Below, piece by piece: positions 1 through 64,000 of a stretch of 64,000 nt of DNA. The DNA comes from a virus. A model generated the notes under the pieces. That model saw only the letters and a list, made by a program, of their open reading frames with translations, searched no databases and had not been told where the DNA came from. The stretch is from IMG/VR virus record IMGVR_UViG_3300032223_001001, positions 1 through 64,000 of that record. One strand, written 5' to 3'. Each line of letters begins with the position of its first letter. The stretch's first letter is position 1. A program made the position numbers and the translations under genes.

Positions 1-1
1 A

Positions 2-271
2 TACCCATACACCATATACGTTTGTGACGTATATGGTAACCAATGTATTTTAGTTGCAACGATATATAGTAACGTACCCCCAACTAACACAATCCCTTTA
101 CCTTTTCAGTTCAATTCTGCCCCAGCGGTTGGATTAAAATTAATTGCCGGAAATGGGTGTGAACATTTTGAAATACTATATTGTGAAAAACAAGAATGTT
201 GCCTATTGTTACAAGACAATACTTGTTTCCTACTTCAAGACAATAGCTTGTTATTATTACAAGGTTGTTAA
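2..271 (+). CDS. 3' part of a small Cys-rich probable virion protein (partial, absent from ORF track)
   Basis: Frame 2 is open from the window edge: YPYTIYVCDVYGNQCILVA...CCLLLQDNTCFLLQDNSLLLLQGC*. Converges on RuvC at a bidirectional terminator. Confidence 0.7.
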   Translation, partial: YPYTIYVCDVYGNQCILVATIYSNVPPTNTIPLPFQFNSAPAVGLKLIAGNGCEHFEILYCEKQECCLLLQDNTCFLLQDNSLLLLQGC

Positions 272-300
272 AAAAAAAATGGGGGTTAAAAAACCCCCAA
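271..300. terminator. Probable bidirectional intrinsic terminator
   Basis: TGGGGGTT-aaaa-AACCCCCA hairpin with an A-tract on the left, between convergent genes. Confidence 0.7.
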
Positions 301-306
301 TCATAT

Positions 307-912
307 CTACCAAATTTCTTGTTGTTTTAAGTAACCCAGGACACAACAATAAGCATCCGTTTGGTCAAAATTTTCCTTTTTTAATGTATTGTTTTTGGTA
401 TATTGCCATTGAATTTGTGGTTCAAGTTTTGCAACTTTTTCCCATATGATCATCTTCTTATCAATATCTTTTGGTAAACCACCAAATAATACAAATTTAC
501 CTTTATCGTTTTCTCTAACAAGTTCCGGGAAGGCGAACTTCCTTGAATTATACGTTGAAATAAATTCAGGAACAATTCCTAATATATCATATATCACTTT
601 ACAAATAAAACTATTAAAACGTAATAAGGTTTGAACAGTATAAACATTATTAGAGTTAAGTAATGGTTCTTCAATGATAATCTTAACGATTCCTAGATCT
701 TTATAATCTTTTAACTTAGCCTTAAAAACTTCCGCTTTTAATAATAATTCTTCAATTTTTGATATATCATCCTTTTTAAGTTTAACTTTTGGTGACACGT
801 GTGTTAATTCCAATAGTTGTCTATTTTGGATATCAAAAAGTGCCCATCCGATTGTTGCCGTTGACACATCAAGACCCAATACTTTAGGTGTTTGTTTTAA
901 TTCTTTTACCAT
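307..912 (-). CDS. ruvC: RuvC-like Holliday junction resolvase
   Basis: VLGLDVSTATIGW (D), IIIEEP (E), DQTDAY (DxxD) catalytic motifs. Confidence 0.85.
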   Translation of the reverse strand: MVKELKQTPKVLGLDVSTATIGWALFDIQNRQLLELTHVSPKVKLKKDDISKIEELLLKAEVFKAKLKDYKDLGIVKIIIEEPLLNSNNVYTVQTLLRFNSFICKVIYDILGIVPEFISTYNSRKFAFPELVRENDKGKFVLFGGLPKDIDKKMIIWEKVAKLEPQIQWQYTKNNTLKKENFDQTDAYCCVLGYLKQQEIW

Positions 913-914
913 AA

Positions 915-3209
915 TTATATATCGTACTTAACCACAAATTGTTGAATTCCTTGTCGTAAGACAGGTGATTGTAGTTTTGATACAATCATAAGTTCCTTAT
1001 TAGAATTATAAAGGCCAATTTCTGTAATGTATGAAGATTTTCCTTGTGAATGACCAGGATTAGATGTTTTTTGGAAGTTATAGGCCCCCAAATTTATCTT
1101 ATACACCATTTCATAAATGGTCGCTTGTATATCCGATTCCAAAACCCCATAAAAATAATATTCATCACCAAATGTTAAAGATGTACCAGTATAGTTACTA
1201 GGAGTTAAATCAATATAGTCCCCCAAATCATAAAGTGACGCTGCGTCATACAAATCTTTAGTGATAATAAATGTTGTATTTATTAAATCATTTTCTTGTA
1301 TAAACCCATTAGATGTTGTCCCGCTCATTGCATCGGTCAAGTCAATTATTCTCCAATCATCTGGTTCAGGTTTAGATCCCGCATTAACAACTTGTACCAA
1401 AACTTCAAACGTATCGGCGTAAAACCCTTCAATCATATCACAATCTAATGTACCACCAGATATATGATTTAAACAACCAAATTCCCCACCAAAACGAATC
1501 GATACGTCTTGTGGTCCGAAATCCGTACAATTAGTATTTGGTCCTTGTACTTTAACGTAATAATTGGAATGTAATGAATTTGTAAATGTTGTTGAATTCC
1601 CTAACCTATATGTAACATAAACATATTGTGTATTACCAGTTAATAACCCTTCGCCCGTACTTGTTGATACACCACAAGCATTTGGGGTTATCAAGGATAA
1701 CTTCGGTGCCGGTAATGTCCAGTTACGGTTTGATTTATATGACAACGTAGCAATTAATTCTTCATCATCAATAATCACCAAATGTTGATCTGGAAATACT
1801 TTACCAACTCTACTAGGTAACCCATTACTATTAGGATTGGTATCCCATAAATGGAAATAACGCATTCCAGGGTCATTCATATCCGAATTCTTTTTTGACT
1901 TAATATATTCCACTTGAAATAAATTAAAATCTTCAAAACCTGGGGGATCAATCCAAAATGTTTGTCCTAAACAACATTCAGGGTTTTTATGCCACATAAG
2001 CCATGGTAAATGTAGTTTGAAATTCCTACCTTCACCAGTCGTGTTAATTGTCGCTGTCGGATCGTGTGGTTCGGTAGCAAACTTCTCGCCATACATGAAA
2101 CTAATCGAGTTATTGGTATAATGAATAATCGCAATAGCTTTTTGTTCCTCCGGTGTAACAACAACTTCTTCATCAAAAGAATTATAATAATACACCTTAT
2201 CCGTATCTGTTTGACCACTGGAAGATTGATATCCCAAGTATTCTTTTGTTCCCAAATATTTAGCTGAACTAAAATCGGTATATGACTTATATTGGGTTGG
2301 ATTCATCCCCGCCAAATTTTCAGACCATGAAATATTCATGTTCCAAACATTAACATTCACTTCATCAATACCACATAAAGATTCATAATTAATAACATTA
2401 TCATTCCAATGCGAAGATGGTGTTACCGAATCATATATTTCTGTCATTGTTGGTGGATAAATTAAAACCCTTGCCGTACAACTACCAGAAAATAATGAAA
2501 AATCCGGAACTTCACGATCCAATGTTATTATGTTATTTAAACATACCTCAATAATTCTATAGGTTAATATCGGATAACAACTATAAATTCCCATAACACA
2601 CGAAGTGTCCCCACTCAATCCACATGGGTCTAGTATTATTGGTTCATCACAAACACATTCGTTCGTATCTTTACCATCAAAATAAATTGTAACAATATCC
2701 CCAACTTGATATTCTCTAACCGGTAATACCGTACATTCATCGGCAATTAACGTGATTTTAGTACCACCACTTAAAGATGATATATCAATAATATAGTTAC
2801 TATTAATACTATAATCACCACTTGTATACGCACTCCATGTTGTAACATCCCCACTTGTTGAACCCGTGAAAAATCCTCTAGGTGCTGCAGTATTAAAGAT
2901 TGGGTTAACCACCGAATCCATAAATGGGATACCATAGGTATTTCCAGTTACGCCATGTACATAATATGGATATTTTATATTATGTTTGTTTGATTGGGGT
3001 GAACCAGTGGTGTTGTGTGCGTTAAACGATGAATTTAACACCATTGTATTCGTTTGATTGTAACTCGTGGGTAGTGTATCATACGACACGTCACTATCCC
3101 CAATTTGGAAATAAGATATGTTGAAGTTCCCTTGTGATAAACGTTGTCTACCTACATCCGTTAATTTAGTGTTAACTAAAGCACTTGTATTTTTTAATAT
3201 ATAACTCAT
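915..3209 (-). CDS. Virion/baseplate-associated structural protein
   Basis: N-terminal LTDVGRQRL and C-terminal ITEIGLYN..ELMIVSKLQSP resemble tail-fibre/baseplate attachment domains; in structural operon. Confidence 0.6.
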   Translation of the reverse strand: MSYILKNTSALVNTKLTDVGRQRLSQGNFNISYFQIGDSDVSYDTLPTSYNQTNTMVLNSSFNAHNTTGSPQSNKHNIKYPYYVHGVTGNTYGIPFMDSVVNPIFNTAAPRGFFTGSTSGDVTTWSAYTSGDYSINSNYIIDISSLSGGTKITLIADECTVLPVREYQVGDIVTIYFDGKDTNECVCDEPIILDPCGLSGDTSCVMGIYSCYPILTYRIIEVCLNNIITLDREVPDFSLFSGSCTARVLIYPPTMTEIYDSVTPSSHWNDNVINYESLCGIDEVNVNVWNMNISWSENLAGMNPTQYKSYTDFSSAKYLGTKEYLGYQSSSGQTDTDKVYYYNSFDEEVVVTPEEQKAIAIIHYTNNSISFMYGEKFATEPHDPTATINTTGEGRNFKLHLPWLMWHKNPECCLGQTFWIDPPGFEDFNLFQVEYIKSKKNSDMNDPGMRYFHLWDTNPNSNGLPSRVGKVFPDQHLVIIDDEELIATLSYKSNRNWTLPAPKLSLITPNACGVSTSTGEGLLTGNTQYVYVTYRLGNSTTFTNSLHSNYYVKVQGPNTNCTDFGPQDVSIRFGGEFGCLNHISGGTLDCDMIEGFYADTFEVLVQVVNAGSKPEPDDWRIIDLTDAMSGTTSNGFIQENDLINTTFIITKDLYDAASLYDLGDYIDLTPSNYTGTSLTFGDEYYFYGVLESDIQATIYEMVYKINLGAYNFQKTSNPGHSQGKSSYITEIGLYNSNKELMIVSKLQSPVLRQGIQQFVVKYDI

Positions 3210-3229
3210 TTTATAATTTTTTTAATATT

Positions 3230-4624
3230 CTAACCTCTATTATAAGTATAATACCAACCTATAACCACATTACAACAATCACAACCTTCAATACGTACAT
3301 TAGTTATCGTTGGTGTTAACATAGTATCCGAAACACAACATATATCTGTAACCCCAATAAACGTTGACTTGGTATCGTTTGATAAATGTTGATTAATAAA
3401 TGGTCTATAACTACAATTTGGTGTAATAATATCCGACGCTACTAATTTATATGTTTCCCCACTACTTAAAGATAAGTTATTCCAAACTTTATTAGTTGTA
3501 GTAGTATACATTAATAAATAATCACACCTACTAGCAGGATTAGGTGTTGTTGTGTTAGAAATTGTCGTATTTGTTTCAGGAATTATAGTTGTTGATACTG
3601 GTTTTGTTAAACTATATGCTAAATTATTTGTTGCACTACCACTATATGGTGTTCTTGTAAATTCATCACTTAACGTTAAATCAAACGTAATTGTTACACC
3701 TGGAGGTAATGGTGGGTTTACATTTATATTATAGGTTAAAGTATATGATGTTTCACTTTGATTTGTGGTTATATCCGCTTGTAAAGTATATGTGATCGTC
3801 GGTATAACAGCATTAAGTGTTACCGAATCCCGATATATGTTACCTAAATTATCTTTAACCGCTAATGGATAGACACCTCCACATAAATTAGTGAACACCG
3901 GACTATTAAACCAATTCAACCCATTATTTATTGAATATTGAAATGGTGTATCTGGACCCGTTGCCTGAATGATAATACCCCCATCACATGTACATGTTGG
4001 ATTCGTCGCAGTAAACTTAAAACTTGTCACCGGTCTAGGTATACACACCCCTTGATTTACTGACACAGTACCAAAACCACCCAATAACTGCCACCCATTA
4101 AGTGGTGGATAGGATGGGTCTGGTGAAATAATATTCATTGTTGAACCAGATAATTTCCAGGACGTTATTGTTTGATCCCAATATAACTTATAAACCGAAT
4201 CTTGTGATATCCATGATTGATAACCCAAATATAACCCATTAGGATTAAATGTTATTTGGGTGAATGTTGTAAATGATTCAATAACTCTAGATATATTCAT
4301 ACACAACGTATAAGTTGGTTGTGGAGTAGTTGTTGTCGTAGTTGTCGTTGTAGTAGGTTGTGGTTGCGTTAAAACACATGTTGTATTTATTATGAAATCC
4401 CCATAATAATCCGTAACAGACGCACTATATTCACCACCCATTAAGTTGTGACGACTATTTGTTAAATTTCCATTATCCCATAAAATAGAATACGGTGGTG
4501 TCCCCCCAGAAATTATTAACGTAGCTGAACCATCCGAAGATGTCGGTGTGGTTGGATTAACAACACTACACTGCACATCCATAGGATACAATACTTTAAC
4601 TTCGCATTCGTTAATATTGGGCAT
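3230..4624 (-). CDS. SprB-repeat-like beta-rich virion protein with poly-Thr linker
   Basis: DGSATLIISGGTPPYSILW...VTD repeats; PQPTTTTTTTTTTPQPT. Confidence 0.65.
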   Translation of the reverse strand: MPNINECEVKVLYPMDVQCSVVNPTTPTSSDGSATLIISGGTPPYSILWDNGNLTNSRHNLMGGEYSASVTDYYGDFIINTTCVLTQPQPTTTTTTTTTTPQPTYTLCMNISRVIESFTTFTQITFNPNGLYLGYQSWISQDSVYKLYWDQTITSWKLSGSTMNIISPDPSYPPLNGWQLLGGFGTVSVNQGVCIPRPVTSFKFTATNPTCTCDGGIIIQATGPDTPFQYSINNGLNWFNSPVFTNLCGGVYPLAVKDNLGNIYRDSVTLNAVIPTITYTLQADITTNQSETSYTLTYNINVNPPLPPGVTITFDLTLSDEFTRTPYSGSATNNLAYSLTKPVSTTIIPETNTTISNTTTPNPASRCDYLLMYTTTTNKVWNNLSLSSGETYKLVASDIITPNCSYRPFINQHLSNDTKSTFIGVTDICCVSDTMLTPTITNVRIEGCDCCNVVIGWYYTYNRG

Positions 4625-4646
4625 ACTTGTTTTTATTTATAAATAA

Positions 4647-5627
4647 TCAAAAAGTCGTTTTTTTAACTAGGTTAACCATAACTTCAACATATTTTTTAGT
4701 TGCACTATGATTTTCAACGTAGTTAAAATAAGATAAGTCTTCTCGTAGTTTATCTAAAGGGTTCACCATAATGAAATCACCTTTATAAAATTTCGTGTTT
4801 CTTAAATTTTCCGTTATTCCCGCCATATGTAAAATGGGGTGTTTTTCATACATTGAAGTAGTATCTGTGGCCCAAGAAAAAGATAAATCATGATGTATCT
4901 TGGTTTGTTTACCTACCCTCCATAAATTCCATAATACCGACCACATTTCAGCCGTCCAGAATTGTATTTCACCTGGTGATATGGGAAATCGTTTTTGATA
5001 ATCTAACATCTGGTTATATAATGGAACACAATCTTCATAAATTTTATTCCATAATATATGATCCGTATCTTTTATAATATATTGACCACCACCAGAATTT
5101 AATTGATTATCTTTAATTAGTGTAACATCAATACCCACAACATCCACCATTTCCTGTAATAATTGTCCTTTTTGTGACGAGGGGTGGTGTAACTCGTATC
5201 TTTTACAACAATCCATTATATAATCATATCCAATGTACCCAATTGTGTCAGATACATATAAAATATCATCTTGTAATAATGTGTTATAATCTGGAAGTTC
5301 TCTAAAGATAATATCCGCATCATGTAAAAAAAACACCTTCCCATAAGAAGGATTTTCCTCCAACCATTTTGAAATTAAATAAGGTTTAATACTAGGAATA
5401 TAATATTTCTTGGATCTAGTGTCTTCGTAATGATGAACATTCACACCAAATTCCTTTAACCTTAAGGATGATTCGGAAGGTTTGGTATTCGGATTTATTG
5501 AAAATACAACATGTATATTTTTTGGGTTAATACCCTTCTCAATAAAGTTGTGAATATAAACCTCCGCTTGCCAATGAAAATATGGTACATCTGGTTGTGC
5601 TGTCACATATAACAAATCTTGATACAT
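4647..5627 (-). CDS. GT-A glycosyltransferase resembling plant peptidyl-Ser galactosyltransferase / Hyp arabinosyltransferase (GT96/GT95)
   Basis: Ordered motifs YFHWQ, YIPSIKP...WL, LHDADIIFR (DxD), GG, WTAEMW parallel recalled SERGT1 motifs YFDWQ, YPAINKP...WL, LDADMIIR, WISEMY. Confidence 0.7.
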   Translation of the reverse strand: MYQDLLYVTAQPDVPYFHWQAEVYIHNFIEKGINPKNIHVVFSINPNTKPSESSLRLKEFGVNVHHYEDTRSKKYYIPSIKPYLISKWLEENPSYGKVFFLHDADIIFRELPDYNTLLQDDILYVSDTIGYIGYDYIMDCCKRYELHHPSSQKGQLLQEMVDVVGIDVTLIKDNQLNSGGGQYIIKDTDHILWNKIYEDCVPLYNQMLDYQKRFPISPGEIQFWTAEMWSVLWNLWRVGKQTKIHHDLSFSWATDTTSMYEKHPILHMAGITENLRNTKFYKGDFIMVNPLDKLREDLSYFNYVENHSATKKYVEVMVNLVKKTTF

Positions 5628-5686
5628 ATTTTTTATTAAAAATATATCAAGACTATAAAATTATTAAATAGGTAATAGAATTTTTC

Positions 5687-6445
5687 TTAAAAAACTTGAT
5701 ATTCTGAAAATATTGAAAAATCAAGATTACCATCACCATCTAATGCGTCGGTGATATTACCATGTACTTTAATCATAAAATTCTTAAGTCCACACATGAC
5801 TTCCTTCATCGCATTATCGTATTTTTTAACCTTATATTCCAAATCATGATTTTCAAAACTAGTACCATAATTAGTAGTTACTGTAATACCAGAAGGTATA
5901 ATATCAAACACTGTCGTAGTACTCCCAGTTAAACAATCACCATATGTATTATTAACAAGATAATCCAAATATTCATCATATGTACCACCCCAAATGGAGG
6001 GGTCGATACCTTCATCAGAAAATGGATGGTCTGAAATAGTTAATTCATTCCAATTTAATTCAACACCATAGTCATAATAATACCTACTTAATTTATAGGT
6101 TTTCTCCAGTTCTAAACTAGAATTAAACCACTCCACAATTTTATATTGAAGTTCAATATACGTTTCCTTGAAGGAGGGGGTACAACCAGAATCAACCAAT
6201 GGTCCAGTAATATACCCCTCATCAACTGCAGTTGGTTTAGAATCAATGGCTAAAAACCATTCATTTAACGCTTTAAGAAACGCTTCCCTTGTTGTTCTAT
6301 AAGTTGCGAATTTGTCCCCCATAAAAAACCCTGGTCCCGCCCCACAACCAACGATTTTATCGGTCGCACCATATTCATACCAACTAGTATTTCCACTATT
6401 AAGTGCATTAGGTGTGTAATAATCATACAAATCAAAAAAATACAT
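5687..6445 (-). CDS. Hypothetical protein, paralog of the N-terminal domain of 6499..7845
   Basis: MYFFDLYDY, TREAFLKALNEW, YDNAMKEVMCGLKNFM motifs shared with neighbour. Confidence 0.7.
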   Translation of the reverse strand: MYFFDLYDYYTPNALNSGNTSWYEYGATDKIVGCGAGPGFFMGDKFATYRTTREAFLKALNEWFLAIDSKPTAVDEGYITGPLVDSGCTPSFKETYIELQYKIVEWFNSSLELEKTYKLSRYYYDYGVELNWNELTISDHPFSDEGIDPSIWGGTYDEYLDYLVNNTYGDCLTGSTTTVFDIIPSGITVTTNYGTSFENHDLEYKVKKYDNAMKEVMCGLKNFMIKVHGNITDALDGDGNLDFSIFSEYQVF

Positions 6446-6498
6446 AAAAGTTCGTTTTTAATAATAATAATCTTAAAATAATAATTGTGAACCAATTG

Positions 6499-7845
6499 TT
6501 AGTCACAATTAAAATCACTCCAAGATTCTCGTTGGCCAGGACAGAATGTTGACGTAGTTTCACAATCAATAACATTTTCATACATACATGGTAAAGTAGA
6601 CCCACTTGTTTCAATCATTCTTCGACCAGTAACCGGAAGTGCATTTTGTAAAGGCCACTTCTTAAATGGATGTAACAATAAATAATTACCAGCCCATACA
6701 AGTGGTTTTGTCGCCAATAGTAAATTCCTTACCGCTACCCAAACATTATTTTCATATTGTCTTCTAGGACCAGTTATAGTATCCTCGATTTGTAACGCTA
6801 ATGTTGTTGACCATGACGACGTATTAGGATTCCAAGCATAAGTAACGTTAGTTGAGCTTGTCGTATAAGGACCAACCATTATCACGTCACCAGCTTGTCC
6901 AACTAGTGGCAATTGCGAAACATCTGAAATTGATTTAACGTACCTAACATTATTTGTATACCCAGAAAATATTTCATTTAAAGATTGGGTATATCCCGTA
7001 TTGTCATACCAACCAGCATTTAAGTACGCTTTATATGGTATATAAACCTTTATCTTTTTAGGCACACCTCTAACATAGAAATTCCATGGCCAGGAAGTTG
7101 TTTGACCATAAAGTGGTGATGTCGGATCCATCATTTTGGTCAATAACTCCGTATTTGGTTGAATTGATGATAATTCAGACGGACAATAACCGATTCTAGA
7201 CTTAAGACCATAACTATTTGTTGACAACAACCATTCACTTCGTTGTTCTCTATAATCAGTGTGATAATCAAACACTTCATACCCACCTAAATTAAAATCC
7301 GGATATAGTTCGTTAAAATCACAAGTCGCACATTGTCTAGCATACCATGAATCAATTTCAGATGGTGTTGGACTAACCCTAGGATCATCCATAAAATCAA
7401 ACTGACCAAACGTAGTAACGCCTGTAACACAATTATTATTGTTACAAGGAATATAATCCGAAAACGTATCCCCATCCAAACAATTCATTAAGTTTTTTAA
7501 CAAACACATTTGTTCATACATCGCGTCTTGATACGCATTGAATTGTTGTTGTGTTAAATCAACCATATTATTGTCCTCAGCATTCGCCCAAAACTCAATA
7601 ATTCGAGTGTCCGCGGTTAAACTAGTAAATAAATCATCTTTTATTTGGTCACAACGTTCACAAACGGAAGGATCTTTATACGCCGTTGTCGCTAAATACC
7701 AATTATCTAGAGAGTTCAATATCGCATCTTTAGTTGCGTCAAAAGTCGATTTAACGTCATTCCAATCCCCATATAATGAAAAATCAACCGAGTTCACACC
7801 TATAAACCCAGATGTACAATAATCTTCTAAATCGTAAAAATACAT
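6499..7845 (-). CDS. Hypothetical two-domain protein (domain X + domain Y)
   Basis: N-terminus resembles 5687..6445; C-terminus resembles the C-terminal extension of 7848..10733. Confidence 0.7.
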   Translation of the reverse strand: MYFYDLEDYCTSGFIGVNSVDFSLYGDWNDVKSTFDATKDAILNSLDNWYLATTAYKDPSVCERCDQIKDDLFTSLTADTRIIEFWANAEDNNMVDLTQQQFNAYQDAMYEQMCLLKNLMNCLDGDTFSDYIPCNNNNCVTGVTTFGQFDFMDDPRVSPTPSEIDSWYARQCATCDFNELYPDFNLGGYEVFDYHTDYREQRSEWLLSTNSYGLKSRIGYCPSELSSIQPNTELLTKMMDPTSPLYGQTTSWPWNFYVRGVPKKIKVYIPYKAYLNAGWYDNTGYTQSLNEIFSGYTNNVRYVKSISDVSQLPLVGQAGDVIMVGPYTTSSTNVTYAWNPNTSSWSTTLALQIEDTITGPRRQYENNVWVAVRNLLLATKPLVWAGNYLLLHPFKKWPLQNALPVTGRRMIETSGSTLPCMYENVIDCETTSTFCPGQRESWSDFNCD

Positions 7846-7847
7846 AT

Positions 7848-10733
7848 TTAATAATTTTTATATTTTTTTATGTGCCACACTGGTAGATAAAAACCCGAAT
7901 ACAAATAAGGAAGTATCGCTAACGCAACTTGATTTGTGTGTTTCAACACTGCATCCCTCTGTTGCCTAAATGTTGTAAACAAATCGACAATCTTATCGCC
8001 AATACAATCTGACACTCCGAGTAGCTCCCAATTATTAGTTATTGGTGACCAATAAAAGTCTCTTCCTAAAGAATCCCTAGTTTGAATTAAATCACCAGCA
8101 ATACCAGTTGGCGCTTCCGATATATCATTAACCATAGGTAGAAAAACAAATTGTTCAACACCAGGGAAAATATCATTCAACGATTGACCGCTACAAACTA
8201 CTTCAAACCATTCAGGATATTCAGAATTGTTCCTCCAGTTTTTTAGGTTAACATTTTTAAACCCAACTTTACGCATGATTGTTCCGTTATCCGGATTGGT
8301 TAAATATTTTTCGTAAAATGATAAATTCATTAAATCACTATCTGCAGCACCAGCGTATTTATCAATTAGATTCTGGTTAAGAGCATTATTATACGCATTT
8401 CTAACCGCTCGCCACTCCTCTTCCTTATCATATAGTGACTCACAAACATAATTTTCTATTTCTTCACAAGTCGGATGTAAACGTTTATCATCTAAAAAAT
8501 CAATACCAACCATTGGAAATGGGATATTAAGACTATTCACATCACAAAAACCATCTAATTCACAAACACTATCCTCGTACCCACATGTTACTCCACAACT
8601 AACACAAGAAATATCATAATGAATCACCATGTTAACCAACACTTGCACATCATTATATGATATTTCAGACTCACAATCCGTTTTAATTGTTATCTTGTTG
8701 TTAGGTAAATCTAAAATAACGTTAGTTATACCTGAATAAGTTAAAATTAAGTCCTTAATTGTATTAGCCCATAATTGATCACTAGGATATTCAGTTAATG
8801 TAGTTCCAGTATAAAAAGTAGTACTAGCGGATACCCCACTAATTATAACATTAGCTTCAAAAATAGCTTCATTTAATATACAATTTGCATCACCACTAAT
8901 TAAGTCATAATACCCCTCCACTAACATCTGTAAAGCACCCTTTTTACCTAAAATCCCACTATTTTCAAAAGTATTATCACAAACATTAAATACTTGATAT
9001 GTTGATAAAGAATTTGTTCCAGTTAATGTTATTGATTTTTGTTTATAACATCCCGTATCATCGATCACTTTTAAGGTATAAGTACCAGCACTTAAATTGG
9101 TTACGGTTGCACCAGTTTGCCCATTAACATTTGGACTCCATTGATATGTAAAGGTTGGTTCACCATCTGTAATAAACGCACTAATCGACCCATTCCCACA
9201 ACTACTATTTTCAGATATTAATATAAAATCCACCGGTGTTGAAGATGGAACATAAACAGTTCCCTTAAATCTACATCCGTCACTAGTATCGGTGATTGTA
9301 TACGTATAATCATCACTAGCTAAGTTGTTATACATTAAAGTAGTTAATGGTGATACAAACGTCGATTGACCTTCAAAATCATATTCATAAGGACCAGTAC
9401 CTCCGGAAATAACAAATTCAACATATCCATTATTATTCCCACAAGTTGTTCCCGTAATATTCGTTTCAACTTCAAAACTATATTCATTCTCAATAACAAC
9501 TTCTTGTGTTACATTACAATCCCCACCAACAATAGTTAATTGATAAGTACCCGCCAATAAATTAGTGAAATTCCAACTAGAATTAGTGGTTGTTTGTGTT
9601 AGCACACCCCCATGATCATTTTCTAACGTATACACATAATTAAGACTACCACCATTCAGCACAATATTGATACTACCCCCATTATTAAAACAAGTCGCAT
9701 TTGTTTTAGATATTGAAGTAATAGAAAAACCATTTGGTGTTATTAAATTAGTATTTGTGGTAAATGTACATAAAGCCGCGTCAGTTACAGCAATTGAAAA
9801 GAGTCCTGCTGCCAAATTATTGAATGTATGGGTTTTGGAAAATGATATTTCCACGCTACCATTAGAACCTGAATAATAATACGGAGCCGTTCCCCCAACA
9901 ATCACAATGGTAATACTACCATCATTGCTCATACAACTTGGTGGCGAAGAAAAAATCGACCCTAGAGCCACGTCTGGAACTGTTGAAATAAACCCAGTTT
10001 TTGATACCGCACACCCAGTTGAATCCGTCACGGTTACCGAATATGAACCAGGGGTTAACCCAGTTATATTGTCTGTTATTTCCTCGTTTGACCAAGAATA
10101 AGAATATGGTGGGTTACCAGTTAGACCAGTAACGAAAATTTTACCCATTCCATCACTAGAACAACCTGAATCATTTACAATATATAAACCATAATCAACG
10201 GTTGTTGATGATTTTATTATACATGTTTCACTTTTAGCAATACATCCACCACCATCATTCACCATCACGTAATACGTTGAGGCGGATAAACTAGTAAAAG
10301 TATATTGACTAGTAGAGGTACTGGCCGAACTTAAAAACCCATTTATATTGTCATACAGACTAAACGTATTGTTAGCGTTAGAATTAGTCATTCCAACGGT
10401 TAAAGATCCGTTATTATTCCCACAAACGGTATCTGTATGTTCGATAACACTAACACAAGTACCACTAGATACTAACGCTCTAACTAATAATTGATTATTG
10501 GTTGGTGTACAAGTATCTTGAATATAAAACGAATAATTTCCAGCCGGAAGATCGGTTCTAGTATACCCACTAACCGATTCCCCCAATATAATAACATCCG
10601 TAAAAGGTGATACCCAGGTTATTATATAATCGGACGGAGTAATATCACCATATATATCAACATGGATAGCTCCGGAACTTGTTGATAAACAATCCCCTGA
10701 AACCGATAAAATATATGACAAATTACACGCCAT
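7848..10733 (-). CDS. SprB-repeat adhesin-like virion protein with C-terminal domain Y
   Basis: Multiple repeats of C..NNGSI.....GGT.PY.Y.W...L.AG.Y...V.D..GC. Confidence 0.75.
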   Translation of the reverse strand: MACNLSYILSVSGDCLSTSSGAIHVDIYGDITPSDYIITWVSPFTDVIILGESVSGYTRTDLPAGNYSFYIQDTCTPTNNQLLVRALVSSGTCVSVIEHTDTVCGNNNGSLTVGMTNSNANNTFSLYDNINGFLSSASTSTSQYTFTSLSASTYYVMVNDGGGCIAKSETCIIKSSTTVDYGLYIVNDSGCSSDGMGKIFVTGLTGNPPYSYSWSNEEITDNITGLTPGSYSVTVTDSTGCAVSKTGFISTVPDVALGSIFSSPPSCMSNDGSITIVIVGGTAPYYYSGSNGSVEISFSKTHTFNNLAAGLFSIAVTDAALCTFTTNTNLITPNGFSITSISKTNATCFNNGGSINIVLNGGSLNYVYTLENDHGGVLTQTTTNSSWNFTNLLAGTYQLTIVGGDCNVTQEVVIENEYSFEVETNITGTTCGNNNGYVEFVISGGTGPYEYDFEGQSTFVSPLTTLMYNNLASDDYTYTITDTSDGCRFKGTVYVPSSTPVDFILISENSSCGNGSISAFITDGEPTFTYQWSPNVNGQTGATVTNLSAGTYTLKVIDDTGCYKQKSITLTGTNSLSTYQVFNVCDNTFENSGILGKKGALQMLVEGYYDLISGDANCILNEAIFEANVIISGVSASTTFYTGTTLTEYPSDQLWANTIKDLILTYSGITNVILDLPNNKITIKTDCESEISYNDVQVLVNMVIHYDISCVSCGVTCGYEDSVCELDGFCDVNSLNIPFPMVGIDFLDDKRLHPTCEEIENYVCESLYDKEEEWRAVRNAYNNALNQNLIDKYAGAADSDLMNLSFYEKYLTNPDNGTIMRKVGFKNVNLKNWRNNSEYPEWFEVVCSGQSLNDIFPGVEQFVFLPMVNDISEAPTGIAGDLIQTRDSLGRDFYWSPITNNWELLGVSDCIGDKIVDLFTTFRQQRDAVLKHTNQVALAILPYLYSGFYLPVWHIKKYKNY

Positions 10734-13700
10734 TAATTACATAAAATTTCAAAATTTATTCCAACATTAATACTAATATTAACACCCGTATCATCCATCG
10801 AACAAATGGTATTGTATATATTAACATTGTCACCTTCGGTTAAATAATAGTCATAACCATAGATTTCTAAAGTGTCCAATGAATTCATTAACGCAATCTT
10901 CCAGTCATTATTTGTTGGTGAACTTAAAGATGGGTTACTATATCCTATACCGGTGAAAAATTCATCCGTAACAATATTAACCCCATCGATCCGAATATCA
11001 ACAAACCATTTAGTGACTAACGCGTTTAGATTATAATCCGATAAAGTTTTACCTTGACTTGTTAAATATTGTGTTAACGTGTATCCTAACATACCCCCAA
11101 AATTGTTTACAGAAGGAACATTATCCCATGGGAAAACTGGACACTCAACATCTTGAATTGGACAATCATATGTATAGATATTTGCCGTTAATTCACAAGG
11201 TAAACATTGAACTGGCACAATTTGACAACCTCCTTGTCTTCTCCACGCAAATTTTTGACGATGAAAAACAGTGTTTTCGTATCTAACACCAGTATTCCAT
11301 AAAGTTGACGCTGGAAACATTTGTTCTACTAATCTAACCCAATAACTACCCATACCATCAATATATTCCATCATATTTTGATAGTTGAAGTTATTGTTTT
11401 GAATTCCCACCAAATTTTCAGATTCAACATATTTCCAGAAGATGGATATCAATGTTGGATAACTCCCACTATTACCACCAGAAATAAATTGACGACTACG
11501 CACATTAATCATGTTTTTCCAAAATGATTGTGCGAACTCAAAAAATGTATTATTTTTAGGTTGTGGATTAATTTCTGTCCAATCAACACCACCACGACTA
11601 GGATACTCTATTGTAAAAGGACCATTACCATAACGAATTGTCTGAGGATCATTCCCCTTTAACCCGTCGTTTGGTATTGGATAATTATATTGCCTGGACA
11701 TATGCCAAATATCATATAAAATACCTTGACCAGGATTCAAAAATAAATCAATATTTTTTACGTTTAACACAAGGCGATCATCTTCCACAAAATATTTTGC
11801 GTTGTAACCAGCATCAATGTTTTTACGTAAATTAACTTCACCAACCCCCCAACTTTTATTATTATCAACCATTTTAGTTAACCTAAAACCAAGATCGGTA
11901 TATGGTAAACTTCTATATTTGTTTAGATAATCTTCTCCATATACATAAGGTTTAAGTGTTGTTTGATACGTTGGATTTTGACCGGTAAATACCGTATTGG
12001 TTAAGTCCACCATTTCATTGGCACGATGGGAAGGTGTTTGTTCAAACCATCCACTACCCATTTCAAAAAAGTAGTCGTCACTAGCCGTCGGCATTTGTGG
12101 ATAACCATATTCATCCATCGGATATTCATCAATACTTATATTTACATCGGAATATATCGATTGTGTCGTAAACCCAGTATAAGTTTGACCAAAAATATTA
12201 AATGTATAACTAGAATCATAAACCGGCAATTCTTGTAGATATGTTCCACCTGAAATACTCGCAAATTGCGTGTTGAATTCATCCATGTTTATTTTTTGAT
12301 CTGCTAAATACACATATTCATTGAAGTCAACCAACGCTTCTGGAGCACCAATTAACTTCATTAATATTTCAACAGATTTTCTAGTACCTTTTGACTTAAA
12401 TAAGTAAGCTGAATTTAATACAATATTTCTATAAAATTGATAATTTAATTCATCCGGAGTTTTTGTTGTGTTCTGTCCCGGAAAAACAGATTTTTCTTGA
12501 TTTTTTTGACCAAAAACTGAACTTAATAGTTCATCATTTGTTATTGGACTCATTTTAATATCCCAACCCAATGTTTGGGCCAAATTCTTTAATAATTGTG
12601 AAGGAATATCGTTACCAACATTATAGTTAACCGAATTCATGTACGCCAATGCATCAATAAATTTCTTAACTTGATCGAAATTTCGACCATATAACTGTAA
12701 CACCTTCTGTACTTTTTGTCCCGTAGTATCAAACTCGTTAAACGCACCGGTAGTTAAAAACCTAGACACTAAATTGGTCTTATATTCGTCAAAATTTTGA
12801 CTAATAGCGTTTAGTTCAGTTAAATACGTGTTAAAAGTACTAGAAATAATATCTAAATTCCATAAACCCAATATTGGCCATGTTAATTGCGTATTTTTGG
12901 TATAATAATCACCATTATCATTCATTTTAGGTATACTAAACACCGCAGTATATTTTGGTGATATATCCCTATTTAATAAAAATTTCTCAACTTCATCAAA
13001 AACTTCATTATACACCTTATTAACCTCGTAGTCATTTGGTCGGATAATAAAATTCGCTGAAGTAGTGTTTTGACCATTAAATGGATTCCCGGTAACATAA
13101 ATAGTTAAATACCCCTGGGTTAAATATTCTGAAGGAATTATTCGTACCAACGAATAACCCATATCATCGATATATAATGAATAACTAGTAGTTCCGGTAG
13201 TTAAATTCCTCAATGGTGATACCTGCACTTCCCTTAACGATAAGTTACGACTAGCATTAACACTAAAATCAATATCAAACGGATTTTTAATACGACTCAA
13301 TGGTAAATCAAACTTCGTTTGATCCGCTATTTCATTATACTCAATATTAATAGCCGTATTACCACTAACAAAATCATTACCATATGTTAACGATTCAAGT
13401 GCCGCCGGGAAATTATTAATGATGTTTTCAATCGAAGATGATATTCTTTTAACCATCGACCCATATAACGTAAAATTAGTTATCTGGGATAAATCAAAAT
13501 TAGGATATACTTTATAATTATTCTCAAAAATAGCTTTACCTTGATTAACATCATCCATACCCATATCATCCAAATTGATAGGATTGGAAAAAACCCCAGT
13601 CGTAAATTCACGATTGGTTTTTTCAGTAATCGAATTCGTAAACTCAAAATTACCTTGTGTTAATCCACCCCCCTGAACCAATTGAAATCCAACCAGGTTG

Positions 13701-13759
13701 TCGGAAAAAGTTCCACTACCTGACGCGGTTTGAGGAGGACAAGTATATTTTTTAGCCAT
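10733..13759 (-). CDS. Baseplate wedge protein (T4 gp7 / P2 gpI-like core)
   Basis: LLKNLAQTLGW...AYLFKSKGTRKSVEILMKLIG motif; downstream of gp25/gp6. Confidence 0.6.
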   Translation of the reverse strand: MAKKYTCPPQTASGSGTFSDNLVGFQLVQGGGLTQGNFEFTNSITEKTNREFTTGVFSNPINLDDMGMDDVNQGKAIFENNYKVYPNFDLSQITNFTLYGSMVKRISSSIENIINNFPAALESLTYGNDFVSGNTAINIEYNEIADQTKFDLPLSRIKNPFDIDFSVNASRNLSLREVQVSPLRNLTTGTTSYSLYIDDMGYSLVRIIPSEYLTQGYLTIYVTGNPFNGQNTTSANFIIRPNDYEVNKVYNEVFDEVEKFLLNRDISPKYTAVFSIPKMNDNGDYYTKNTQLTWPILGLWNLDIISSTFNTYLTELNAISQNFDEYKTNLVSRFLTTGAFNEFDTTGQKVQKVLQLYGRNFDQVKKFIDALAYMNSVNYNVGNDIPSQLLKNLAQTLGWDIKMSPITNDELLSSVFGQKNQEKSVFPGQNTTKTPDELNYQFYRNIVLNSAYLFKSKGTRKSVEILMKLIGAPEALVDFNEYVYLADQKINMDEFNTQFASISGGTYLQELPVYDSSYTFNIFGQTYTGFTTQSIYSDVNISIDEYPMDEYGYPQMPTASDDYFFEMGSGWFEQTPSHRANEMVDLTNTVFTGQNPTYQTTLKPYVYGEDYLNKYRSLPYTDLGFRLTKMVDNNKSWGVGEVNLRKNIDAGYNAKYFVEDDRLVLNVKNIDLFLNPGQGILYDIWHMSRQYNYPIPNDGLKGNDPQTIRYGNGPFTIEYPSRGGVDWTEINPQPKNNTFFEFAQSFWKNMINVRSRQFISGGNSGSYPTLISIFWKYVESENLVGIQNNNFNYQNMMEYIDGMGSYWVRLVEQMFPASTLWNTGVRYENTVFHRQKFAWRRQGGCQIVPVQCLPCELTANIYTYDCPIQDVECPVFPWDNVPSVNNFGGMLGYTLTQYLTSQGKTLSDYNLNALVTKWFVDIRIDGVNIVTDEFFTGIGYSNPSLSSPTNNDWKIALMNSLDTLEIYGYDYYLTEGDNVNIYNTICSMDDTGVNISINVGINFEILCN

Positions 13760-14667
13760 TATTCCGTAATATTTGTGAAGTTTTTACTAAAATCAATGTT
13801 ATTACCTCTATCTTGACGTACTTCATATAACAAGTTGTTAAATTGATCACGAATTTCATAAAGGTTATATTGTTTGTAAATATTATTATCTTTATCGTAA
13901 ATAGTATAAACACCATCATCCATAGATTTCGTTTGGTTACCATACAATGCAATTGCCAACGTTGAAATATCATGTTCAACCATTTCAATATCCACAGTTA
14001 TTGGATTAAAGAATGTATTTGTTATAATAATATTTTGATCTGGTTGACCGATATATGGTGTAGACAACGGATTATTCGTTGGTGATGATGATGGTGATAG
14101 TGTGCAAAATATTAAATTCGTATTAGTTTGAGTATATCTATAACGTATCGCTTTTTGAGACGTATTCGTTAAATTCTGTACAACTGGTTCACAAAAAAAT
14201 GATGTTGTTATCATTCTGAAAAAATTAGGTATTTTCGTACCATCCGAATTAAGATATTCAATACGAAAACCAACAAGTCCTTGATTAACAAACTTATTTC
14301 TATATTCTGAAGGAACATTCGTTAAATCAATAACAATACCCTTAACGTTTGGAAGTGCGGATAAAACACCACAATCCAAAATTTTTGTCCTAATTTGTGC
14401 AGGTCTAATCATTAAGGTATATATACCCAATTTATTAAATTCATCTGCTGGTAATTTTAAGTTATACAACCCACCTAAAATTTCAACATTTGCGTTACCT
14501 CCCGTGTTAGCATTGTTAAAATATGGACGTAATATCGATTTCGCATCCAATTTTTTAAGTACGAAATTATCGGTATCATCCCTAGATGGTGTATAATTCA
14601 TGATTATTTCAACATCTTCAGGGGATACATCCGCACTCCTAACATTACCATAACTTGAAATTGCCAT
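13759..14667 (-). CDS. Hypothetical structural protein
   Basis: 302-aa ORF coupled to the next gene, preceded by the TATTTAT motif. Confidence 0.6.
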   Translation of the reverse strand: MAISSYGNVRSADVSPEDVEIIMNYTPSRDDTDNFVLKKLDAKSILRPYFNNANTGGNANVEILGGLYNLKLPADEFNKLGIYTLMIRPAQIRTKILDCGVLSALPNVKGIVIDLTNVPSEYRNKFVNQGLVGFRIEYLNSDGTKIPNFFRMITTSFFCEPVVQNLTNTSQKAIRYRYTQTNTNLIFCTLSPSSSPTNNPLSTPYIGQPDQNIIITNTFFNPITVDIEMVEHDISTLAIALYGNQTKSMDDGVYTIYDKDNNIYKQYNLYEIRDQFNNLLYEVRQDRGNNIDFSKNFTNITE

Positions 14668-14707
14668 CCTCTATACTTTATTAATAAATATGTTATTTAT
14701 GATTTTT

Positions 14708-15898
14708 CTAAACTTTATTAATTTTGAAAAATCCATATCCATACGAGGTTAAGCCACCCATATTAAAAACTTCATTCAATCGTTGGATTGGTTCTAAAGC
14801 AGAATATTTACCTCGTTCAATGAATATATCCGATTGAACTTCAGGTTGATCATAAACACCCATTAAGAATTCCTCCTTAACTATCGGTTCACACACCAAA
14901 TCATTCGCCGTTAAACCAGATGAATAAACCGCAAACATCGTAGTTCCATCTGGATAATCATAATAATCAATTTCATTAATTGTATAGCCAGTATATGTAT
15001 TGTTAACATCCGGTCCCCAAAAAGTCCCAACCACACCAGTTGACCCTGTAACCGGTTCACCCAACTTAAATTTACCACCATATAATAAAGACTTATTACC
15101 ATAAACCGATAAGTCATTCATACTCGAGTTCGTGTACCCAGTAACTAAAAATGGTGTCTGAACATAATTGCTACTAACATGTAGATCAACATCACAATCC
15201 GAATCACCACTGAAAATATAAGCATAATCGATTGGAGTCCCAGACCAACCACCCCCAGCAGGATAAAACGTTATTTCACCATTCGGATTATCAATAACAA
15301 CATTACTATAAGGTACTAAAACCTGTTTCTTAATCATACTGACACCAAATGGACTAGACCCCGATAAAGTTATAGTATATTGACCATTTTGGGGGTATGT
15401 ATGTTGTTTATAGTCGGGACTAACATTTCCCAATATTTCCGTGGGACTACCATCCCCCCAATCCAAAATAAAATCAAAATTGGTTAAATAATTCTTAAAC
15501 GCAACATCGGACGTATTATAAACATAATATGTATTGGGAGCAGAAACACTTCCCGAAAATAAAAAATTAGTAACAACATCCTTCTGAACTACCGCACCAT
15601 CAAAAACAGAATAATACCCCATATCCGTATAATTTTCAGTTATTAAAATCGGTATGGTTAAACCAGTTAATAGTGAACTACCATTTGTTCCACCAGACAA
15701 TATCGTTGAAAATGGTGGTTGATAATCACTAACCCCATTAGGAAAAACAGTTTGACCCGTTAAAATAATATCACAACATTCTTCATAGGAATATTCATCG
15801 TAATACGAATCCCCCGTATACGGAACTTTAAGATATTTCTTCAATATCACTTCCGGTGATATTTTTATTTTATACTTATTAGGCATTAACATATTCAA
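14708..15898 (-). CDS. PKD-domain-containing structural protein
   Basis: LDWGDGSP...HTYPQNGQYTITL. Confidence 0.6.
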   Translation of the reverse strand: MNMLMPNKYKIKISPEVILKKYLKVPYTGDSYYDEYSYEECCDIILTGQTVFPNGVSDYQPPFSTILSGGTNGSSLLTGLTIPILITENYTDMGYYSVFDGAVVQKDVVTNFLFSGSVSAPNTYYVYNTSDVAFKNYLTNFDFILDWGDGSPTEILGNVSPDYKQHTYPQNGQYTITLSGSSPFGVSMIKKQVLVPYSNVVIDNPNGEITFYPAGGGWSGTPIDYAYIFSGDSDCDVDLHVSSNYVQTPFLVTGYTNSSMNDLSVYGNKSLLYGGKFKLGEPVTGSTGVVGTFWGPDVNNTYTGYTINEIDYYDYPDGTTMFAVYSSGLTANDLVCEPIVKEEFLMGVYDQPEVQSDIFIERGKYSALEPIQRLNEVFNMGGLTSYGYGFFKINKV

Positions 15899-16682
15899 AC
15901 CAGTTTATGGGATTTCCCTCCCCAATTCTATTATTTGTCGCAGTATCATATAAACTATATGTCCTATTGGAATAGTCTAATACAGTTTTAACATAAAATA
16001 AATTATTGTTAAACTGAAATTTATTCGGTAACGTAGCTTGAGGTACAGTCATCATCTTAACAAACACCCCCAAACTAGCATCAAAAAATTTAACACCCAT
16101 ATAAAACGTATCAATATCAATAAACGTCTTTTTTCTTAACCAATATATAAAAAACCCTTCTTTATTTTTAAGATAATCCATAATAAAATAAGGTGTGTTA
16201 ACCATCGATTTGTGTGTTGTCGATCCGCTAATTTCCTCTAATCTACCATTAATAACCGGTAGTATAACCGTGAAATAATTGGTTTGTTGGGATTCATCCA
16301 TTGTATCATAAAAATCCAATTTATAAAAAGACTTTATAAATGGTTTTTGTTTATACGTCAATTGATTATAATTAAAGACACTACCATAATATGTATTTAC
16401 CCAGTTATTAACTGTTGAAGCACTAACGGATGTATTACCACTATAAAAATTAAAGGAATATTTTAACTCCGTTTTTTGTTTTTGACTATACTCCTTATGG
16501 GCGAATCTAAATACCTCAAAATCATCCGCACTACCAATGATATCTTTAACAACACCTTCTTCGTATTGTGAAATACCATCCTCAACCCCCAAATAATCCC
16601 ATTGTATTTCAACCGGAATATCCAAAAACTTTTGAGTATCACTCAACCTAAATTTATAACTATTATTATTCACAATTGTCAA
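15879..16682 (-). CDS. Hypothetical structural protein
   Basis: Overlapping ORF in the baseplate operon. Confidence 0.55.
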   Translation of the reverse strand: MTIVNNNSYKFRLSDTQKFLDIPVEIQWDYLGVEDGISQYEEGVVKDIIGSADDFEVFRFAHKEYSQKQKTELKYSFNFYSGNTSVSASTVNNWVNTYYGSVFNYNQLTYKQKPFIKSFYKLDFYDTMDESQQTNYFTVILPVINGRLEEISGSTTHKSMVNTPYFIMDYLKNKEGFFIYWLRKKTFIDIDTFYMGVKFFDASLGVFVKMMTVPQATLPNKFQFNNNLFYVKTVLDYSNRTYSLYDTATNNRIGEGNPINWFEYVNA

Positions 16683-18426
16683 TTAAAGGTGTTCCCACCA
16701 AATTATTATCAATATAATTAGTACCTTCAGGAATTAACCTGAAAATTATATCTCTATAAGGATAATGTACCCCATTGAAAAATGGAAAATTAACACCATT
16801 ACCCTTTTCATCAATATACCCATATGAATACTTATCCTTCCATCTAAAAACATTTTTAGTGGTTGAATATAAGGCCCAATCTGGTATACCCGCAACATTC
16901 TTCTTATCACCCTCCTCAATATAATCCGAAAATTCCCCGATTTTTAAGGAGTGGTGGGAATTATAATAATACCCCAATTGATTTTTTCCAAAAGATGGTC
17001 CAGCGGGGTTGCCAATATTAAAATGATAAGGATTAAACGTTATCTTATGATACATCGGAGAAACAACACGTTCCGTCTGGTCATACATATTCCATTCACA
17101 ATAATCCCCCTCAACAATATCATTAGTAACCACAGGTTTAACATAACTAAAAGGCTTCGTAACCCCAGGTTTAGTATAAGTTAAAATACTTAATGTGGAA
17201 TCCGAAGCGGTATTAGCAACATTCCACCAGGAACTAGGCACATTATTAACACTAGTGGTCGGTTGAATATTAAACGAATAACCCTTCTTCAATGGACCAG
17301 TACCCATTGTCCAACCAAAATAACCCTTCCAAATTATTGTGTAAAATAATTCAGTTATCGGTCTTTTTTGATTGTCAACCAACCCATTAATATTCACATC
17401 TTTTTCAAAAGATAAAGAATATACCAAATTATCTTCCTTATAAGACACCACATTCTGTTTGTTGGGAGTATAGGTTGATTTGTTAAATTGTTTTTTCTTA
17501 TTATAAACTGTTTGTTCAAACGCAATTTTACCTAAAACAAGTTCCGATTCATTGGTTAATATTTTATTACGACGAATATAATACGTTGAAATGGTATCGT
17601 CGGGATAATTTATGTCAATAACCCTTTTCATTGTACCAGTAGCCCCAGAACTAAATGTTGTACCAGTAAACCCAGTTTCATGAATATTAAAAATGGTTAA
17701 CTCTGAATTGTGAAAACCATCCCCTAAAGAAGATACTTCAAAAATATCTTGTCCATCATAATTAAAATTTAATTTTACGTATTCACCAACTTTAAGGCCA
17801 TGATTCACCAAACACTTAAACGATATTTCACCAGTTAAATTCCGACGAATAATAAATGGAATACCATCCGATACCTTCCAATTAATGGTGGTATTCGTAA
17901 CCGAATCAACACCTTGCATAGGTTGTTCATAATCATTGTCATATGCGTAACTTAAATAAACACCCCAATTATAGGTGGTAGCACTACGTTGAATAAAATC
18001 AACATGTACTTTATTTAATTCATCCGATTGTGTATACCCACTAATTTCAAAATCCGTTCGCATAAAATCAAACTCGTTATTAGATGGAAACCCACTATAA
18101 ACAATATTAGAACTACCACTACATAGTTTATCAAGTAAACTAGTGACATTCACAAAATAAAGTGAATTAGCAAATGGGGTGTACTTAGCTTCACCAACAT
18201 ATGAATTCTTAAAGTATAACGCAATCTTCCCAGTTGGTCTAAATATAGTTGACGATTGTCGTTCATCATCATATACCTGTGCCAAATCAATATTAATTGA
18301 TCGGTTGTACTCAACATTTTCTTTATATGATTGAATAAACGGAATCTTCAAGGATGAATCAACATTTGTTGCTGACTTATACCTTAAAGACCCTAAAACT
18401 ATCGTACTATCTATACTATTACCCAT
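16666..18426 (-). CDS. Hypothetical structural protein
   Basis: 586-aa ORF coupled to neighbours; HGLKVGEYVKL beta-barrel-like motif. Confidence 0.55.
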   Translation of the reverse strand: MGNSIDSTIVLGSLRYKSATNVDSSLKIPFIQSYKENVEYNRSINIDLAQVYDDERQSSTIFRPTGKIALYFKNSYVGEAKYTPFANSLYFVNVTSLLDKLCSGSSNIVYSGFPSNNEFDFMRTDFEISGYTQSDELNKVHVDFIQRSATTYNWGVYLSYAYDNDYEQPMQGVDSVTNTTINWKVSDGIPFIIRRNLTGEISFKCLVNHGLKVGEYVKLNFNYDGQDIFEVSSLGDGFHNSELTIFNIHETGFTGTTFSSGATGTMKRVIDINYPDDTISTYYIRRNKILTNESELVLGKIAFEQTVYNKKKQFNKSTYTPNKQNVVSYKEDNLVYSLSFEKDVNINGLVDNQKRPITELFYTIIWKGYFGWTMGTGPLKKGYSFNIQPTTSVNNVPSSWWNVANTASDSTLSILTYTKPGVTKPFSYVKPVVTNDIVEGDYCEWNMYDQTERVVSPMYHKITFNPYHFNIGNPAGPSFGKNQLGYYYNSHHSLKIGEFSDYIEEGDKKNVAGIPDWALYSTTKNVFRWKDKYSYGYIDEKGNGVNFPFFNGVHYPYRDIIFRLIPEGTNYIDNNLVGTPLIDNCE

Positions 18427-21400
18427 TAATCTTCAATTTTTTCAAAATCTAACCATACTTGACCAAAACGATCAAAAGCAGTTTTACCTCGTTTTAACCC
18501 AAAATAAAAATAAAACGGAGCACCTGTTAATATGGTGTTTAAATCTGGGTTATTCTTATTCCACGATAAAACATTTGGATTATATTCACCCGAACTACCT
18601 ATAGAATAAATATACCCCTTGAAGTCTTTTGTAACACTTGATTGATTTGTTCTAAAATATCGTGAATCCGATTTTAAACGATCCAATTGTTGATACTTAT
18701 AACTGAAAAACACATTCCCATCGATTCCCTCAGTAAACCATTCATTTTCATCCTGACCAAAAATAACATTGTTACTACTACTTTTCATTTCCCATTGATA
18801 AAATGGCACTTCTTGTGTTTTAACTGGAATTGGTGAATAACATCGATCATCAACAATATTCCCAGTTTCAGAATATAAGTTACGTCTAGGTGTTATATAA
18901 TCCCTATTTTGAGTGATTGAACTAAAAAATACACCAATCACACTATCGTCATTTGGATTGCTATATATTGAAGATCCAACATATTCTTCTTCATCAAAAG
19001 GAACAATTCCAAACTCCGAATTAATCGCGTTCATTTGTGCGAAATCACCATCGATAAAATTATTGTCCCGACTAAAATATGTACTAATATTAGAACTAGA
19101 AATATTATTCAAAAAACCTGAACTAGTTATTCTATTTAATATAAATAAATTCAATAAATCTGAAGTATCACTAAAAGTAGTTGGTTCTAATTTATTTACA
19201 ATATACCCGTCAAACGTATCATCCATCGCAACTTCTTGCGTAAATACGTCCCTAGGACCCAAATCCATAATAGTTGTTGGATAGTTTAATAAATTTTTAT
19301 TACCGGCATAATTTTTAGAAATTGGTTGGCCAACAAATTTACCATCATCGGTATAAGGTGCCGAACGATAATAAAAATTATTAGTATTCGTATCCAAATA
19401 AATTAAATTAGTTGGGTATAAACTAGTAGGTTTATTATTACTATCAAACCTACGAACATTCGCAAAAGGAAACGCAAATAATGTACCATTCACCCAATTG
19501 TTAGAAAAAACGTGGGAAAACACATTTTGACAAGCGGCAAAATTTATCAACATTCTCGTCCTCCATTCATTTATCGACTGAAAATCCCTAACAATACTTA
19601 AAAATGGTATTGATACTAAAACATAACACCCCTTCTCCATAACTGGTTTATTCATCACAGTTTTACATTCCAAACGATCCTTACCTTCTTTAAGCCTAAA
19701 CAAATACGTACCTTTTGTTGGGTCATAAACGGATTCATAACAGCTTAATGGTAATAACTCCCCACATTGTAAGGTTTTTAACACACCAGGTAATTCACCA
19801 TCACCATTAGTTCCAACACCCGAAGACACTGTAGCCTCGGTAGACCCACCAGTATCATCCAAAATAAATACCTCAAACCCAACATTCGCATGTAAAGGTC
19901 GGTAACTATTGTAACTCGAATTTGGTTGATAATCAAAAGTGGATAATGGTAAACGATCTGAACGCATAACAATATAATTATCATTAACACTAGTTGTTTT
20001 ATTTATCGTAAAGGTATTCGTGATTTTTGGACAGGTATAATCTGTTTTTACACAAGTAGTACCAGCGCCTTTGCTAGTACATCCACCATTTCGTTGGATA
20101 AGCACCCTACTCATTCGTAAATAAGAACCACCCTCAATATGTTCACCAGTATAATAACATGCCTTATTAGGTATCGTATTTGGATAAGTTTCTGAAGGTT
20201 GATACCCTTCACTATAACTACCACCAGAACCATATCCATTAATCCATCGGGTAACATATTCGTTCCCACTATGATTTCTAGGAATATTTGTATTTTGAAA
20301 ACTAACACTATTCGTTGATGCATAATCCGACTCAACTTTACACCCATTACCATCACTTCCACCATTTATTCCAGTGTTAACATCTAAACCTGAATAATAC
20401 TGGGTTAACGTAGTTGTAAAACCACTCATTTGGTTTCCAGGTAAAAAATTATAAGATTTATAATATAATCGTGAATTAGAATACGAATCAATAGTTTGAT
20501 TGTCACCAGTATGTTTAACATTTAATGATGTACCTTGAATTGGAATATTTAATTTGTACTGACCACTAACTTTAACATTCCCAAAGGTATTATACCCAAA
20601 TAATTTACTTAAATCATATTCACACGTTGTTCGACTTGAGTGGGGATCAACACCTCTAACTAAAAACACCACAAATTGTTTGTTATAATCATTATATTGT
20701 TTTAATGGATTATAATCTTTATAACGCATTGTATCACAATCTAATCTAGACCCATCTGGTAATTTAAATTTAGGGTCAATACGACTAACCTTTAAGGTGT
20801 ACATATTATTATCCAAATAACGGGATTTTAATGAATTTTGTAACGAAGAACCACACTTTAATTCAAAATCACCATAAGTCATTCCGGTAACAACTTGAAA
20901 ATATTCAACATCCAACGGAAACTTTTGATATAACACATCTTCAGTTTTACCAGTTAAATTATACGTAGTAATATTATTCCCAGTACCATCTGGTTTTGCC
21001 CATGTAACATCAACTGGTGTTGGTGTGGCACTAAATAAAATTGAACTTCCCGTTATTGAATTAGTTCCATAATCATTTTGAGTGTTCCCAGTTAAATTTA
21101 TATCCGTCGATTTTTTACTATCTTGGAACGTTACTAAACTACCATTGGTGAAATTATTAGCGACTTCTGGAGTTATAAATAACGCAATAACATTGTCTAA
21201 ATGGTATGTTGATGGGTCAGGATTTAATGTTGTGTCAAACCTAACTTTAATTTGGTTCACTCCACGACCACCTTCAGCCCCAGCGTTAAACCCACTGTTC
21301 GGTACTGTATTATCATAATATTTCGCCTTAACATTAAATAAATTAATACGTTCAGGTAAAGGTAAATCAGTTGAAAAAGTACCCCAATAAATTGTTTTTG

Positions 21401-23645
21401 GTGTAGCATCTTCATCTTTTGGATCAACCATAATCTGCATAAATTCATTTAATTGTGTCGTACCACCACCACATTCATACGTTTTGGTTGAAAAAGGTTT
21501 TGGACCCCCATTTACTGTTGTACTAACACCAGTACCAATATCACCCGAACTAGGAATTGGTTGACCACCAAAAATACCACCCAAAGCAGCGCCTCCAGAC
21601 GCTTCTTGAGTTGTTGCCGAATAATTCATCGCAACATACAATGGTGTTAATAAAGCAGTACCATTATTATTAGTAGGAACTGAATTCGTTGACCCACCAC
21701 TATTTGACGTGGTGTTTTGACTTGATTCTAACGACCCCAAATCTTGAGACCCTAATGGTTTACATTCACAAAAATCACAATCAGGAAACGTATAGTTAGG
21801 TAGTTTGAAATTCCTGAAATATTTCTTGACTTTATTAATCAAGAAAAATAAACCAACCATTAACAAACTATATGATAAATATTGTCCAGATTTTAACCCA
21901 AAAGATATCGCTAATGGAACGTTGGGTGGTGTGGATATTAATGACGAACCCGAAGAAATACCCTCTTGTACTGACAAATAAAGAAATAACCCACTTAATA
22001 ACAAAACCCATGGACCTAATATTACCGTGACAAGAAACGATAACACGTGTAATAAAGTTACAACATTGAAAATCACCGGATACATCAAAAACATTAATAT
22101 CCTAAATAACGTAAAAATAATGTTATTATTAAACTGCCCGTCATTGGAAGGGAACTTATTATTCTCCCCTTCACAATCGGTATTCAATATATCTTTAATG
22201 GCAATATACCTACGATTATTGGAACTAACCCTAAATTGACTAATTAATTCAGACACCGTATATACCTTATTATACGTGAAATCATAAAACTTGTCTTCAC
22301 AATTTATTGCCGATTCAATATGTTTCACCCCCGTAGTATAATACGTATCAAACACACTAGTACCAGTATAGCCATAGTCATTCCAATCCAATGAAAACGC
22401 ATAGGATGTTTTGAAATCCAATAACGCAGCACCACTAGTTGGTTTGTTAGGACTACTAGATAACCCCCAACCATATTCACGAATATTTGGAACCAAAAAA
22501 TAACCACGTTTAACCGAACCCTCCAATGTTGGAGCTTGATTCCATTTAATCTTAAATCGGTATTTAGCCCTGGTGGGAACACCAACTTGTGGATTAGTTG
22601 AAATCGTCCTATTACCAAATTCATCGGTTGTCACATAATCCAAATTCATTGGAAGATCCAATAACCATGTACCATTTTCATCAATAACCTGACCACCATT
22701 CGCTAACTCAAAAGCCTCCAATATTGGTCTACCCAAGTTATCAGTATTTATGGTTTGTCTAATTGATTTAATTTCACCAGGACCAGCAATCAACCCACAT
22801 AACTCGCCCAGTTTTTTACGTACCTTCCCAGTACGTTTAACCAATTGATCATCCGGTGAACTGAATATCGAACCCATGAAAATAGATGTAGGTTTAATAT
22901 CAATACCAGCCTCTTTTGATAAATCAAAATCCGTCCTGGTAATACCCAACGAACATATATCTGGTTGACCCCAAAATGGCTCAACTTCAATGTTTCTATT
23001 AAAAGTTACTAATTGAGGTAACGAATCCAAATTCGTAGATGACTTGAATTTACTGTTATTCACTTGATCCTCGGTCGTTAAACCCATACGAATTAAATCT
23101 TGAGGCGTTAACGAAAATTCACCAATATCCGATAAATCAAGATCAATAAATAAGGTTTGTTGACCAACAGGAACTCCAAACAACATAAAGTCACCACTAT
23201 CATTGGTGGTTGTCGTATATTTATAATACTTGTCAAAAACCTCAATTAAATAAGGTTCCAACAAAATATCACTTTTCTCAAAAAATGTTCCAGTTGGTGT
23301 ATGATTGGTATGTTGTTGTGTATATGGTAATAGATTATATCTATACCCTTCATCATTAACATCCGATAACGTCTTATAAGGATATAATTCGGAAATAATT
23401 GGGTTTAACGCATCTTCTTCCGTCAATGGAATAAATATGGATACTTTAGTATTTGGTATACCAAAACCATTGTTAACACTAACCCTACCAACAACAACCC
23501 CATAATCGGAACATTGTCTGGTGTATACTTCACTCTGTAATAATTTTAAGGATAAAATTTCAAGATAATCAAAATCTTGTTCTATATTTACTTTAATTGA
23601 TGTATCTTTACCTACTGTGGTTCTAATTCTATACGAATTTGACAT
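18426..23645 (-). CDS. Large baseplate-associated protein with an internal hydrophobic segment
   Basis: 1739 aa; carboxypeptidase-regulatory-like N-terminus (GVVVGRVSVNNGFGIPNTKVSIF; TTTNDSGDFMLFGVPVG); hydrophobic stretch at about aa 507-605. Confidence 0.6.
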   Translation of the reverse strand: MSNSYRIRTTVGKDTSIKVNIEQDFDYLEILSLKLLQSEVYTRQCSDYGVVVGRVSVNNGFGIPNTKVSIFIPLTEEDALNPIISELYPYKTLSDVNDEGYRYNLLPYTQQHTNHTPTGTFFEKSDILLEPYLIEVFDKYYKYTTTTNDSGDFMLFGVPVGQQTLFIDLDLSDIGEFSLTPQDLIRMGLTTEDQVNNSKFKSSTNLDSLPQLVTFNRNIEVEPFWGQPDICSLGITRTDFDLSKEAGIDIKPTSIFMGSIFSSPDDQLVKRTGKVRKKLGELCGLIAGPGEIKSIRQTINTDNLGRPILEAFELANGGQVIDENGTWLLDLPMNLDYVTTDEFGNRTISTNPQVGVPTRAKYRFKIKWNQAPTLEGSVKRGYFLVPNIREYGWGLSSSPNKPTSGAALLDFKTSYAFSLDWNDYGYTGTSVFDTYYTTGVKHIESAINCEDKFYDFTYNKVYTVSELISQFRVSSNNRRYIAIKDILNTDCEGENNKFPSNDGQFNNNIIFTLFRILMFLMYPVIFNVVTLLHVLSFLVTVILGPWVLLLSGLFLYLSVQEGISSGSSLISTPPNVPLAISFGLKSGQYLSYSLLMVGLFFLINKVKKYFRNFKLPNYTFPDCDFCECKPLGSQDLGSLESSQNTTSNSGGSTNSVPTNNNGTALLTPLYVAMNYSATTQEASGGAALGGIFGGQPIPSSGDIGTGVSTTVNGGPKPFSTKTYECGGGTTQLNEFMQIMVDPKDEDATPKTIYWGTFSTDLPLPERINLFNVKAKYYDNTVPNSGFNAGAEGGRGVNQIKVRFDTTLNPDPSTYHLDNVIALFITPEVANNFTNGSLVTFQDSKKSTDINLTGNTQNDYGTNSITGSSILFSATPTPVDVTWAKPDGTGNNITTYNLTGKTEDVLYQKFPLDVEYFQVVTGMTYGDFELKCGSSLQNSLKSRYLDNNMYTLKVSRIDPKFKLPDGSRLDCDTMRYKDYNPLKQYNDYNKQFVVFLVRGVDPHSSRTTCEYDLSKLFGYNTFGNVKVSGQYKLNIPIQGTSLNVKHTGDNQTIDSYSNSRLYYKSYNFLPGNQMSGFTTTLTQYYSGLDVNTGINGGSDGNGCKVESDYASTNSVSFQNTNIPRNHSGNEYVTRWINGYGSGGSYSEGYQPSETYPNTIPNKACYYTGEHIEGGSYLRMSRVLIQRNGGCTSKGAGTTCVKTDYTCPKITNTFTINKTTSVNDNYIVMRSDRLPLSTFDYQPNSSYNSYRPLHANVGFEVFILDDTGGSTEATVSSGVGTNGDGELPGVLKTLQCGELLPLSCYESVYDPTKGTYLFRLKEGKDRLECKTVMNKPVMEKGCYVLVSIPFLSIVRDFQSINEWRTRMLINFAACQNVFSHVFSNNWVNGTLFAFPFANVRRFDSNNKPTSLYPTNLIYLDTNTNNFYYRSAPYTDDGKFVGQPISKNYAGNKNLLNYPTTIMDLGPRDVFTQEVAMDDTFDGYIVNKLEPTTFSDTSDLLNLFILNRITSSGFLNNISSSNISTYFSRDNNFIDGDFAQMNAINSEFGIVPFDEEEYVGSSIYSNPNDDSVIGVFFSSITQNRDYITPRRNLYSETGNIVDDRCYSPIPVKTQEVPFYQWEMKSSSNNVIFGQDENEWFTEGIDGNVFFSYKYQQLDRLKSDSRYFRTNQSSVTKDFKGYIYSIGSSGEYNPNVLSWNKNNPDLNTILTGAPFYFYFGLKRGKTAFDRFGQVWLDFEKIED

Positions 23646-23716
23646 AATTTACCTTTTTTAATAAATAGCAATCTTGCTATTTTTAATAGTAAGGCATATT
23701 TCACCAAAATAAATTA

Positions 23717-25555
23717 TCAATTAAAACTAACCGTAGATAAATTCTTAACTCGAATATTAATATCCTTATTCGGAAACTTTATCTGGTATATCTGGGTTGG
23801 TTCCGCAAAAATTGTATCATCAATTAACTCAATTTCTTTAGTTTCATTGTCAACATATCGTTGCGAAGTTTGAGAAGAAGAATATTGTCCCCCAACCTTA
23901 TTAAACACCTTAATATCGGATATACTAATAACCCCATTTTGAGTTTGAATATCCCTCCTTAAGTCCGAAATAAATACATTTTGTCCCATCTGACGATTTG
24001 TAGAATCAAAATACGTTGATATTAAACCAATGATTTGGGATATAACAATTCCCTGGTTTTGACTATTATCCAACACAACATCAACATTAAGACCCAAATT
24101 AATAACATTTGCCGATTCAACAGATATATAATCATTCATCATACGATAATTCGATAAATAATTGCTAATATTGTTCATCAATGTATTGGATATGGATTCC
24201 GTTAAATTCCCGGATTCATCATATGACAATAACTTAATCTTAATTTTATTATTTTCTTCCGTTATCGAAACCTTCGCCGGAGCCCCAAATTGGGATGGCA
24301 TTGTTCTTAATATCGAATCATAATCATTGATTGTAACCGCTCTATTTTGTGCGGAAAAATTAAATCCAACCAAATTCCTAACCTCCTCCATTGTAGGAGC
24401 ACCAGCACCGCCAATGGCCGCCGTTACGTTATTACAACTCAATGAATTTATAACCGTATTGTTAATATTCTCCGATGGCCCATTCACAAAAAAGGATACA
24501 GTACCCACTTGCGTTATCACATTAACACCAACATTACTAGGTGTTCCACCACCAACTCTATATTGAATAAACAACGTGGAATTAGGTTTCAACACACTAC
24601 CCAAGGCAAAATTATTGGAATATTTATTCAAGTCCAACTTAAACCCATTACGAGCAAACTCCCTTAATTGTTCATCGGCAGATTGACTACCACCACCAAA
24701 AGTCATCTTCATAAAACCTTGTGGGGTAAATTCAGTAATAAACTTATCATTAGTAGAAATATATTTACCAACCTTAATACCAGGTTTATCCGATACTTTA
24801 GTAGGATCTTCAACAAACACTCTATCCTCCGCCAACGCTTTTACTTCGTACCAACGATTGTCAGCACCCAAAAACTCCTGTGCCGAAGGTACATTACTAT
24901 ATTGTGTACCATCCTTCAACAATACACTAGTGATACCCAAAACATTTTGTTCAGGCAAAAACATTTCAAAAAATGGGCGAACATCCGATGGATTAATAAC
25001 CCGTTTAAACACCTTCGTCGAACCATTAACCACCGTTTCCCTCTTGGTAATAGTATAATTAATCAATGTACCATTAACGTCAAAATTGGGAACTTTTAAC
25101 CTATTTGGAAACCCTTCCGCGTTTAATGGTGATGAAAAATCAATATCATTAACATTCTCAAAAACTTGTCCAGCACCCAATACTTGTGATCCACGTCGCA
25201 ATATACCACAATACCTTAAGTCCTCCTTATCCCCAAACGCGGGAACGGTAATAGAAAAATCAACCAACGCAACAGATGGTCTCTGCCCCGGAATCTTAAG
25301 ACCATAAGTCCTAGCAATATTATAAATGGATGATGGTTGTTGTGCATATTGTAACACCGTTTCCTGAATACTACGATCAATATTAAATTGTAAATTATCC
25401 GCAACGGCTGCATTTAAATCCAATAAAACCGAAAATATGGACGCATCATTGAAGTTATCCAATAATTCAGGATAATACGTCCTAGTGAAATTTATTAATT
25501 CAGCTCTAATAGATTGAAAATCCCTGGTTGTATATGATATCTTCTTGTTTGCCAT
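23717..25555 (-). CDS. Baseplate wedge protein (T4 gp6 / baseplate J-like)
   Basis: RDFQSIRAELI...NFNDASI; QNRAVTINDY; follows gp25. Confidence 0.85.
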   Translation of the reverse strand: MANKKISYTTRDFQSIRAELINFTRTYYPELLDNFNDASIFSVLLDLNAAVADNLQFNIDRSIQETVLQYAQQPSSIYNIARTYGLKIPGQRPSVALVDFSITVPAFGDKEDLRYCGILRRGSQVLGAGQVFENVNDIDFSSPLNAEGFPNRLKVPNFDVNGTLINYTITKRETVVNGSTKVFKRVINPSDVRPFFEMFLPEQNVLGITSVLLKDGTQYSNVPSAQEFLGADNRWYEVKALAEDRVFVEDPTKVSDKPGIKVGKYISTNDKFITEFTPQGFMKMTFGGGSQSADEQLREFARNGFKLDLNKYSNNFALGSVLKPNSTLFIQYRVGGGTPSNVGVNVITQVGTVSFFVNGPSENINNTVINSLSCNNVTAAIGGAGAPTMEEVRNLVGFNFSAQNRAVTINDYDSILRTMPSQFGAPAKVSITEENNKIKIKLLSYDESGNLTESISNTLMNNISNYLSNYRMMNDYISVESANVINLGLNVDVVLDNSQNQGIVISQIIGLISTYFDSTNRQMGQNVFISDLRRDIQTQNGVISISDIKVFNKVGGQYSSSQTSQRYVDNETKEIELIDDTIFAEPTQIYQIKFPNKDINIRVKNLSTVSFN

Positions 25556-25560
25556 TATAA

Positions 25561-26019
25561 TTAAATATTTAATATGATAAAATCACTCGCGTTAAACGCC
25601 CCTTCATTAATAGTATAGTCAATACGAACCCTCGCAACATGTTCAAGTTCCCCCAAACCAGAAACATTAACCTCACGGTCTTGTTCACCATTAACATAAT
25701 TCCCATCAACATCCTCAGATGCCGGTTTAATAGATATGTTCGTTATAGTTATCCCCGGAATATACTCCCCAACAGAATCCCGAATTTCAGACTCAATATC
25801 CGAAAAGGTGGGACCATCCATAGGTTCAAACAAATATTCATATAACCTCGTACCAAAATCGGGTAAATAATACCTACTCCCCTTCCTGGTCAAAATTAAA
25901 TGAATTAAATTGGATCTTATTTCCTCGTTGTTATCCAACGATAAATCCAAATATTTCCCATCAACAGAATCCCGAAACGGAAAATTTATTCCAATAGTAT
26001 AACCATACGCCATAACCAT
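25561..26019 (-). CDS. Baseplate gp25-like sheath initiator
   Basis: IRSNLIHLILTRKGSRYYLPDFGTRLYEYLFEP. Confidence 0.85.
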   Translation of the reverse strand: MVMAYGYTIGINFPFRDSVDGKYLDLSLDNNEEIRSNLIHLILTRKGSRYYLPDFGTRLYEYLFEPMDGPTFSDIESEIRDSVGEYIPGITITNISIKPASEDVDGNYVNGEQDREVNVSGLGELEHVARVRIDYTINEGAFNASDFIILNI

Positions 26020-26104
26020 AAATATATAATTATAACGTTTTTTATAAAGATTAAAAAGTCAAGTCAAGTTTTTTGAACAATAAACTTGTCATACCAACAT
26101 AAAT

Positions 26105-26135
26105 AAAAAAACCCACCTTGTTTAGGGGTGGGTTA
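26105..26135 (-). terminator. Intrinsic terminator after nrdA
   Basis: AACCCACC/GGTGGGTT stem followed by a U-tract on the minus strand. Confidence 0.75.
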
Positions 26136-26154
26136 ATTAGTTATTTATTTCATT

Positions 26155-27852
26155 TTAAGATGAACATCCAAAACACTCAAACGGAGAATCCGATGGTTTG
26201 GAAGGTGTTATATTAACCGTTGGAGTTTCAGTCTTTTTAACTGGTTGTTTGGTTTTTGAAATATCAATTGCCAAGTGTTTAGCCCCAGTTGAAATAGCTT
26301 TAGTCCTAACATAATAACATAAAGTCTTTAACCCCTTTTCCCAAGCATGGAAGTGTGATGATGTTATTTTAGATAATGTTGGATTACCCATATAGATATT
26401 CATCGATTGTGATTGGTCAATAAATGGTGCACGATCCGCTGCCATATTAATTAAATCACGTTGAGAAATTTCCCATATGGTTTTATACTTCTGGATTAAA
26501 TGTTCAATACGTTTAACCTTTTTAGTATAATTCTTATCTTCAGTATCCAAATAGTTATTGAAATTCACATTTTGAATCGATCCTTCATTTAAGATAATTT
26601 CATTCTTCAAGTCTTCACTCCAAATTCCCAATTTCTCAAAATCGTTAATTAAATACTTGTTAACAATTAAAATTTCACCACCAACAACACGTCTGTTAAA
26701 TAACGCAGAGTGTGCTGGCTCGGTCATTTCAAAAGAACCAGTAATTTTTGCCGAACTATTGTGACTAACACAACCATTTTCAGTGATATAATGATGCACT
26801 TCATCAACCTCAATATCCCACACTGGTTGAACCCCTTGAACGATAACTAATACCACCTTCATTATTCTTTTTTCAAGATTAACAATTCTATCTGAAACTT
26901 CAATATCTTTAACTTTAATCCAGATTTGTTGACCTTCGCGTTCAACTAAAAATTTATGTTCCGAACTACACTTAAAGATTACCCCATCTTCCATTTCAAT
27001 GTTGTATATTTCAGTATGACCATTGTAATAGATTTTGTTTGATAAATGATACCCATCCATTGTTTTAACTCTTAATGGTTTTTCAAAATTAAACCAAACA
27101 CCACCCGTTTTTTCAGATTCCACTTCATCAACATTGATATTATTCATTTCACAAATTTCTCTAAATGATAACACACCTTCTTCAGTGATAATTTTAGTAT
27201 CTGAAGTTTGACAAGCTACAGGCATCTGAGCGGTAAATAATGAATTACAAACACCATGTTGTTTCACTTCATTCTTTAGTTCACTCCAGTCCCACATACC
27301 AGTTAAATTATCTTCAGTTAAACCCCACATATCATACTGGAAGATACCTTCACTCATTGGACTTCCGTTGAAGAATTTATAAGGTTCATATTTACCATAT
27401 TTACACAAATCTTTACTTTCAGTGATCGCCGCGAAGTAGATTGTTTCAAAAATTTGTTTGTTCAATTTTTTAGCCTCTTCTGAAGTAAATACGTAGTCCA
27501 TAATATAAAACACATCCGCCAAACCTTGTACACCAATAGCAATTGCTCGTTGTTCAAGACCACCTTTTTTACCTTGATCTGTAGAATAACTATTAATATC
27601 AATAACCTTATTTAATGATCTAACAACTTTACGAACTTCATTATATAATAACGTAAAATCAAACTTCCCATCAATGATAAAATTCTTTAATACCAATGAC
27701 GATAACGTACATATAGCCGTTTCTGTCTCCGTTGTTGCTTGAAAAATTTCACAGTTGTGAACTAAAATGTTCGTCGCGTAAAAATTTTGAGTTTCCGGAA
27801 CTTGAATATCGTAAACGTCTTGTTTTTCTTCTAGTTTTTTAATCTTAATCAT
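26155..27852 (-). CDS. nrdA: Class Ia ribonucleotide reductase alpha, C-terminal half (split-intein IntC plus internal mini-intein)
   Basis: IntC ends ...VHN, then CEIFQ...AICTLSS, FIDQSQS, GLKTLCYY and C-terminal CFGC. Confidence 0.95.
   Translation of the reverse strand: MIKIKKLEEKQDVYDIQVPETQNFYATNILVHNCEIFQATTETETAICTLSSLVLKNFIIDGKFDFTLLYNEVRKVVRSLNKVIDINSYSTDQGKKGGLEQRAIAIGVQGLADVFYIMDYVFTSEEAKKLNKQIFETIYFAAITESKDLCKYGKYEPYKFFNGSPMSEGIFQYDMWGLTEDNLTGMWDWSELKNEVKQHGVCNSLFTAQMPVACQTSDTKIITEEGVLSFREICEMNNINVDEVESEKTGGVWFNFEKPLRVKTMDGYHLSNKIYYNGHTEIYNIEMEDGVIFKCSSEHKFLVEREGQQIWIKVKDIEVSDRIVNLEKRIMKVVLVIVQGVQPVWDIEVDEVHHYITENGCVSHNSSAKITGSFEMTEPAHSALFNRRVVGGEILIVNKYLINDFEKLGIWSEDLKNEIILNEGSIQNVNFNNYLDTEDKNYTKKVKRIEHLIQKYKTIWEISQRDLINMAADRAPFIDQSQSMNIYMGNPTLSKITSSHFHAWEKGLKTLCYYVRTKAISTGAKHLAIDISKTKQPVKKTETPTVNITPSKPSDSPFECFGCSS
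26758..27213 (-). mobile_element. Cis mini-intein (152 aa) in NrdA at MPVA|SS
   Basis: Starts CQTSDT; block B CSSEHKF; block F VWDIEV; ends SHN|S; no endonuclease. Confidence 0.9.
27754..27852 (-). mobile_element. Split intein C-fragment (33 aa) of NrdA
   Basis: MIKIKKLEEKQDVYDIQVPETQNFYATNILVHN|C. Confidence 0.92.
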
Positions 27853-27866
27853 ATTTTTTTTAGTTT

Positions 27867-28193
27867 TTAATCAATTATAACCATTTCATAATTAATATCC
27901 AATACATCATCTTCAACTAATTCATCTGCACGAACAAAACCTCTATTTTTAGTGAAAATTAAGTGATCTGGTGTACATTTAATCTTATATCCACTATCAA
28001 CATCTTCAACTTCCATTAATTCACTATTTTCACGAGTCATTTTACCAGTTAAGATATCAACAAATTTACCACCTTCACTTTTAACTTTTAATCGTTCACT
28101 ACAATTAATTAAGTCTATCACTTCGATCATGGTTAATGTTTCAACATTACCATTTTCACGTTGGACGATTAATTCAACGTCCCCAGTTAAACA
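27867..28193 (-). mobile_element. Split intein N-fragment (108 aa) of NrdA
   Basis: SNLC|CLTGD...KCTPDHLIFT..RGFVRADEL, then stop. Confidence 0.92.
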
Positions 28194-29471
28194 ACATAAG
28201 TTAGATTGTTTAATAACTCCGATATTCTGGTGATTCGTTTTTCTATTTGCGTTATCTTTAGCCGCCAAATAAGGAACCCCCGTTTCAATTTGTGATTCAA
28301 CGATACGATTCCACACATCCAACGCTTTTACTTTTTTACCAAGACCAAGATTTACCGCTTTAGTATAATTTTGTTCATACTCGTCCCCATAACATTCTTG
28401 TAGAGGTTTAATACCCGCTTTAATAACATCATTTGGACAAAATAAATACCAATCATGATTTTCTTTTACAGCGTTCATGAAGTTATCCGGAATCCATAGT
28501 GCCGTAAATAAATCCCTAGCTCGCAATTCATCTTTACCGGTATTCTTTTTAATATCCAATAAGTCAAAAATATCTTTATGCCAAGGTTCAATATAAATCG
28601 CCGCACTACCTGGTCGTCTACCTTGTTGGTTAAAGAATCTTAATGATTCGTTTACAATTTTAAGATATTTTAATAATCCCCCAGCGTAACCACCAGATGT
28701 TGTGATTCGACTTTCTTTAGATCGAATGTTTGACATACACAATCCGATTCCTGCTGCGTCAGATGAAAATGTTGATATATCATTCAAGGTAGCCAATAAA
28801 CCTTCTCTAGAATCCCCATCGTTATAATGTAACACACATGATGCAAGTTGTGGAACCAATGTTCCAGAGTTGATCATAATTGGTGTTGCTTTAGATACCA
28901 GTTGTTTAGTTAAGGAGTGATAATAATCAATTGCTTCTTCATATGTATTCGTCACCCATAAGGCAATACGCATATACATATGTTGAGGCCGTTCGATTGG
29001 TGTACCTTTAGAGTTTTTCAACAAATACATTTCTTGTAGGGCAACCCATCCAAAATAATCAAAATTATAATCATTATCATGAAGGATTTCATTATCCAAT
29101 TTTTCTGGACCATAGTTATCAATTGACGTGATAAGACGTTCATTGATGATACCTTCCTTGAATAACACCTTCATTGTTTGACTAAAACTTGGATTTGTCT
29201 CCTTATGGTATGAAGATATCGCAACGTTTGCAGCCAATTTGGAATAATCATGATGACTACCCGTATATGACGCAGCTATTTCATATACCAACCTATCCAA
29301 TTCTTTTGTTGTTATAACCCCCTCGGTTGGTACGGAAGTGATCACCTTAATGAAAATTTCATCCGAGTTTACGTTCAACCCTTTAGCTGAACGTTTAACT
29401 CGTTGATAAATTTTTTGTGGGTTGAATGACACTTCTTCACCCCCCCTTTTTCTAATTCTTAATGACATCAT
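27867..29471 (-). CDS. nrdA: Class Ia ribonucleotide reductase alpha, N-terminal half (ATP cone; ends in IntN)
   Basis: ATP cone, ERPQHMYMR, ATPIMIN, QLASC, QQGRRPG, ETGVPY, KQSNLC. Confidence 0.95.
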   Translation of the reverse strand: MMSLRIRKRGGEEVSFNPQKIYQRVKRSAKGLNVNSDEIFIKVITSVPTEGVITTKELDRLVYEIAASYTGSHHDYSKLAANVAISSYHKETNPSFSQTMKVLFKEGIINERLITSIDNYGPEKLDNEILHDNDYNFDYFGWVALQEMYLLKNSKGTPIERPQHMYMRIALWVTNTYEEAIDYYHSLTKQLVSKATPIMINSGTLVPQLASCVLHYNDGDSREGLLATLNDISTFSSDAAGIGLCMSNIRSKESRITTSGGYAGGLLKYLKIVNESLRFFNQQGRRPGSAAIYIEPWHKDIFDLLDIKKNTGKDELRARDLFTALWIPDNFMNAVKENHDWYLFCPNDVIKAGIKPLQECYGDEYEQNYTKAVNLGLGKKVKALDVWNRIVESQIETGVPYLAAKDNANRKTNHQNIGVIKQSNLCCLTGDVELIVQRENGNVETLTMIEVIDLINCSERLKVKSEGGKFVDILTGKMTRENSELMEVEDVDSGYKIKCTPDHLIFTKNRGFVRADELVEDDVLDINYEMVIID

Positions 29472-29496
29472 TTTTTTCTTAATTTTTATGTAAATC

Positions 29497-30444
29497 CTAA
29501 AAATCGTCCGTGAATGTTATTGACTCGTTCATTTTTGCCTTTTGATATTCAATGGTTCTTGACTCAAAAAAGTTCCCTTTTGTTTCAACGGCAATTTGTT
29601 CCATGAACTTAAACGGTTGTTCCACGTTAAATTCTTTTGAACACCCAAGTTTAACCAATAAACCATCAACAACGAACTCCAAATATTGTTTCATTAAATT
29701 CTGGTTCATACCGATCATTGACACTGGTAATGACTCGGTGATAAACTCTTTTTCAATTTCCAATGCGGACAACAATATTTCTTTAATTCGTTTTTCACTC
29801 GGTTTATTCACAATATGGTTATTCAATAAATGAATCGCAAAATCACAGTGAAGATTCTCGTCCTTAAATATTAAGGCATTTGCATCACAAAGTCCACGCA
29901 TTACACCTCTTGATTTTAACCAAAATATCGAACAAAACGACCCGGAGAAAAATATCCCCTCCACAGCCGCGAACGCAACAAGACGTTCCTGGAATGTTGA
30001 ATCATTAATCCAATTCAACGCCCAATTAGCCTTCTTCTGTACCGCTGGTAGTCGTTCAATCGCGTTAAAACATTCGTCCTTCTCGTTCGGATTACTTATA
30101 TAAGTATCAATCAATAGAGAATACATCAACGAGTGGATATTTTCCATTGCTAACTGAAAACCATAGAAAAACTTCGCCTCAGGGTATTGTACCTCCTTTA
30201 AGAAATTTTCAGCTAAGTTTTCATTAACAATACCATCCGATGCCGCGAAAAATGATAATATATTCTTAATGAAATATTGTTCATTCTCCGACAAATTTGG
30301 CCAATCACGAATATCATCCGTTAAATCAATTTCTTCTGCCGTCCAGAATGCCGCCTGGTGTTGTTGGTAATACTCCCAAATATCATTATATTGAATTGGA
30401 AATATTACAAAACGATTTGGATTTTCTGTTAAAATTTTTTCCAT
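29497..30444 (-). CDS. nrdB: Ribonucleotide reductase beta subunit
   Basis: [48 protein letters not shown]...EYQ. Confidence 0.95.
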
Positions 30445-30447
30445 AAT

Positions 30448-30918
30448 TTATTCTGTTTTTTGTTTTTCTTTTCGTTTATCCATTAATTCTCTAATGCGAT
30501 CCTTATTTCGTTGTTCCTGTTTTTCTTCATGGCCCAAAAACGTCGTTGAGGTATCTGTATCAATGTCCAGCATTCCGTTGTCAAATTTACAATTTTCAAA
30601 CACAATACCATCATCACCAATCCTGGATTTTGTTATTGCCATTGTCGCCAACTTCATTTCCTTTTGGGGTAAAGTCCTTGCGATTGTTAAGATAACGTGT
30701 CCAACTTGTGCCTTCTTAATCGATCCCCCCATTTGGTCGGTAGTTACCACTTCAGCGGAAATTGAAGAATTGTGTGTATATACCCCATTCGCATAAAACA
30801 TATGGGTACCTTCCACCGAAATATCTATAGTATCTTCCTCACCTACTAACTCAATTGATTCTATTTCATCTAAAATAAAATCGTCATCTGTTAAAATATG
30901 AAATTCATTTTCCATCAT
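30448..30918 (-). CDS. dnaB: DnaB/gp41 helicase C-terminal fragment with 50-aa split-intein IntC
   Basis: TIDISVEGTHMFYANGVYTHN|SS, then helicase C-terminal motifs (GGSIKKAQ, KSRIG). Confidence 0.9.
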   Translation of the reverse strand: MMENEFHILTDDDFILDEIESIELVGEEDTIDISVEGTHMFYANGVYTHNSSISAEVVTTDQMGGSIKKAQVGHVILTIARTLPQKEMKLATMAITKSRIGDDGIVFENCKFDNGMLDIDTDTSTTFLGHEEKQEQRNKDRIRELMDKRKEKQKTE

Positions 30919-31165
30919 TCAAAAATTTAATACATTGTTCAACTACTTTTTCTTTATCATTGTAATAATCACGTTCCTTAACCCTTAATAAATTATAACC
31001 TTTTTTTATTAAATATTCATCACGTTTCTTATCTTTTTTTATTTGTTCCGGTCTGGAATGCCAATATTCCCCATCGAACTCAATTATATTATTACCAAGT
31101 TTGAAGTCAACCTTGATAATTGTCATATTGTTTTCCCAAATATAAAAAGTTGGACTACAAGACAA
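30905..31165 (-). pseudogene. Truncated Vsr/DUF559-like endonuclease between the split helicase halves
   Basis: KVDF...IIEFDGEYWH...DKKRDEYL..KGYNLLRV; no N-terminal domain and no clear start. Confidence 0.75.
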
Positions 31166-31171
31166 AAATAT

Positions 31172-31447
31172 TTAATCTTTTTTCAAAAATAATTTACTCC
31201 CAACAGTTAAACCACTTTGAATCGATAAAAACTCGTTATTATCCGTTGGAAATCTATGTTTTGCAGAAACTTTAATTTCTTTACCAGATTTTGTTTTTAT
31301 CTTATAAACTGGTTGTTTTTCAATTGGAAATACATAATTAACTTCTTTATATCCTTCGTGGGTCATAATTTTATCCCCCAGAATAACATCCTTAATCATA
31401 ATATCCCCTTTATTTTGAATATTAACAATAGTGTCAAGACTAACACA
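31172..31447 (-). mobile_element. Split intein N-fragment (91 aa), gp41-1-like
   Basis: CVSLDT...GYKEVNYVFP....YKIKTKSGKEIKVSAKHRFPT...SGLTVG resembles gp41-1 IntN. Confidence 0.9.
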
Positions 31448-33286
31448 ACGACCACCTTGAGTTCCACACCACCCAACTAAATCTAATTCATGGCACATTG
31501 ATTCAAACCCACGCATTACAGCACCTTCAGCCTTCCATTCGTTTTCAATTTGACGATCCGATATAACACAATCAATATAATCCAAAACAACCATATCAAT
31601 CTTGACACCGTCCGCGATCATTTTACGAATCTTATTCTTAATTTGTGAAACTGTCACGTTGTCCGATGGCATCTTACACAAGATCAACTTATTGTCCATG
31701 GTTGATTCAATTTCTCTAACACGTGCTAGAACTTCTTCCTTCCTACTCGTTAATTCGTCCGGATGAATTTTTGTCCATAACGTATAATGTTTACGTTGAA
31801 TAATCTTTTTGTTGTCCTCAAAAAAGATTTGTAGTACATTATACCCATGATTAAACGCACTATTAGCGATTTTGGTTAACATTGTGGTGTTGTGTGTTAA
31901 AACGTAGTCCCTGGATACATATAATTCATCCGGATTGGACACCTTAATACATACAGCTTCTTCATCGTGGGAATAAGTGATTGACTTAACATATTTTTGT
32001 TGTACTGGTTTATTAGCCTCAAGATATTTGTTAACCTTATTTAACACACCAAATGGAATTAAACCAGTTGTAAATGTTATTCTAAAAGTACCCCCCATAT
32101 CTTCAATTATACCCCCTAAAGATAACACTAATTCTCTAATAACTGTTTTATTACCATCATTTTTTTTACAAATAATATATCCCTCACCATCCATGGTTGC
32201 TAATGAATCAAACAAACCCCTTAAGAAGTTCAAACGAACATTAACCGTGTTATAGATATATTTTGAACATTGTGTTATTGTTATTTCTTCAGTGATCACC
32301 TCCCCATCATATAAGGACAATCCAAATTCATATGAATCATCAACATCTTGGGATTGAAATTCAACTGGTTTAACCATTGGTAGTTGATATACATTTCCCT
32401 GGTTTAAACCATCCATGATATTGTTTGCAGTTAATACAACAAATTCTTTTGAATTATTTTCCTTCACCGTCCATAAATGTTCAAGTCCACAATTCACAAA
32501 CGTATTATCCATAAATTCAACCTTATAAATCGGTTTTACTCCTTGTGGATATTTTCCCAATACATACTGTTCCTTACCGTCACTACCGATAACCTTTTCA
32601 CCAATATTGATTTCCCCCATTGTTGTCCAACCAGATGGTGTTAATAATGGTTCAGACACACCATGTTCCTTCCCAACACCGGTCGGCGCAAGGACAACCC
32701 CAATTTCACCCTTGGCCAAACCCCCCTTTAATAAACGATCAATACCAGGTATCCCCATCGGGATTGGGTGACGATAATCTTCCTCCAATACATCATCAAG
32801 ATTGGAGAAAACATCCATCATATCGTTATCATGTTGTCCCACCTGGAGGGCGTCACGAACCAGTTGTTCCACCTTATCATAATTCTCGAATTCACCCCCA
32901 TCGATAATCTTTTGGGCTTTAACCATCACCTTTTGCAATTCTTGTTGTTTACAGAATTTCAAGGCTTTTTCTTGAACAAATTCTTGTCCATCGACTGGTG
33001 ATTCTTGAATTTTCTTGATGGTATCAATAATCAACTTGGAAGCACTTTCTTGCGTGATTTCCGATAACGTGATTTGTTTTAATGTATCATAATTCGGTAC
33101 ATTTTCGTATTTGGAATGATATTCCTTGATCATCTGAAGAATCAACTTGAAATACTTGTTTTCAAAATAATTCACGTCAATAACATCAATTATCGTTCTA
33201 GCGAAATCCTTATCAACTACCAATTGATTCAATAGTTGTAGCTGAAATCCACTACCCAAATATTCAAAATTTTTATTCTTACTCAT
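31172..33286 (-). CDS. dnaB: DnaB/gp41 replicative helicase N-terminal part, with a cis intein and terminal split-intein IntN
   Basis: Walker A APTGVGK|T interrupted by an intein; Walker B VVLDYID; TQGGR|C. Confidence 0.93.
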   Translation of the reverse strand: MSKNKNFEYLGSGFQLQLLNQLVVDKDFARTIIDVIDVNYFENKYFKLILQMIKEYHSKYENVPNYDTLKQITLSEITQESASKLIIDTIKKIQESPVDGQEFVQEKALKFCKQQELQKVMVKAQKIIDGGEFENYDKVEQLVRDALQVGQHDNDMMDVFSNLDDVLEEDYRHPIPMGIPGIDRLLKGGLAKGEIGVVLAPTGVGKEHGVSEPLLTPSGWTTMGEINIGEKVIGSDGKEQYVLGKYPQGVKPIYKVEFMDNTFVNCGLEHLWTVKENNSKEFVVLTANNIMDGLNQGNVYQLPMVKPVEFQSQDVDDSYEFGLSLYDGEVITEEITITQCSKYIYNTVNVRLNFLRGLFDSLATMDGEGYIICKKNDGNKTVIRELVLSLGGIIEDMGGTFRITFTTGLIPFGVLNKVNKYLEANKPVQQKYVKSITYSHDEEAVCIKVSNPDELYVSRDYVLTHNTTMLTKIANSAFNHGYNVLQIFFEDNKKIIQRKHYTLWTKIHPDELTSRKEEVLARVREIESTMDNKLILCKMPSDNVTVSQIKNKIRKMIADGVKIDMVVLDYIDCVISDRQIENEWKAEGAVMRGFESMCHELDLVGWCGTQGGRCVSLDTIVNIQNKGDIMIKDVILGDKIMTHEGYKEVNYVFPIEKQPVYKIKTKSGKEIKVSAKHRFPTDNNEFLSIQSGLTVGSKLFLKKD
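31889..32668 (-). mobile_element. Class 3 intein (260 aa) in the helicase P-loop with degenerate LAGLIDADG remnant
   Basis: Begins with E (not C/S); WCT triad in EHLW, AVCIKV, LTHN|T; remnant FLRGLFDS. Confidence 0.85.
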
Positions 33287-33317
33287 CGTTCAATCTACTC
33301 CTTTATTTTAATAAATA

Positions 33318-33770
33318 TTACTTAACCAATACTTTATCCAGGTAATCCACAGTTAATTCTTCGGAAGAAAAAACATCCGTTAAATTTAACAATAAATCCT
33401 TTAAGTGTGGTCTAACATCAACTGTATATCTAACCTTCGGAGGATATACTTTTGCATCAATTTCTCTAACAAATAAAACGTTTTCATTCATTTTAATTGT
33501 GATTCTAATATGTTCCGGACCATCGGTCTTTGATGTATCCATAATCGTTGGGTCATTGTTAATTTCATATTGGTGATCCAACATATATGTTACTGTCTTA
33601 ATTCTCAATTGACGTTCCAAATCACTTTTGAAGTAACTAATCAATTCATATAAGTCCATTGAATTTTTTGCTTTAGGATTATAATCCCTAACATTAAAAA
33701 AACGTTGTACGATAATGTTTTCGTTGATGTTCATCAAAAACTCCAATTTTGTTATTTCTTGCTCTTTCAT
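33318..33770 (-). CDS. Hypothetical protein
   Basis: 150-aa ORF in the replication operon. Confidence 0.6.
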   Translation of the reverse strand: MKEQEITKLEFLMNINENIIVQRFFNVRDYNPKAKNSMDLYELISYFKSDLERQLRIKTVTYMLDHQYEINNDPTIMDTSKTDGPEHIRITIKMNENVLFVREIDAKVYPPKVRYTVDVRPHLKDLLLNLTDVFSSEELTVDYLDKVLVK

Positions 33771-33776
33771 AAATTT

Positions 33777-34793
33777 TTAATTATTAAATTTTCTTTTTTC
33801 TTTACGGGTTAACTTTAAGAATGGTTTTAGAAATTCAACCCACGCGTTATCTCTTTTGGGTAGGTACTTAAATAATCCATCTTCCATCATCATTTTCATG
33901 GCGTTCTTGTATCCCCTACCATCTGGATCCAAGAACTCTTTATAATACATTTCTACAACATTTTTTCCATCTTCTGAAATTAAAGGGTTAAACAAATCAA
34001 TTATCTTATTACTCGTCTTAAAGAATTCTTCACCAAATATACCACTTTTTGTTTTACCTGACAACAAATTCTTCAATGAATTATTTTTTTCATCTTCCAA
34101 TATTAACTTATTGGCCTTATCCAAAATATCGTTAATTGTTATTCTTGTATCAAGTATTTCGGGAAATAACTTAAGAATATTCTTTTCCCCCAAATAATAG
34201 ATACCATCAATGTTATCCGACTTATCACCAGACAATATCTTATAGGTTAATATGTTATAGTGGGGAATATATATCTTATCAATCTTTACCTTATCACCAA
34301 CCTTATACATCGTCTTTAAGATCGGACTATATAACGACACATCTTCCGAAATAAGTTGGGTTAAATCAACATCACCAGAATAAATAATCTTTTCTTCATT
34401 CGTTGAAATTTTACAATAATAAGCAACCAAATCATCCGCTTCATTACCATCAATTTCCACCTGACGGACAAACAACTCCTCCATATACTGTTTAATACGT
34501 TGACGTTGATAATCATACGACTCCTGGTCATATGTTCGAACACGTTCACGACGATTTAACTTATATTGGGGGTATATTAGTCTTCTGGATGATCGATTCT
34601 CGTCACCATCCCAAAATACCATAACCTTATCCAAATTATGTTCTTCAATAAATTTTTGTATTGTATTTAAGAAATGCCATATGGCACCAACATGTTTTTC
34701 ATTGTGATAATAATCCTTAACACCAAATAATCCGATCTTAAATAGATTTTCACCATCAATCAATAAAGTTTTTACTTTTGAGTTTCTACCCAT
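33777..34793 (-). CDS. 5'-3' exonuclease / flap endonuclease (T4 RNase H-like)
   Basis: LLIDGEN, FWDG, YKLNR, EADD, SGDVDLTQL, GDKSDNIDG. Confidence 0.9.
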   Translation of the reverse strand: MGRNSKVKTLLIDGENLFKIGLFGVKDYYHNEKHVGAIWHFLNTIQKFIEEHNLDKVMVFWDGDENRSSRRLIYPQYKLNRRERVRTYDQESYDYQRQRIKQYMEELFVRQVEIDGNEADDLVAYYCKISTNEEKIIYSGDVDLTQLISEDVSLYSPILKTMYKVGDKVKIDKIYIPHYNILTYKILSGDKSDNIDGIYYLGEKNILKLFPEILDTRITINDILDKANKLILEDEKNNSLKNLLSGKTKSGIFGEEFFKTSNKIIDLFNPLISEDGKNVVEMYYKEFLDPDGRGYKNAMKMMMEDGLFKYLPKRDNAWVEFLKPFLKLTRKEKRKFNN

Positions 34794-34824
34794 TTAATTT
34801 TTATTACTTGGTCCAACAATAGTA

Positions 34825-34856
34825 CAAATATAAGAATATCCCCTTAAAAAATCAAA
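34825..34856 (-). promoter_or_regulatory. Bacteroidota-type primary sigma promoter
   Basis: TTTG-N20-TATATTTG on the minus strand upstream of the exonuclease; overlapped by hairpin TATCCCCTTAAAAA/TTTTTAAGGGGATA (34837-34872). Confidence 0.55.
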
Positions 34857-34885
34857 CGTTTTTAAGGGGATAGTGTTAATTATTT

Positions 34886-35074
34886 TTATTGAGTCGGATT
34901 GTTATCGGATGGATTGTTAGGGGTGGGGTTGATTTTATTACTTTTAAGTAAATTTTCTTCCGCCCATAATGGTTGAAGATTAGTATAATGAAATAACTTA
35001 AGTAGTTCTTCCTCGGTTTCAGCCGAAGCTAATGGAATTATATGATCAATATGCCAACCATAAATACCATAATT
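34886..35074 (-). pseudogene. C-terminal fragment of an HNH endonuclease (absent from ORF track)
   Basis: [18 protein letters not shown]...[19 protein letters not shown] immediately after the IS end. Confidence 0.85.
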
Positions 35075-35200
35075 CTGCTCTTAAACTAGTACTTAAATGT
35101 AAGTATTTCGTAAATATCCGTTATTTAGACGGACAAGTTGTTTGAATTAACAACTGCCTAAGCCAGGCAACTTTTTATTTTTTTCGTCTTTTAGTTTAAT
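35075..35200 (-). ncRNA. Putative omegaRNA scaffold (3' part) of IS607 element A
   Basis: Consecutive hairpins TGCCT/AGGCA, GTTGTT/AACAAC, TCCGT/ACGGA, TACTTA/TAAGTA between the tnpB 3' end and the element end; 5' boundary unknown. Confidence 0.55.
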
Positions 35201-36310
35201 ACCGATCGGTTTGAATGTTCCGTTATAAACACGTTTAATGTTTATTGAACCATTTTCATCTCTAGGTAAACTAACACCACACCAAACACAATTAAACACA
35301 CGATCTTTAACTGTTAGATTGTGTTTAACGTGTTGACAACAACTACATGTTTTACTGGTATAACTTTCATTGACTTTTTCAAAAATCTTCCCACATTGTT
35401 TTGCTTTATATTCTAATAAAAACGTGAAAATACTTATTGCTGCGTTTGAATATGATCTACTAAAGTTTTTTTGTTTTTTAGTGTTATCACTTTCCATTAA
35501 TTTCTTAACGTCAAACTTTCCAACAACAATGATATCTTCTTTAACTTGTTTTATATATTTTGTACTTTCTTTTTGCACATAATCATACCTAGTATTTTTT
35601 AAACGTAAATGGGTTTTATTTAATTGTTTTTTAACTTTTTTACGTCTTTTACTAGTTAACTGTTTACTTGATAATGATTTATTTAATTCAGCAATTCTAG
35701 CTTCATATTTTTTAATTAATTTGGTTGAAAATCTTTTAACTTCGTATCCATTAGAATCAACCATTAAACTTTTTAACCCCAAATCACAACCAACAACATC
35801 GTTATTATATCTCACTAATAAATTTGGTATTGCATCACATGTAAATACCAAAAAATAATCGTCATTTTCTTTTTTAAGTTTTACCCCAGTGAAATCATTT
35901 GGGAATGTTTCAACTCCTTTAATACCATTTTTAATTTTCGGTAAATACACTAAACCATTCTTAATTCTAACATCTGTTTTAGCAAAAAAAATGGAACTAA
36001 AGTTATCATTGGTTTTATGTTTTGGAAATCCAGAACCATTAAAGAAATTCTTAAACGAAGCTGCCACTCTAAAAACAATTTCTTGTAAAGACTTATTTGG
36101 AATGTCATTCCAACTAGTGTCTTCTTTTTTTAATAAAGTTAATTCTTGTTTCTGAACGTATTTATTTAATGTTTTTCCGGTACCTTGGTAATAATAAATG
36201 TATTGGTCAATACAAACATTATACAATGTTTTACATCGTCTTAACCAAAATTCAAACGTATTGAAATTTGTTTTGTTAATTATTAACTTTATTTTTTTAG
36301 CTTTTTTCAT
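35147..36310 (-). CDS. tnpB: TnpB with rearranged (Fanzor-like) RuvC site
   Basis: GCDLGLK; IIVVGK (no canonical E); VNESYTSKTCSCC; CVWC; RDENGSINI. Confidence 0.9.
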   Translation of the reverse strand: MKKAKKIKLIINKTNFNTFEFWLRRCKTLYNVCIDQYIYYYQGTGKTLNKYVQKQELTLLKKEDTSWNDIPNKSLQEIVFRVAASFKNFFNGSGFPKHKTNDNFSSIFFAKTDVRIKNGLVYLPKIKNGIKGVETFPNDFTGVKLKKENDDYFLVFTCDAIPNLLVRYNNDVVGCDLGLKSLMVDSNGYEVKRFSTKLIKKYEARIAELNKSLSSKQLTSKRRKKVKKQLNKTHLRLKNTRYDYVQKESTKYIKQVKEDIIVVGKFDVKKLMESDNTKKQKNFSRSYSNAAISIFTFLLEYKAKQCGKIFEKVNESYTSKTCSCCQHVKHNLTVKDRVFNCVWCGVSLPRDENGSINIKRVYNGTFKPIGIKLKDEKNKKLPGLGSC

Positions 36311-36905
36311 CTTTAATAAAGTCTTTAATTTTATTTTTATACGTTCTTAAACCATATAATCTAGATGAAAAAACATGAATGATACTCATTAAATCATTAA
36401 CCATTTCTTCTTGCGGTGATACCTTTTCATCATTAATAACAATTAATTCAACATTGTTTTCAATACATAATTCCTCGATTAATTCAAAACCAAAACGAAC
36501 TAATCTATCTTTGTGAGCTATAATTAGTTTTTTAATTTTATTTTTGGTTATTTCATTAACCAATTTAATAAAATTTTTTCTTTTATAATTTAATCCAGAA
36601 CCAATATCACTATAAACTTCATCAATATGGATTTGGTTATTCAAACAATATTCTTCAATAAAACTTATTTGTGATTTAAGATCATCTTTTTGATTAAATG
36701 ACGATACACGACAATATATAATTGTTTGTTTTTCATCAACAATTGAACTTTGGTTATTGATAAATTCCAAATATTGTTCGTGTGAATATTGTTTACGACC
36801 TTTTGGTGTGTACATGACTGGTTTGTAAATACCTTCGTTATCCCAACGCTGTAGAGTACGAACGTGTTTATTAATTAATTTAGCAAATTTACCAATAGAA
36901 TACAT
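36297..36905 (-). CDS. tnpA: IS607 TnpA serine recombinase
   Basis: MerR-like HTH followed by YCRVSS, DIGSGLN, HKDRLVRFGF, VFSSRLYG. Confidence 0.95.
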   Translation of the reverse strand: MYSIGKFAKLINKHVRTLQRWDNEGIYKPVMYTPKGRKQYSHEQYLEFINNQSSIVDEKQTIIYCRVSSFNQKDDLKSQISFIEEYCLNNQIHIDEVYSDIGSGLNYKRKNFIKLVNEITKNKIKKLIIAHKDRLVRFGFELIEELCIENNVELIVINDEKVSPQEEMVNDLMSIIHVFSSRLYGLRTYKNKIKDFIKDEKS

Positions 36906-37001
36906 AAATAATAGTTCTTTATATATAAATATACGTTAATTACAAAAAGTCATCAAAAGATTATAAAAAGTTATAAAAAATTATGTTTTAGTTAACTATT
37001 G

Positions 37002-37331
37002 TTAACTCCTTACTAATTGACACCCCTTACATGTAGTATTACCAACGTAAAATGAATCAATGGGTTTTACTACTTCACACACCCTACACGTTCTTTCAGT
37101 TAACCCTTCCAATGGACTTTTATATTCTCTACCAAATAAGGGGTTTAGTTCACCTTTTCTATTACAAGACGAACATAACCCAAACCTTTCACCTCCTTTT
37201 TTTTCAGCCCTATCATGCGTTCTTCTTATACCATAAGTGATTACTTTATTACACTCAGTGCAATTAATATAACAAGGGGTGTCAGATCGTTTAGCTTCTT
37301 TACAATGGCATCTGTTTTCCTCCATTTTCAA
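37002..37331 (-). pseudogene. N-terminal Zn-finger fragment of the HNH endonuclease, truncated by IS607
   Basis: Four CxxC pairs and a KGELNPLFG NUMOD-like motif; stop codon lies in the first IS bases. Confidence 0.7.
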
Positions 37332-37467
37332 TATAATCTTTTAACAGTTTATTAACTAGGGAAGAAATGTTGATTGCTCTATCCTTAAAATAACCAGGTA
37401 GTTCGGGATCAATTGAAATCCCAATTTTAACCTTTTTTTTCTCGTCGTCAATTTTTTTTCTTCCCAT
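37300..37467 (-). CDS. Small ribbon-helix-helix-like protein (55 aa, absent from ORF track)
   Basis: MGRKKIDDEKKKVKIGISIDPELPGYFKDRAINISSLVNKLLKDYIE; preceded by TATTTAT. Confidence 0.7.
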   Translation of the reverse strand: MGRKKIDDEKKKVKIGISIDPELPGYFKDRAINISSLVNKLLKDYIENGGKQMPL

Positions 37468-37519
37468 ATATTAATAAATAGTCTAAAGTTTAGTAAAAGT
37501 ATAAAAATTATGATTTTTT

Positions 37520-38509
37520 TTAATCTTCGTCAGAATCCATTGAAGGTGATTCGGTTAATGTAAAATCTAATCCACCCATTTTTTCAACCCAGTAGCTAGC
37601 ATATTCTTCTTTATACTTATCCAACGCTTCTTTTGTATCTGGAATATAACCATTATGAACCGCAATTAGTTTAGAGTCCTTGAAACCTAGACCATTTACG
37701 TGATTTTTAAGTATAGATACTTTTGTCCTAATAGCAAATGATATTTTTCTTTTATTTTTAGTCGCATCAATATGATTAATACCCGCCTTTTTTTGGTTTC
37801 CAAATAAAAATACTAACGACGCAGCTAACCATATCGCATTACCACCTTTACTTTTTATTTCAGGTTGCCCCATAGGTGAATCTGGGAGTTCTACCCACGG
37901 TTGAGCTATTACAACAAATGTATTATAGTATGGGAAGTCTTCTTTTTTAGACTTTGTAATACGTGAATGTATCCCCATCCCTATTTTATCAGCTAAAACC
38001 TTAGCATTGTGCATTCCCCCACCTTTACCATCAAAAGTCATCTGGCAGGGGATGGATCCGATTGAGTCCCATAGGAATAGTAGGTTATAAGGTATATCCC
38101 CTTTTTCTTGAGCGTCAAGGATATCATTTATAAAATCTGTTGCTTGTTCAATATAATCAAACGAGTCATTAAAAATAAACTGACCATCCCATTCCCCATT
38201 TTCATTCTGTTGAGCTTGTAAACCTAACTCAACAGCATGCCGCCAGGACCATTTCTTTTCGGTTATTATAAACACCGGTAAATGACCTTTTCTTTGAGCA
38301 TCAGCCGCAGCTAAAACCATCGCAGTCGATTTTCCTGCGTTGCTGTGCCCTAACATCATTGATATCCCCCCCATTACAGGACCGGGTATTCCACACGCTT
38401 CATGGAATGCTTCACCGCAGTAATAATAGTCTTCCGCTTTATATTTTGTTTTTGTAGAATATTTGGATTTTATCGCATCCAATGATATTTCTTTTTTCTT
38501 TAATGCCAT
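37520..38509 (-). CDS. uvsX: RecA/UvsX recombinase
   Basis: GHSNAGKST Walker A, LWDSIGS Walker B, KGGNA, KNHVNG. Confidence 0.88.
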   Translation of the reverse strand: MALKKKEISLDAIKSKYSTKTKYKAEDYYYCGEAFHEACGIPGPVMGGISMMLGHSNAGKSTAMVLAAADAQRKGHLPVFIITEKKWSWRHAVELGLQAQQNENGEWDGQFIFNDSFDYIEQATDFINDILDAQEKGDIPYNLLFLWDSIGSIPCQMTFDGKGGGMHNAKVLADKIGMGIHSRITKSKKEDFPYYNTFVVIAQPWVELPDSPMGQPEIKSKGGNAIWLAASLVFLFGNQKKAGINHIDATKNKRKISFAIRTKVSILKNHVNGLGFKDSKLIAVHNGYIPDTKEALDKYKEEYASYWVEKMGGLDFTLTESPSMDSDED

Positions 38510-38590
38510 ATAAATTAAATTAATTGTTTATAGTAATTATCGTTAAATTTGGGTGATAAATCAATGATTCCTTGGTTTTTCTCAACAAGT

Positions 38591-38821
38591 TTATTGTTGT
38601 TTAATAAGGAAGTCCGCGGTAGACACATTTTTTCCGTGAATATACCAAATAACATTTTCAGTATTATCCACTTCACCAATTTTACAATTATCACACCAAA
38701 CATCCCTCCACATATTATCTTCAAAACCATAAGTTGTATTAAGGTCTTTTATTAATTTCAATGCTTTTAGATTGAACGCAAAAGTACTCGGCATCTTAAA
38801 ATCACAATTTTCTGGGTTAGC
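38591..38821 (-). pseudogene. C-terminal fragment of the IS-disrupted glycosyltransferase
   Basis: ANPENCDFKMPSTF...FED...IHGKNVS joins in frame to ...YNNLG. Confidence 0.8.
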
Positions 38822-38846
38822 CCCGATAAAATAAACTTATTCAAAA

Positions 38847-40394
38847 TTAAACATTTTGTTTTAATTTACTTCTACCCACAAAAATGGGCTTCGCTCCTGT
38901 CACCAGGTCTTGGCCGTTTCGGTTTGAATCTTTTGAATTCACATTATCCAACTGCCGTTTTTCAATTATTGCTCTAACTTTTTTAGGATTCATTTTCAAG
39001 ATAATTTCGTTATCATGACCACGACCCAAAATCATTTTAGCCGCATTATAACCGGATGGTACACCCTTGTTTGAACAATGTTCATTTAAACAATAAAATA
39101 GATCATTCTTGCGTTCACCGAAGTGGTCACACGAACAACATACTTGTGATGTATATGCCGGATTTATTTCTTTTTTCTCAATAGAGTTTACGTTAAATTT
39201 GTAGTCCATACGTTCTCGAACCAAACCTTTTGTCCAAGTAGTTAACAATAATTTAACTTTTTTATTATATTTCTTACCACCTTTAGATTGAAATGTTAAG
39301 TCCTCAATAAAAACCAATGTTGGTTTTTCTTCATCAATAAATTTATTGATTGCTGAATTTGTTATTTTCCTAACTTCTTCCTTAAGTGAATTTTGTTTTT
39401 TATTATATTTCTTTTTTCCTAAATTAAATTTATTTATATTATTAATTTTTTGTTGACAAGTTTTAATTTCTTCAGGATTGTTTGAATTTTTTATTGTATT
39501 TTTTAATTCTTTAATTAAAACATGGTATGGTTGTCTTTTTTTGTTTTTTTCGGAAAAATGATTAGTATATGTTGTTAATATTTTATTTAATCCTTCACCA
39601 TATGAATTTTCAGATGAAGTGTCCAAGACATTTATAAAGTTTTTATCAACACCAATTTCATTTACATTAAATGTATTTTCTTTAACTTTAGGTTCAATTG
39701 TTTTATGTATTGAAAAAATATTTCTATCTGGATTATATTTAATTATTAAATTTCCTGTAAATCTATCTTTAGTGTTAATCTTAATCGGAATTCGTTGACC
39801 TTTAACCAGACCCATAATTAAAAGATAATCACCTTTATAACTATACATTTCGTTATCAATCATCATTGACATACTTTTTTGTCTAGGTATTTCAGATTTT
39901 TTATTCCGTATAATTCTAGATAAAAACTTGTTTAGTTTTATTTTATCTAGATCGTCAAACTTCTTATCCAGTCCATTAACTGGTAAACAATTTAATACTT
40001 GATACAATAACGTATCACTTTTTAATATTGTGAATAAATAATGTTTTTCAACATCATTAAAATTTTCATTTTTAGAAATTAATGGTCTTATTTTATTTTT
40101 AAGATTAGACCAATTAGATTTTATGTTCGGTATAGCACTTTCAATACTATTACGTACAAATCTTCTGTTTATTGACCAATCATCAATGAAACCCGAATTA
40201 GTCCATTCATTTCGAATATATTTTCTTGAATTTTTAATCAATAAAATTGACCCTACACCAGAATATCTAGAAAAGATATAATTCTTAACATTCACACATT
40301 TACCCATAATGAACAATAGTTCGTCAAGAAGATTTTTATCCTCAATAACACCATATTGTTTAACGGTTTTTTGATATGTTGAATTATTTATCAT
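38847..40394 (-). CDS. tnpB: Large TnpB (515 aa) with RuvC-III Asp replaced by Gly
   Basis: IGVDKN, FIEDL, NPAYTSQVCCSC, SGYNAAKMI. Confidence 0.85.
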   Translation of the reverse strand: MINNSTYQKTVKQYGVIEDKNLLDELLFIMGKCVNVKNYIFSRYSGVGSILLIKNSRKYIRNEWTNSGFIDDWSINRRFVRNSIESAIPNIKSNWSNLKNKIRPLISKNENFNDVEKHYLFTILKSDTLLYQVLNCLPVNGLDKKFDDLDKIKLNKFLSRIIRNKKSEIPRQKSMSMMIDNEMYSYKGDYLLIMGLVKGQRIPIKINTKDRFTGNLIIKYNPDRNIFSIHKTIEPKVKENTFNVNEIGVDKNFINVLDTSSENSYGEGLNKILTTYTNHFSEKNKKRQPYHVLIKELKNTIKNSNNPEEIKTCQQKINNINKFNLGKKKYNKKQNSLKEEVRKITNSAINKFIDEEKPTLVFIEDLTFQSKGGKKYNKKVKLLLTTWTKGLVRERMDYKFNVNSIEKKEINPAYTSQVCCSCDHFGERKNDLFYCLNEHCSNKGVPSGYNAAKMILGRGHDNEIILKMNPKKVRAIIEKRQLDNVNSKDSNRNGQDLVTGAKPIFVGRSKLKQNV

Positions 40395-40986
40395 CTAATA
40401 TCTGTTTAATTTTATCAATTGAATTTTTATTTTGATGACTTCTACTACCATATAATTTTGATGAAAACACAGTGATAATTTCAACAACATCATTCACAAA
40501 TTCAGATTGACTATCTAAATGATGGTTATCGTTAATTATTTCAATTTCAACATTCTTCAATTCACACAAAAAATAAATTAATTCATAACCAAAACGAATT
40601 AAACGATCTCTATTAGTTAACACAATTCGTTCAACTTCATTATTATCAATCATTTTGATTAATTCTAACAAACCTTTTTTCTTGTAGTTAATGCCAGATC
40701 CAAAATCTTGGATTAATGTGAAATTATATCCTTTAGACGAACAATAAAGACTTAACATTTCAACTTGTCGTTCCAAGTCTTTATTCTGTCCTCGAGTACT
40801 AACTCTAGCGTACGCTATTGTTTTTCTTGTGTTGGTTTGATTTAAGTTTTTTATGAATTGATTTTCATCATATCGTCTATGACCACCTTCGGTTCTAAAA
40901 GAAGTTATTTTTCCTTCACGTTCCCATCTACGCAGTGTACCTGCGGCAATATTTAATTTTTTTGATAATTGTGAAATCGTTAACAT
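40384..40986 (-). CDS. tnpA: IS607 TnpA serine recombinase
   Basis: TLRRWE...TEGGHRRY, YARVST, DFGSGIN, DRLIRFG, FSSKLYG. Confidence 0.95.
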   Translation of the reverse strand: MLTISQLSKKLNIAAGTLRRWEREGKITSFRTEGGHRRYDENQFIKNLNQTNTRKTIAYARVSTRGQNKDLERQVEMLSLYCSSKGYNFTLIQDFGSGINYKKKGLLELIKMIDNNEVERIVLTNRDRLIRFGYELIYFLCELKNVEIEIINDNHHLDSQSEFVNDVVEIITVFSSKLYGSRSHQNKNSIDKIKQILDDK

Positions 40987-41050
40987 ATTATAACTTCTTT
41001 ATTATAAATATAACTAAAGTTTAGAAAAGTTCAAGTTTATCTAAAAAAAA

Positions 41051-41503
41051 TTAATTTTTTATTGACTGTTTAAACCCCAAATTATTATAATCACCGGTTC
41101 TAAATAAATTACCATTAAGTTGATATTTCATTTTTGATGAAATCACATCAACATCATTTTCTTCAAAATATTTAACGATGGTCATTATATAATCCTTTTT
41201 ATATATTTCATCATCATCAATCTTGACAAAAATGTCATATTCATCATAATTATTAACCGCAAAAATAGCGTTCATATGATTATTATGTTGGTGTTGGTTA
41301 GGTGTAAATATTACTGAATTCTTATCACTTTTTAAGTCATCAAAAATTTTAACCATATCAATTTCTCTATTCACAACTTGATTAATTGTTATATTAACCG
41401 AATGAAATATATTTTGGTATGTTTGATTTGTTATATCTTGTATACAACTTCTTAACATTTTTAATCTACCCAAGCTTGGTGTAAAACATAATATTTTTTT
41501 CAT
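41051..41503 (-). pseudogene. N-terminal part of a GT2-like glycosyltransferase disrupted by IS607
   Basis: ILCFTPS.GR..ML...I..I.NQTY, KIDDDEIY; last 7 aa derive from the IS. Confidence 0.8.
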
Positions 41504-41577
41504 TTTCTATTAAAAATAAAAAAAGGGTAGTGATTGTAAATAACCACTACCCTCTATAAGGGTCTTTTTTTTAATTG

Positions 41578-42441
41578 TTAGAATGGAAGATCTTCATCTA
41601 CCTCAGCGTTTGCTTGAGGGTCTTCGTATGTAGTTGTAGTTTGAGTTTTTGTTCCACCTATTACCACTTCACCTTCTGTTGAGTCACCATATACCATTTT
41701 ACCTAATGCTGAATCCCATCTTGGAGTTTCACCTCTAGCGATAGCTTCAAGGTATTCAACTGGTTTTTTGGAGTATACGTCTCTCCACGTTGTGGTATCT
41801 GTTGCCCAGGTTGTTGCTTGTTCTTTATCATCATGTAAAGGTGCTGGGTCTTCGTACATTACTGTTTGAATAATTGTATATTCACTTCCTTTTGGTGATT
41901 TCGCCATTGCTAGTTCAAGGATAATATCTCTACCATTGTCTGGGTTTGTGATATCACCTTTAGATCTAAATAAAGGAATGATTTTATCCAATACACCTTC
42001 ATTTTTGTAGTTGTGTTTGAATCTCCAGAATTTTGGACCATCTTGTTCATTATCTCTATCGATAACTTTAACAACATAAAATTTTCTTGTTCTATATTGG
42101 TCCGCTAATTTCTTGTCAGATTCTTTACCAGTTGATCTTAAGTCATCATATACTTCTGTTAATGGTGAACGTTCTCCATCATTTTTGTCTGGGTCATAGA
42201 ATTTTGTTGTTTTTCCATCGATATATATTTCGTGGAACCACGCTTCTTTGAATGGTGAAGATCCGTCATCTGTTGGAAGGATTCTCAATCTTCGTTGTCC
42301 TTGTTTTTCACCTTTTGGTAATACTGCCGCGAAATATCGCTTTAGTCTGTCCTCCTGACTAATTTTAGGAGTTGATGAATTTTTTTGTTGTGCTTGCTCG
42401 TATTGGTTTAATACTGCATCTAATACATTGTTCGTCGCCAT
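41578..42441 (-). CDS. Single-stranded DNA-binding protein (T4 gp32-like)
   Basis: RLRILP, VKVIDRD...GPKFW, GDIT...GRDI, acidic tail DEDLPF. Confidence 0.8.
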   Translation of the reverse strand: MATNNVLDAVLNQYEQAQQKNSSTPKISQEDRLKRYFAAVLPKGEKQGQRRLRILPTDDGSSPFKEAWFHEIYIDGKTTKFYDPDKNDGERSPLTEVYDDLRSTGKESDKKLADQYRTRKFYVVKVIDRDNEQDGPKFWRFKHNYKNEGVLDKIIPLFRSKGDITNPDNGRDIILELAMAKSPKGSEYTIIQTVMYEDPAPLHDDKEQATTWATDTTTWRDVYSKKPVEYLEAIARGETPRWDSALGKMVYGDSTEGEVVIGGTKTQTTTTYEDPQANAEVDEDLPF

Positions 42442-42471
42442 TTTGTGTATAAATTAAATTGTTATAAGTTA

Positions 42472-42500
42472 AGTATAGGTTCAAAATATTTAATTGTCAA
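42472..42500 (-). promoter_or_regulatory. Near-consensus sigma70-type promoter upstream of SSB
   Basis: TTGACA-N17-TATACT. Confidence 0.55.
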
Positions 42501-42515
42501 ATAAAATCTTAAAAT

Positions 42516-42543
42516 AAAAATGGGATCATTTCTAATCCCATTT
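42516..42543 (-). terminator. Intrinsic terminator
   Basis: AAATGGGAT/ATCCCATTT stem. Confidence 0.6.
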
Positions 42544-42569
42544 CGTGAAATTTCATTTCCACCTTTTCC

Positions 42570-43214
42570 TTATATTTTTGTAAAACCAGATTTGTCTTTA
42601 TTTTCGTCGTCGTAGTTTCTGAATGATTTTTTAATTTCGTGTGGTGAAAAATCTTCCACTTCATCTTTTGTTAAAATATATTCATCTTTTCCTTGTTGTT
42701 CAAACTTATCTTGATTGTCACTAAAGAAGTCGGATAGTTTTTGACTATATGGTCCTGAATCCAATGATCTTAATTGAAGTTTTTCTTCTGGTGATTTTTC
42801 TCTATATTTTTCAAGTTTTGCTTCAAGATCGTTTAATTTATTAACGATTGTATCCATATCACCCAATCTGTTTTCAAGATCTGTTAAATGACTAAATAAT
42901 TGTTGGAAATATTCTTCTTGTTTTTCTTCAACATTCTTTTGTGATTTCACTAAGTCCGTTATTTCCAATTCTTCTTTTTTTGATTCTTCTTCACCAACTT
43001 TTTCAACTTCCGGATCTTGTGCTACATCCACTGGTTGTGGTGCTGGTGGAGTTGTTGGTGCAACTTCTGGTTGTGGCATTGCATCCATTGGTGGTAGCTC
43101 CGCCATTGGGTCTTCCGCTGGTGGTGGTGGTAATTGAGCTTCTTGTTCCATAACATATTGATTAATGGAGTTGAATCTCGCAACTTCTTCTAATATTTTT
43201 CTATCGATTCCCAT
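42570..43214 (-). CDS. Acidic Pro-rich coiled-coil hypothetical protein
   Basis: 214 aa; disordered P/E-rich region followed by heptad repeats. Confidence 0.65.
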   Translation of the reverse strand: MGIDRKILEEVARFNSINQYVMEQEAQLPPPPAEDPMAELPPMDAMPQPEVAPTTPPAPQPVDVAQDPEVEKVGEEESKKEELEITDLVKSQKNVEEKQEEYFQQLFSHLTDLENRLGDMDTIVNKLNDLEAKLEKYREKSPEEKLQLRSLDSGPYSQKLSDFFSDNQDKFEQQGKDEYILTKDEVEDFSPHEIKKSFRNYDDENKDKSGFTKI

Positions 43215-43215
43215 A

Positions 43216-43440
43216 TTATCCGTTTAATAATTGTTTAACTCCTGTATTTGTTTCAACCTGAATTCGTTTATTTGTGTTGATTGTATTATCAACTCGTTCA
43301 ATTAATCCGTCTCGCATTCTTATTGTATAACAACTTCCTGTGTCTAGATCACAAACTTCCTTGAGTCCATTTCCTGCGTCTTTTTCTGAGTATCTTGTTG
43401 GTTTTCCAAGATAATTCTCTAATATCGTTTTTGTATTCAT
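43216..43440 (-). CDS. Small hypothetical protein
   Basis: 74 aa, preceded by TATTTATA, coupled to the next gene. Confidence 0.65.
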   Translation of the reverse strand: MNTKTILENYLGKPTRYSEKDAGNGLKEVCDLDTGSCYTIRMRDGLIERVDNTINTNKRIQVETNTGVKQLLNG

Positions 43441-43497
43441 AATAATCCCTTTATATATATATAAATATATGATATAATGAAAAAAATCAATGTAAAA

Positions 43498-43529
43498 TAA
43501 AAACCCCCCATTTTATTATGGAGGGTTTG
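43498..43529 (-). terminator. Intrinsic terminator
   Basis: AAACCC.CCAT/ATGG.GGGTTT stem plus U-tract. Confidence 0.65.
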
Positions 43530-43546
43530 AATTGTTTTTTTAATTT

Positions 43547-43765
43547 TTATAGTGGTAATTCACTTACAACTGGGTTGTAAGGTATAAGTGGTAATTCGTG
43601 GATCCACTCAACCATACCTTGGTGTGTGCATCCGTTTACTTCCTCTACGGAAATAAACCAGCTTCCGTCAGCGTCTTGAGTTGGGTTGAAATATTGAACT
43701 CCGTCCCATGTTTGACCTACCAATAGGTCTTTTTGTTCGATTGTTAATTTGTATACGTTTTCCAT
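43547..43765 (-). CDS. Small partner protein of the accessory tail protein
   Basis: YFNPTQDADGSWFISVEE; directly follows 43787..44614. Confidence 0.6.
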   Translation of the reverse strand: MENVYKLTIEQKDLLVGQTWDGVQYFNPTQDADGSWFISVEEVNGCTHQGMVEWIHELPLIPYNPVVSELPL

Positions 43766-43786
43766 GTGTTGTTTAATGAGTTAAGG

Positions 43787-44614
43787 TTATACGTTACGAC
43801 CTAATGCAACTTGATATTTTTGTACTGCTGTGTAGAAGTTAGCTGCTTCAGTGTCTGTTAAACCGTCTCCAATTGAAGCGAATGCTGATTCATTACCTGA
43901 GTTAGATCCAGCACTATATCCTAATAATGTAACAGGAGCAAGGGGGAGGGAATTAGTATCCAGTGTAGTATTAGTAGCAATGGAACTGCCGTTTCGATAC
44001 AATTTTCTTAATGTGGATGATGTTTCACTACCAATAAAGAAACCTGAAAGTGTGTTTGATGCTAATGCATTAACTGCATCACTTCCCGCAGAGAAATATG
44101 TTGATCCGCCACCAGTTTTATTATTTGTTCTTAATGCTAACCATGATGTTCCAGAACCATATGAATAATCAACTAATATTTCGGCTGAATATGCAATTAG
44201 TGGGGAAGCAGTTCTTGAATAGAACGATACGTGGAGGTTTGAATTAGTTAAATTGGTTTGAGCATATAAATTAGTATTTGCCCAGGCATTACTTGCATTA
44301 CCAGCATATCCAGTTGGTGAATGAACACCACCACCATTATATGACAATCTGAATGCTTCATTCAAATCGCGTGGGTCTTTAAGGTTGAATTTGTGTTGTG
44401 CCGCAGTTCCACCCACGAATGGATATAGAGCTTTCATTTTAGTCCATATACCGTAACCTTTAAGGTCGGTTACCAGGGTATTGATTGCGTTTTGTTGGGT
44501 TGTGTTGGTGATTGCCGCAGCAGTGATGAACGCTTGAGCATCCGCATCAACACCCCCACCACTTGGGGTTTTAAAGCCAACTCTTCCTTGGCCTAGATTG
44601 TTAAAATAAGTCAT
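43787..44614 (-). CDS. Accessory virion protein with LamG/concanavalin-like domain
   Basis: DADAQAFITAA...LK..GIW.KMKALYPFVGG; LYRNG; GLTDTEAANFYTAVQ.YQ..LGR. Confidence 0.6.
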   Translation of the reverse strand: MTYFNNLGQGRVGFKTPSGGGVDADAQAFITAAAITNTTQQNAINTLVTDLKGYGIWTKMKALYPFVGGTAAQHKFNLKDPRDLNEAFRLSYNGGGVHSPTGYAGNASNAWANTNLYAQTNLTNSNLHVSFYSRTASPLIAYSAEILVDYSYGSGTSWLALRTNNKTGGGSTYFSAGSDAVNALASNTLSGFFIGSETSSTLRKLYRNGSSIATNTTLDTNSLPLAPVTLLGYSAGSNSGNESAFASIGDGLTDTEAANFYTAVQKYQVALGRNV

Positions 44615-44648
44615 AAATTATTTTTTATATATAAATATTTGGATAAAC

Positions 44649-44680
44649 AAAAAAATCCACCATTTGGGTGGATTATTTTT
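44649..44680 (-). terminator. Intrinsic terminator
   Basis: AATCCACC/GGTGGATT stem with A/T tracts. Confidence 0.75.
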
Positions 44681-44681
44681 A

Positions 44682-47600
44682 TTAATTAAATGAATTAAAT
44701 ACAGTTATTGCGTTCTTAACCTTTTTCTCCATATTTTCCAGGGATGTTTTATCTAACGAAGAATAAACATTTGGATTTTGTTGTTGTGATGAAATATTTT
44801 GAATTAGGAATTGTGTTATTGATTTTTCATCTACTGTAATACCCCCCATTCTACTTTTCCATCTATTAATTAAAAAACGAACATGACTTGATAGGTCTTT
44901 AAACTCGGCGTATGGTAGTGTTATTTTGTTTGAGGATAGACAGAAGAATTGTTCATATATTAGTGTTTGTATTGACGCACCCCAATATCCGTTTAGATCT
45001 ATTCCCGCGAAATTATTTTCATATGCTTTAAGTCTTGTTCCGTCGTTTGATTCGGCGAACATGGCCGCAAATAGCACATATTTTAATTTCCCATCATCTG
45101 TTGGTAGGTTTTCCAGTATGGCAGTTTTGACTTGTTTATATGTCACAAAATATTCCGTTGGTGTTGTATTGATTGGATATTTTTCATATGCCTTGTTTGG
45201 TGTACAATTTGTGGATATTGTTTTTTGTCCATCAATTTTATCCGTTGTTTTGTCTTTTTGGGATATTAGATTTCCTTGTTCGTCTTTTGTTTGTTTTTCT
45301 TCTTCAATTTTGTCTTGTTTATTTTTATCAATAATATGTTGCAATAAATTTGTTTTTATTACGGCCAAGAAATCATCTTGTTTTGAAATTTGTGCTGTTG
45401 GTTGTCTAACCCCCTCGAATATTGTTTCGAATGTTCCTGGTTTAATGGAGTGTGTTACTTTTGTTATCATGTATGGTCCATTATACATTGGAACGTGTCT
45501 TAAGTTGAAGTACATGGCCGGTTGTATCATGGCGTTCCCCATCATGGATACGGTACATGTATAACTTCTAACTTTATATAAATTATATAGGGATACGCTT
45601 TGACTAACCCCTTTTACGTTGTGGTAGTTATTTGCTAGTTCGGTTAATAATTGTAATGATTCCGCTGTTGGTGTATGATTATCTTGACTAACCATGAAAC
45701 TTGTGAACATGGATTGATTTTGTGGTCCAATATCGATATTAAACCCCGCAACCTTGTTTGACTTATCATGATCCTTTTTATTTGTTTGATCTTCGGATAA
45801 TACATTCCCACATTTTAGTTCAAACGAATCATCATTTCGTTGTGTTAGGTCGGTATCCATGGCAAGTTGTTCACTGGATTTTCCGGCATACATACACACC
45901 ATTTTTGTGGATGATTCCCTGGTATCCACATTTAAGAATGTTCCGAACATGTTGTTGGCAAAATCCCCGCTGGCTTCAGGTTTTGGTATTGCATTTTTCA
46001 TGACCGTTTGTACATTATAAAAATTAACATATGCCGGAACATACATCACCTTAAAGTGGTTGGATGTTATTATTCCATGAACAAGGTCAATCATCGATCT
46101 TTTTGCGTTAACTTCATTGGTGATTAACATCGCTTCCTTAAGTTTGTATATATCAACAATCACTTTATTTCCAATATCCCTGCTCGCTCTATCAATAAAC
46201 ATAACGTCTTCAAACAGTGTTCTGGTTTTAAGATCCGCTCCGGCAATCCATTTATCATTTATTGCCTTAAAAGATGACCATAAATCCCTTTTTATAAAAC
46301 CACCTGAAGCTAGTTCGGTGGATATTGTTATCGGTGTATCATTAACATCGGGTAACTCCTTTTGAAGTTTTATCATCAAACTATTGATGATTTTATCTTG
46401 AAATAAATCGTTTTTGGTTAAATAATCTTCCATTAATTGAATGAACTTAAGATTATTCAACGTATTATCTTTTAATTTTTGTGTTGCGTAAATTTTAATT
46501 AATGGTGTGAATGTTTTAATATTTGGTACATTAAACTCAACATTATTATCAATAAAGAAATCGGTAATATATGAACCATTATCCGCATATTTCAACCCAT
46601 CAATTTCCGAAAACCCAACATATGTTTTAAGTGTTGACCATTCTAAAGGATAGTTTGTTTGTGATGTTACTAATGTTATTGACCCCCCATTATATGGTAG
46701 GGCGTTTGGTGACGCTGCGGTATATGGTGTCCATTGATAACCATCTATTATTTCATGTTGTGAAAAAGTGTAAAACAATTTTTTATTAAAACTGGAAGGA
46801 TTTCCATACTTAAAGTATACGTCTTTATATATAAAATCGTTTAAAACCGCATTTAATGTTTGTAGTTGTCGTTGTTGAATTAAGGTTATTAATTCATTTG
46901 TTGTCGCCCCCGTTGTTTTTTGAATTTTCATTATATCCAACATAAGCATTTGGAAGTTAACAAAACTTTTTTCATTTTCTTTTGGGGTAAACACCGCTCC
47001 GGTATCATAATCATAAATTGATTTTGAGAAGTTAAGGAATTCATTCTCAAACATATCCAAAATTTCTTTATTGAATACCGTCAATATTTCGGAAATATCC
47101 GAATACGTATTTGTCCCATTAAAGGAGAAATTTTCTTGATTGGAAGATTTCGGATTAATGGTTTTTATATATTGTTGAGGTGTTGGTCTTGTGATTCTTG
47201 TATTATCAAAATATCCATAATTTGGTGCTGACCAAAACATCCTAACCGATCCATTATATATGGAATCATTGTTTAACACCTCCGTTGTTAAATTATTTGC
47301 TGAATTAAAACATTCATATTCCGTTTGATTGATAAATGATCCTTCGGATGGAAATATATATGTATTTAAGTCGTCTTGAGAATTGACACTAATAGTCCAG
47401 GGGATAATTCTAATATCCCTATTCCCATTATTTGGATCAACTCCTTTACCTTTATTAATTATTGCTTCAGAAATATAGTTCATCGTCAAACCTGACGCGA
47501 ACCCCTTGTTTATTTCCGTTGAAGTATAATTTTGGAATAGTTCATATCCTTGATAGAATACATTAAAATCATTTATTAATTTTGGGTAAAATCCGGTGTT

Positions 47601-50600
47601 AATTAATGTTGAAGTATCCGTACCTATTGTAGTATTTTTTTCAAGTACAATATCTACATTACCCCCATTTATATTAAGGTTATAGTTTGTTGTTTTTGCC
47701 GAAGTTACCGGATCATAATTTTTAACATAATCAAAATCATCCCAGATGTTATCCAATATATCAACGTTGTCATTAACATATTTTTTGTATCGATACCATA
47801 TTGACCCATATTTTAATATCCAAGCATAAGGTACTTTATGTATTCCTCCGAATTTTTTTAATGATGCGAAGATATAATCCAATTCCGTATCGTTTGTTGG
47901 ATTATATGATATATATTTTTCTTTTAATGTCGATAATGGTAATGAATTCAAAAATAAGTATGCTGCCGAGGTAAATGGATGATTATCATATTCTCTAAAC
48001 TTCTTAACCCCATCTTGAATGGCGTTAATAAAGTATGGTGTGTTTAACATGGATACCGTTTGGTTGCTTGACACGTCCCCAGAATAATTAGTATATCTTA
48101 AATTCCCTTCGGTGATTAATTGGGTTCTATTTGTTATATTACCATAATAATTTTTTAACGATAACCTATTGTTAATATTCGGTTGCGTTGGATTTAAGGT
48201 TAAAAAATTGGTGAATAACTTTTTGGTTTGTTTATCATCCGTCGGTAAAAAATTGGTTATTACTTTATTTGTTGCATTAAAAACCAATGTTTTGGTTGTA
48301 TTAAATGTTTGTGTGTTAACGGTTATTTTATCCCCATTGGAAGTATTAACATTAACCCATTTAATTTCCGTAAAAGGATATAAGTCCACCAATGAAAAAT
48401 CATTGTTGTTTGTGGTTAAATAATTTGTTAAATCCCCCTCGTTTTTTAAGGTTAATAACGGTTTTGCAGATGGTGAATCAATGGTTGTTTCATCAACAAA
48501 TGTAAATTCCGCGTTTGTTGTAATATTTTTAATATGGGATGTATTATATATCCCACGAATGAAATTTTGCCAGCTCTCACCAACACCACCATTGGAAATA
48601 TGACGTAATAATGGGGTGAAATTTGTGGCATTAACACCATATTGTTTTAATTTCTTAATTAAAAATGGATTGTCATTAGATAAACTATTAAGTAGGTTGT
48701 TGCTTTCCATGTCGGCCAACAAATCAACTATCTTATCCGTTTGGTTGATAACATCACCAACCCTCGATAATAAGGGGTAGTTCGCATGTAAAAACAAACG
48801 TTCATATATTTCATAAAAGAATTTAACTTCCTCCTTATTCGAAAATACACTATTACTTATCGGAAATTCAATCGCATCAACCGATATTCTATTTATCCCA
48901 GTTAACTGGTTTTGTCCTTCAGTTGGTGTTTGTGGTGGTTCAGTACGTTGCATAAACCCCTTTAGAAATTCTTCAAGAAATTCAACTTCAGGCCAAGCAC
49001 TATAATCATATGCTTTAGTACTTGTAATATACCTACTATCCCCAGGATATTCAATTTGGTATTTTTCACGACCCTCCTTCCCATCGGTTTGTATAATATA
49101 TTCCGGCCAAGGATAAACTGGTATCGTACCATTCCCATTCGCAATATTATCTTGTCCCGACGTTGCCGATTGTGGTGTCAATATCGCGTTTTTTCTGGAA
49201 ACATCATCCCTAACGTCCCATGCTTTAGTGTGAACATCATCCATTAAACGTAAAAAAGCTTCACCATTGGCAAATATAACTGCCAATATATTACGTATTG
49301 TTGGTACAAACCCAAATCCGTTATTTTTTGTTTGAATCAACGCCATCAACGACTCCGTTAAATCATTGTCAATTTTTGTCGAATAATCGTTAAATAACTT
49401 AAACATTTCGTCAATATACTTGTTAAACGAATTGTCACCCTCGAAAACAAAATAATCAACTTTACTCAATACTTGACCATTACCCAATGTAACATTCGTA
49501 AAGTTCAATAATTTACGATCTTTTAATTCATTTTTGAATAACCCCAATTCTTCATTCGAAGGAATTTTTCCAGTTTTTTTAACTTGTTGGTAGGTTAAAA
49601 CATAATCAATTTCATTTTCACTAATAGATCTTGTAAAAATCTGGGACGTGATTGAATTTGGAATCGATGAAGTTTTTGATTTACCATATTTTCCATCTTT
49701 ACCAAACGTATTATTTTTAAGTAGTTTTTCACTATATTCTGTAACAATACCCTCCAATTCCTTTTTAGCATTAGACTTCTTTTGTTCAGATTCTAAAATT
49801 TCTTTTTTATAAATGTACACTTTAGTTTTGGAATTCTTCAACACCAAATAGGTATCAACATCCAGGTTATTTCGAAACCAAGATGGTGTACCAGTATAAA
49901 TTAATTTACGATAATTGGTTAAATCGTAACTATATGTTTCTTTATCATTTAATGGATTAACATTTTGTTTGGTGTATGTATCCATAATCACCTTAACAAA
50001 ATTATCAATCTTATCTTTTAATTGTATTAACGTTAATTCAGGAAAATCCTCTTCAATTAACCCTTTTGACTTATATTCATTATATAATTCCTTAACTTTT
50101 TCATACCCTAATTCAACATACCCTTCCTCAACATTCGAAAATTGACTAGGACCACCCTTTTTTGTGGTTATCTTAAGTCTCGATTTATACATATGGGGAA
50201 CCGCCATCATATGTCCAATATTGACTTCACTTAACATGGTATATTTATAGGTGAAAAATTTCAATGATATCTTAAAATTCCCATCCCCAGTATCATACCT
50301 GGATGAAAAATTCTGTAATAATAATGGCAATTTAATCGCTTTACCATAATACCCTTTAATCGTTAAATAAAATAACGGATATGGTAAATTAAAGAACGCA
50401 GCGTATGGGGACGAATTCCCTAGTTCAAACATGGACCTTCCTTGAATATCAACAAGTTCCATTGAAATGACCGGCATAAAATCTAACCCTTCGGAAAATT
50501 CAATACTGGTTATACCTAATAAACCATTATCAACTATTTTACCTTTAACCCCTTCTGAACTAACATATTTTTCACCACCATTATTTTTTTCTTGGTTTGT

Positions 50601-50915
50601 CGCACGACCTTGAACGGATTCTTTACCAGTGATTTCATCGGTATACGCATTATCCATTTTTTCTTTACCACCAGGTTTAAGAAAATTAACACTTGCAACC
50701 GATATTACCTCCCCTTGATTTTGACCAGTAGCACCAATAATAAGTTTAGTCCTCGGTATCAATTGACACTCAAGGTTAGCATACATGACCAAATTTTCTT
50801 GTTTTACATATCGTTCCTTAACTTTACCTTGACTATCAACCACTTTATTTGGGTCAATCAAGGTAATATTATCACAATCAAAATCAACATATATATTTTC
50901 ATTGTTATCTGCCAT
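44682..50915 (-). CDS. Very large baseplate hub-like protein with possible C-terminal lysozyme-like domain
   Basis: 2077 aa; SMMGNAMIQP.MYF.L..VPMYNGPYMITKVTHSI hub motif; C-terminal AES...NNFAGI. Confidence 0.6.
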   Translation of the reverse strand: MADNNENIYVDFDCDNITLIDPNKVVDSQGKVKERYVKQENLVMYANLECQLIPRTKLIIGATGQNQGEVISVASVNFLKPGGKEKMDNAYTDEITGKESVQGRATNQEKNNGGEKYVSSEGVKGKIVDNGLLGITSIEFSEGLDFMPVISMELVDIQGRSMFELGNSSPYAAFFNLPYPLFYLTIKGYYGKAIKLPLLLQNFSSRYDTGDGNFKISLKFFTYKYTMLSEVNIGHMMAVPHMYKSRLKITTKKGGPSQFSNVEEGYVELGYEKVKELYNEYKSKGLIEEDFPELTLIQLKDKIDNFVKVIMDTYTKQNVNPLNDKETYSYDLTNYRKLIYTGTPSWFRNNLDVDTYLVLKNSKTKVYIYKKEILESEQKKSNAKKELEGIVTEYSEKLLKNNTFGKDGKYGKSKTSSIPNSITSQIFTRSISENEIDYVLTYQQVKKTGKIPSNEELGLFKNELKDRKLLNFTNVTLGNGQVLSKVDYFVFEGDNSFNKYIDEMFKLFNDYSTKIDNDLTESLMALIQTKNNGFGFVPTIRNILAVIFANGEAFLRLMDDVHTKAWDVRDDVSRKNAILTPQSATSGQDNIANGNGTIPVYPWPEYIIQTDGKEGREKYQIEYPGDSRYITSTKAYDYSAWPEVEFLEEFLKGFMQRTEPPQTPTEGQNQLTGINRISVDAIEFPISNSVFSNKEEVKFFYEIYERLFLHANYPLLSRVGDVINQTDKIVDLLADMESNNLLNSLSNDNPFLIKKLKQYGVNATNFTPLLRHISNGGVGESWQNFIRGIYNTSHIKNITTNAEFTFVDETTIDSPSAKPLLTLKNEGDLTNYLTTNNNDFSLVDLYPFTEIKWVNVNTSNGDKITVNTQTFNTTKTLVFNATNKVITNFLPTDDKQTKKLFTNFLTLNPTQPNINNRLSLKNYYGNITNRTQLITEGNLRYTNYSGDVSSNQTVSMLNTPYFINAIQDGVKKFREYDNHPFTSAAYLFLNSLPLSTLKEKYISYNPTNDTELDYIFASLKKFGGIHKVPYAWILKYGSIWYRYKKYVNDNVDILDNIWDDFDYVKNYDPVTSAKTTNYNLNINGGNVDIVLEKNTTIGTDTSTLINTGFYPKLINDFNVFYQGYELFQNYTSTEINKGFASGLTMNYISEAIINKGKGVDPNNGNRDIRIIPWTISVNSQDDLNTYIFPSEGSFINQTEYECFNSANNLTTEVLNNDSIYNGSVRMFWSAPNYGYFDNTRITRPTPQQYIKTINPKSSNQENFSFNGTNTYSDISEILTVFNKEILDMFENEFLNFSKSIYDYDTGAVFTPKENEKSFVNFQMLMLDIMKIQKTTGATTNELITLIQQRQLQTLNAVLNDFIYKDVYFKYGNPSSFNKKLFYTFSQHEIIDGYQWTPYTAASPNALPYNGGSITLVTSQTNYPLEWSTLKTYVGFSEIDGLKYADNGSYITDFFIDNNVEFNVPNIKTFTPLIKIYATQKLKDNTLNNLKFIQLMEDYLTKNDLFQDKIINSLMIKLQKELPDVNDTPITISTELASGGFIKRDLWSSFKAINDKWIAGADLKTRTLFEDVMFIDRASRDIGNKVIVDIYKLKEAMLITNEVNAKRSMIDLVHGIITSNHFKVMYVPAYVNFYNVQTVMKNAIPKPEASGDFANNMFGTFLNVDTRESSTKMVCMYAGKSSEQLAMDTDLTQRNDDSFELKCGNVLSEDQTNKKDHDKSNKVAGFNIDIGPQNQSMFTSFMVSQDNHTPTAESLQLLTELANNYHNVKGVSQSVSLYNLYKVRSYTCTVSMMGNAMIQPAMYFNLRHVPMYNGPYMITKVTHSIKPGTFETIFEGVRQPTAQISKQDDFLAVIKTNLLQHIIDKNKQDKIEEEKQTKDEQGNLISQKDKTTDKIDGQKTISTNCTPNKAYEKYPINTTPTEYFVTYKQVKTAILENLPTDDGKLKYVLFAAMFAESNDGTRLKAYENNFAGIDLNGYWGASIQTLIYEQFFCLSSNKITLPYAEFKDLSSHVRFLINRWKSRMGGITVDEKSITQFLIQNISSQQQNPNVYSSLDKTSLENMEKKVKNAITVFNSFN

Positions 50916-51228
50916 AATAGAAGAAGTGGGTGTTTAACGCGTTTTTATAGTCCTGTAAAGAAGCTACTAAAGGAAATGGAATTGTCAAGACTGTACCGTC
51001 AGAAATATTCCATTCTTGTCCTCCAGCGATCGGATTCGCCAATAATATTAACCAACCAAAATAAGGTGTTCCATAATATTGCTGGGAAACCTTATCCAAT
51101 CGTGATCTACCAACCTTGTATATATAATTCTTGTCACTTGTTTTTGATGGTAACGTAATATACGGAACAACTGTTTGATCACCATTAATATTAAATTCAC
51201 TATATCTATTGTAATATTGCCTTCCCAT
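50905..51228 (-). CDS. LysM-like baseplate protein (gp53 / tail X-like)
   Basis: RLDKVSQQYYGTPYFGWLILLANP...G.VL.IP. Confidence 0.8.
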   Translation of the reverse strand: MGRQYYNRYSEFNINGDQTVVPYITLPSKTSDKNYIYKVGRSRLDKVSQQYYGTPYFGWLILLANPIAGGQEWNISDGTVLTIPFPLVASLQDYKNALNTHFFYYGR

Positions 51229-51233
51229 AATGT

Positions 51234-54200
51234 TTAATTTAATTTGGTTTTATCATTGAACGTATTTTTTGGTACAGTTATAGGAGTTGTTGAATATAAT
51301 AAACGTAACCCAATTTCAGTTAAAGATCTAATAGTATCATCTGTTGATACAGTTGTAAAATCAAAAATACGTGTTTTACCTTTAGGGTATAATTTTAATT
51401 CGATTCCGTCGGTATAATCTTTATACGTTTTAGATTGTCTATAAGTAGTAAACACTTTTTGTTCAGCGTCATATTCTTTTTGATAATCTTTAACCAAATC
51501 GTTACAGATATCATCGAATACCTTTTTAATTTTTGTTTGATTGTTAATCGTTTTTAATGGTCCTGAAATAATTTCATTCTTAAACCCTTCAAGTTTTGAT
51601 TTATCTAAAAATATTGATGAAAATAACATATAGAAACGGATTGATGCATATTCCTTATTATCAAAACTACCAATCTTATCCGTCAATGGTTTAAAAGCCG
51701 CGTTCGCTTCATCAAAATTCAATGGACTACTAATTAAATTATTATCCGTTAACACCTTATCAAAATCTTTTAAGGTTACCGCCATTTTACTTAAGTCATT
51801 TAATAACTCCTCACTCGTATTTAACGGGATTGGGGGTGTATTACTTAATGGACTAACTTGTGTTGTTCCAGACGTAAAATAGGCTTTAGGCGTTAACCCA
51901 TCAATAATTTTACCATCAAAACCATTACTAATAAAATTTAATTTATTGATGTTTTGTATCAAGTTTTGTTCCTCTAAAACTATTGTTTGAATAATATTCG
52001 TATATTCATTAGAAAAACTTGATTTCATATTTTTAATATACGATACAAGATTTTGACTAATCATTTCAATAACATTATCAACATTAGGTTTGAATCCTTT
52101 TTTAATAAAATAATTCAATATTGGATTTTGTGAATTCCCACCACTAATAACACAATCTGAAATAGTGTTATCAAACAATTTATCCATTAACCCATTCGTT
52201 AATTGATTTGGTTTACCATAAATAACCGATGATACCCCACCAATATTACCATCAACATAATCACGGGTTTTATACGATACCAATTGTAAAATACCATAAT
52301 TATATATCTTATTCATCTTCTCTAATTGATCCGATATCGTTGTAATATAACCTTTAACATTATCCAGTTGTTTGTCCATAATGGTTTGATAACTAATTTG
52401 TCCTTGTTCACCACCTTCAACCGGAATTGTTGTTTTAATTTCACCAATTGTATTACCACCATTATTCACCACTTGTGAAGTATTAACCGGTGTTGTATTG
52501 TTTGATTGTGCTAAAATATTATCCACCATCATCTTATCCAATTTACTAGTATCTTCAGTAGGTGTTGCTCGTTCATCATACATTTCAGTGTTAGCGTAAT
52601 AATTAAACGATAACGCATTTTGTAGTTCATCAATTGGCCCTTGTAACCCCATACCCCCAATAATCTTAAAGTTCATCTGAACATTCACAAACATTGGTTG
52701 AACCCCAATACCTTCAGGATTTAAGTCATAATTCATTGGATCGTAACTAAACGATACCGAATCTGGAACAATTTTAGTATGGAAATAATCACCAATTCTT
52801 AAAACCAAAATCGGTGGTGCACCAAAAGATGTATTAATCGCGTCTTTTTTAATTATATTACCCTTTTCATCCACGGTTGGGATTGTCTCACCAGGTCTTA
52901 AACATTGATTCAAAAAGGTTACCCTAGCATTTAAACCTTCTGGTGTCATGGAATGGAACGCTGGATTGAAATATTTTATCTTTTGTGATATCGAATTATA
53001 AATCATCGGATCCGTACTTTTAATCATTTCAAAATAATCACACTCCGATAACATTTTACGAATAATCTTTTTACTAATACCATCCTTAATCTTTTTCTGA
53101 ACATCAATTGTTGGTTGAGGTTTTGGATTAATGGTGGTCGTTAATTGTTCAATTGGTTCAGGTTCTTGAACTTGTTGAACCACTGGTGCTTTAGCCTCAA
53201 CGTCTAATCTAACTCGTCTACACGCCATAGCATCCACGGAATATACATCCGCAATATTTAATAACGAACGTACCGCGTTATTTGGGCTGGTTTTTCTTGA
53301 ATATTTTTTACCTTGATAATAAATTTCAATATCTTTAGTACAACTAATCGCAATATTGTCACCAGTATTATCATCACTAACAATTGTTGGTAAATCTTCA
53401 CCCTCCGCTTTTTCAATAATGGTTATTTTTTTGTTGTCAATATATTCTTTTAATGTTTTCCCCCCAACTTGATAATTGTTCAAGAATTTTTTAACCGAAT
53501 CAATTCTTCTAGTAGATAAGTTAACATTATAATTGTTTTTAGCAATAGCCGATGCTGAACCAGTTAAGGTAATAATCACCGTGTTATTTTGTTCCATCGC
53601 CTTAAATAATTGTGAAACTAAATTAACTTCACCTTTAATTAATGAATCGTATGATGGAATTATCGTATTTTCAAAAAATGATTTTACATTTTTATTCGAT
53701 TCATCCACAAAACTAACACTACTCGCTTGATTAACATATTTGGTTCGATTTCCATCCGAAATATAACTACTAATTAAATTCTCAAAAGATGTTGTCGATG
53801 TTTTAGATAATGTTTTTGGATCTGGATAATCATTCTCAAAATAAAAATATTTCTTATTAAACATACTGAAATCCACCGGAGTAGCGGGTGTACCTGTCTG
53901 TTTATTAGTCCCATTATCCGATGATGATTGACCCGTATTATCTTTAGGGATATTCTGTAACACACCAACTCGTTCCTGACTAGTCAATCTAGGATTGTTT
54001 AATATTTCTTGTATATCGTATAATTCATTAACCGAAAAATTAGTATATTTCTTCGCCAATTCATATATATCAAACTTCGTACAACCAGCAAAAAATGAAT
54101 TCAAAATCGAATCCTTCTTCTTATCATCAATACCCTTTAATTGTTCATCCACAATTCGGTTCATAACAGATGGTGAATCAACAATAATAGTCCAACTCAA

Positions 54201-56399
54201 TGTACCAGTTCTAGTAGTATTCTTATATGTATATATCGGTTCAGGTCGACCAATAAATGGTGTTCCATTAAAATCCGCACTACTAGAATCCGAAAATTTA
54301 AGATTATATGGTGGAAACCACATAACCCTACCACCATTTGGTCCTTTTTCACAAACAGGCAATTCATCATAAGTATAACCAGGTCTTGAAGAAGTCCTCC
54401 ATGCCAAATTCTCAATGGAGAACATATACTTTTTAGCATAAAAATCACCATTCTTATTTTGAGTAATATTTGTCGATCCAGGGTTTTTTAATGGTGCAAT
54501 ATTCAAGTTATAGGTATTATCTAATACCGAATTCGTAAATCTTCTACCAGAAGTAGTTATACCATCACCCTTCTGAAGATCATTATATGTATAGTATGGT
54601 GTGTCTTTTGTAAAAACACGACAATATTCAATACCAGCTTCAGTACCATTAGTATTATCTTGATATGATACCACCCTTGAACCTTTTGTTAATTCACGAT
54701 AACCATCGTTAAAAACTTTACTAACTTGGTTAATTGCCGTACCTACGTGTTTTAATTTCTTTTCCCCAGCAACATTATCCGCCGACTCAACAATACGTTG
54801 TGTATTGTCCAATATCGAATTTTGTTTGAACTCAATATTGGTAGATTGGTTTTGGTTAATGACACTTTGAATTTGGTTAAAATCACCATCCAAACTTCCT
54901 TTATCCCCACCAGGTTTCGCTTTATACCCCGATCCGTCTTTACCCTTCGTTGAAGTCCAACTAAATTCACCATCAATTCCACCACCTTGACCCATTGGGT
55001 TTGCACCAAAACCAAACTTAATTTTATCGATGTTACCCTCAAACAATTTACCCATTTCGGATGGTCCATACATATCCATCGGAACTTGTTGACCATAAGA
55101 ATTGGTTGGTATTTCATTTGCCGGTGAAGTTAACGTTGAGGGTTCAGTATTTGAATTCCCAACGTAATAACCCCCACTTAACGTGCCATTATTTGGATTA
55201 ATAGCATTTGCCACCGTTTCAATAACAGATTGAATAATCCCCTTATTGTACGCCGGTTGATATCTATTATAATTTATATTGTTAAATAAAGCAGACTTTT
55301 GTCCATTTCCAGTATTACCTAAAAATAATTGTGACGGGTTTCTTGTCTTATTCAAGATTGAACCCAAAAATCCACCCGTTAAATTATTAGCAACATCCAA
55401 TGCTTTAGATGTTTGTGAAGTCTGAACCCCATTATTAGTATTTTCATCAAAATAATCCCCAGGAATAAAAGATACCGGCCAATACGCCCCAGAAATACGT
55501 GTTGCAAAATCACCTAGTGCAGCAATTGGGTTTTCAGGTACTGTTATTCTCCAGTTTCTAGCAATCAATGGTTGTTTACCAGATAATATTAAACTTATAT
55601 CAAAAGGATCTTGTAATGACGCTAATGATAATTTCCCAACTGTATTTTTAGCAATTTCACCATCAATACGATTCTTAAAAGTTTGATGCAATGTTTGAGC
55701 CCCAATCTTAGCCAAATAAGAATCCGTACTAACACCTGTTGGTGTCGGTGAAAAAAATATTTGGTAAGGGGTATACATACCAACGATAAATTGATCGTGG
55801 TATGGTACATGATATAATGGGTTCATTAGTTTAACATCAACACTGTACAAATAAGTGTACCCATCATATGGATTAAAACTATTAATTGTTTGATATTGAG
55901 TTAAATATTGAGAAGCTATATTTGGTAGTTTAGCATCGGTAGCACCATATTCACCTTGATTAGGTGTTAATGTATTTGGTACACCATTATAAGTAATACC
56001 AAATGTATAACCACCAGCTGGACCAAAACCATTTAATGGATATAAAGAATTCAAGTATTTGTGATACACAACATCATCAAAAGAAATTGAGTCTTTAATA
56101 CTATAATTGCTCAATATCGTTGGATAATTAATTGGACCACCAGGAGGTGTGTAAGCACCTGGAACACTATATGGTGGTAGATTTTTACCGTTTAACTTAT
56201 TCCTATATTCTTGTGATGGGATAAAAGATATCTTGTCTTGTGAATCAATGACACTATATTCATTAATAGGTACTTCATACACCGTTGGACCATTAGGTGG
56301 TGTATACGACCCAGGTACAACATATTTAGGCAAATTCTTACCCATTAACTTATTTCTAAAATCACTTGACGATGTAAAGGATAAGGTACTATTTGGCAT
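51234..56399 (-). CDS. Large tail-tube-initiator-like protein with an inserted OmpA-like domain
   Basis: MWFPPY..KFSD....F....FIGRPEPIYTY; FGAPPILVLRIGD; OmpA-like YFEND...GSAS...N.NLS.RR..SV. Confidence 0.6.
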   Translation of the reverse strand: MPNSTLSFTSSSDFRNKLMGKNLPKYVVPGSYTPPNGPTVYEVPINEYSVIDSQDKISFIPSQEYRNKLNGKNLPPYSVPGAYTPPGGPINYPTILSNYSIKDSISFDDVVYHKYLNSLYPLNGFGPAGGYTFGITYNGVPNTLTPNQGEYGATDAKLPNIASQYLTQYQTINSFNPYDGYTYLYSVDVKLMNPLYHVPYHDQFIVGMYTPYQIFFSPTPTGVSTDSYLAKIGAQTLHQTFKNRIDGEIAKNTVGKLSLASLQDPFDISLILSGKQPLIARNWRITVPENPIAALGDFATRISGAYWPVSFIPGDYFDENTNNGVQTSQTSKALDVANNLTGGFLGSILNKTRNPSQLFLGNTGNGQKSALFNNINYNRYQPAYNKGIIQSVIETVANAINPNNGTLSGGYYVGNSNTEPSTLTSPANEIPTNSYGQQVPMDMYGPSEMGKLFEGNIDKIKFGFGANPMGQGGGIDGEFSWTSTKGKDGSGYKAKPGGDKGSLDGDFNQIQSVINQNQSTNIEFKQNSILDNTQRIVESADNVAGEKKLKHVGTAINQVSKVFNDGYRELTKGSRVVSYQDNTNGTEAGIEYCRVFTKDTPYYTYNDLQKGDGITTSGRRFTNSVLDNTYNLNIAPLKNPGSTNITQNKNGDFYAKKYMFSIENLAWRTSSRPGYTYDELPVCEKGPNGGRVMWFPPYNLKFSDSSSADFNGTPFIGRPEPIYTYKNTTRTGTLSWTIIVDSPSVMNRIVDEQLKGIDDKKKDSILNSFFAGCTKFDIYELAKKYTNFSVNELYDIQEILNNPRLTSQERVGVLQNIPKDNTGQSSSDNGTNKQTGTPATPVDFSMFNKKYFYFENDYPDPKTLSKTSTTSFENLISSYISDGNRTKYVNQASSVSFVDESNKNVKSFFENTIIPSYDSLIKGEVNLVSQLFKAMEQNNTVIITLTGSASAIAKNNYNVNLSTRRIDSVKKFLNNYQVGGKTLKEYIDNKKITIIEKAEGEDLPTIVSDDNTGDNIAISCTKDIEIYYQGKKYSRKTSPNNAVRSLLNIADVYSVDAMACRRVRLDVEAKAPVVQQVQEPEPIEQLTTTINPKPQPTIDVQKKIKDGISKKIIRKMLSECDYFEMIKSTDPMIYNSISQKIKYFNPAFHSMTPEGLNARVTFLNQCLRPGETIPTVDEKGNIIKKDAINTSFGAPPILVLRIGDYFHTKIVPDSVSFSYDPMNYDLNPEGIGVQPMFVNVQMNFKIIGGMGLQGPIDELQNALSFNYYANTEMYDERATPTEDTSKLDKMMVDNILAQSNNTTPVNTSQVVNNGGNTIGEIKTTIPVEGGEQGQISYQTIMDKQLDNVKGYITTISDQLEKMNKIYNYGILQLVSYKTRDYVDGNIGGVSSVIYGKPNQLTNGLMDKLFDNTISDCVISGGNSQNPILNYFIKKGFKPNVDNVIEMISQNLVSYIKNMKSSFSNEYTNIIQTIVLEEQNLIQNINKLNFISNGFDGKIIDGLTPKAYFTSGTTQVSPLSNTPPIPLNTSEELLNDLSKMAVTLKDFDKVLTDNNLISSPLNFDEANAAFKPLTDKIGSFDNKEYASIRFYMLFSSIFLDKSKLEGFKNEIISGPLKTINNQTKIKKVFDDICNDLVKDYQKEYDAEQKVFTTYRQSKTYKDYTDGIELKLYPKGKTRIFDFTTVSTDDTIRSLTEIGLRLLYSTTPITVPKNTFNDKTKLN
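56079..56384 (-). repeat. Tandem duplication of about 51 aa at the protein N-terminus
   Basis: SF.SS.DFRNKLMGKNLPKYVVPGSYTPPNGP..Y versus SF.PS.EYRNKLNGKNLPPYSVPGAYTPPGGP..Y. Confidence 0.85.
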
Positions 56400-56437
56400 T
56401 CTATTACTTTATTTAATAAATAGCTAATTTATGTTTT

Positions 56438-58285
56438 TCAAGTGGTTAAATTATAATTTGTTTTAACTTGACCCATTGTTTTACTTAATTCTTGAACCAC
56501 TCCAGTATTACGTAACGATTCTTTAACCGCCGACAGGATATTGTCTCTATCCGTCCCTTGAGGTGCGGAAATATTAATGTTTAAGTTAATATCCGATGTA
56601 TTTCTATTTTCGTTAATTGTTGTATTTTTATTTTCAGTTAAACTAGTCCCACCGGCCATAACAATTGAGTCTTCAGGTAAAGTTTTTATCATAAAATCTT
56701 TAACATCAAGAGTTTTGTCATTATTCTGAACTTTAATATTACCAGTACCTAGATTTTTATCACTATATTCAACAACTTTTTGAATAACATTCCCAGTTGG
56801 TGTACCCTTAAATTGTTTTCTACCTTCCTCCTCAACAGCCAACATTGCTTTATTCATATATTTTGTTAATCCATCAACACCTTTACCAAATTGTTCCAAC
56901 GAACCACTGGTATCCCCTTTATATAATTTTTTAAGACCTTCACCTATTAAACCAAAATCGGTAGTTAATTCCTTCCTAACATCTTTAACAGATAATTCTT
57001 TAACATTAAACACATTAGTTAATCTAGCACTAACCCCCCTTAATTCACCAATGAACTTATCAACACCACCCATACCAGCAACAGCATAACCAGTTCTACT
57101 AGCGGGAGCTTTTGACGCAGCTTCGATTGCTTTTAAGGTTGTTAATTGTTCACGAGCCAATTCTTCCATCGTTTTTGGGGCTTGAGGGTTTGCTAAACGT
57201 TGAATATCGTTTTCACTTAATTGTGTTATTGATTTTTCAACTTTTTCACCCTTTTCGTCCGTCATTGAAATTTTATATTCACCACCCTTCATTTCCGCCA
57301 TACTAGCGATCATCTTCTGTTGTTCCTCGGATAAATTGAATTTGGTTGGGAACGCAATTTTACCCATCTTATCTTGAATTTCCGCAGTAGACTTAGCCAT
57401 TTTAACTAATTGTTCATAATTAACCCCTGTTGCTTTTTCATACTCACGCATAACACGACGACCATAATCACTAATCTTAAATTGACCATCTTCAGCTTGT
57501 TGTACATATCGTTGAACATCATCCGCCAATACCTTCAACATTTCTTCAGGATTATTTTGACTTAAATCCATCAATCTTAATGGGTTTAATAAATCCGCTT
57601 GTTGCGCACCCAATCGTTGTAGAGTTGCGGCCATTGTGATAGCACCTTCAGGTTCAAACGCCTTTTCTAACATACCACTAATTGATGATACATTAACTCG
57701 CATTAAAGCAGCGTTCGCGGCCATTTTAGCTAACCCTTGTACACCGTTTTCAAACCCATATTTATCCAATAACCCAATATTATTAGATACCTGTCTACTA
57801 ACCTCCTCAACGTTGACCCCCATACTTCTGGCGATATCAACCACCTTTTGCAGTTGATCCCCAGCTTGATAAACTGAATAACCAGCATCCTTAAATGTTT
57901 CAACAATTGTCCCAACACTTAAACTAGTTACTTCACCAGCAGCATAAAGTTGTTGATACGAATCTGACATTAAAACCAAATTTCGGTTCAACGTTTCAGA
58001 TATATCTAATTGAATTTGTTTTACATTACCAAAATTCCCACCTAGTGCCTCAACCTCCTTTACAGCATCGGATAAACCTTGTTTGATCGCCAAAACATTA
58101 TCACGACCCGTACCAAATTTTTTAATAACTTCGGTTGCTGCATCGTCAACTTCACCAATTTTACCGATAACATCACTAATATCAATATTGGTATAAATGT
58201 TTTTCGCAAAACTATTAAAAATTTCTTTTAATTGGTTTTTAGCGTCATTAAGACTATTTTGAAATATATTTCCCTCGTCAGCCAT
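56438..58285 (-). CDS. Tape measure protein
   Basis: 615-aa A/G/Q/K-rich helical protein following the chaperone pair. Confidence 0.7.
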   Translation of the reverse strand: MADEGNIFQNSLNDAKNQLKEIFNSFAKNIYTNIDISDVIGKIGEVDDAATEVIKKFGTGRDNVLAIKQGLSDAVKEVEALGGNFGNVKQIQLDISETLNRNLVLMSDSYQQLYAAGEVTSLSVGTIVETFKDAGYSVYQAGDQLQKVVDIARSMGVNVEEVSRQVSNNIGLLDKYGFENGVQGLAKMAANAALMRVNVSSISGMLEKAFEPEGAITMAATLQRLGAQQADLLNPLRLMDLSQNNPEEMLKVLADDVQRYVQQAEDGQFKISDYGRRVMREYEKATGVNYEQLVKMAKSTAEIQDKMGKIAFPTKFNLSEEQQKMIASMAEMKGGEYKISMTDEKGEKVEKSITQLSENDIQRLANPQAPKTMEELAREQLTTLKAIEAASKAPASRTGYAVAGMGGVDKFIGELRGVSARLTNVFNVKELSVKDVRKELTTDFGLIGEGLKKLYKGDTSGSLEQFGKGVDGLTKYMNKAMLAVEEEGRKQFKGTPTGNVIQKVVEYSDKNLGTGNIKVQNNDKTLDVKDFMIKTLPEDSIVMAGGTSLTENKNTTINENRNTSDINLNINISAPQGTDRDNILSAVKESLRNTGVVQELSKTMGQVKTNYNLTT

Positions 58286-58326
58286 ATTTAGTTTTTCTTA
58301 TATAAAATAAATATGCCGAAGGGTTG

Positions 58327-58488
58327 TTATTCCTTCGGCGTATTACTATCAATGATTTTATTAATTAAGTATTTCCGGATATATGTTGGTAATGTTAGAA
58401 ATTCTTTATACGAAGTCCTTAAAAACTTCGCCATTATATAATATTCATCCAACAAATAAGTTCCATAATTAGAAGAAAGGGCGAAAAA
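58327..58488 (-). CDS. Small tail-chaperone-associated ORF (gp51/GT-like); probable frameshift extension, or own ATG at 58434
   Basis: +1 frame open from the T6 run: FFALSSNYGTYLLDEYYIMAKFLRTSYKEFLTLPTYIRKYLINKIIDSNTPKE*. Confidence 0.65.
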   Translation of the reverse strand, partial: FFALSSNYGTYLLDEYYIMAKFLRTSYKEFLTLPTYIRKYLINKIIDSNTPKE

Positions 58489-59227
58489 ACTCAACCCCAA
58501 AAGTAATATTGAATACTACTCTTTCTCCTGACGGGGCGATTGCTGTTCTCGTTAAATCTAACGATGGTTGGTTTTTATTTAAGAATTCACGAATATATTT
58601 TGAATCCATAATTGGCATTGACTCAATAAATTTAGATATCATCATCTTATCTTCATTACCATCAACTGAAACTATTTGTTTATTTAACTTCCACGTGATC
58701 GTTGGAACAATTCTTCCTTGAGGATAAGTTTCCGCTAATCTATCCAACTCAACTGTCTCACCATAAGTTAATAATCTTAATTTAACCGTTGAACCACATT
58801 TAGGTAATGTAGTTGTAAAAATCCCATTTTCATCTGGTTGAACTTCAGTTTTTTTGAAATCAATTTCATCTAGAATTTCAACATGATCAAACGGTTTTCC
58901 AGTTTGAGGATCCTTGAGAACTAAATTATATTCAGGACCAAATGAAGTGTTTCGTAAATACAATAAAATTGTTTGAATATCACCCTCGATCATATCTTCA
59001 GGTCTTAAGTCATGTTCATACAACTTATTTCTAACCAACGTTAAAACAACATTGTCAGAATTCCCCCTAACTGAATTTAATAATAAATTTTCGTCTGTTG
59101 CCGTTAAAAATCCAATTTTAACAGATTTCTTTTTTGATTTGTAAAATTTCCCATTGGAAGGTAAAGTGACAACATCGTGAGGTAGTGAAAAACTCTCAGT
59201 CGCAGCTTGTAATAATTGATCATCCAT
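58469..59227 (-). CDS. T4 gp26-like baseplate hub / tail assembly chaperone
   Basis: VTLPSNGKFY...LTATDENLL...ILLYLRNTSFGPEY...FGVEFFRP. Confidence 0.75.
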   Translation of the reverse strand: MDDQLLQAATESFSLPHDVVTLPSNGKFYKSKKKSVKIGFLTATDENLLLNSVRGNSDNVVLTLVRNKLYEHDLRPEDMIEGDIQTILLYLRNTSFGPEYNLVLKDPQTGKPFDHVEILDEIDFKKTEVQPDENGIFTTTLPKCGSTVKLRLLTYGETVELDRLAETYPQGRIVPTITWKLNKQIVSVDGNEDKMMISKFIESMPIMDSKYIREFLNKNQPSLDLTRTAIAPSGERVVFNITFGVEFFRPFF

Positions 59228-59229
59228 AA

Positions 59230-59530
59230 ATTAATATTTTACAAAAAACATAATTAAAAAAATCAATAAATAAAGAAAAATTTATTAAAATCGTTGAAGA
59301 AATATTTTATGAAAAATATTGTTAAAGCTATTGACTTAATTAAAAATTTTAACTACTTAATAATATATTATTATATATATTATATAATAATATTAATATA
59401 TACTAGTATATATTAATATAACCCATTCAATAACCCATTCTATTAATTTATTAATATTTTATTTATTATATAAATTATTTTTATTATTATTTATATAAGT
59501 TATTATTATAATAGATGAAATTCCTACTAG
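59230..59530. other. Extremely AT-rich non-coding region with palindrome and direct repeats (candidate origin)
   Basis: 30-bp perfect palindrome at 59390-59419; TAACCCATTC twice. Confidence 0.4.
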
Positions 59531-59531
59531 A

Positions 59532-60359
59532 TTAATAGTCTTTTTTAACTCCTCCAGCTGTTGAATACATTTTCAAAATATTTTCTGGATCATCCTTGAA
59601 ATGTCCTTTAACTTTTTCCAAATTTCTTAAATCGTCATCTGAAAAACCTATCTGGGGTATCGCAAATTTATTACTAACTTTATTTTTCAAAAACGCTTTT
59701 TTATGGATAAAGTTCGATACTTCACGAATGTACGAAATAAATTCATTCAGTGCCTTAATTTTCCCGTCTTCTGGATTAGTCGCTGACCCTTCACCATAGG
59801 TAACGGGGTAAAAGCGACACAGATTCAAGTATTCACGTATTAAATCACGTTTTGGAAGTTCCTCCTCGTCCGCAATATCACGGTATTTTATTAAATTCTT
59901 AGCTAACTCGTCTGAATTAATCCCTTGATGATTGGAAATGATTAAATTATAAACAGCTTCCTTCATGATTGATGGTGTATGACCTCTTGCTGTAACAATC
60001 GAAAAAATTGAACCATTATTTATCGCTTCAACAAAATCTGGCCAAGCTGGACCTAAATTAGCCGTCATAGAATCAACTACGAAATTCTTATCACCAGTGG
60101 TTGTAAAATATCTAAATGGCAATTCCGCAAATCCAACAATTTTATGTCCTTTATACTCAAAAGGTTCTTTACCTACCTTAACACGATATTCCGCAAAATC
60201 TTCCGTTCCCATCGGAACTTCTTCCCCTTTATCATCCATTAATATAATTTTGGTTGGCATATACATGATATTATCATCCCAATCAAACGCATAATATTTC
60301 ATATCTGGAGTTCCTTGTTCAGTTATTCCCTCCTTAATTCTTCTTTTTTCCATATTCAT
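59532..60359 (-). CDS. HAD-superfamily phosphatase-like protein (start reassigned from 60437)
   Basis: AFDWDDNI, IVTARGH, K, GFSDDD; the longer ORF-track start runs through the sheath terminator. Confidence 0.7.
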   Translation of the reverse strand: MNMEKRRIKEGITEQGTPDMKYYAFDWDDNIMYMPTKIILMDDKGEEVPMGTEDFAEYRVKVGKEPFEYKGHKIVGFAELPFRYFTTTGDKNFVVDSMTANLGPAWPDFVEAINNGSIFSIVTARGHTPSIMKEAVYNLIISNHQGINSDELAKNLIKYRDIADEEELPKRDLIREYLNLCRFYPVTYGEGSATNPEDGKIKALNEFISYIREVSNFIHKKAFLKNKVSNKFAIPQIGFSDDDLRNLEKVKGHFKDDPENILKMYSTAGGVKKDY

Positions 60360-60374
60360 AAATAGTTTATTAAA

Positions 60375-60410
60375 TAAAAAATGGGGATTAACTAACCCCC
60401 ATTTTTTTAT
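60375..60410 (-). terminator. Terminator after the tail sheath gene
   Basis: AAAAAATGGGG...CCCCATTTTTT. Confidence 0.7.
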
Positions 60411-60423
60411 GTTTTTTTTATTT

Positions 60424-63400
60424 TTAGATGTTGTCAAAAGACGCCCCAGATGGTGTGATATAGAATGTAATATCGATAAATTCTAGTGCGGCGGTTGGTT
60501 TGATCCAAATCTTCCCCGTCATTTGCTTACGATCCAAGTCAGCAGCATCTGAAGATACCTCAACTCTAAAGTCGTATAATCCACGATCACGTCTAATTGA
60601 GTCTAAAATTGGATTTACCGCGTTTAAGAAGTCTTGTCTAACCTTGTCATCATTTTGTTCGAATAAAAGTCTTACAGACACCGCAGAAATCAATTTACGA
60701 GCTTGTAATAACAATCTTCTAACGTTCATTCTGTTTAGAGCAGAATCTTTAACTTGAAGTGTTTTGTTACCCCAAATCACAGTACCCACGTCTGAGAATG
60801 TAGCGATAGGATTTAATCTACCATTGTACAATACATCACGATCTTCTTGTGTTAACTTTTTACGAGCTTTAATTGAATTAACAATACCTCTAGTATAACC
60901 AGCTGCCGCAAACCATGGGAATGCAATGTTATCTGTTAAAGCGATGTTTTTAACAACTTCACCAGTTGGCGGTAAATAGATTTGTGTATTATTATCCGTA
61001 TCTTTTGTTAATACCCAAGGATAATATGTTGCAGTATAGTTAGAATCAATTCCAACGTTATCTAAATTATCTACCGCTTCTTGTGGATAAATTAATTCAG
61101 TTGTTCCTGCGTTAGGTGTTAACATGTTATAATCTGGTGTTGTTGTAACATAAATTGAATCCGCACGATCATTTTCAATCATATCAACAACTTCTTCAAC
61201 TAAATCTGAATTGTTAACATAATCAATACCTGGTGATACGAATACGTTGATATTCACAGCTTCAGGGTTAGCAAATGTTCTATAACCTAATAAATAAGCA
61301 TAATAATCCGAGTTACCCCAATCTTGTGTATTATCACCAACAGTGATTTGTTTGAATGCTCCCCATCCAGTCGCATTAGGGTATTTCACTGAACATGTTG
61401 GATTAAATCCTTTTAAGAAACCAGTTCTACCGATTTTATATTTATCCTCGTTAGTTCTACGTTCTCTATATATATCCCATCCGTCAAAACCTCCAGCTAC
61501 AAGTAAAGTAAATTTACGAGCGTAAAGTCTGTAATAAGGGTTTGATTCATTTGTAGGATCTGAAGTAAATTCAGCATTACCAACATAATAAGCAGATTCT
61601 CCACTAGTTGTATAACCATTTGGAATTGTTATTGACGCAGCATTAACATCCATATGGAATCCTTTTGTTTTATAAACCCAAGAGTCACCAGTTGAATCAC
61701 ATGGGGATAGAGGAGCTTGCTTACCTTTATAACCAAACATACTAATATCCACACCCATTTTATCGGAAATACCTAAATAAGTACGTCTAACATTGTCACC
61801 ATTACTAATAGTTTTGTTATCACCACCAGTTGTATAACCAAAAGGAGGATTGAAGATTTCTTCACCTGGATAATCGTATTTAGTTTTATAGATTGGGAAT
61901 GATGGTTTAGATTCAGCATATTGTCTATTTTCATACCCCTCGAATCCACAAGGTAAAGCCTCGATTGGTGCGTTTTCATTAACCTCAACCATAATAAGTT
62001 TAGAGTTTAATTGATATTCACCATCACTAGTACCTATTTTTTTAGCGATATAACCATTGTCGCTAGGATTCATATTACAATTTGTAAATTTCTCCAAAAC
62101 AACCGGACTTTCATCTGTATCGAAGAAATCACGAACCAATACATCGAAGGTACCATTATTAAATGATATGTTAGCAATTGAAATTTTAACTTCAGTATTA
62201 GCACCAACACCATCTGAAATAGTTGTGAATCTAAATAATTCATATACTTTACTACCACGTAGTTCAGAAACTACCCATGGTGAGCTAGGCGTTTGATATT
62301 GTTCCAAATACCAACCAATTGAAGATGAATCCAAATTTCTCGATTCAGGCAATGCTGTTAGATCACAATTTAATCCACGGATATATCCTTTTTTATATGC
62401 GTAGTTTAATAACACAGGATAATTTTCTTCAACGAATACTGGTACAGATTTTTTATCTTTACCGAAGTTGGATGTTCCAAATACTTTTGATAAGTATTGT
62501 GTATCCGAATTCATAAATGATGTTTCAAACGTAAAATTAGAACCATCAATATTTTTAACATTCAACGCAAATTTAGCGAATGGGTTTTTATTTACCCCAG
62601 AATATTGTCCTGAACATACCATTGATACATCCGTTAATCCTGAAACTTCATAAACCGCACCAGCACCATCTGCATTGTTACCACGTGAACGTAAAGTTGC
62701 TATAACTAAATCATCATATTGTGTATAAGCAACACCTGAATAAATGAAGATTGTACCAATTAAATTACCAGTATAACAATCTGTTGGTTTTAATGTTGTC
62801 GTAGTTGTAGTAGTTGTTGTTCCAGTTGGAGCACAAGGATTTGTAGTTGTCGTTGTAGTCGTTGGAGGTATTGTTGTAGTCGTTGTCGTTGAAGCTGAAA
62901 TTAATGTTAATCCGTCAACCACCGAGAAAAATGAAAAACCAGAATAACTAGCGTTCCCATTATTATCAAACAATGAATAATACCATGGATCATTTTTAGG
63001 TGACGTGAAATCGATCACTGAAGCGTCAACTGAATCAACACCATAAGTGTTTGTTGATGCGGTAAACCCTAAATTCGTCATTGCCGAATAAATTGTACCA
63101 GGGACTGCACCATAATAACTAATTGAATTTCCTTCCGTACTTGGAGCGTTAATAACGTCGAATACTTGACTTTTTAAGTCATATGATAAACTAGATGTTG
63201 AACCATTAAATTGTTCATATTGACTAGTTAATTTCATTAATATTTCATCTGGGATTGCTGTTTGGTCTAAAATAATTGAATTAATATCATTATTACAACC
63301 AGTAAACGGAATTAAGAAATCAACAGTTTGATATTCAACACATTCGTCAACACAATCAATAGTTGTTGCACTAACACAATTAAAATCAATCGTATTAGGA

Positions 63401-63756
63401 TTAACATTTGCTTTAGTTGTAATAGTCCAAGATGGTCCAGCGTCATATCCAGACAACCCTAAAACTCTAGTTACAAATAATTGGTTTGATTGTTGTAAAT
63501 ATGATTTCGCAATATAAGATGCTTCATATTTAGGAATTTGTGTATTTACAAATTTTTCAGGTGACGTTCCTCCAAAATAAGTTCTGAATTCATCGTAGTT
63601 GCGAATAAATATTGGTTCAAAAGCAGGTCCCTTCAAGGTCTCACCTACCATTCCCAACGTTGTCACACCAACGCTCTGAGCTACATAACTTAAATCAACC
63701 TCTGAAGTATAAACACCTGGCGATACAAATACTTTACTGTTTGTTGATGTTGCCAT
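60424..63756 (-). CDS. Contractile tail sheath protein with a Thr-rich insertion
   Basis: VFVSPGVYTSEVD, GETLKGPAFEP, PWFAAAGYTRG, WGNKTL, NVRRLL, FEQND, IKPT..LEFI. Confidence 0.95.
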   Translation of the reverse strand: MATSTNSKVFVSPGVYTSEVDLSYVAQSVGVTTLGMVGETLKGPAFEPIFIRNYDEFRTYFGGTSPEKFVNTQIPKYEASYIAKSYLQQSNQLFVTRVLGLSGYDAGPSWTITTKANVNPNTIDFNCVSATTIDCVDECVEYQTVDFLIPFTGCNNDINSIILDQTAIPDEILMKLTSQYEQFNGSTSSLSYDLKSQVFDVINAPSTEGNSISYYGAVPGTIYSAMTNLGFTASTNTYGVDSVDASVIDFTSPKNDPWYYSLFDNNGNASYSGFSFFSVVDGLTLISASTTTTTTIPPTTTTTTTNPCAPTGTTTTTTTTTLKPTDCYTGNLIGTIFIYSGVAYTQYDDLVIATLRSRGNNADGAGAVYEVSGLTDVSMVCSGQYSGVNKNPFAKFALNVKNIDGSNFTFETSFMNSDTQYLSKVFGTSNFGKDKKSVPVFVEENYPVLLNYAYKKGYIRGLNCDLTALPESRNLDSSSIGWYLEQYQTPSSPWVVSELRGSKVYELFRFTTISDGVGANTEVKISIANISFNNGTFDVLVRDFFDTDESPVVLEKFTNCNMNPSDNGYIAKKIGTSDGEYQLNSKLIMVEVNENAPIEALPCGFEGYENRQYAESKPSFPIYKTKYDYPGEEIFNPPFGYTTGGDNKTISNGDNVRRTYLGISDKMGVDISMFGYKGKQAPLSPCDSTGDSWVYKTKGFHMDVNAASITIPNGYTTSGESAYYVGNAEFTSDPTNESNPYYRLYARKFTLLVAGGFDGWDIYRERRTNEDKYKIGRTGFLKGFNPTCSVKYPNATGWGAFKQITVGDNTQDWGNSDYYAYLLGYRTFANPEAVNINVFVSPGIDYVNNSDLVEEVVDMIENDRADSIYVTTTPDYNMLTPNAGTTELIYPQEAVDNLDNVGIDSNYTATYYPWVLTKDTDNNTQIYLPPTGEVVKNIALTDNIAFPWFAAAGYTRGIVNSIKARKKLTQEDRDVLYNGRLNPIATFSDVGTVIWGNKTLQVKDSALNRMNVRRLLLQARKLISAVSVRLLFEQNDDKVRQDFLNAVNPILDSIRRDRGLYDFRVEVSSDAADLDRKQMTGKIWIKPTAALEFIDITFYITPSGASFDNI

Positions 63757-63792
63757 TATCTTTTTAGGTTTTTAGTTTTTATTTATTTTTTA

Positions 63793-63845
63793 TATAAATA
63801 TCAAGGAAAATCCTAAAGTGCTTTTTTAATTATCAACTATTTATA
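63793..63845. promoter_or_regulatory. Divergent pair of phage TATTTATA motifs
   Basis: Minus-strand copy at 63793-63800 faces the sheath gene; plus-strand copy at 63838-63845 faces the small plus-strand ORF. Confidence 0.6.
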
Positions 63846-63868
63846 AAAAAAGAAGAAAAAAATATATT

Positions 63869-64000
63869 ATGGAAAATAAAGATAAAGAAATCAAAAACTT
63901 GAAAATTTCTAAAGAAACACACGAAGTGCTAAAAAAGTATTGTGAAAAAAGGGGGATTAAAATCTACTGGTTTTTAGAAAAACTTATTCTTGAAAAATGT
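63869..64000 (+). CDS. Small ribbon-helix-helix-like protein (partial)
   Basis: MENKDKEIKNLKISKETHEVLKKYCEKRGIKIYWFLEKLILEKC. Confidence 0.65.
   Translation, partial: MENKDKEIKNLKISKETHEVLKKYCEKRGIKIYWFLEKLILEKC

Follow-up and report, generated by a model that had tools for sequence, protein, structure and literature searches.

A candidate phage system for O-glycosylation of poly-threonine tracts in virion proteins by a glycosyltransferase distantly related to HPAT/GT95

To our knowledge, virion glycosylation has been established experimentally in only a few mycobacteriophages, where antibody recognition is altered. HPAT enzymes transfer L-arabinofuranose to hydroxyproline, pneumococcal GlyE acts on a Ser/Thr-rich repeat adhesin in the bacterial cytoplasm, chlorovirus PBCV-1 A64R glycosylates the viral major capsid protein, and T-even and other phages glycosylate their own DNA to evade restriction. 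According to the accounts of Freeman et al. (2023) given in PMC12363180 and PMC12619734, the mycobacteriophages with glycosylated virions include Che8, Corndog, and Myrna, and their transferases are proposed to decorate C-terminal extensions of capsid and tail-tube subunits.

The locus described here lies in a window of 64,000 nucleotides, positions 1 to 64,000 of IMG/VR record IMGVR_UViG_3300032223_001001. The record is 81.8 kb long and covers ~28% of the genome of a large (jumbo), probably freshwater phage that is uncultured; lake, freshwater, and estuary sample labels give a tentative lead to its habitat, and no RNA data set is listed for the window. Our analysis established the fold of a transferase encoded in the window, its catalytic motifs, its remote homology, which genes it adjoins, and that enzyme and threonine tracts are gained and lost together. 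The best reading, which we regard as probable from sequence comparison and structural models, is that the phage's own enzyme O-glycosylates the poly-Thr tracts of its virion proteins. The features concerned are:

4647..5627, minus strand: predicted 326-aa soluble GT-A glycosyltransferase of the family phrog_4417 (translation, phrog_4417 match with E 1e-68, model, motifs)
3230..4624, minus strand: 464-aa SprB-repeat, all-beta, four-domain fibre-like protein, a candidate substrate (Pfam SprB E 4e-10, model)
4325..4354, minus strand: T10 tract, residues 91-100 of the SprB-repeat protein, a candidate glycosylation site (sequence, codons, low pLDDT)
60424..63756, minus strand: 1110-aa tail sheath with a large insertion, the second candidate substrate (phrog_23 E 8e-54, Pfam)
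62794..62889, minus strand: T6, T7, and T9 runs, residues 290-321, within the sheath insertion (sequence, codons, tract scan)

As in the mycobacteriophage system, capsid and tail-tube subunits with C-terminal tags are involved: members of phrog_4417 adjoin the genes for such subunits. The enzymes are unrelated: of the Che8 proteins, gp108 combines GT2 with a methyltransferase, gp110 belongs to GT25, and gp109 is GT2-like. The hhalign comparison of gp109 and gp110 with the family gave probabilities below 1%, while gp108 was compared by Pfam type only, and none of the 77 tblastn matches of the transferase was a Mycobacterium phage. Whereas the Che8 genes are located at the right end of the genome, away from their substrates, phrog_4417 genes lie beside their candidate substrates. 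The phrog_4417 tag is also unlike the mycobacteriophage one in being a near-pure poly-Thr run, and the hosts belong to Bacillota and Bacteroidota. In the window, the tracts are predicted to be linkers within the chain, one in a fibre-like protein and the others in the sheath, in contrast to the C-terminal extensions of the mycobacteriophages.

The activity proposed for phrog_4417 resembles that of the plant and algal hydroxyproline O-arabinosyltransferases HPAT1-3 (GT95, PF23452) and the Ser alpha-galactosyltransferase SGT1 (GT96), which O-glycosylate peptides at repetitive, extended tracts rich in hydroxyl groups. However, the phrog_4417 protein is predicted to be soluble, without the type II membrane anchor of the Golgi-lumen HPAT enzymes, and its proposed acceptor is Thr instead of Hyp (HPAT) or Ser (SGT1). 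The modelled GT-A fold and DxD metal site also recall glycogenin, UGGT, Skp1 GlaT1, and GlyE of the GT8/GT24 clade, with 210-243 residues aligned, but sequence identity to these enzymes is 7-12%. Enzymes for LOS and O-antigen reach the same scores, so the likeness points to a common fold and not to family membership. PBCV-1 A64R offers a parallel as a virus-encoded, cytoplasmic GT-A enzyme with its own capsid as target, which is what we propose for phrog_4417. Its fold match (Z 11.0) is weaker than those of the GT8-like enzymes, and A64R differs in its family, its eukaryotic host, and its atypical N-linked glycans.

The transferase and SprB-repeat genes are separated by a gap of 22 bp and are surrounded by large ORFs with SprB, PKD, or Ig-like domains. 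Baseplate-wedge genes (23717-26019) are located upstream of the pair, all on the minus strand. The sequence-only reading had placed the transferase inside a structural gene cluster, which holds insofar as it lies downstream of the baseplate-wedge genes, although its immediate neighbours are themselves candidate virion proteins. Four runs of at least six threonines were observed in the window, compared with ~0.004 expected from composition over ~20,400 ORF residues, and all four fall in the SprB-repeat protein and the tail sheath. The tract scan detected no comparable tract in the other ORFs of the 81.8-kb record.

In the SprB-repeat protein, exactly ten threonines are preceded by QPQP and followed by PQPT, which agrees with the earlier description of an SprB-repeat protein with PQP-T10-PQPT directly downstream of the 326-aa ORF. 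The T10 codons are mixed (ACT/ACA/ACG), implying that the tract is not a DNA microsatellite, and replication slippage was set aside on the same ground. The structural model (pLDDT 82, pTM 0.49) shows beta domains arranged like beads on a string, with pLDDT below 50 at residues 90-98, so that T10 is predicted to be a disordered linker joining the first SprB domain to the next domain. The position of this linker is constant in 20 homologues, all of which (20/20) carry poly-T/S or (PT)n there, and the homologues directly follow the transferase in most relatives. As the PHROG match of the protein is weak, we treat it as a candidate virion component. In the tail sheath, the Pfam Phage_sheath_1 and Phage_sheath_1C matches are limited to residues 828-1101, and the Thr-rich insert that had been noted there corresponds to the T6, T7, and T9 runs.

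The 326-aa translation contains all four motifs quoted in the sequence-only reading, namely YFHWQ (residues 16-20), YYIPSIKPYLISKWL, HDADIIFR (DxD = D103, D105), and WTAEMW. Its N terminus, MYQDLLYVTAQPD, leads directly into the first beta strand at residue 6, and neither the translation nor the model reveals a hydrophobic segment, type II membrane anchor, or signal peptide there. The AlphaFold model (pLDDT 97.4) is a single-domain GT-A fold. D105 and H267 do not vary among 61 diverse family members (29-71% identity), and D103 is kept in at least 90% of them, a pattern consistent with the DxD and downstream His of GT-A enzymes. In view of these conserved catalytic residues, the possibility that the ORF encodes a structural protein was set aside. 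Relatives are fused to a GT60-type GlcNAc transferase, O-FucT, GT6, and GT4+GT2+FkbM methyltransferase domains. The assignment of the ORF as a glycosyltransferase, as had been proposed, is thus supported by the modelled GT-A fold (Z 14-15), the conserved DxD and His, and the relatives fused to other GT domains.

The closest solved folds (VIA-align Z) are those of retaining GT-A enzymes, namely glycogenin (14.7), UGGT (14.2), Skp1 GlaT1 (14.1), LgtC (14.1), and GlyE (13.8), with 210-248 residues aligned and a Foldseek probability of 1.00, whereas searches of PDB sequences (phmmer and profile searches) gave chance matches or none. The sequence-only reading had set both DNA- and LPS-modifying transferases against its own proposal. 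DNA glycosyltransferases are absent from the best fold matches, but the LOS and O-antigen enzymes LgtC and WbbM tie with protein-modifying transferases among them, so the fold by itself leaves the acceptor class unnamed.

The family itself is large: clustering at 90% leaves more than 1,300 near-length homologues, and at 50% identity there are more than 800 clusters. Pfam returned zero matches for the 326-aa transferase at E up to 1, and the protein fails the curated threshold of the Pfam HPAT model, which matches one of 61 family members with E 0.09. When the family was aligned by hhalign with 31 bacterial PF23452 proteins, the probability was 90.2% (E 1.6e-6) over 254 columns and the full length; against one single PF23452 member, it was 49% (E 1.7e-4). 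PYxxWQ, DxD, WxxxM, His, and YK are collinear in the family-PF23452 alignment, with the catalytic DxD and His matched. The HPAT model was blank on the 81.8-kb record, a weak negative because 14 control genomes were likewise silent. In 39 family-carrying bacterial genomes, it left the family's own domains unmatched; its sole hits were bona fide PF23452 genes, distinct from the family, in three Actinomycetota, and these genes were used in building the HPAT alignment. The earlier description of the enzyme as GT95-like thus stands as remote profile-profile homology, with the motifs it had named collinear, but the protein scores too low for the Pfam HPAT model. A relationship between GT95 and GT96 has been described (PMC8012813), and GT96 (SGT1/SERGT1) is linked to the family here through that published relation only. 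Judging from these alignments, phrog_4417 is most likely a large, unannotated, mostly viral family of distant kin to the HPAT/GT95 peptide O-glycosyltransferases. Full-text literature searches turned up no paper that deals with phrog_4417 or with phage proteins bearing poly-Thr tags.

The link between enzyme and tracts comes from other genomes. In a bacterial-genome set of 80 loci, the gene directly upstream of the enzyme (position -1) carried a T tract in 30 of 75 cases (40%), compared with 31 of 1053 genes (~3%) elsewhere (Fisher 5e-22; this and the Fisher values below overstate independence because related loci have common ancestry). Further tract peaks coincide with the positions of capsid or tail genes. 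The tagged proteins belong to the major head families phrog_10 and phrog_840 and the major tail families phrog_88, phrog_117, and phrog_14018. In unrelated Bacillota siphoviruses, the enzyme gene directly follows that for the major capsid or the major tail protein, and the tags are C-terminal poly-Thr on the capsid, the tail tube, and a small head protein.

Using queries with their tails trimmed off, we retrieved 72 homologous siphovirus tail-tube proteins, of which 17 had both the enzyme and a poly-Thr tail, 55 had neither, and none was discordant (Fisher 7e-17). On the tail-tube tree, this distribution requires ~10 joint changes of enzyme and tail. Well-supported branches account for at least 4 of these, and a strict independent-pair test on such branches gave only 4/4 (p 0.125). 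In the window's own clade, tracts occur at genes +1 to +4 after the enzyme in 37%, 49%, 16%, and 22% of cases and upstream in 0-5%. Homologues of the SprB-repeat protein carry T/S runs at 32 of 41 enzyme-bearing loci, the other nine having just (PT)n or no run, versus 0 of 11 enzyme-less loci (Fisher 3e-6). No enzyme homologue was detected anywhere on ten enzyme-less SprB-homologue contigs, which are 7-51% complete. Candidate T-runs in five enzyme-less relatives were rejected, being a bare T5S in a folded segment of a 1006-aa ORF and not mucin-like.

The co-occurrence of enzyme and poly-Thr proteins that the sequence-only reading had named as a check was thus found, with joint gain and loss on capsid, tail-tube, and fibre-like proteins. 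Because the enzyme is gained and lost together with Thr tags in many unrelated phages, these phages probably sugar-coat their own particles, and this pattern supports the earlier suggestion that the phage may glycosylate its own Thr-rich particle proteins. The association is not universal. In chromosomes of Chitinophaga, Pedobacter, and Actinomycetota, the enzyme occurs as a long form with two domains, and tracts are found nearby in 3 of 27 cases, suggesting that the family is not bound to poly-Thr everywhere, and in Enterococcus phage 9183, the enzyme gene follows a capsid gene without a tag.

We propose that the transferase would be a soluble, cytoplasmic, metal-dependent GT-A enzyme that, late in infection, uses an NDP-sugar to place the first sugar on the Thr hydroxyls of poly-Thr tracts, before or during assembly of the particle. 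In the phage of the window, the sites would be the T10 linker that joins two domains of the SprB-repeat protein and, in the sheath, the T6/T7/T9 cluster of a surface insertion; in Bacillota siphoviruses, they would be the C-terminal poly-Thr tags on the capsid, the tail tube, and a small head protein. Thr is the presumed acceptor, and the tagged proteins of the window are presumably exposed on the virion surface. The chemistry may be retaining, the donor would be an NDP-sugar, and elongation might follow the first transfer. The likely benefit would be a mucin-like coat, stiff and hydrated, that resists proteases or shields the particle. Taken more broadly, we lean towards the view that phrog_4417 serves a phage "glyco-tag" system that is widespread but has gone undescribed, in which a soluble HPAT/GT95-related transferase would recognise portable poly-Thr tags and build mucin-like coats on capsids, tails, sheaths, and fibres in phages of Bacillota, Bacteroidota, and other phyla.

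It is also conceivable, though unlikely, that the enzyme alters a glycan of the host envelope, be it LPS/LOS, capsule, teichoic acid, or a host glycoprotein, to mask receptors or exclude superinfecting phages, and that the tracts are unrelated flexible linkers. Serotype-changing phage transferases are well known (reviewed in PMC12619734), the tied top folds include LgtC for LOS and WbbM for O-antigen, and the long-form relatives reside in bacterial chromosomes without nearby tracts. Yet the gene lies within late structural operons after capsid or tail-tube genes and not beside lysogeny modules, it is found in lytic jumbo phages, and its product lacks a membrane segment or signal peptide; it would also be left unexplained why enzyme and C-terminal poly-Thr tail agree in 72/72 tail-tube proteins.

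Joint gain and loss with poly-Thr tails would have no reason if the enzyme glycosylated phage DNA (hypermodified bases) against restriction, which we consider extremely unlikely, even though many phage transferases act on DNA (PMC12619734). A thymidylate-synthase-like (PF00303) gene was not found in the 81.8-kb record, but with ~28% of the genome in that record, a base-hydroxymethylase could sit elsewhere. The best fold matches include zero DNA glycosyltransferases, and the family is also present in small temperate prophages, inside structural modules. A very unlikely explanation is that the tracts are bare or glycosylated independently and that the protein is a tract-binding assembly factor or chaperone with a GT-A fold but no catalysis. 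The gene is flanked by the major tail gene and those for the tail chaperones, a position like that of assembly factors. Against this reading, DxD and His are (near-)invariant in the 61 members and aligned with the PF23452 residues, and the repeated fusions to transferases and a sugar methyltransferase indicate a glycan-building role.

If virion O-glycosylation of poly-Thr tracts is the true role, the job known from mycobacteriophages is also done by another enzyme family, one that is far more widespread and uses a simple, recognisable poly-Thr tag, reaching phages of enterococci, staphylococci, lactobacilli, clostridia, and flavobacteria as well as abundant freshwater jumbo phages. A large family so far annotated only as hypothetical would gain a function, and glycosylated virions would become predictable purely from sequence. 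The plant extensin-type peptide O-glycosyltransferase lineage would have deep bacterial and viral relatives acting on Thr tracts. Such a system would be relevant to phage therapy (immunogenicity, stability), dairy phage biology, and mass-spectrometric annotation of virion proteins, and it would provide a compact enzyme and tag pair for glyco-engineering. The reading is directly testable because cultured phages carrying the enzyme exist, Lactobacillus phage LP65 among them; the enzyme-plus-tract pattern is also present in several isolates, namely Enterococcus phage phiFL1A, Lactobacillus phage Bacchae, FA88, and Chryseobacterium phage MA9V-3.

P0001, encoded by the 326-aa ORF at 4647-5627, contains every one of the motifs quoted in the sequence-only reading. 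It matched neither Pfam nor the PDB sequences and was assigned to phrog_4417 (E = 1e-68), a PHROG of "unknown function" whose members are annotated only as "hypothetical." This family is mostly viral (BFVD and ESM Atlas) and comprises 1,356 near-length homologues in a 90%-clustered collection, or 837 clusters at 50% identity. In an alignment of 61 diverse members, Asp105 and His267 are invariant and Asp103 is nearly so, forming a DxD...H signature. The AlphaFold model of P0001 generated from this alignment (pLDDT 97.4, pTM 0.94) reveals a GT-A fold that Foldseek and VIA-align against all representatives place nearest the retaining GT8/GT24 group. The Z scores were 14.7 for glycogenin, 14.2 for UGGT, 14.1 for both the Skp1 alpha-galactosyltransferase GlaT1 and LgtC, 14.0 for WbbM, 13.8 for GlyE, and 13.2 for LARGE1, at 7-12% identity. 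Longer relatives fuse the family domain with Pfam GlcNAc (GT60), O-FucT, GT6, or Glyco_transf_7C, and one 1,915-aa relative combines it with GT4, GT2, and an FkbM methyltransferase; these partners are glycan-building modules. The structure search agrees with the identity proposed from the motifs, and we assign P0001 as a glycosyltransferase with high confidence. Because enzymes that modify proteins and enzymes of LOS or O-antigen synthesis are tied among the matches, the fold specifies "glycosyltransferase" and does not give the acceptor.

The IMG/VR record of 81.8 kb has an estimated completeness of 28%, which points to a jumbo phage with a genome of about 290 kb, and almost all of its genes lie on the minus strand. 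Recognizable genes also include a baseplate hub and a UvsX-like recombinase. Downstream of the baseplate genes is a row of large ORFs without a PHROG match (SprB, PKD, or Ig-like repeats occur in some of them), followed by the genes for P0001 and its neighbor P0002, which are 22 bp apart. The features are as follows:

3230-4624, minus strand: P0002, 464 aa, SprB-repeat protein
4647-5627, minus strand: P0001
5687-7845, minus strand: ORFs of 252 and 448 aa, just upstream of the P0001 gene
23717-26019: baseplate wedge proteins (profile match)
26155-29471 and 31172-33286: ribonucleotide reductase and DnaB-like helicase ORFs (PHROG profile matches)
60424-63756, minus strand: tail sheath (profile match)

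The 448-aa ORF has only weak Kelch-like matches.

The SprB neighbor with ten threonines and the Thr-rich sheath, both noted in the sequence-only reading, are real and are seen, like the motifs, in the translations. P0002 matches the Pfam SprB repeat, and its residues 91-100 are exactly ten threonines, specified by a mixture of ACT, ACA, and ACG codons and lying between QPQP and PQPT. The predicted structure of P0002 shows four beta domains, and because the pLDDT of the T10 tract is below 50, the tract is predicted to be an exposed, flexible linker. In the 1,110-aa tail sheath, the canonical domains match residues 828-1101 only, leaving about 700 residues of extra domains ahead of them, as in the sheaths of other jumbo phages; runs of T6, T7, and T9 (residues 290-321) fall in this long insertion. 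Four runs of at least six threonines were observed in the window against about 0.004 expected from composition, and no other ORF of the whole 81.8-kb record has a run of six or more.

The enzyme is retained in all 80 of the closest viral loci (56-70% identity), whereas the homologues of P0002 diverge faster (33-48%). Thr tracts occur at positions +1 to +4 after the enzyme in 37%, 49%, 16%, and 22% of loci, respectively, and upstream in 0-5%. In the P0002 homologues, the position of a linker following the first SprB domain is constant, and this linker was poly-T/S or (PT)n in 20 of 20 aligned. Among 52 distinct proteins from loci retrieved with the P0002 alignment, a T/S run of at least six was present in 32/41 with an adjacent enzyme and in 0/11 without (Fisher, 3e-6); the latter have (PT)n or nothing in its place. 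Ten enzyme-less contigs (completeness, 7-51%) were searched over their whole length and gave no enzyme homologue.

The co-occurrence with poly-Thr virion proteins anticipated by the sequence-only reading extends to unrelated phages. By tblastn, the gene was detected in 77 phage isolates, with hosts in Enterococcus, Lactobacillus, Staphylococcus, Lactococcus, Clostridium, and Chryseobacterium. In phiFL1A, it follows a major tail protein ending in a T/S run of about 21, and the capsid ends in T7. In Lactobacillus phage Bacchae, the preceding gene encodes a 115-aa "major tail protein," half of which is (T5ST3VKP)n, and in Clostridium phage FA88, it encodes a tail protein with the C terminus TIAPTTTTSTSQV; genes upstream of the enzyme in Chryseobacterium phage MA9V-3 carry S/T tracts of 21 and 63 residues. 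The untagged capsid of Enterococcus phage 9183 is an exception. Across 80 loci in bacterial genomes, a tract was present in the directly upstream gene in 30/75 cases, whereas the remaining positions together gave 31/1053 (Fisher, 5e-22), with lesser peaks at -5/-6 and +5, corresponding to the capsid, small head protein, and tail tube. By PHROG assignment, the tagged proteins span several distinct families of major head and major tail proteins. A tract lay within eight genes in 27/31 loci with short forms like P0001 and in 3/27 with long two-domain chromosomal forms. Such two-domain forms (560-590 aa) in Chitinophaga, Pedobacter, and Mucilaginibacter join the family domain to Glyco_transf_7C or a GT6-like domain; those at L101, L106, L109, L113, L116-L118, and other loci have no poly-Thr neighbors.

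Homologues of one tail-tube family were retrieved with a tail-trimmed alignment, so the tag could not bias retrieval. At 72 loci, the downstream sequence was long enough for scoring. In 17 of these, a C-terminal poly-Thr tail is paired with the enzyme as the very next gene; the other 55 lack both, and no locus has one alone (0/72; Fisher, 7e-17). On a tree of the tail-less core, both traits require about 10 changes, always together, with at least four changes forced by well-supported branches; a strict independent-pair test on supported branches gave 4/4, too few for significance. In the enzyme-bearing phages, the capsid and a head protein of roughly 105 aa are likewise tagged. Tags of one phage often end alike (...TSA, ...AAV, ...SHA, or ...QA), and an identical suffix is shared by 29% of within-phage pairs versus 10% of those between phages, which would fit a tag that moves as a module. 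In siphovirus prophages (L176-L254, L137-L159), the capsid and tail-tube endings of one phage often match, e.g., ...TTTTTTSA, ...AAV, or ...SHA, each twice.

On the grounds of this adjacency, and of enzyme and tract having been gained and lost together in several independent lineages, rather than of chemistry, poly-Thr tracts of virion proteins are the most likely target of P0001, and the self-glycosylation of the particle proposed earlier is the reading we favor with good, if not full, confidence. An enzyme acting on the host envelope, one acting on DNA, and a non-catalytic P0001 are each less likely, since the gene position and the co-variation of enzyme and tracts argue against all three; no DNA glycosyltransferase was among the best fold matches. 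In the known case, as summarized in PMC12363180 and PMC12619734, the C termini of capsid and tail-tube proteins are glycosylated by transferases that the mycobacteriophages Che8, Corndog, and Myrna themselves encode. Che8 gp108 is a GT2 plus methyltransferase, gp109 is GT2-like, and gp110 is a GT25; their genes lie at the genome end, and hhalign of gp109 and gp110 against the phrog_4417 family gave probabilities below 1%. A literature search turned up no paper on either this family or poly-Thr tags.

The enzyme had also been called plant-type, that is, GT95/GT96-like, and these two families are stated to be related (PMC8012813, review). The Pfam HPAT model (PF23452, GT95) matched neither P0001 nor anything else in the record and reached 1 of 61 family members (E = 0.09); in ESM Atlas, HPAT appears on 10% of one neighboring cluster. 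When applied to 39 bacterial genomes with family members, the model identified genuine PF23452 genes in three Actinomycetota, a few kb from multidomain proteins containing the phrog_4417-family domain, and these loci look like chromosomal glycosylation clusters with both superfamily branches. In the MAGs (L107/L167, L096/L169, L100/L168), a ~1,000-aa family-domain protein lies about 4 kb from the separate PF23452 gene. One such gene retrieved 129 homologues, mostly annotated PF23452 and some PqqD-fused, of which 31 were aligned. Hhalign of the two alignments gave a probability of 90.2% (E = 1.6e-6) over 254 columns across both domains, with the PYxxWQ, DxD, WxxxM, His, and YK motifs in register. 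The family is therefore distantly related to the HPAT lineage without being a member by Pfam's criterion. For GT95, the plant-type label thus holds as remote homology to bacterial PF23452 proteins, but not by the Pfam criterion or by the type II membrane anchor of HPAT enzymes, which P0001 lacks. Many bacterial HPAT-family proteins (P0391-P0414) carry a fused PqqD domain (PF05402), which in RiPP pathways serves as the peptide-binding element; this hints that the bacterial branch may glycosylate peptides. In the Enterococcus phage 9183 record, the family copy takes its annotation from similarity to a "PqqD family peptide modification chaperone."

Further features of the window are as follows:

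35147-36905 and 38847-40986: two IS607-like elements, each with a serine-recombinase TnpA and a TnpB-like ORF
41051-41503, minus strand: GT2-like ORF, 150 aa (Pfam GT2, 26 bits, just above threshold)

The 150-aa ORF spans just the first ~130 of 168 positions of the GT2 model and immediately adjoins one of the IS607-like elements. It is a candidate for a second glycosyltransferase, perhaps a truncated one, with a possible role in glycan elongation. Both elements, with a TnpA of about 200 aa (phrog_6620) followed by TnpB-like ORFs of 387 and 515 aa, sit among phage replication genes. Two adjacent ORFs divide the large subunit of ribonucleotide reductase between them (profile positions 60-489 and 488-781). 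Internal stretches of the second ORF and of the DnaB-like helicase match "recombinase," "terminase," or "endonuclease" PHROGs, which suggests inteins or homing-endonuclease insertions in both genes.
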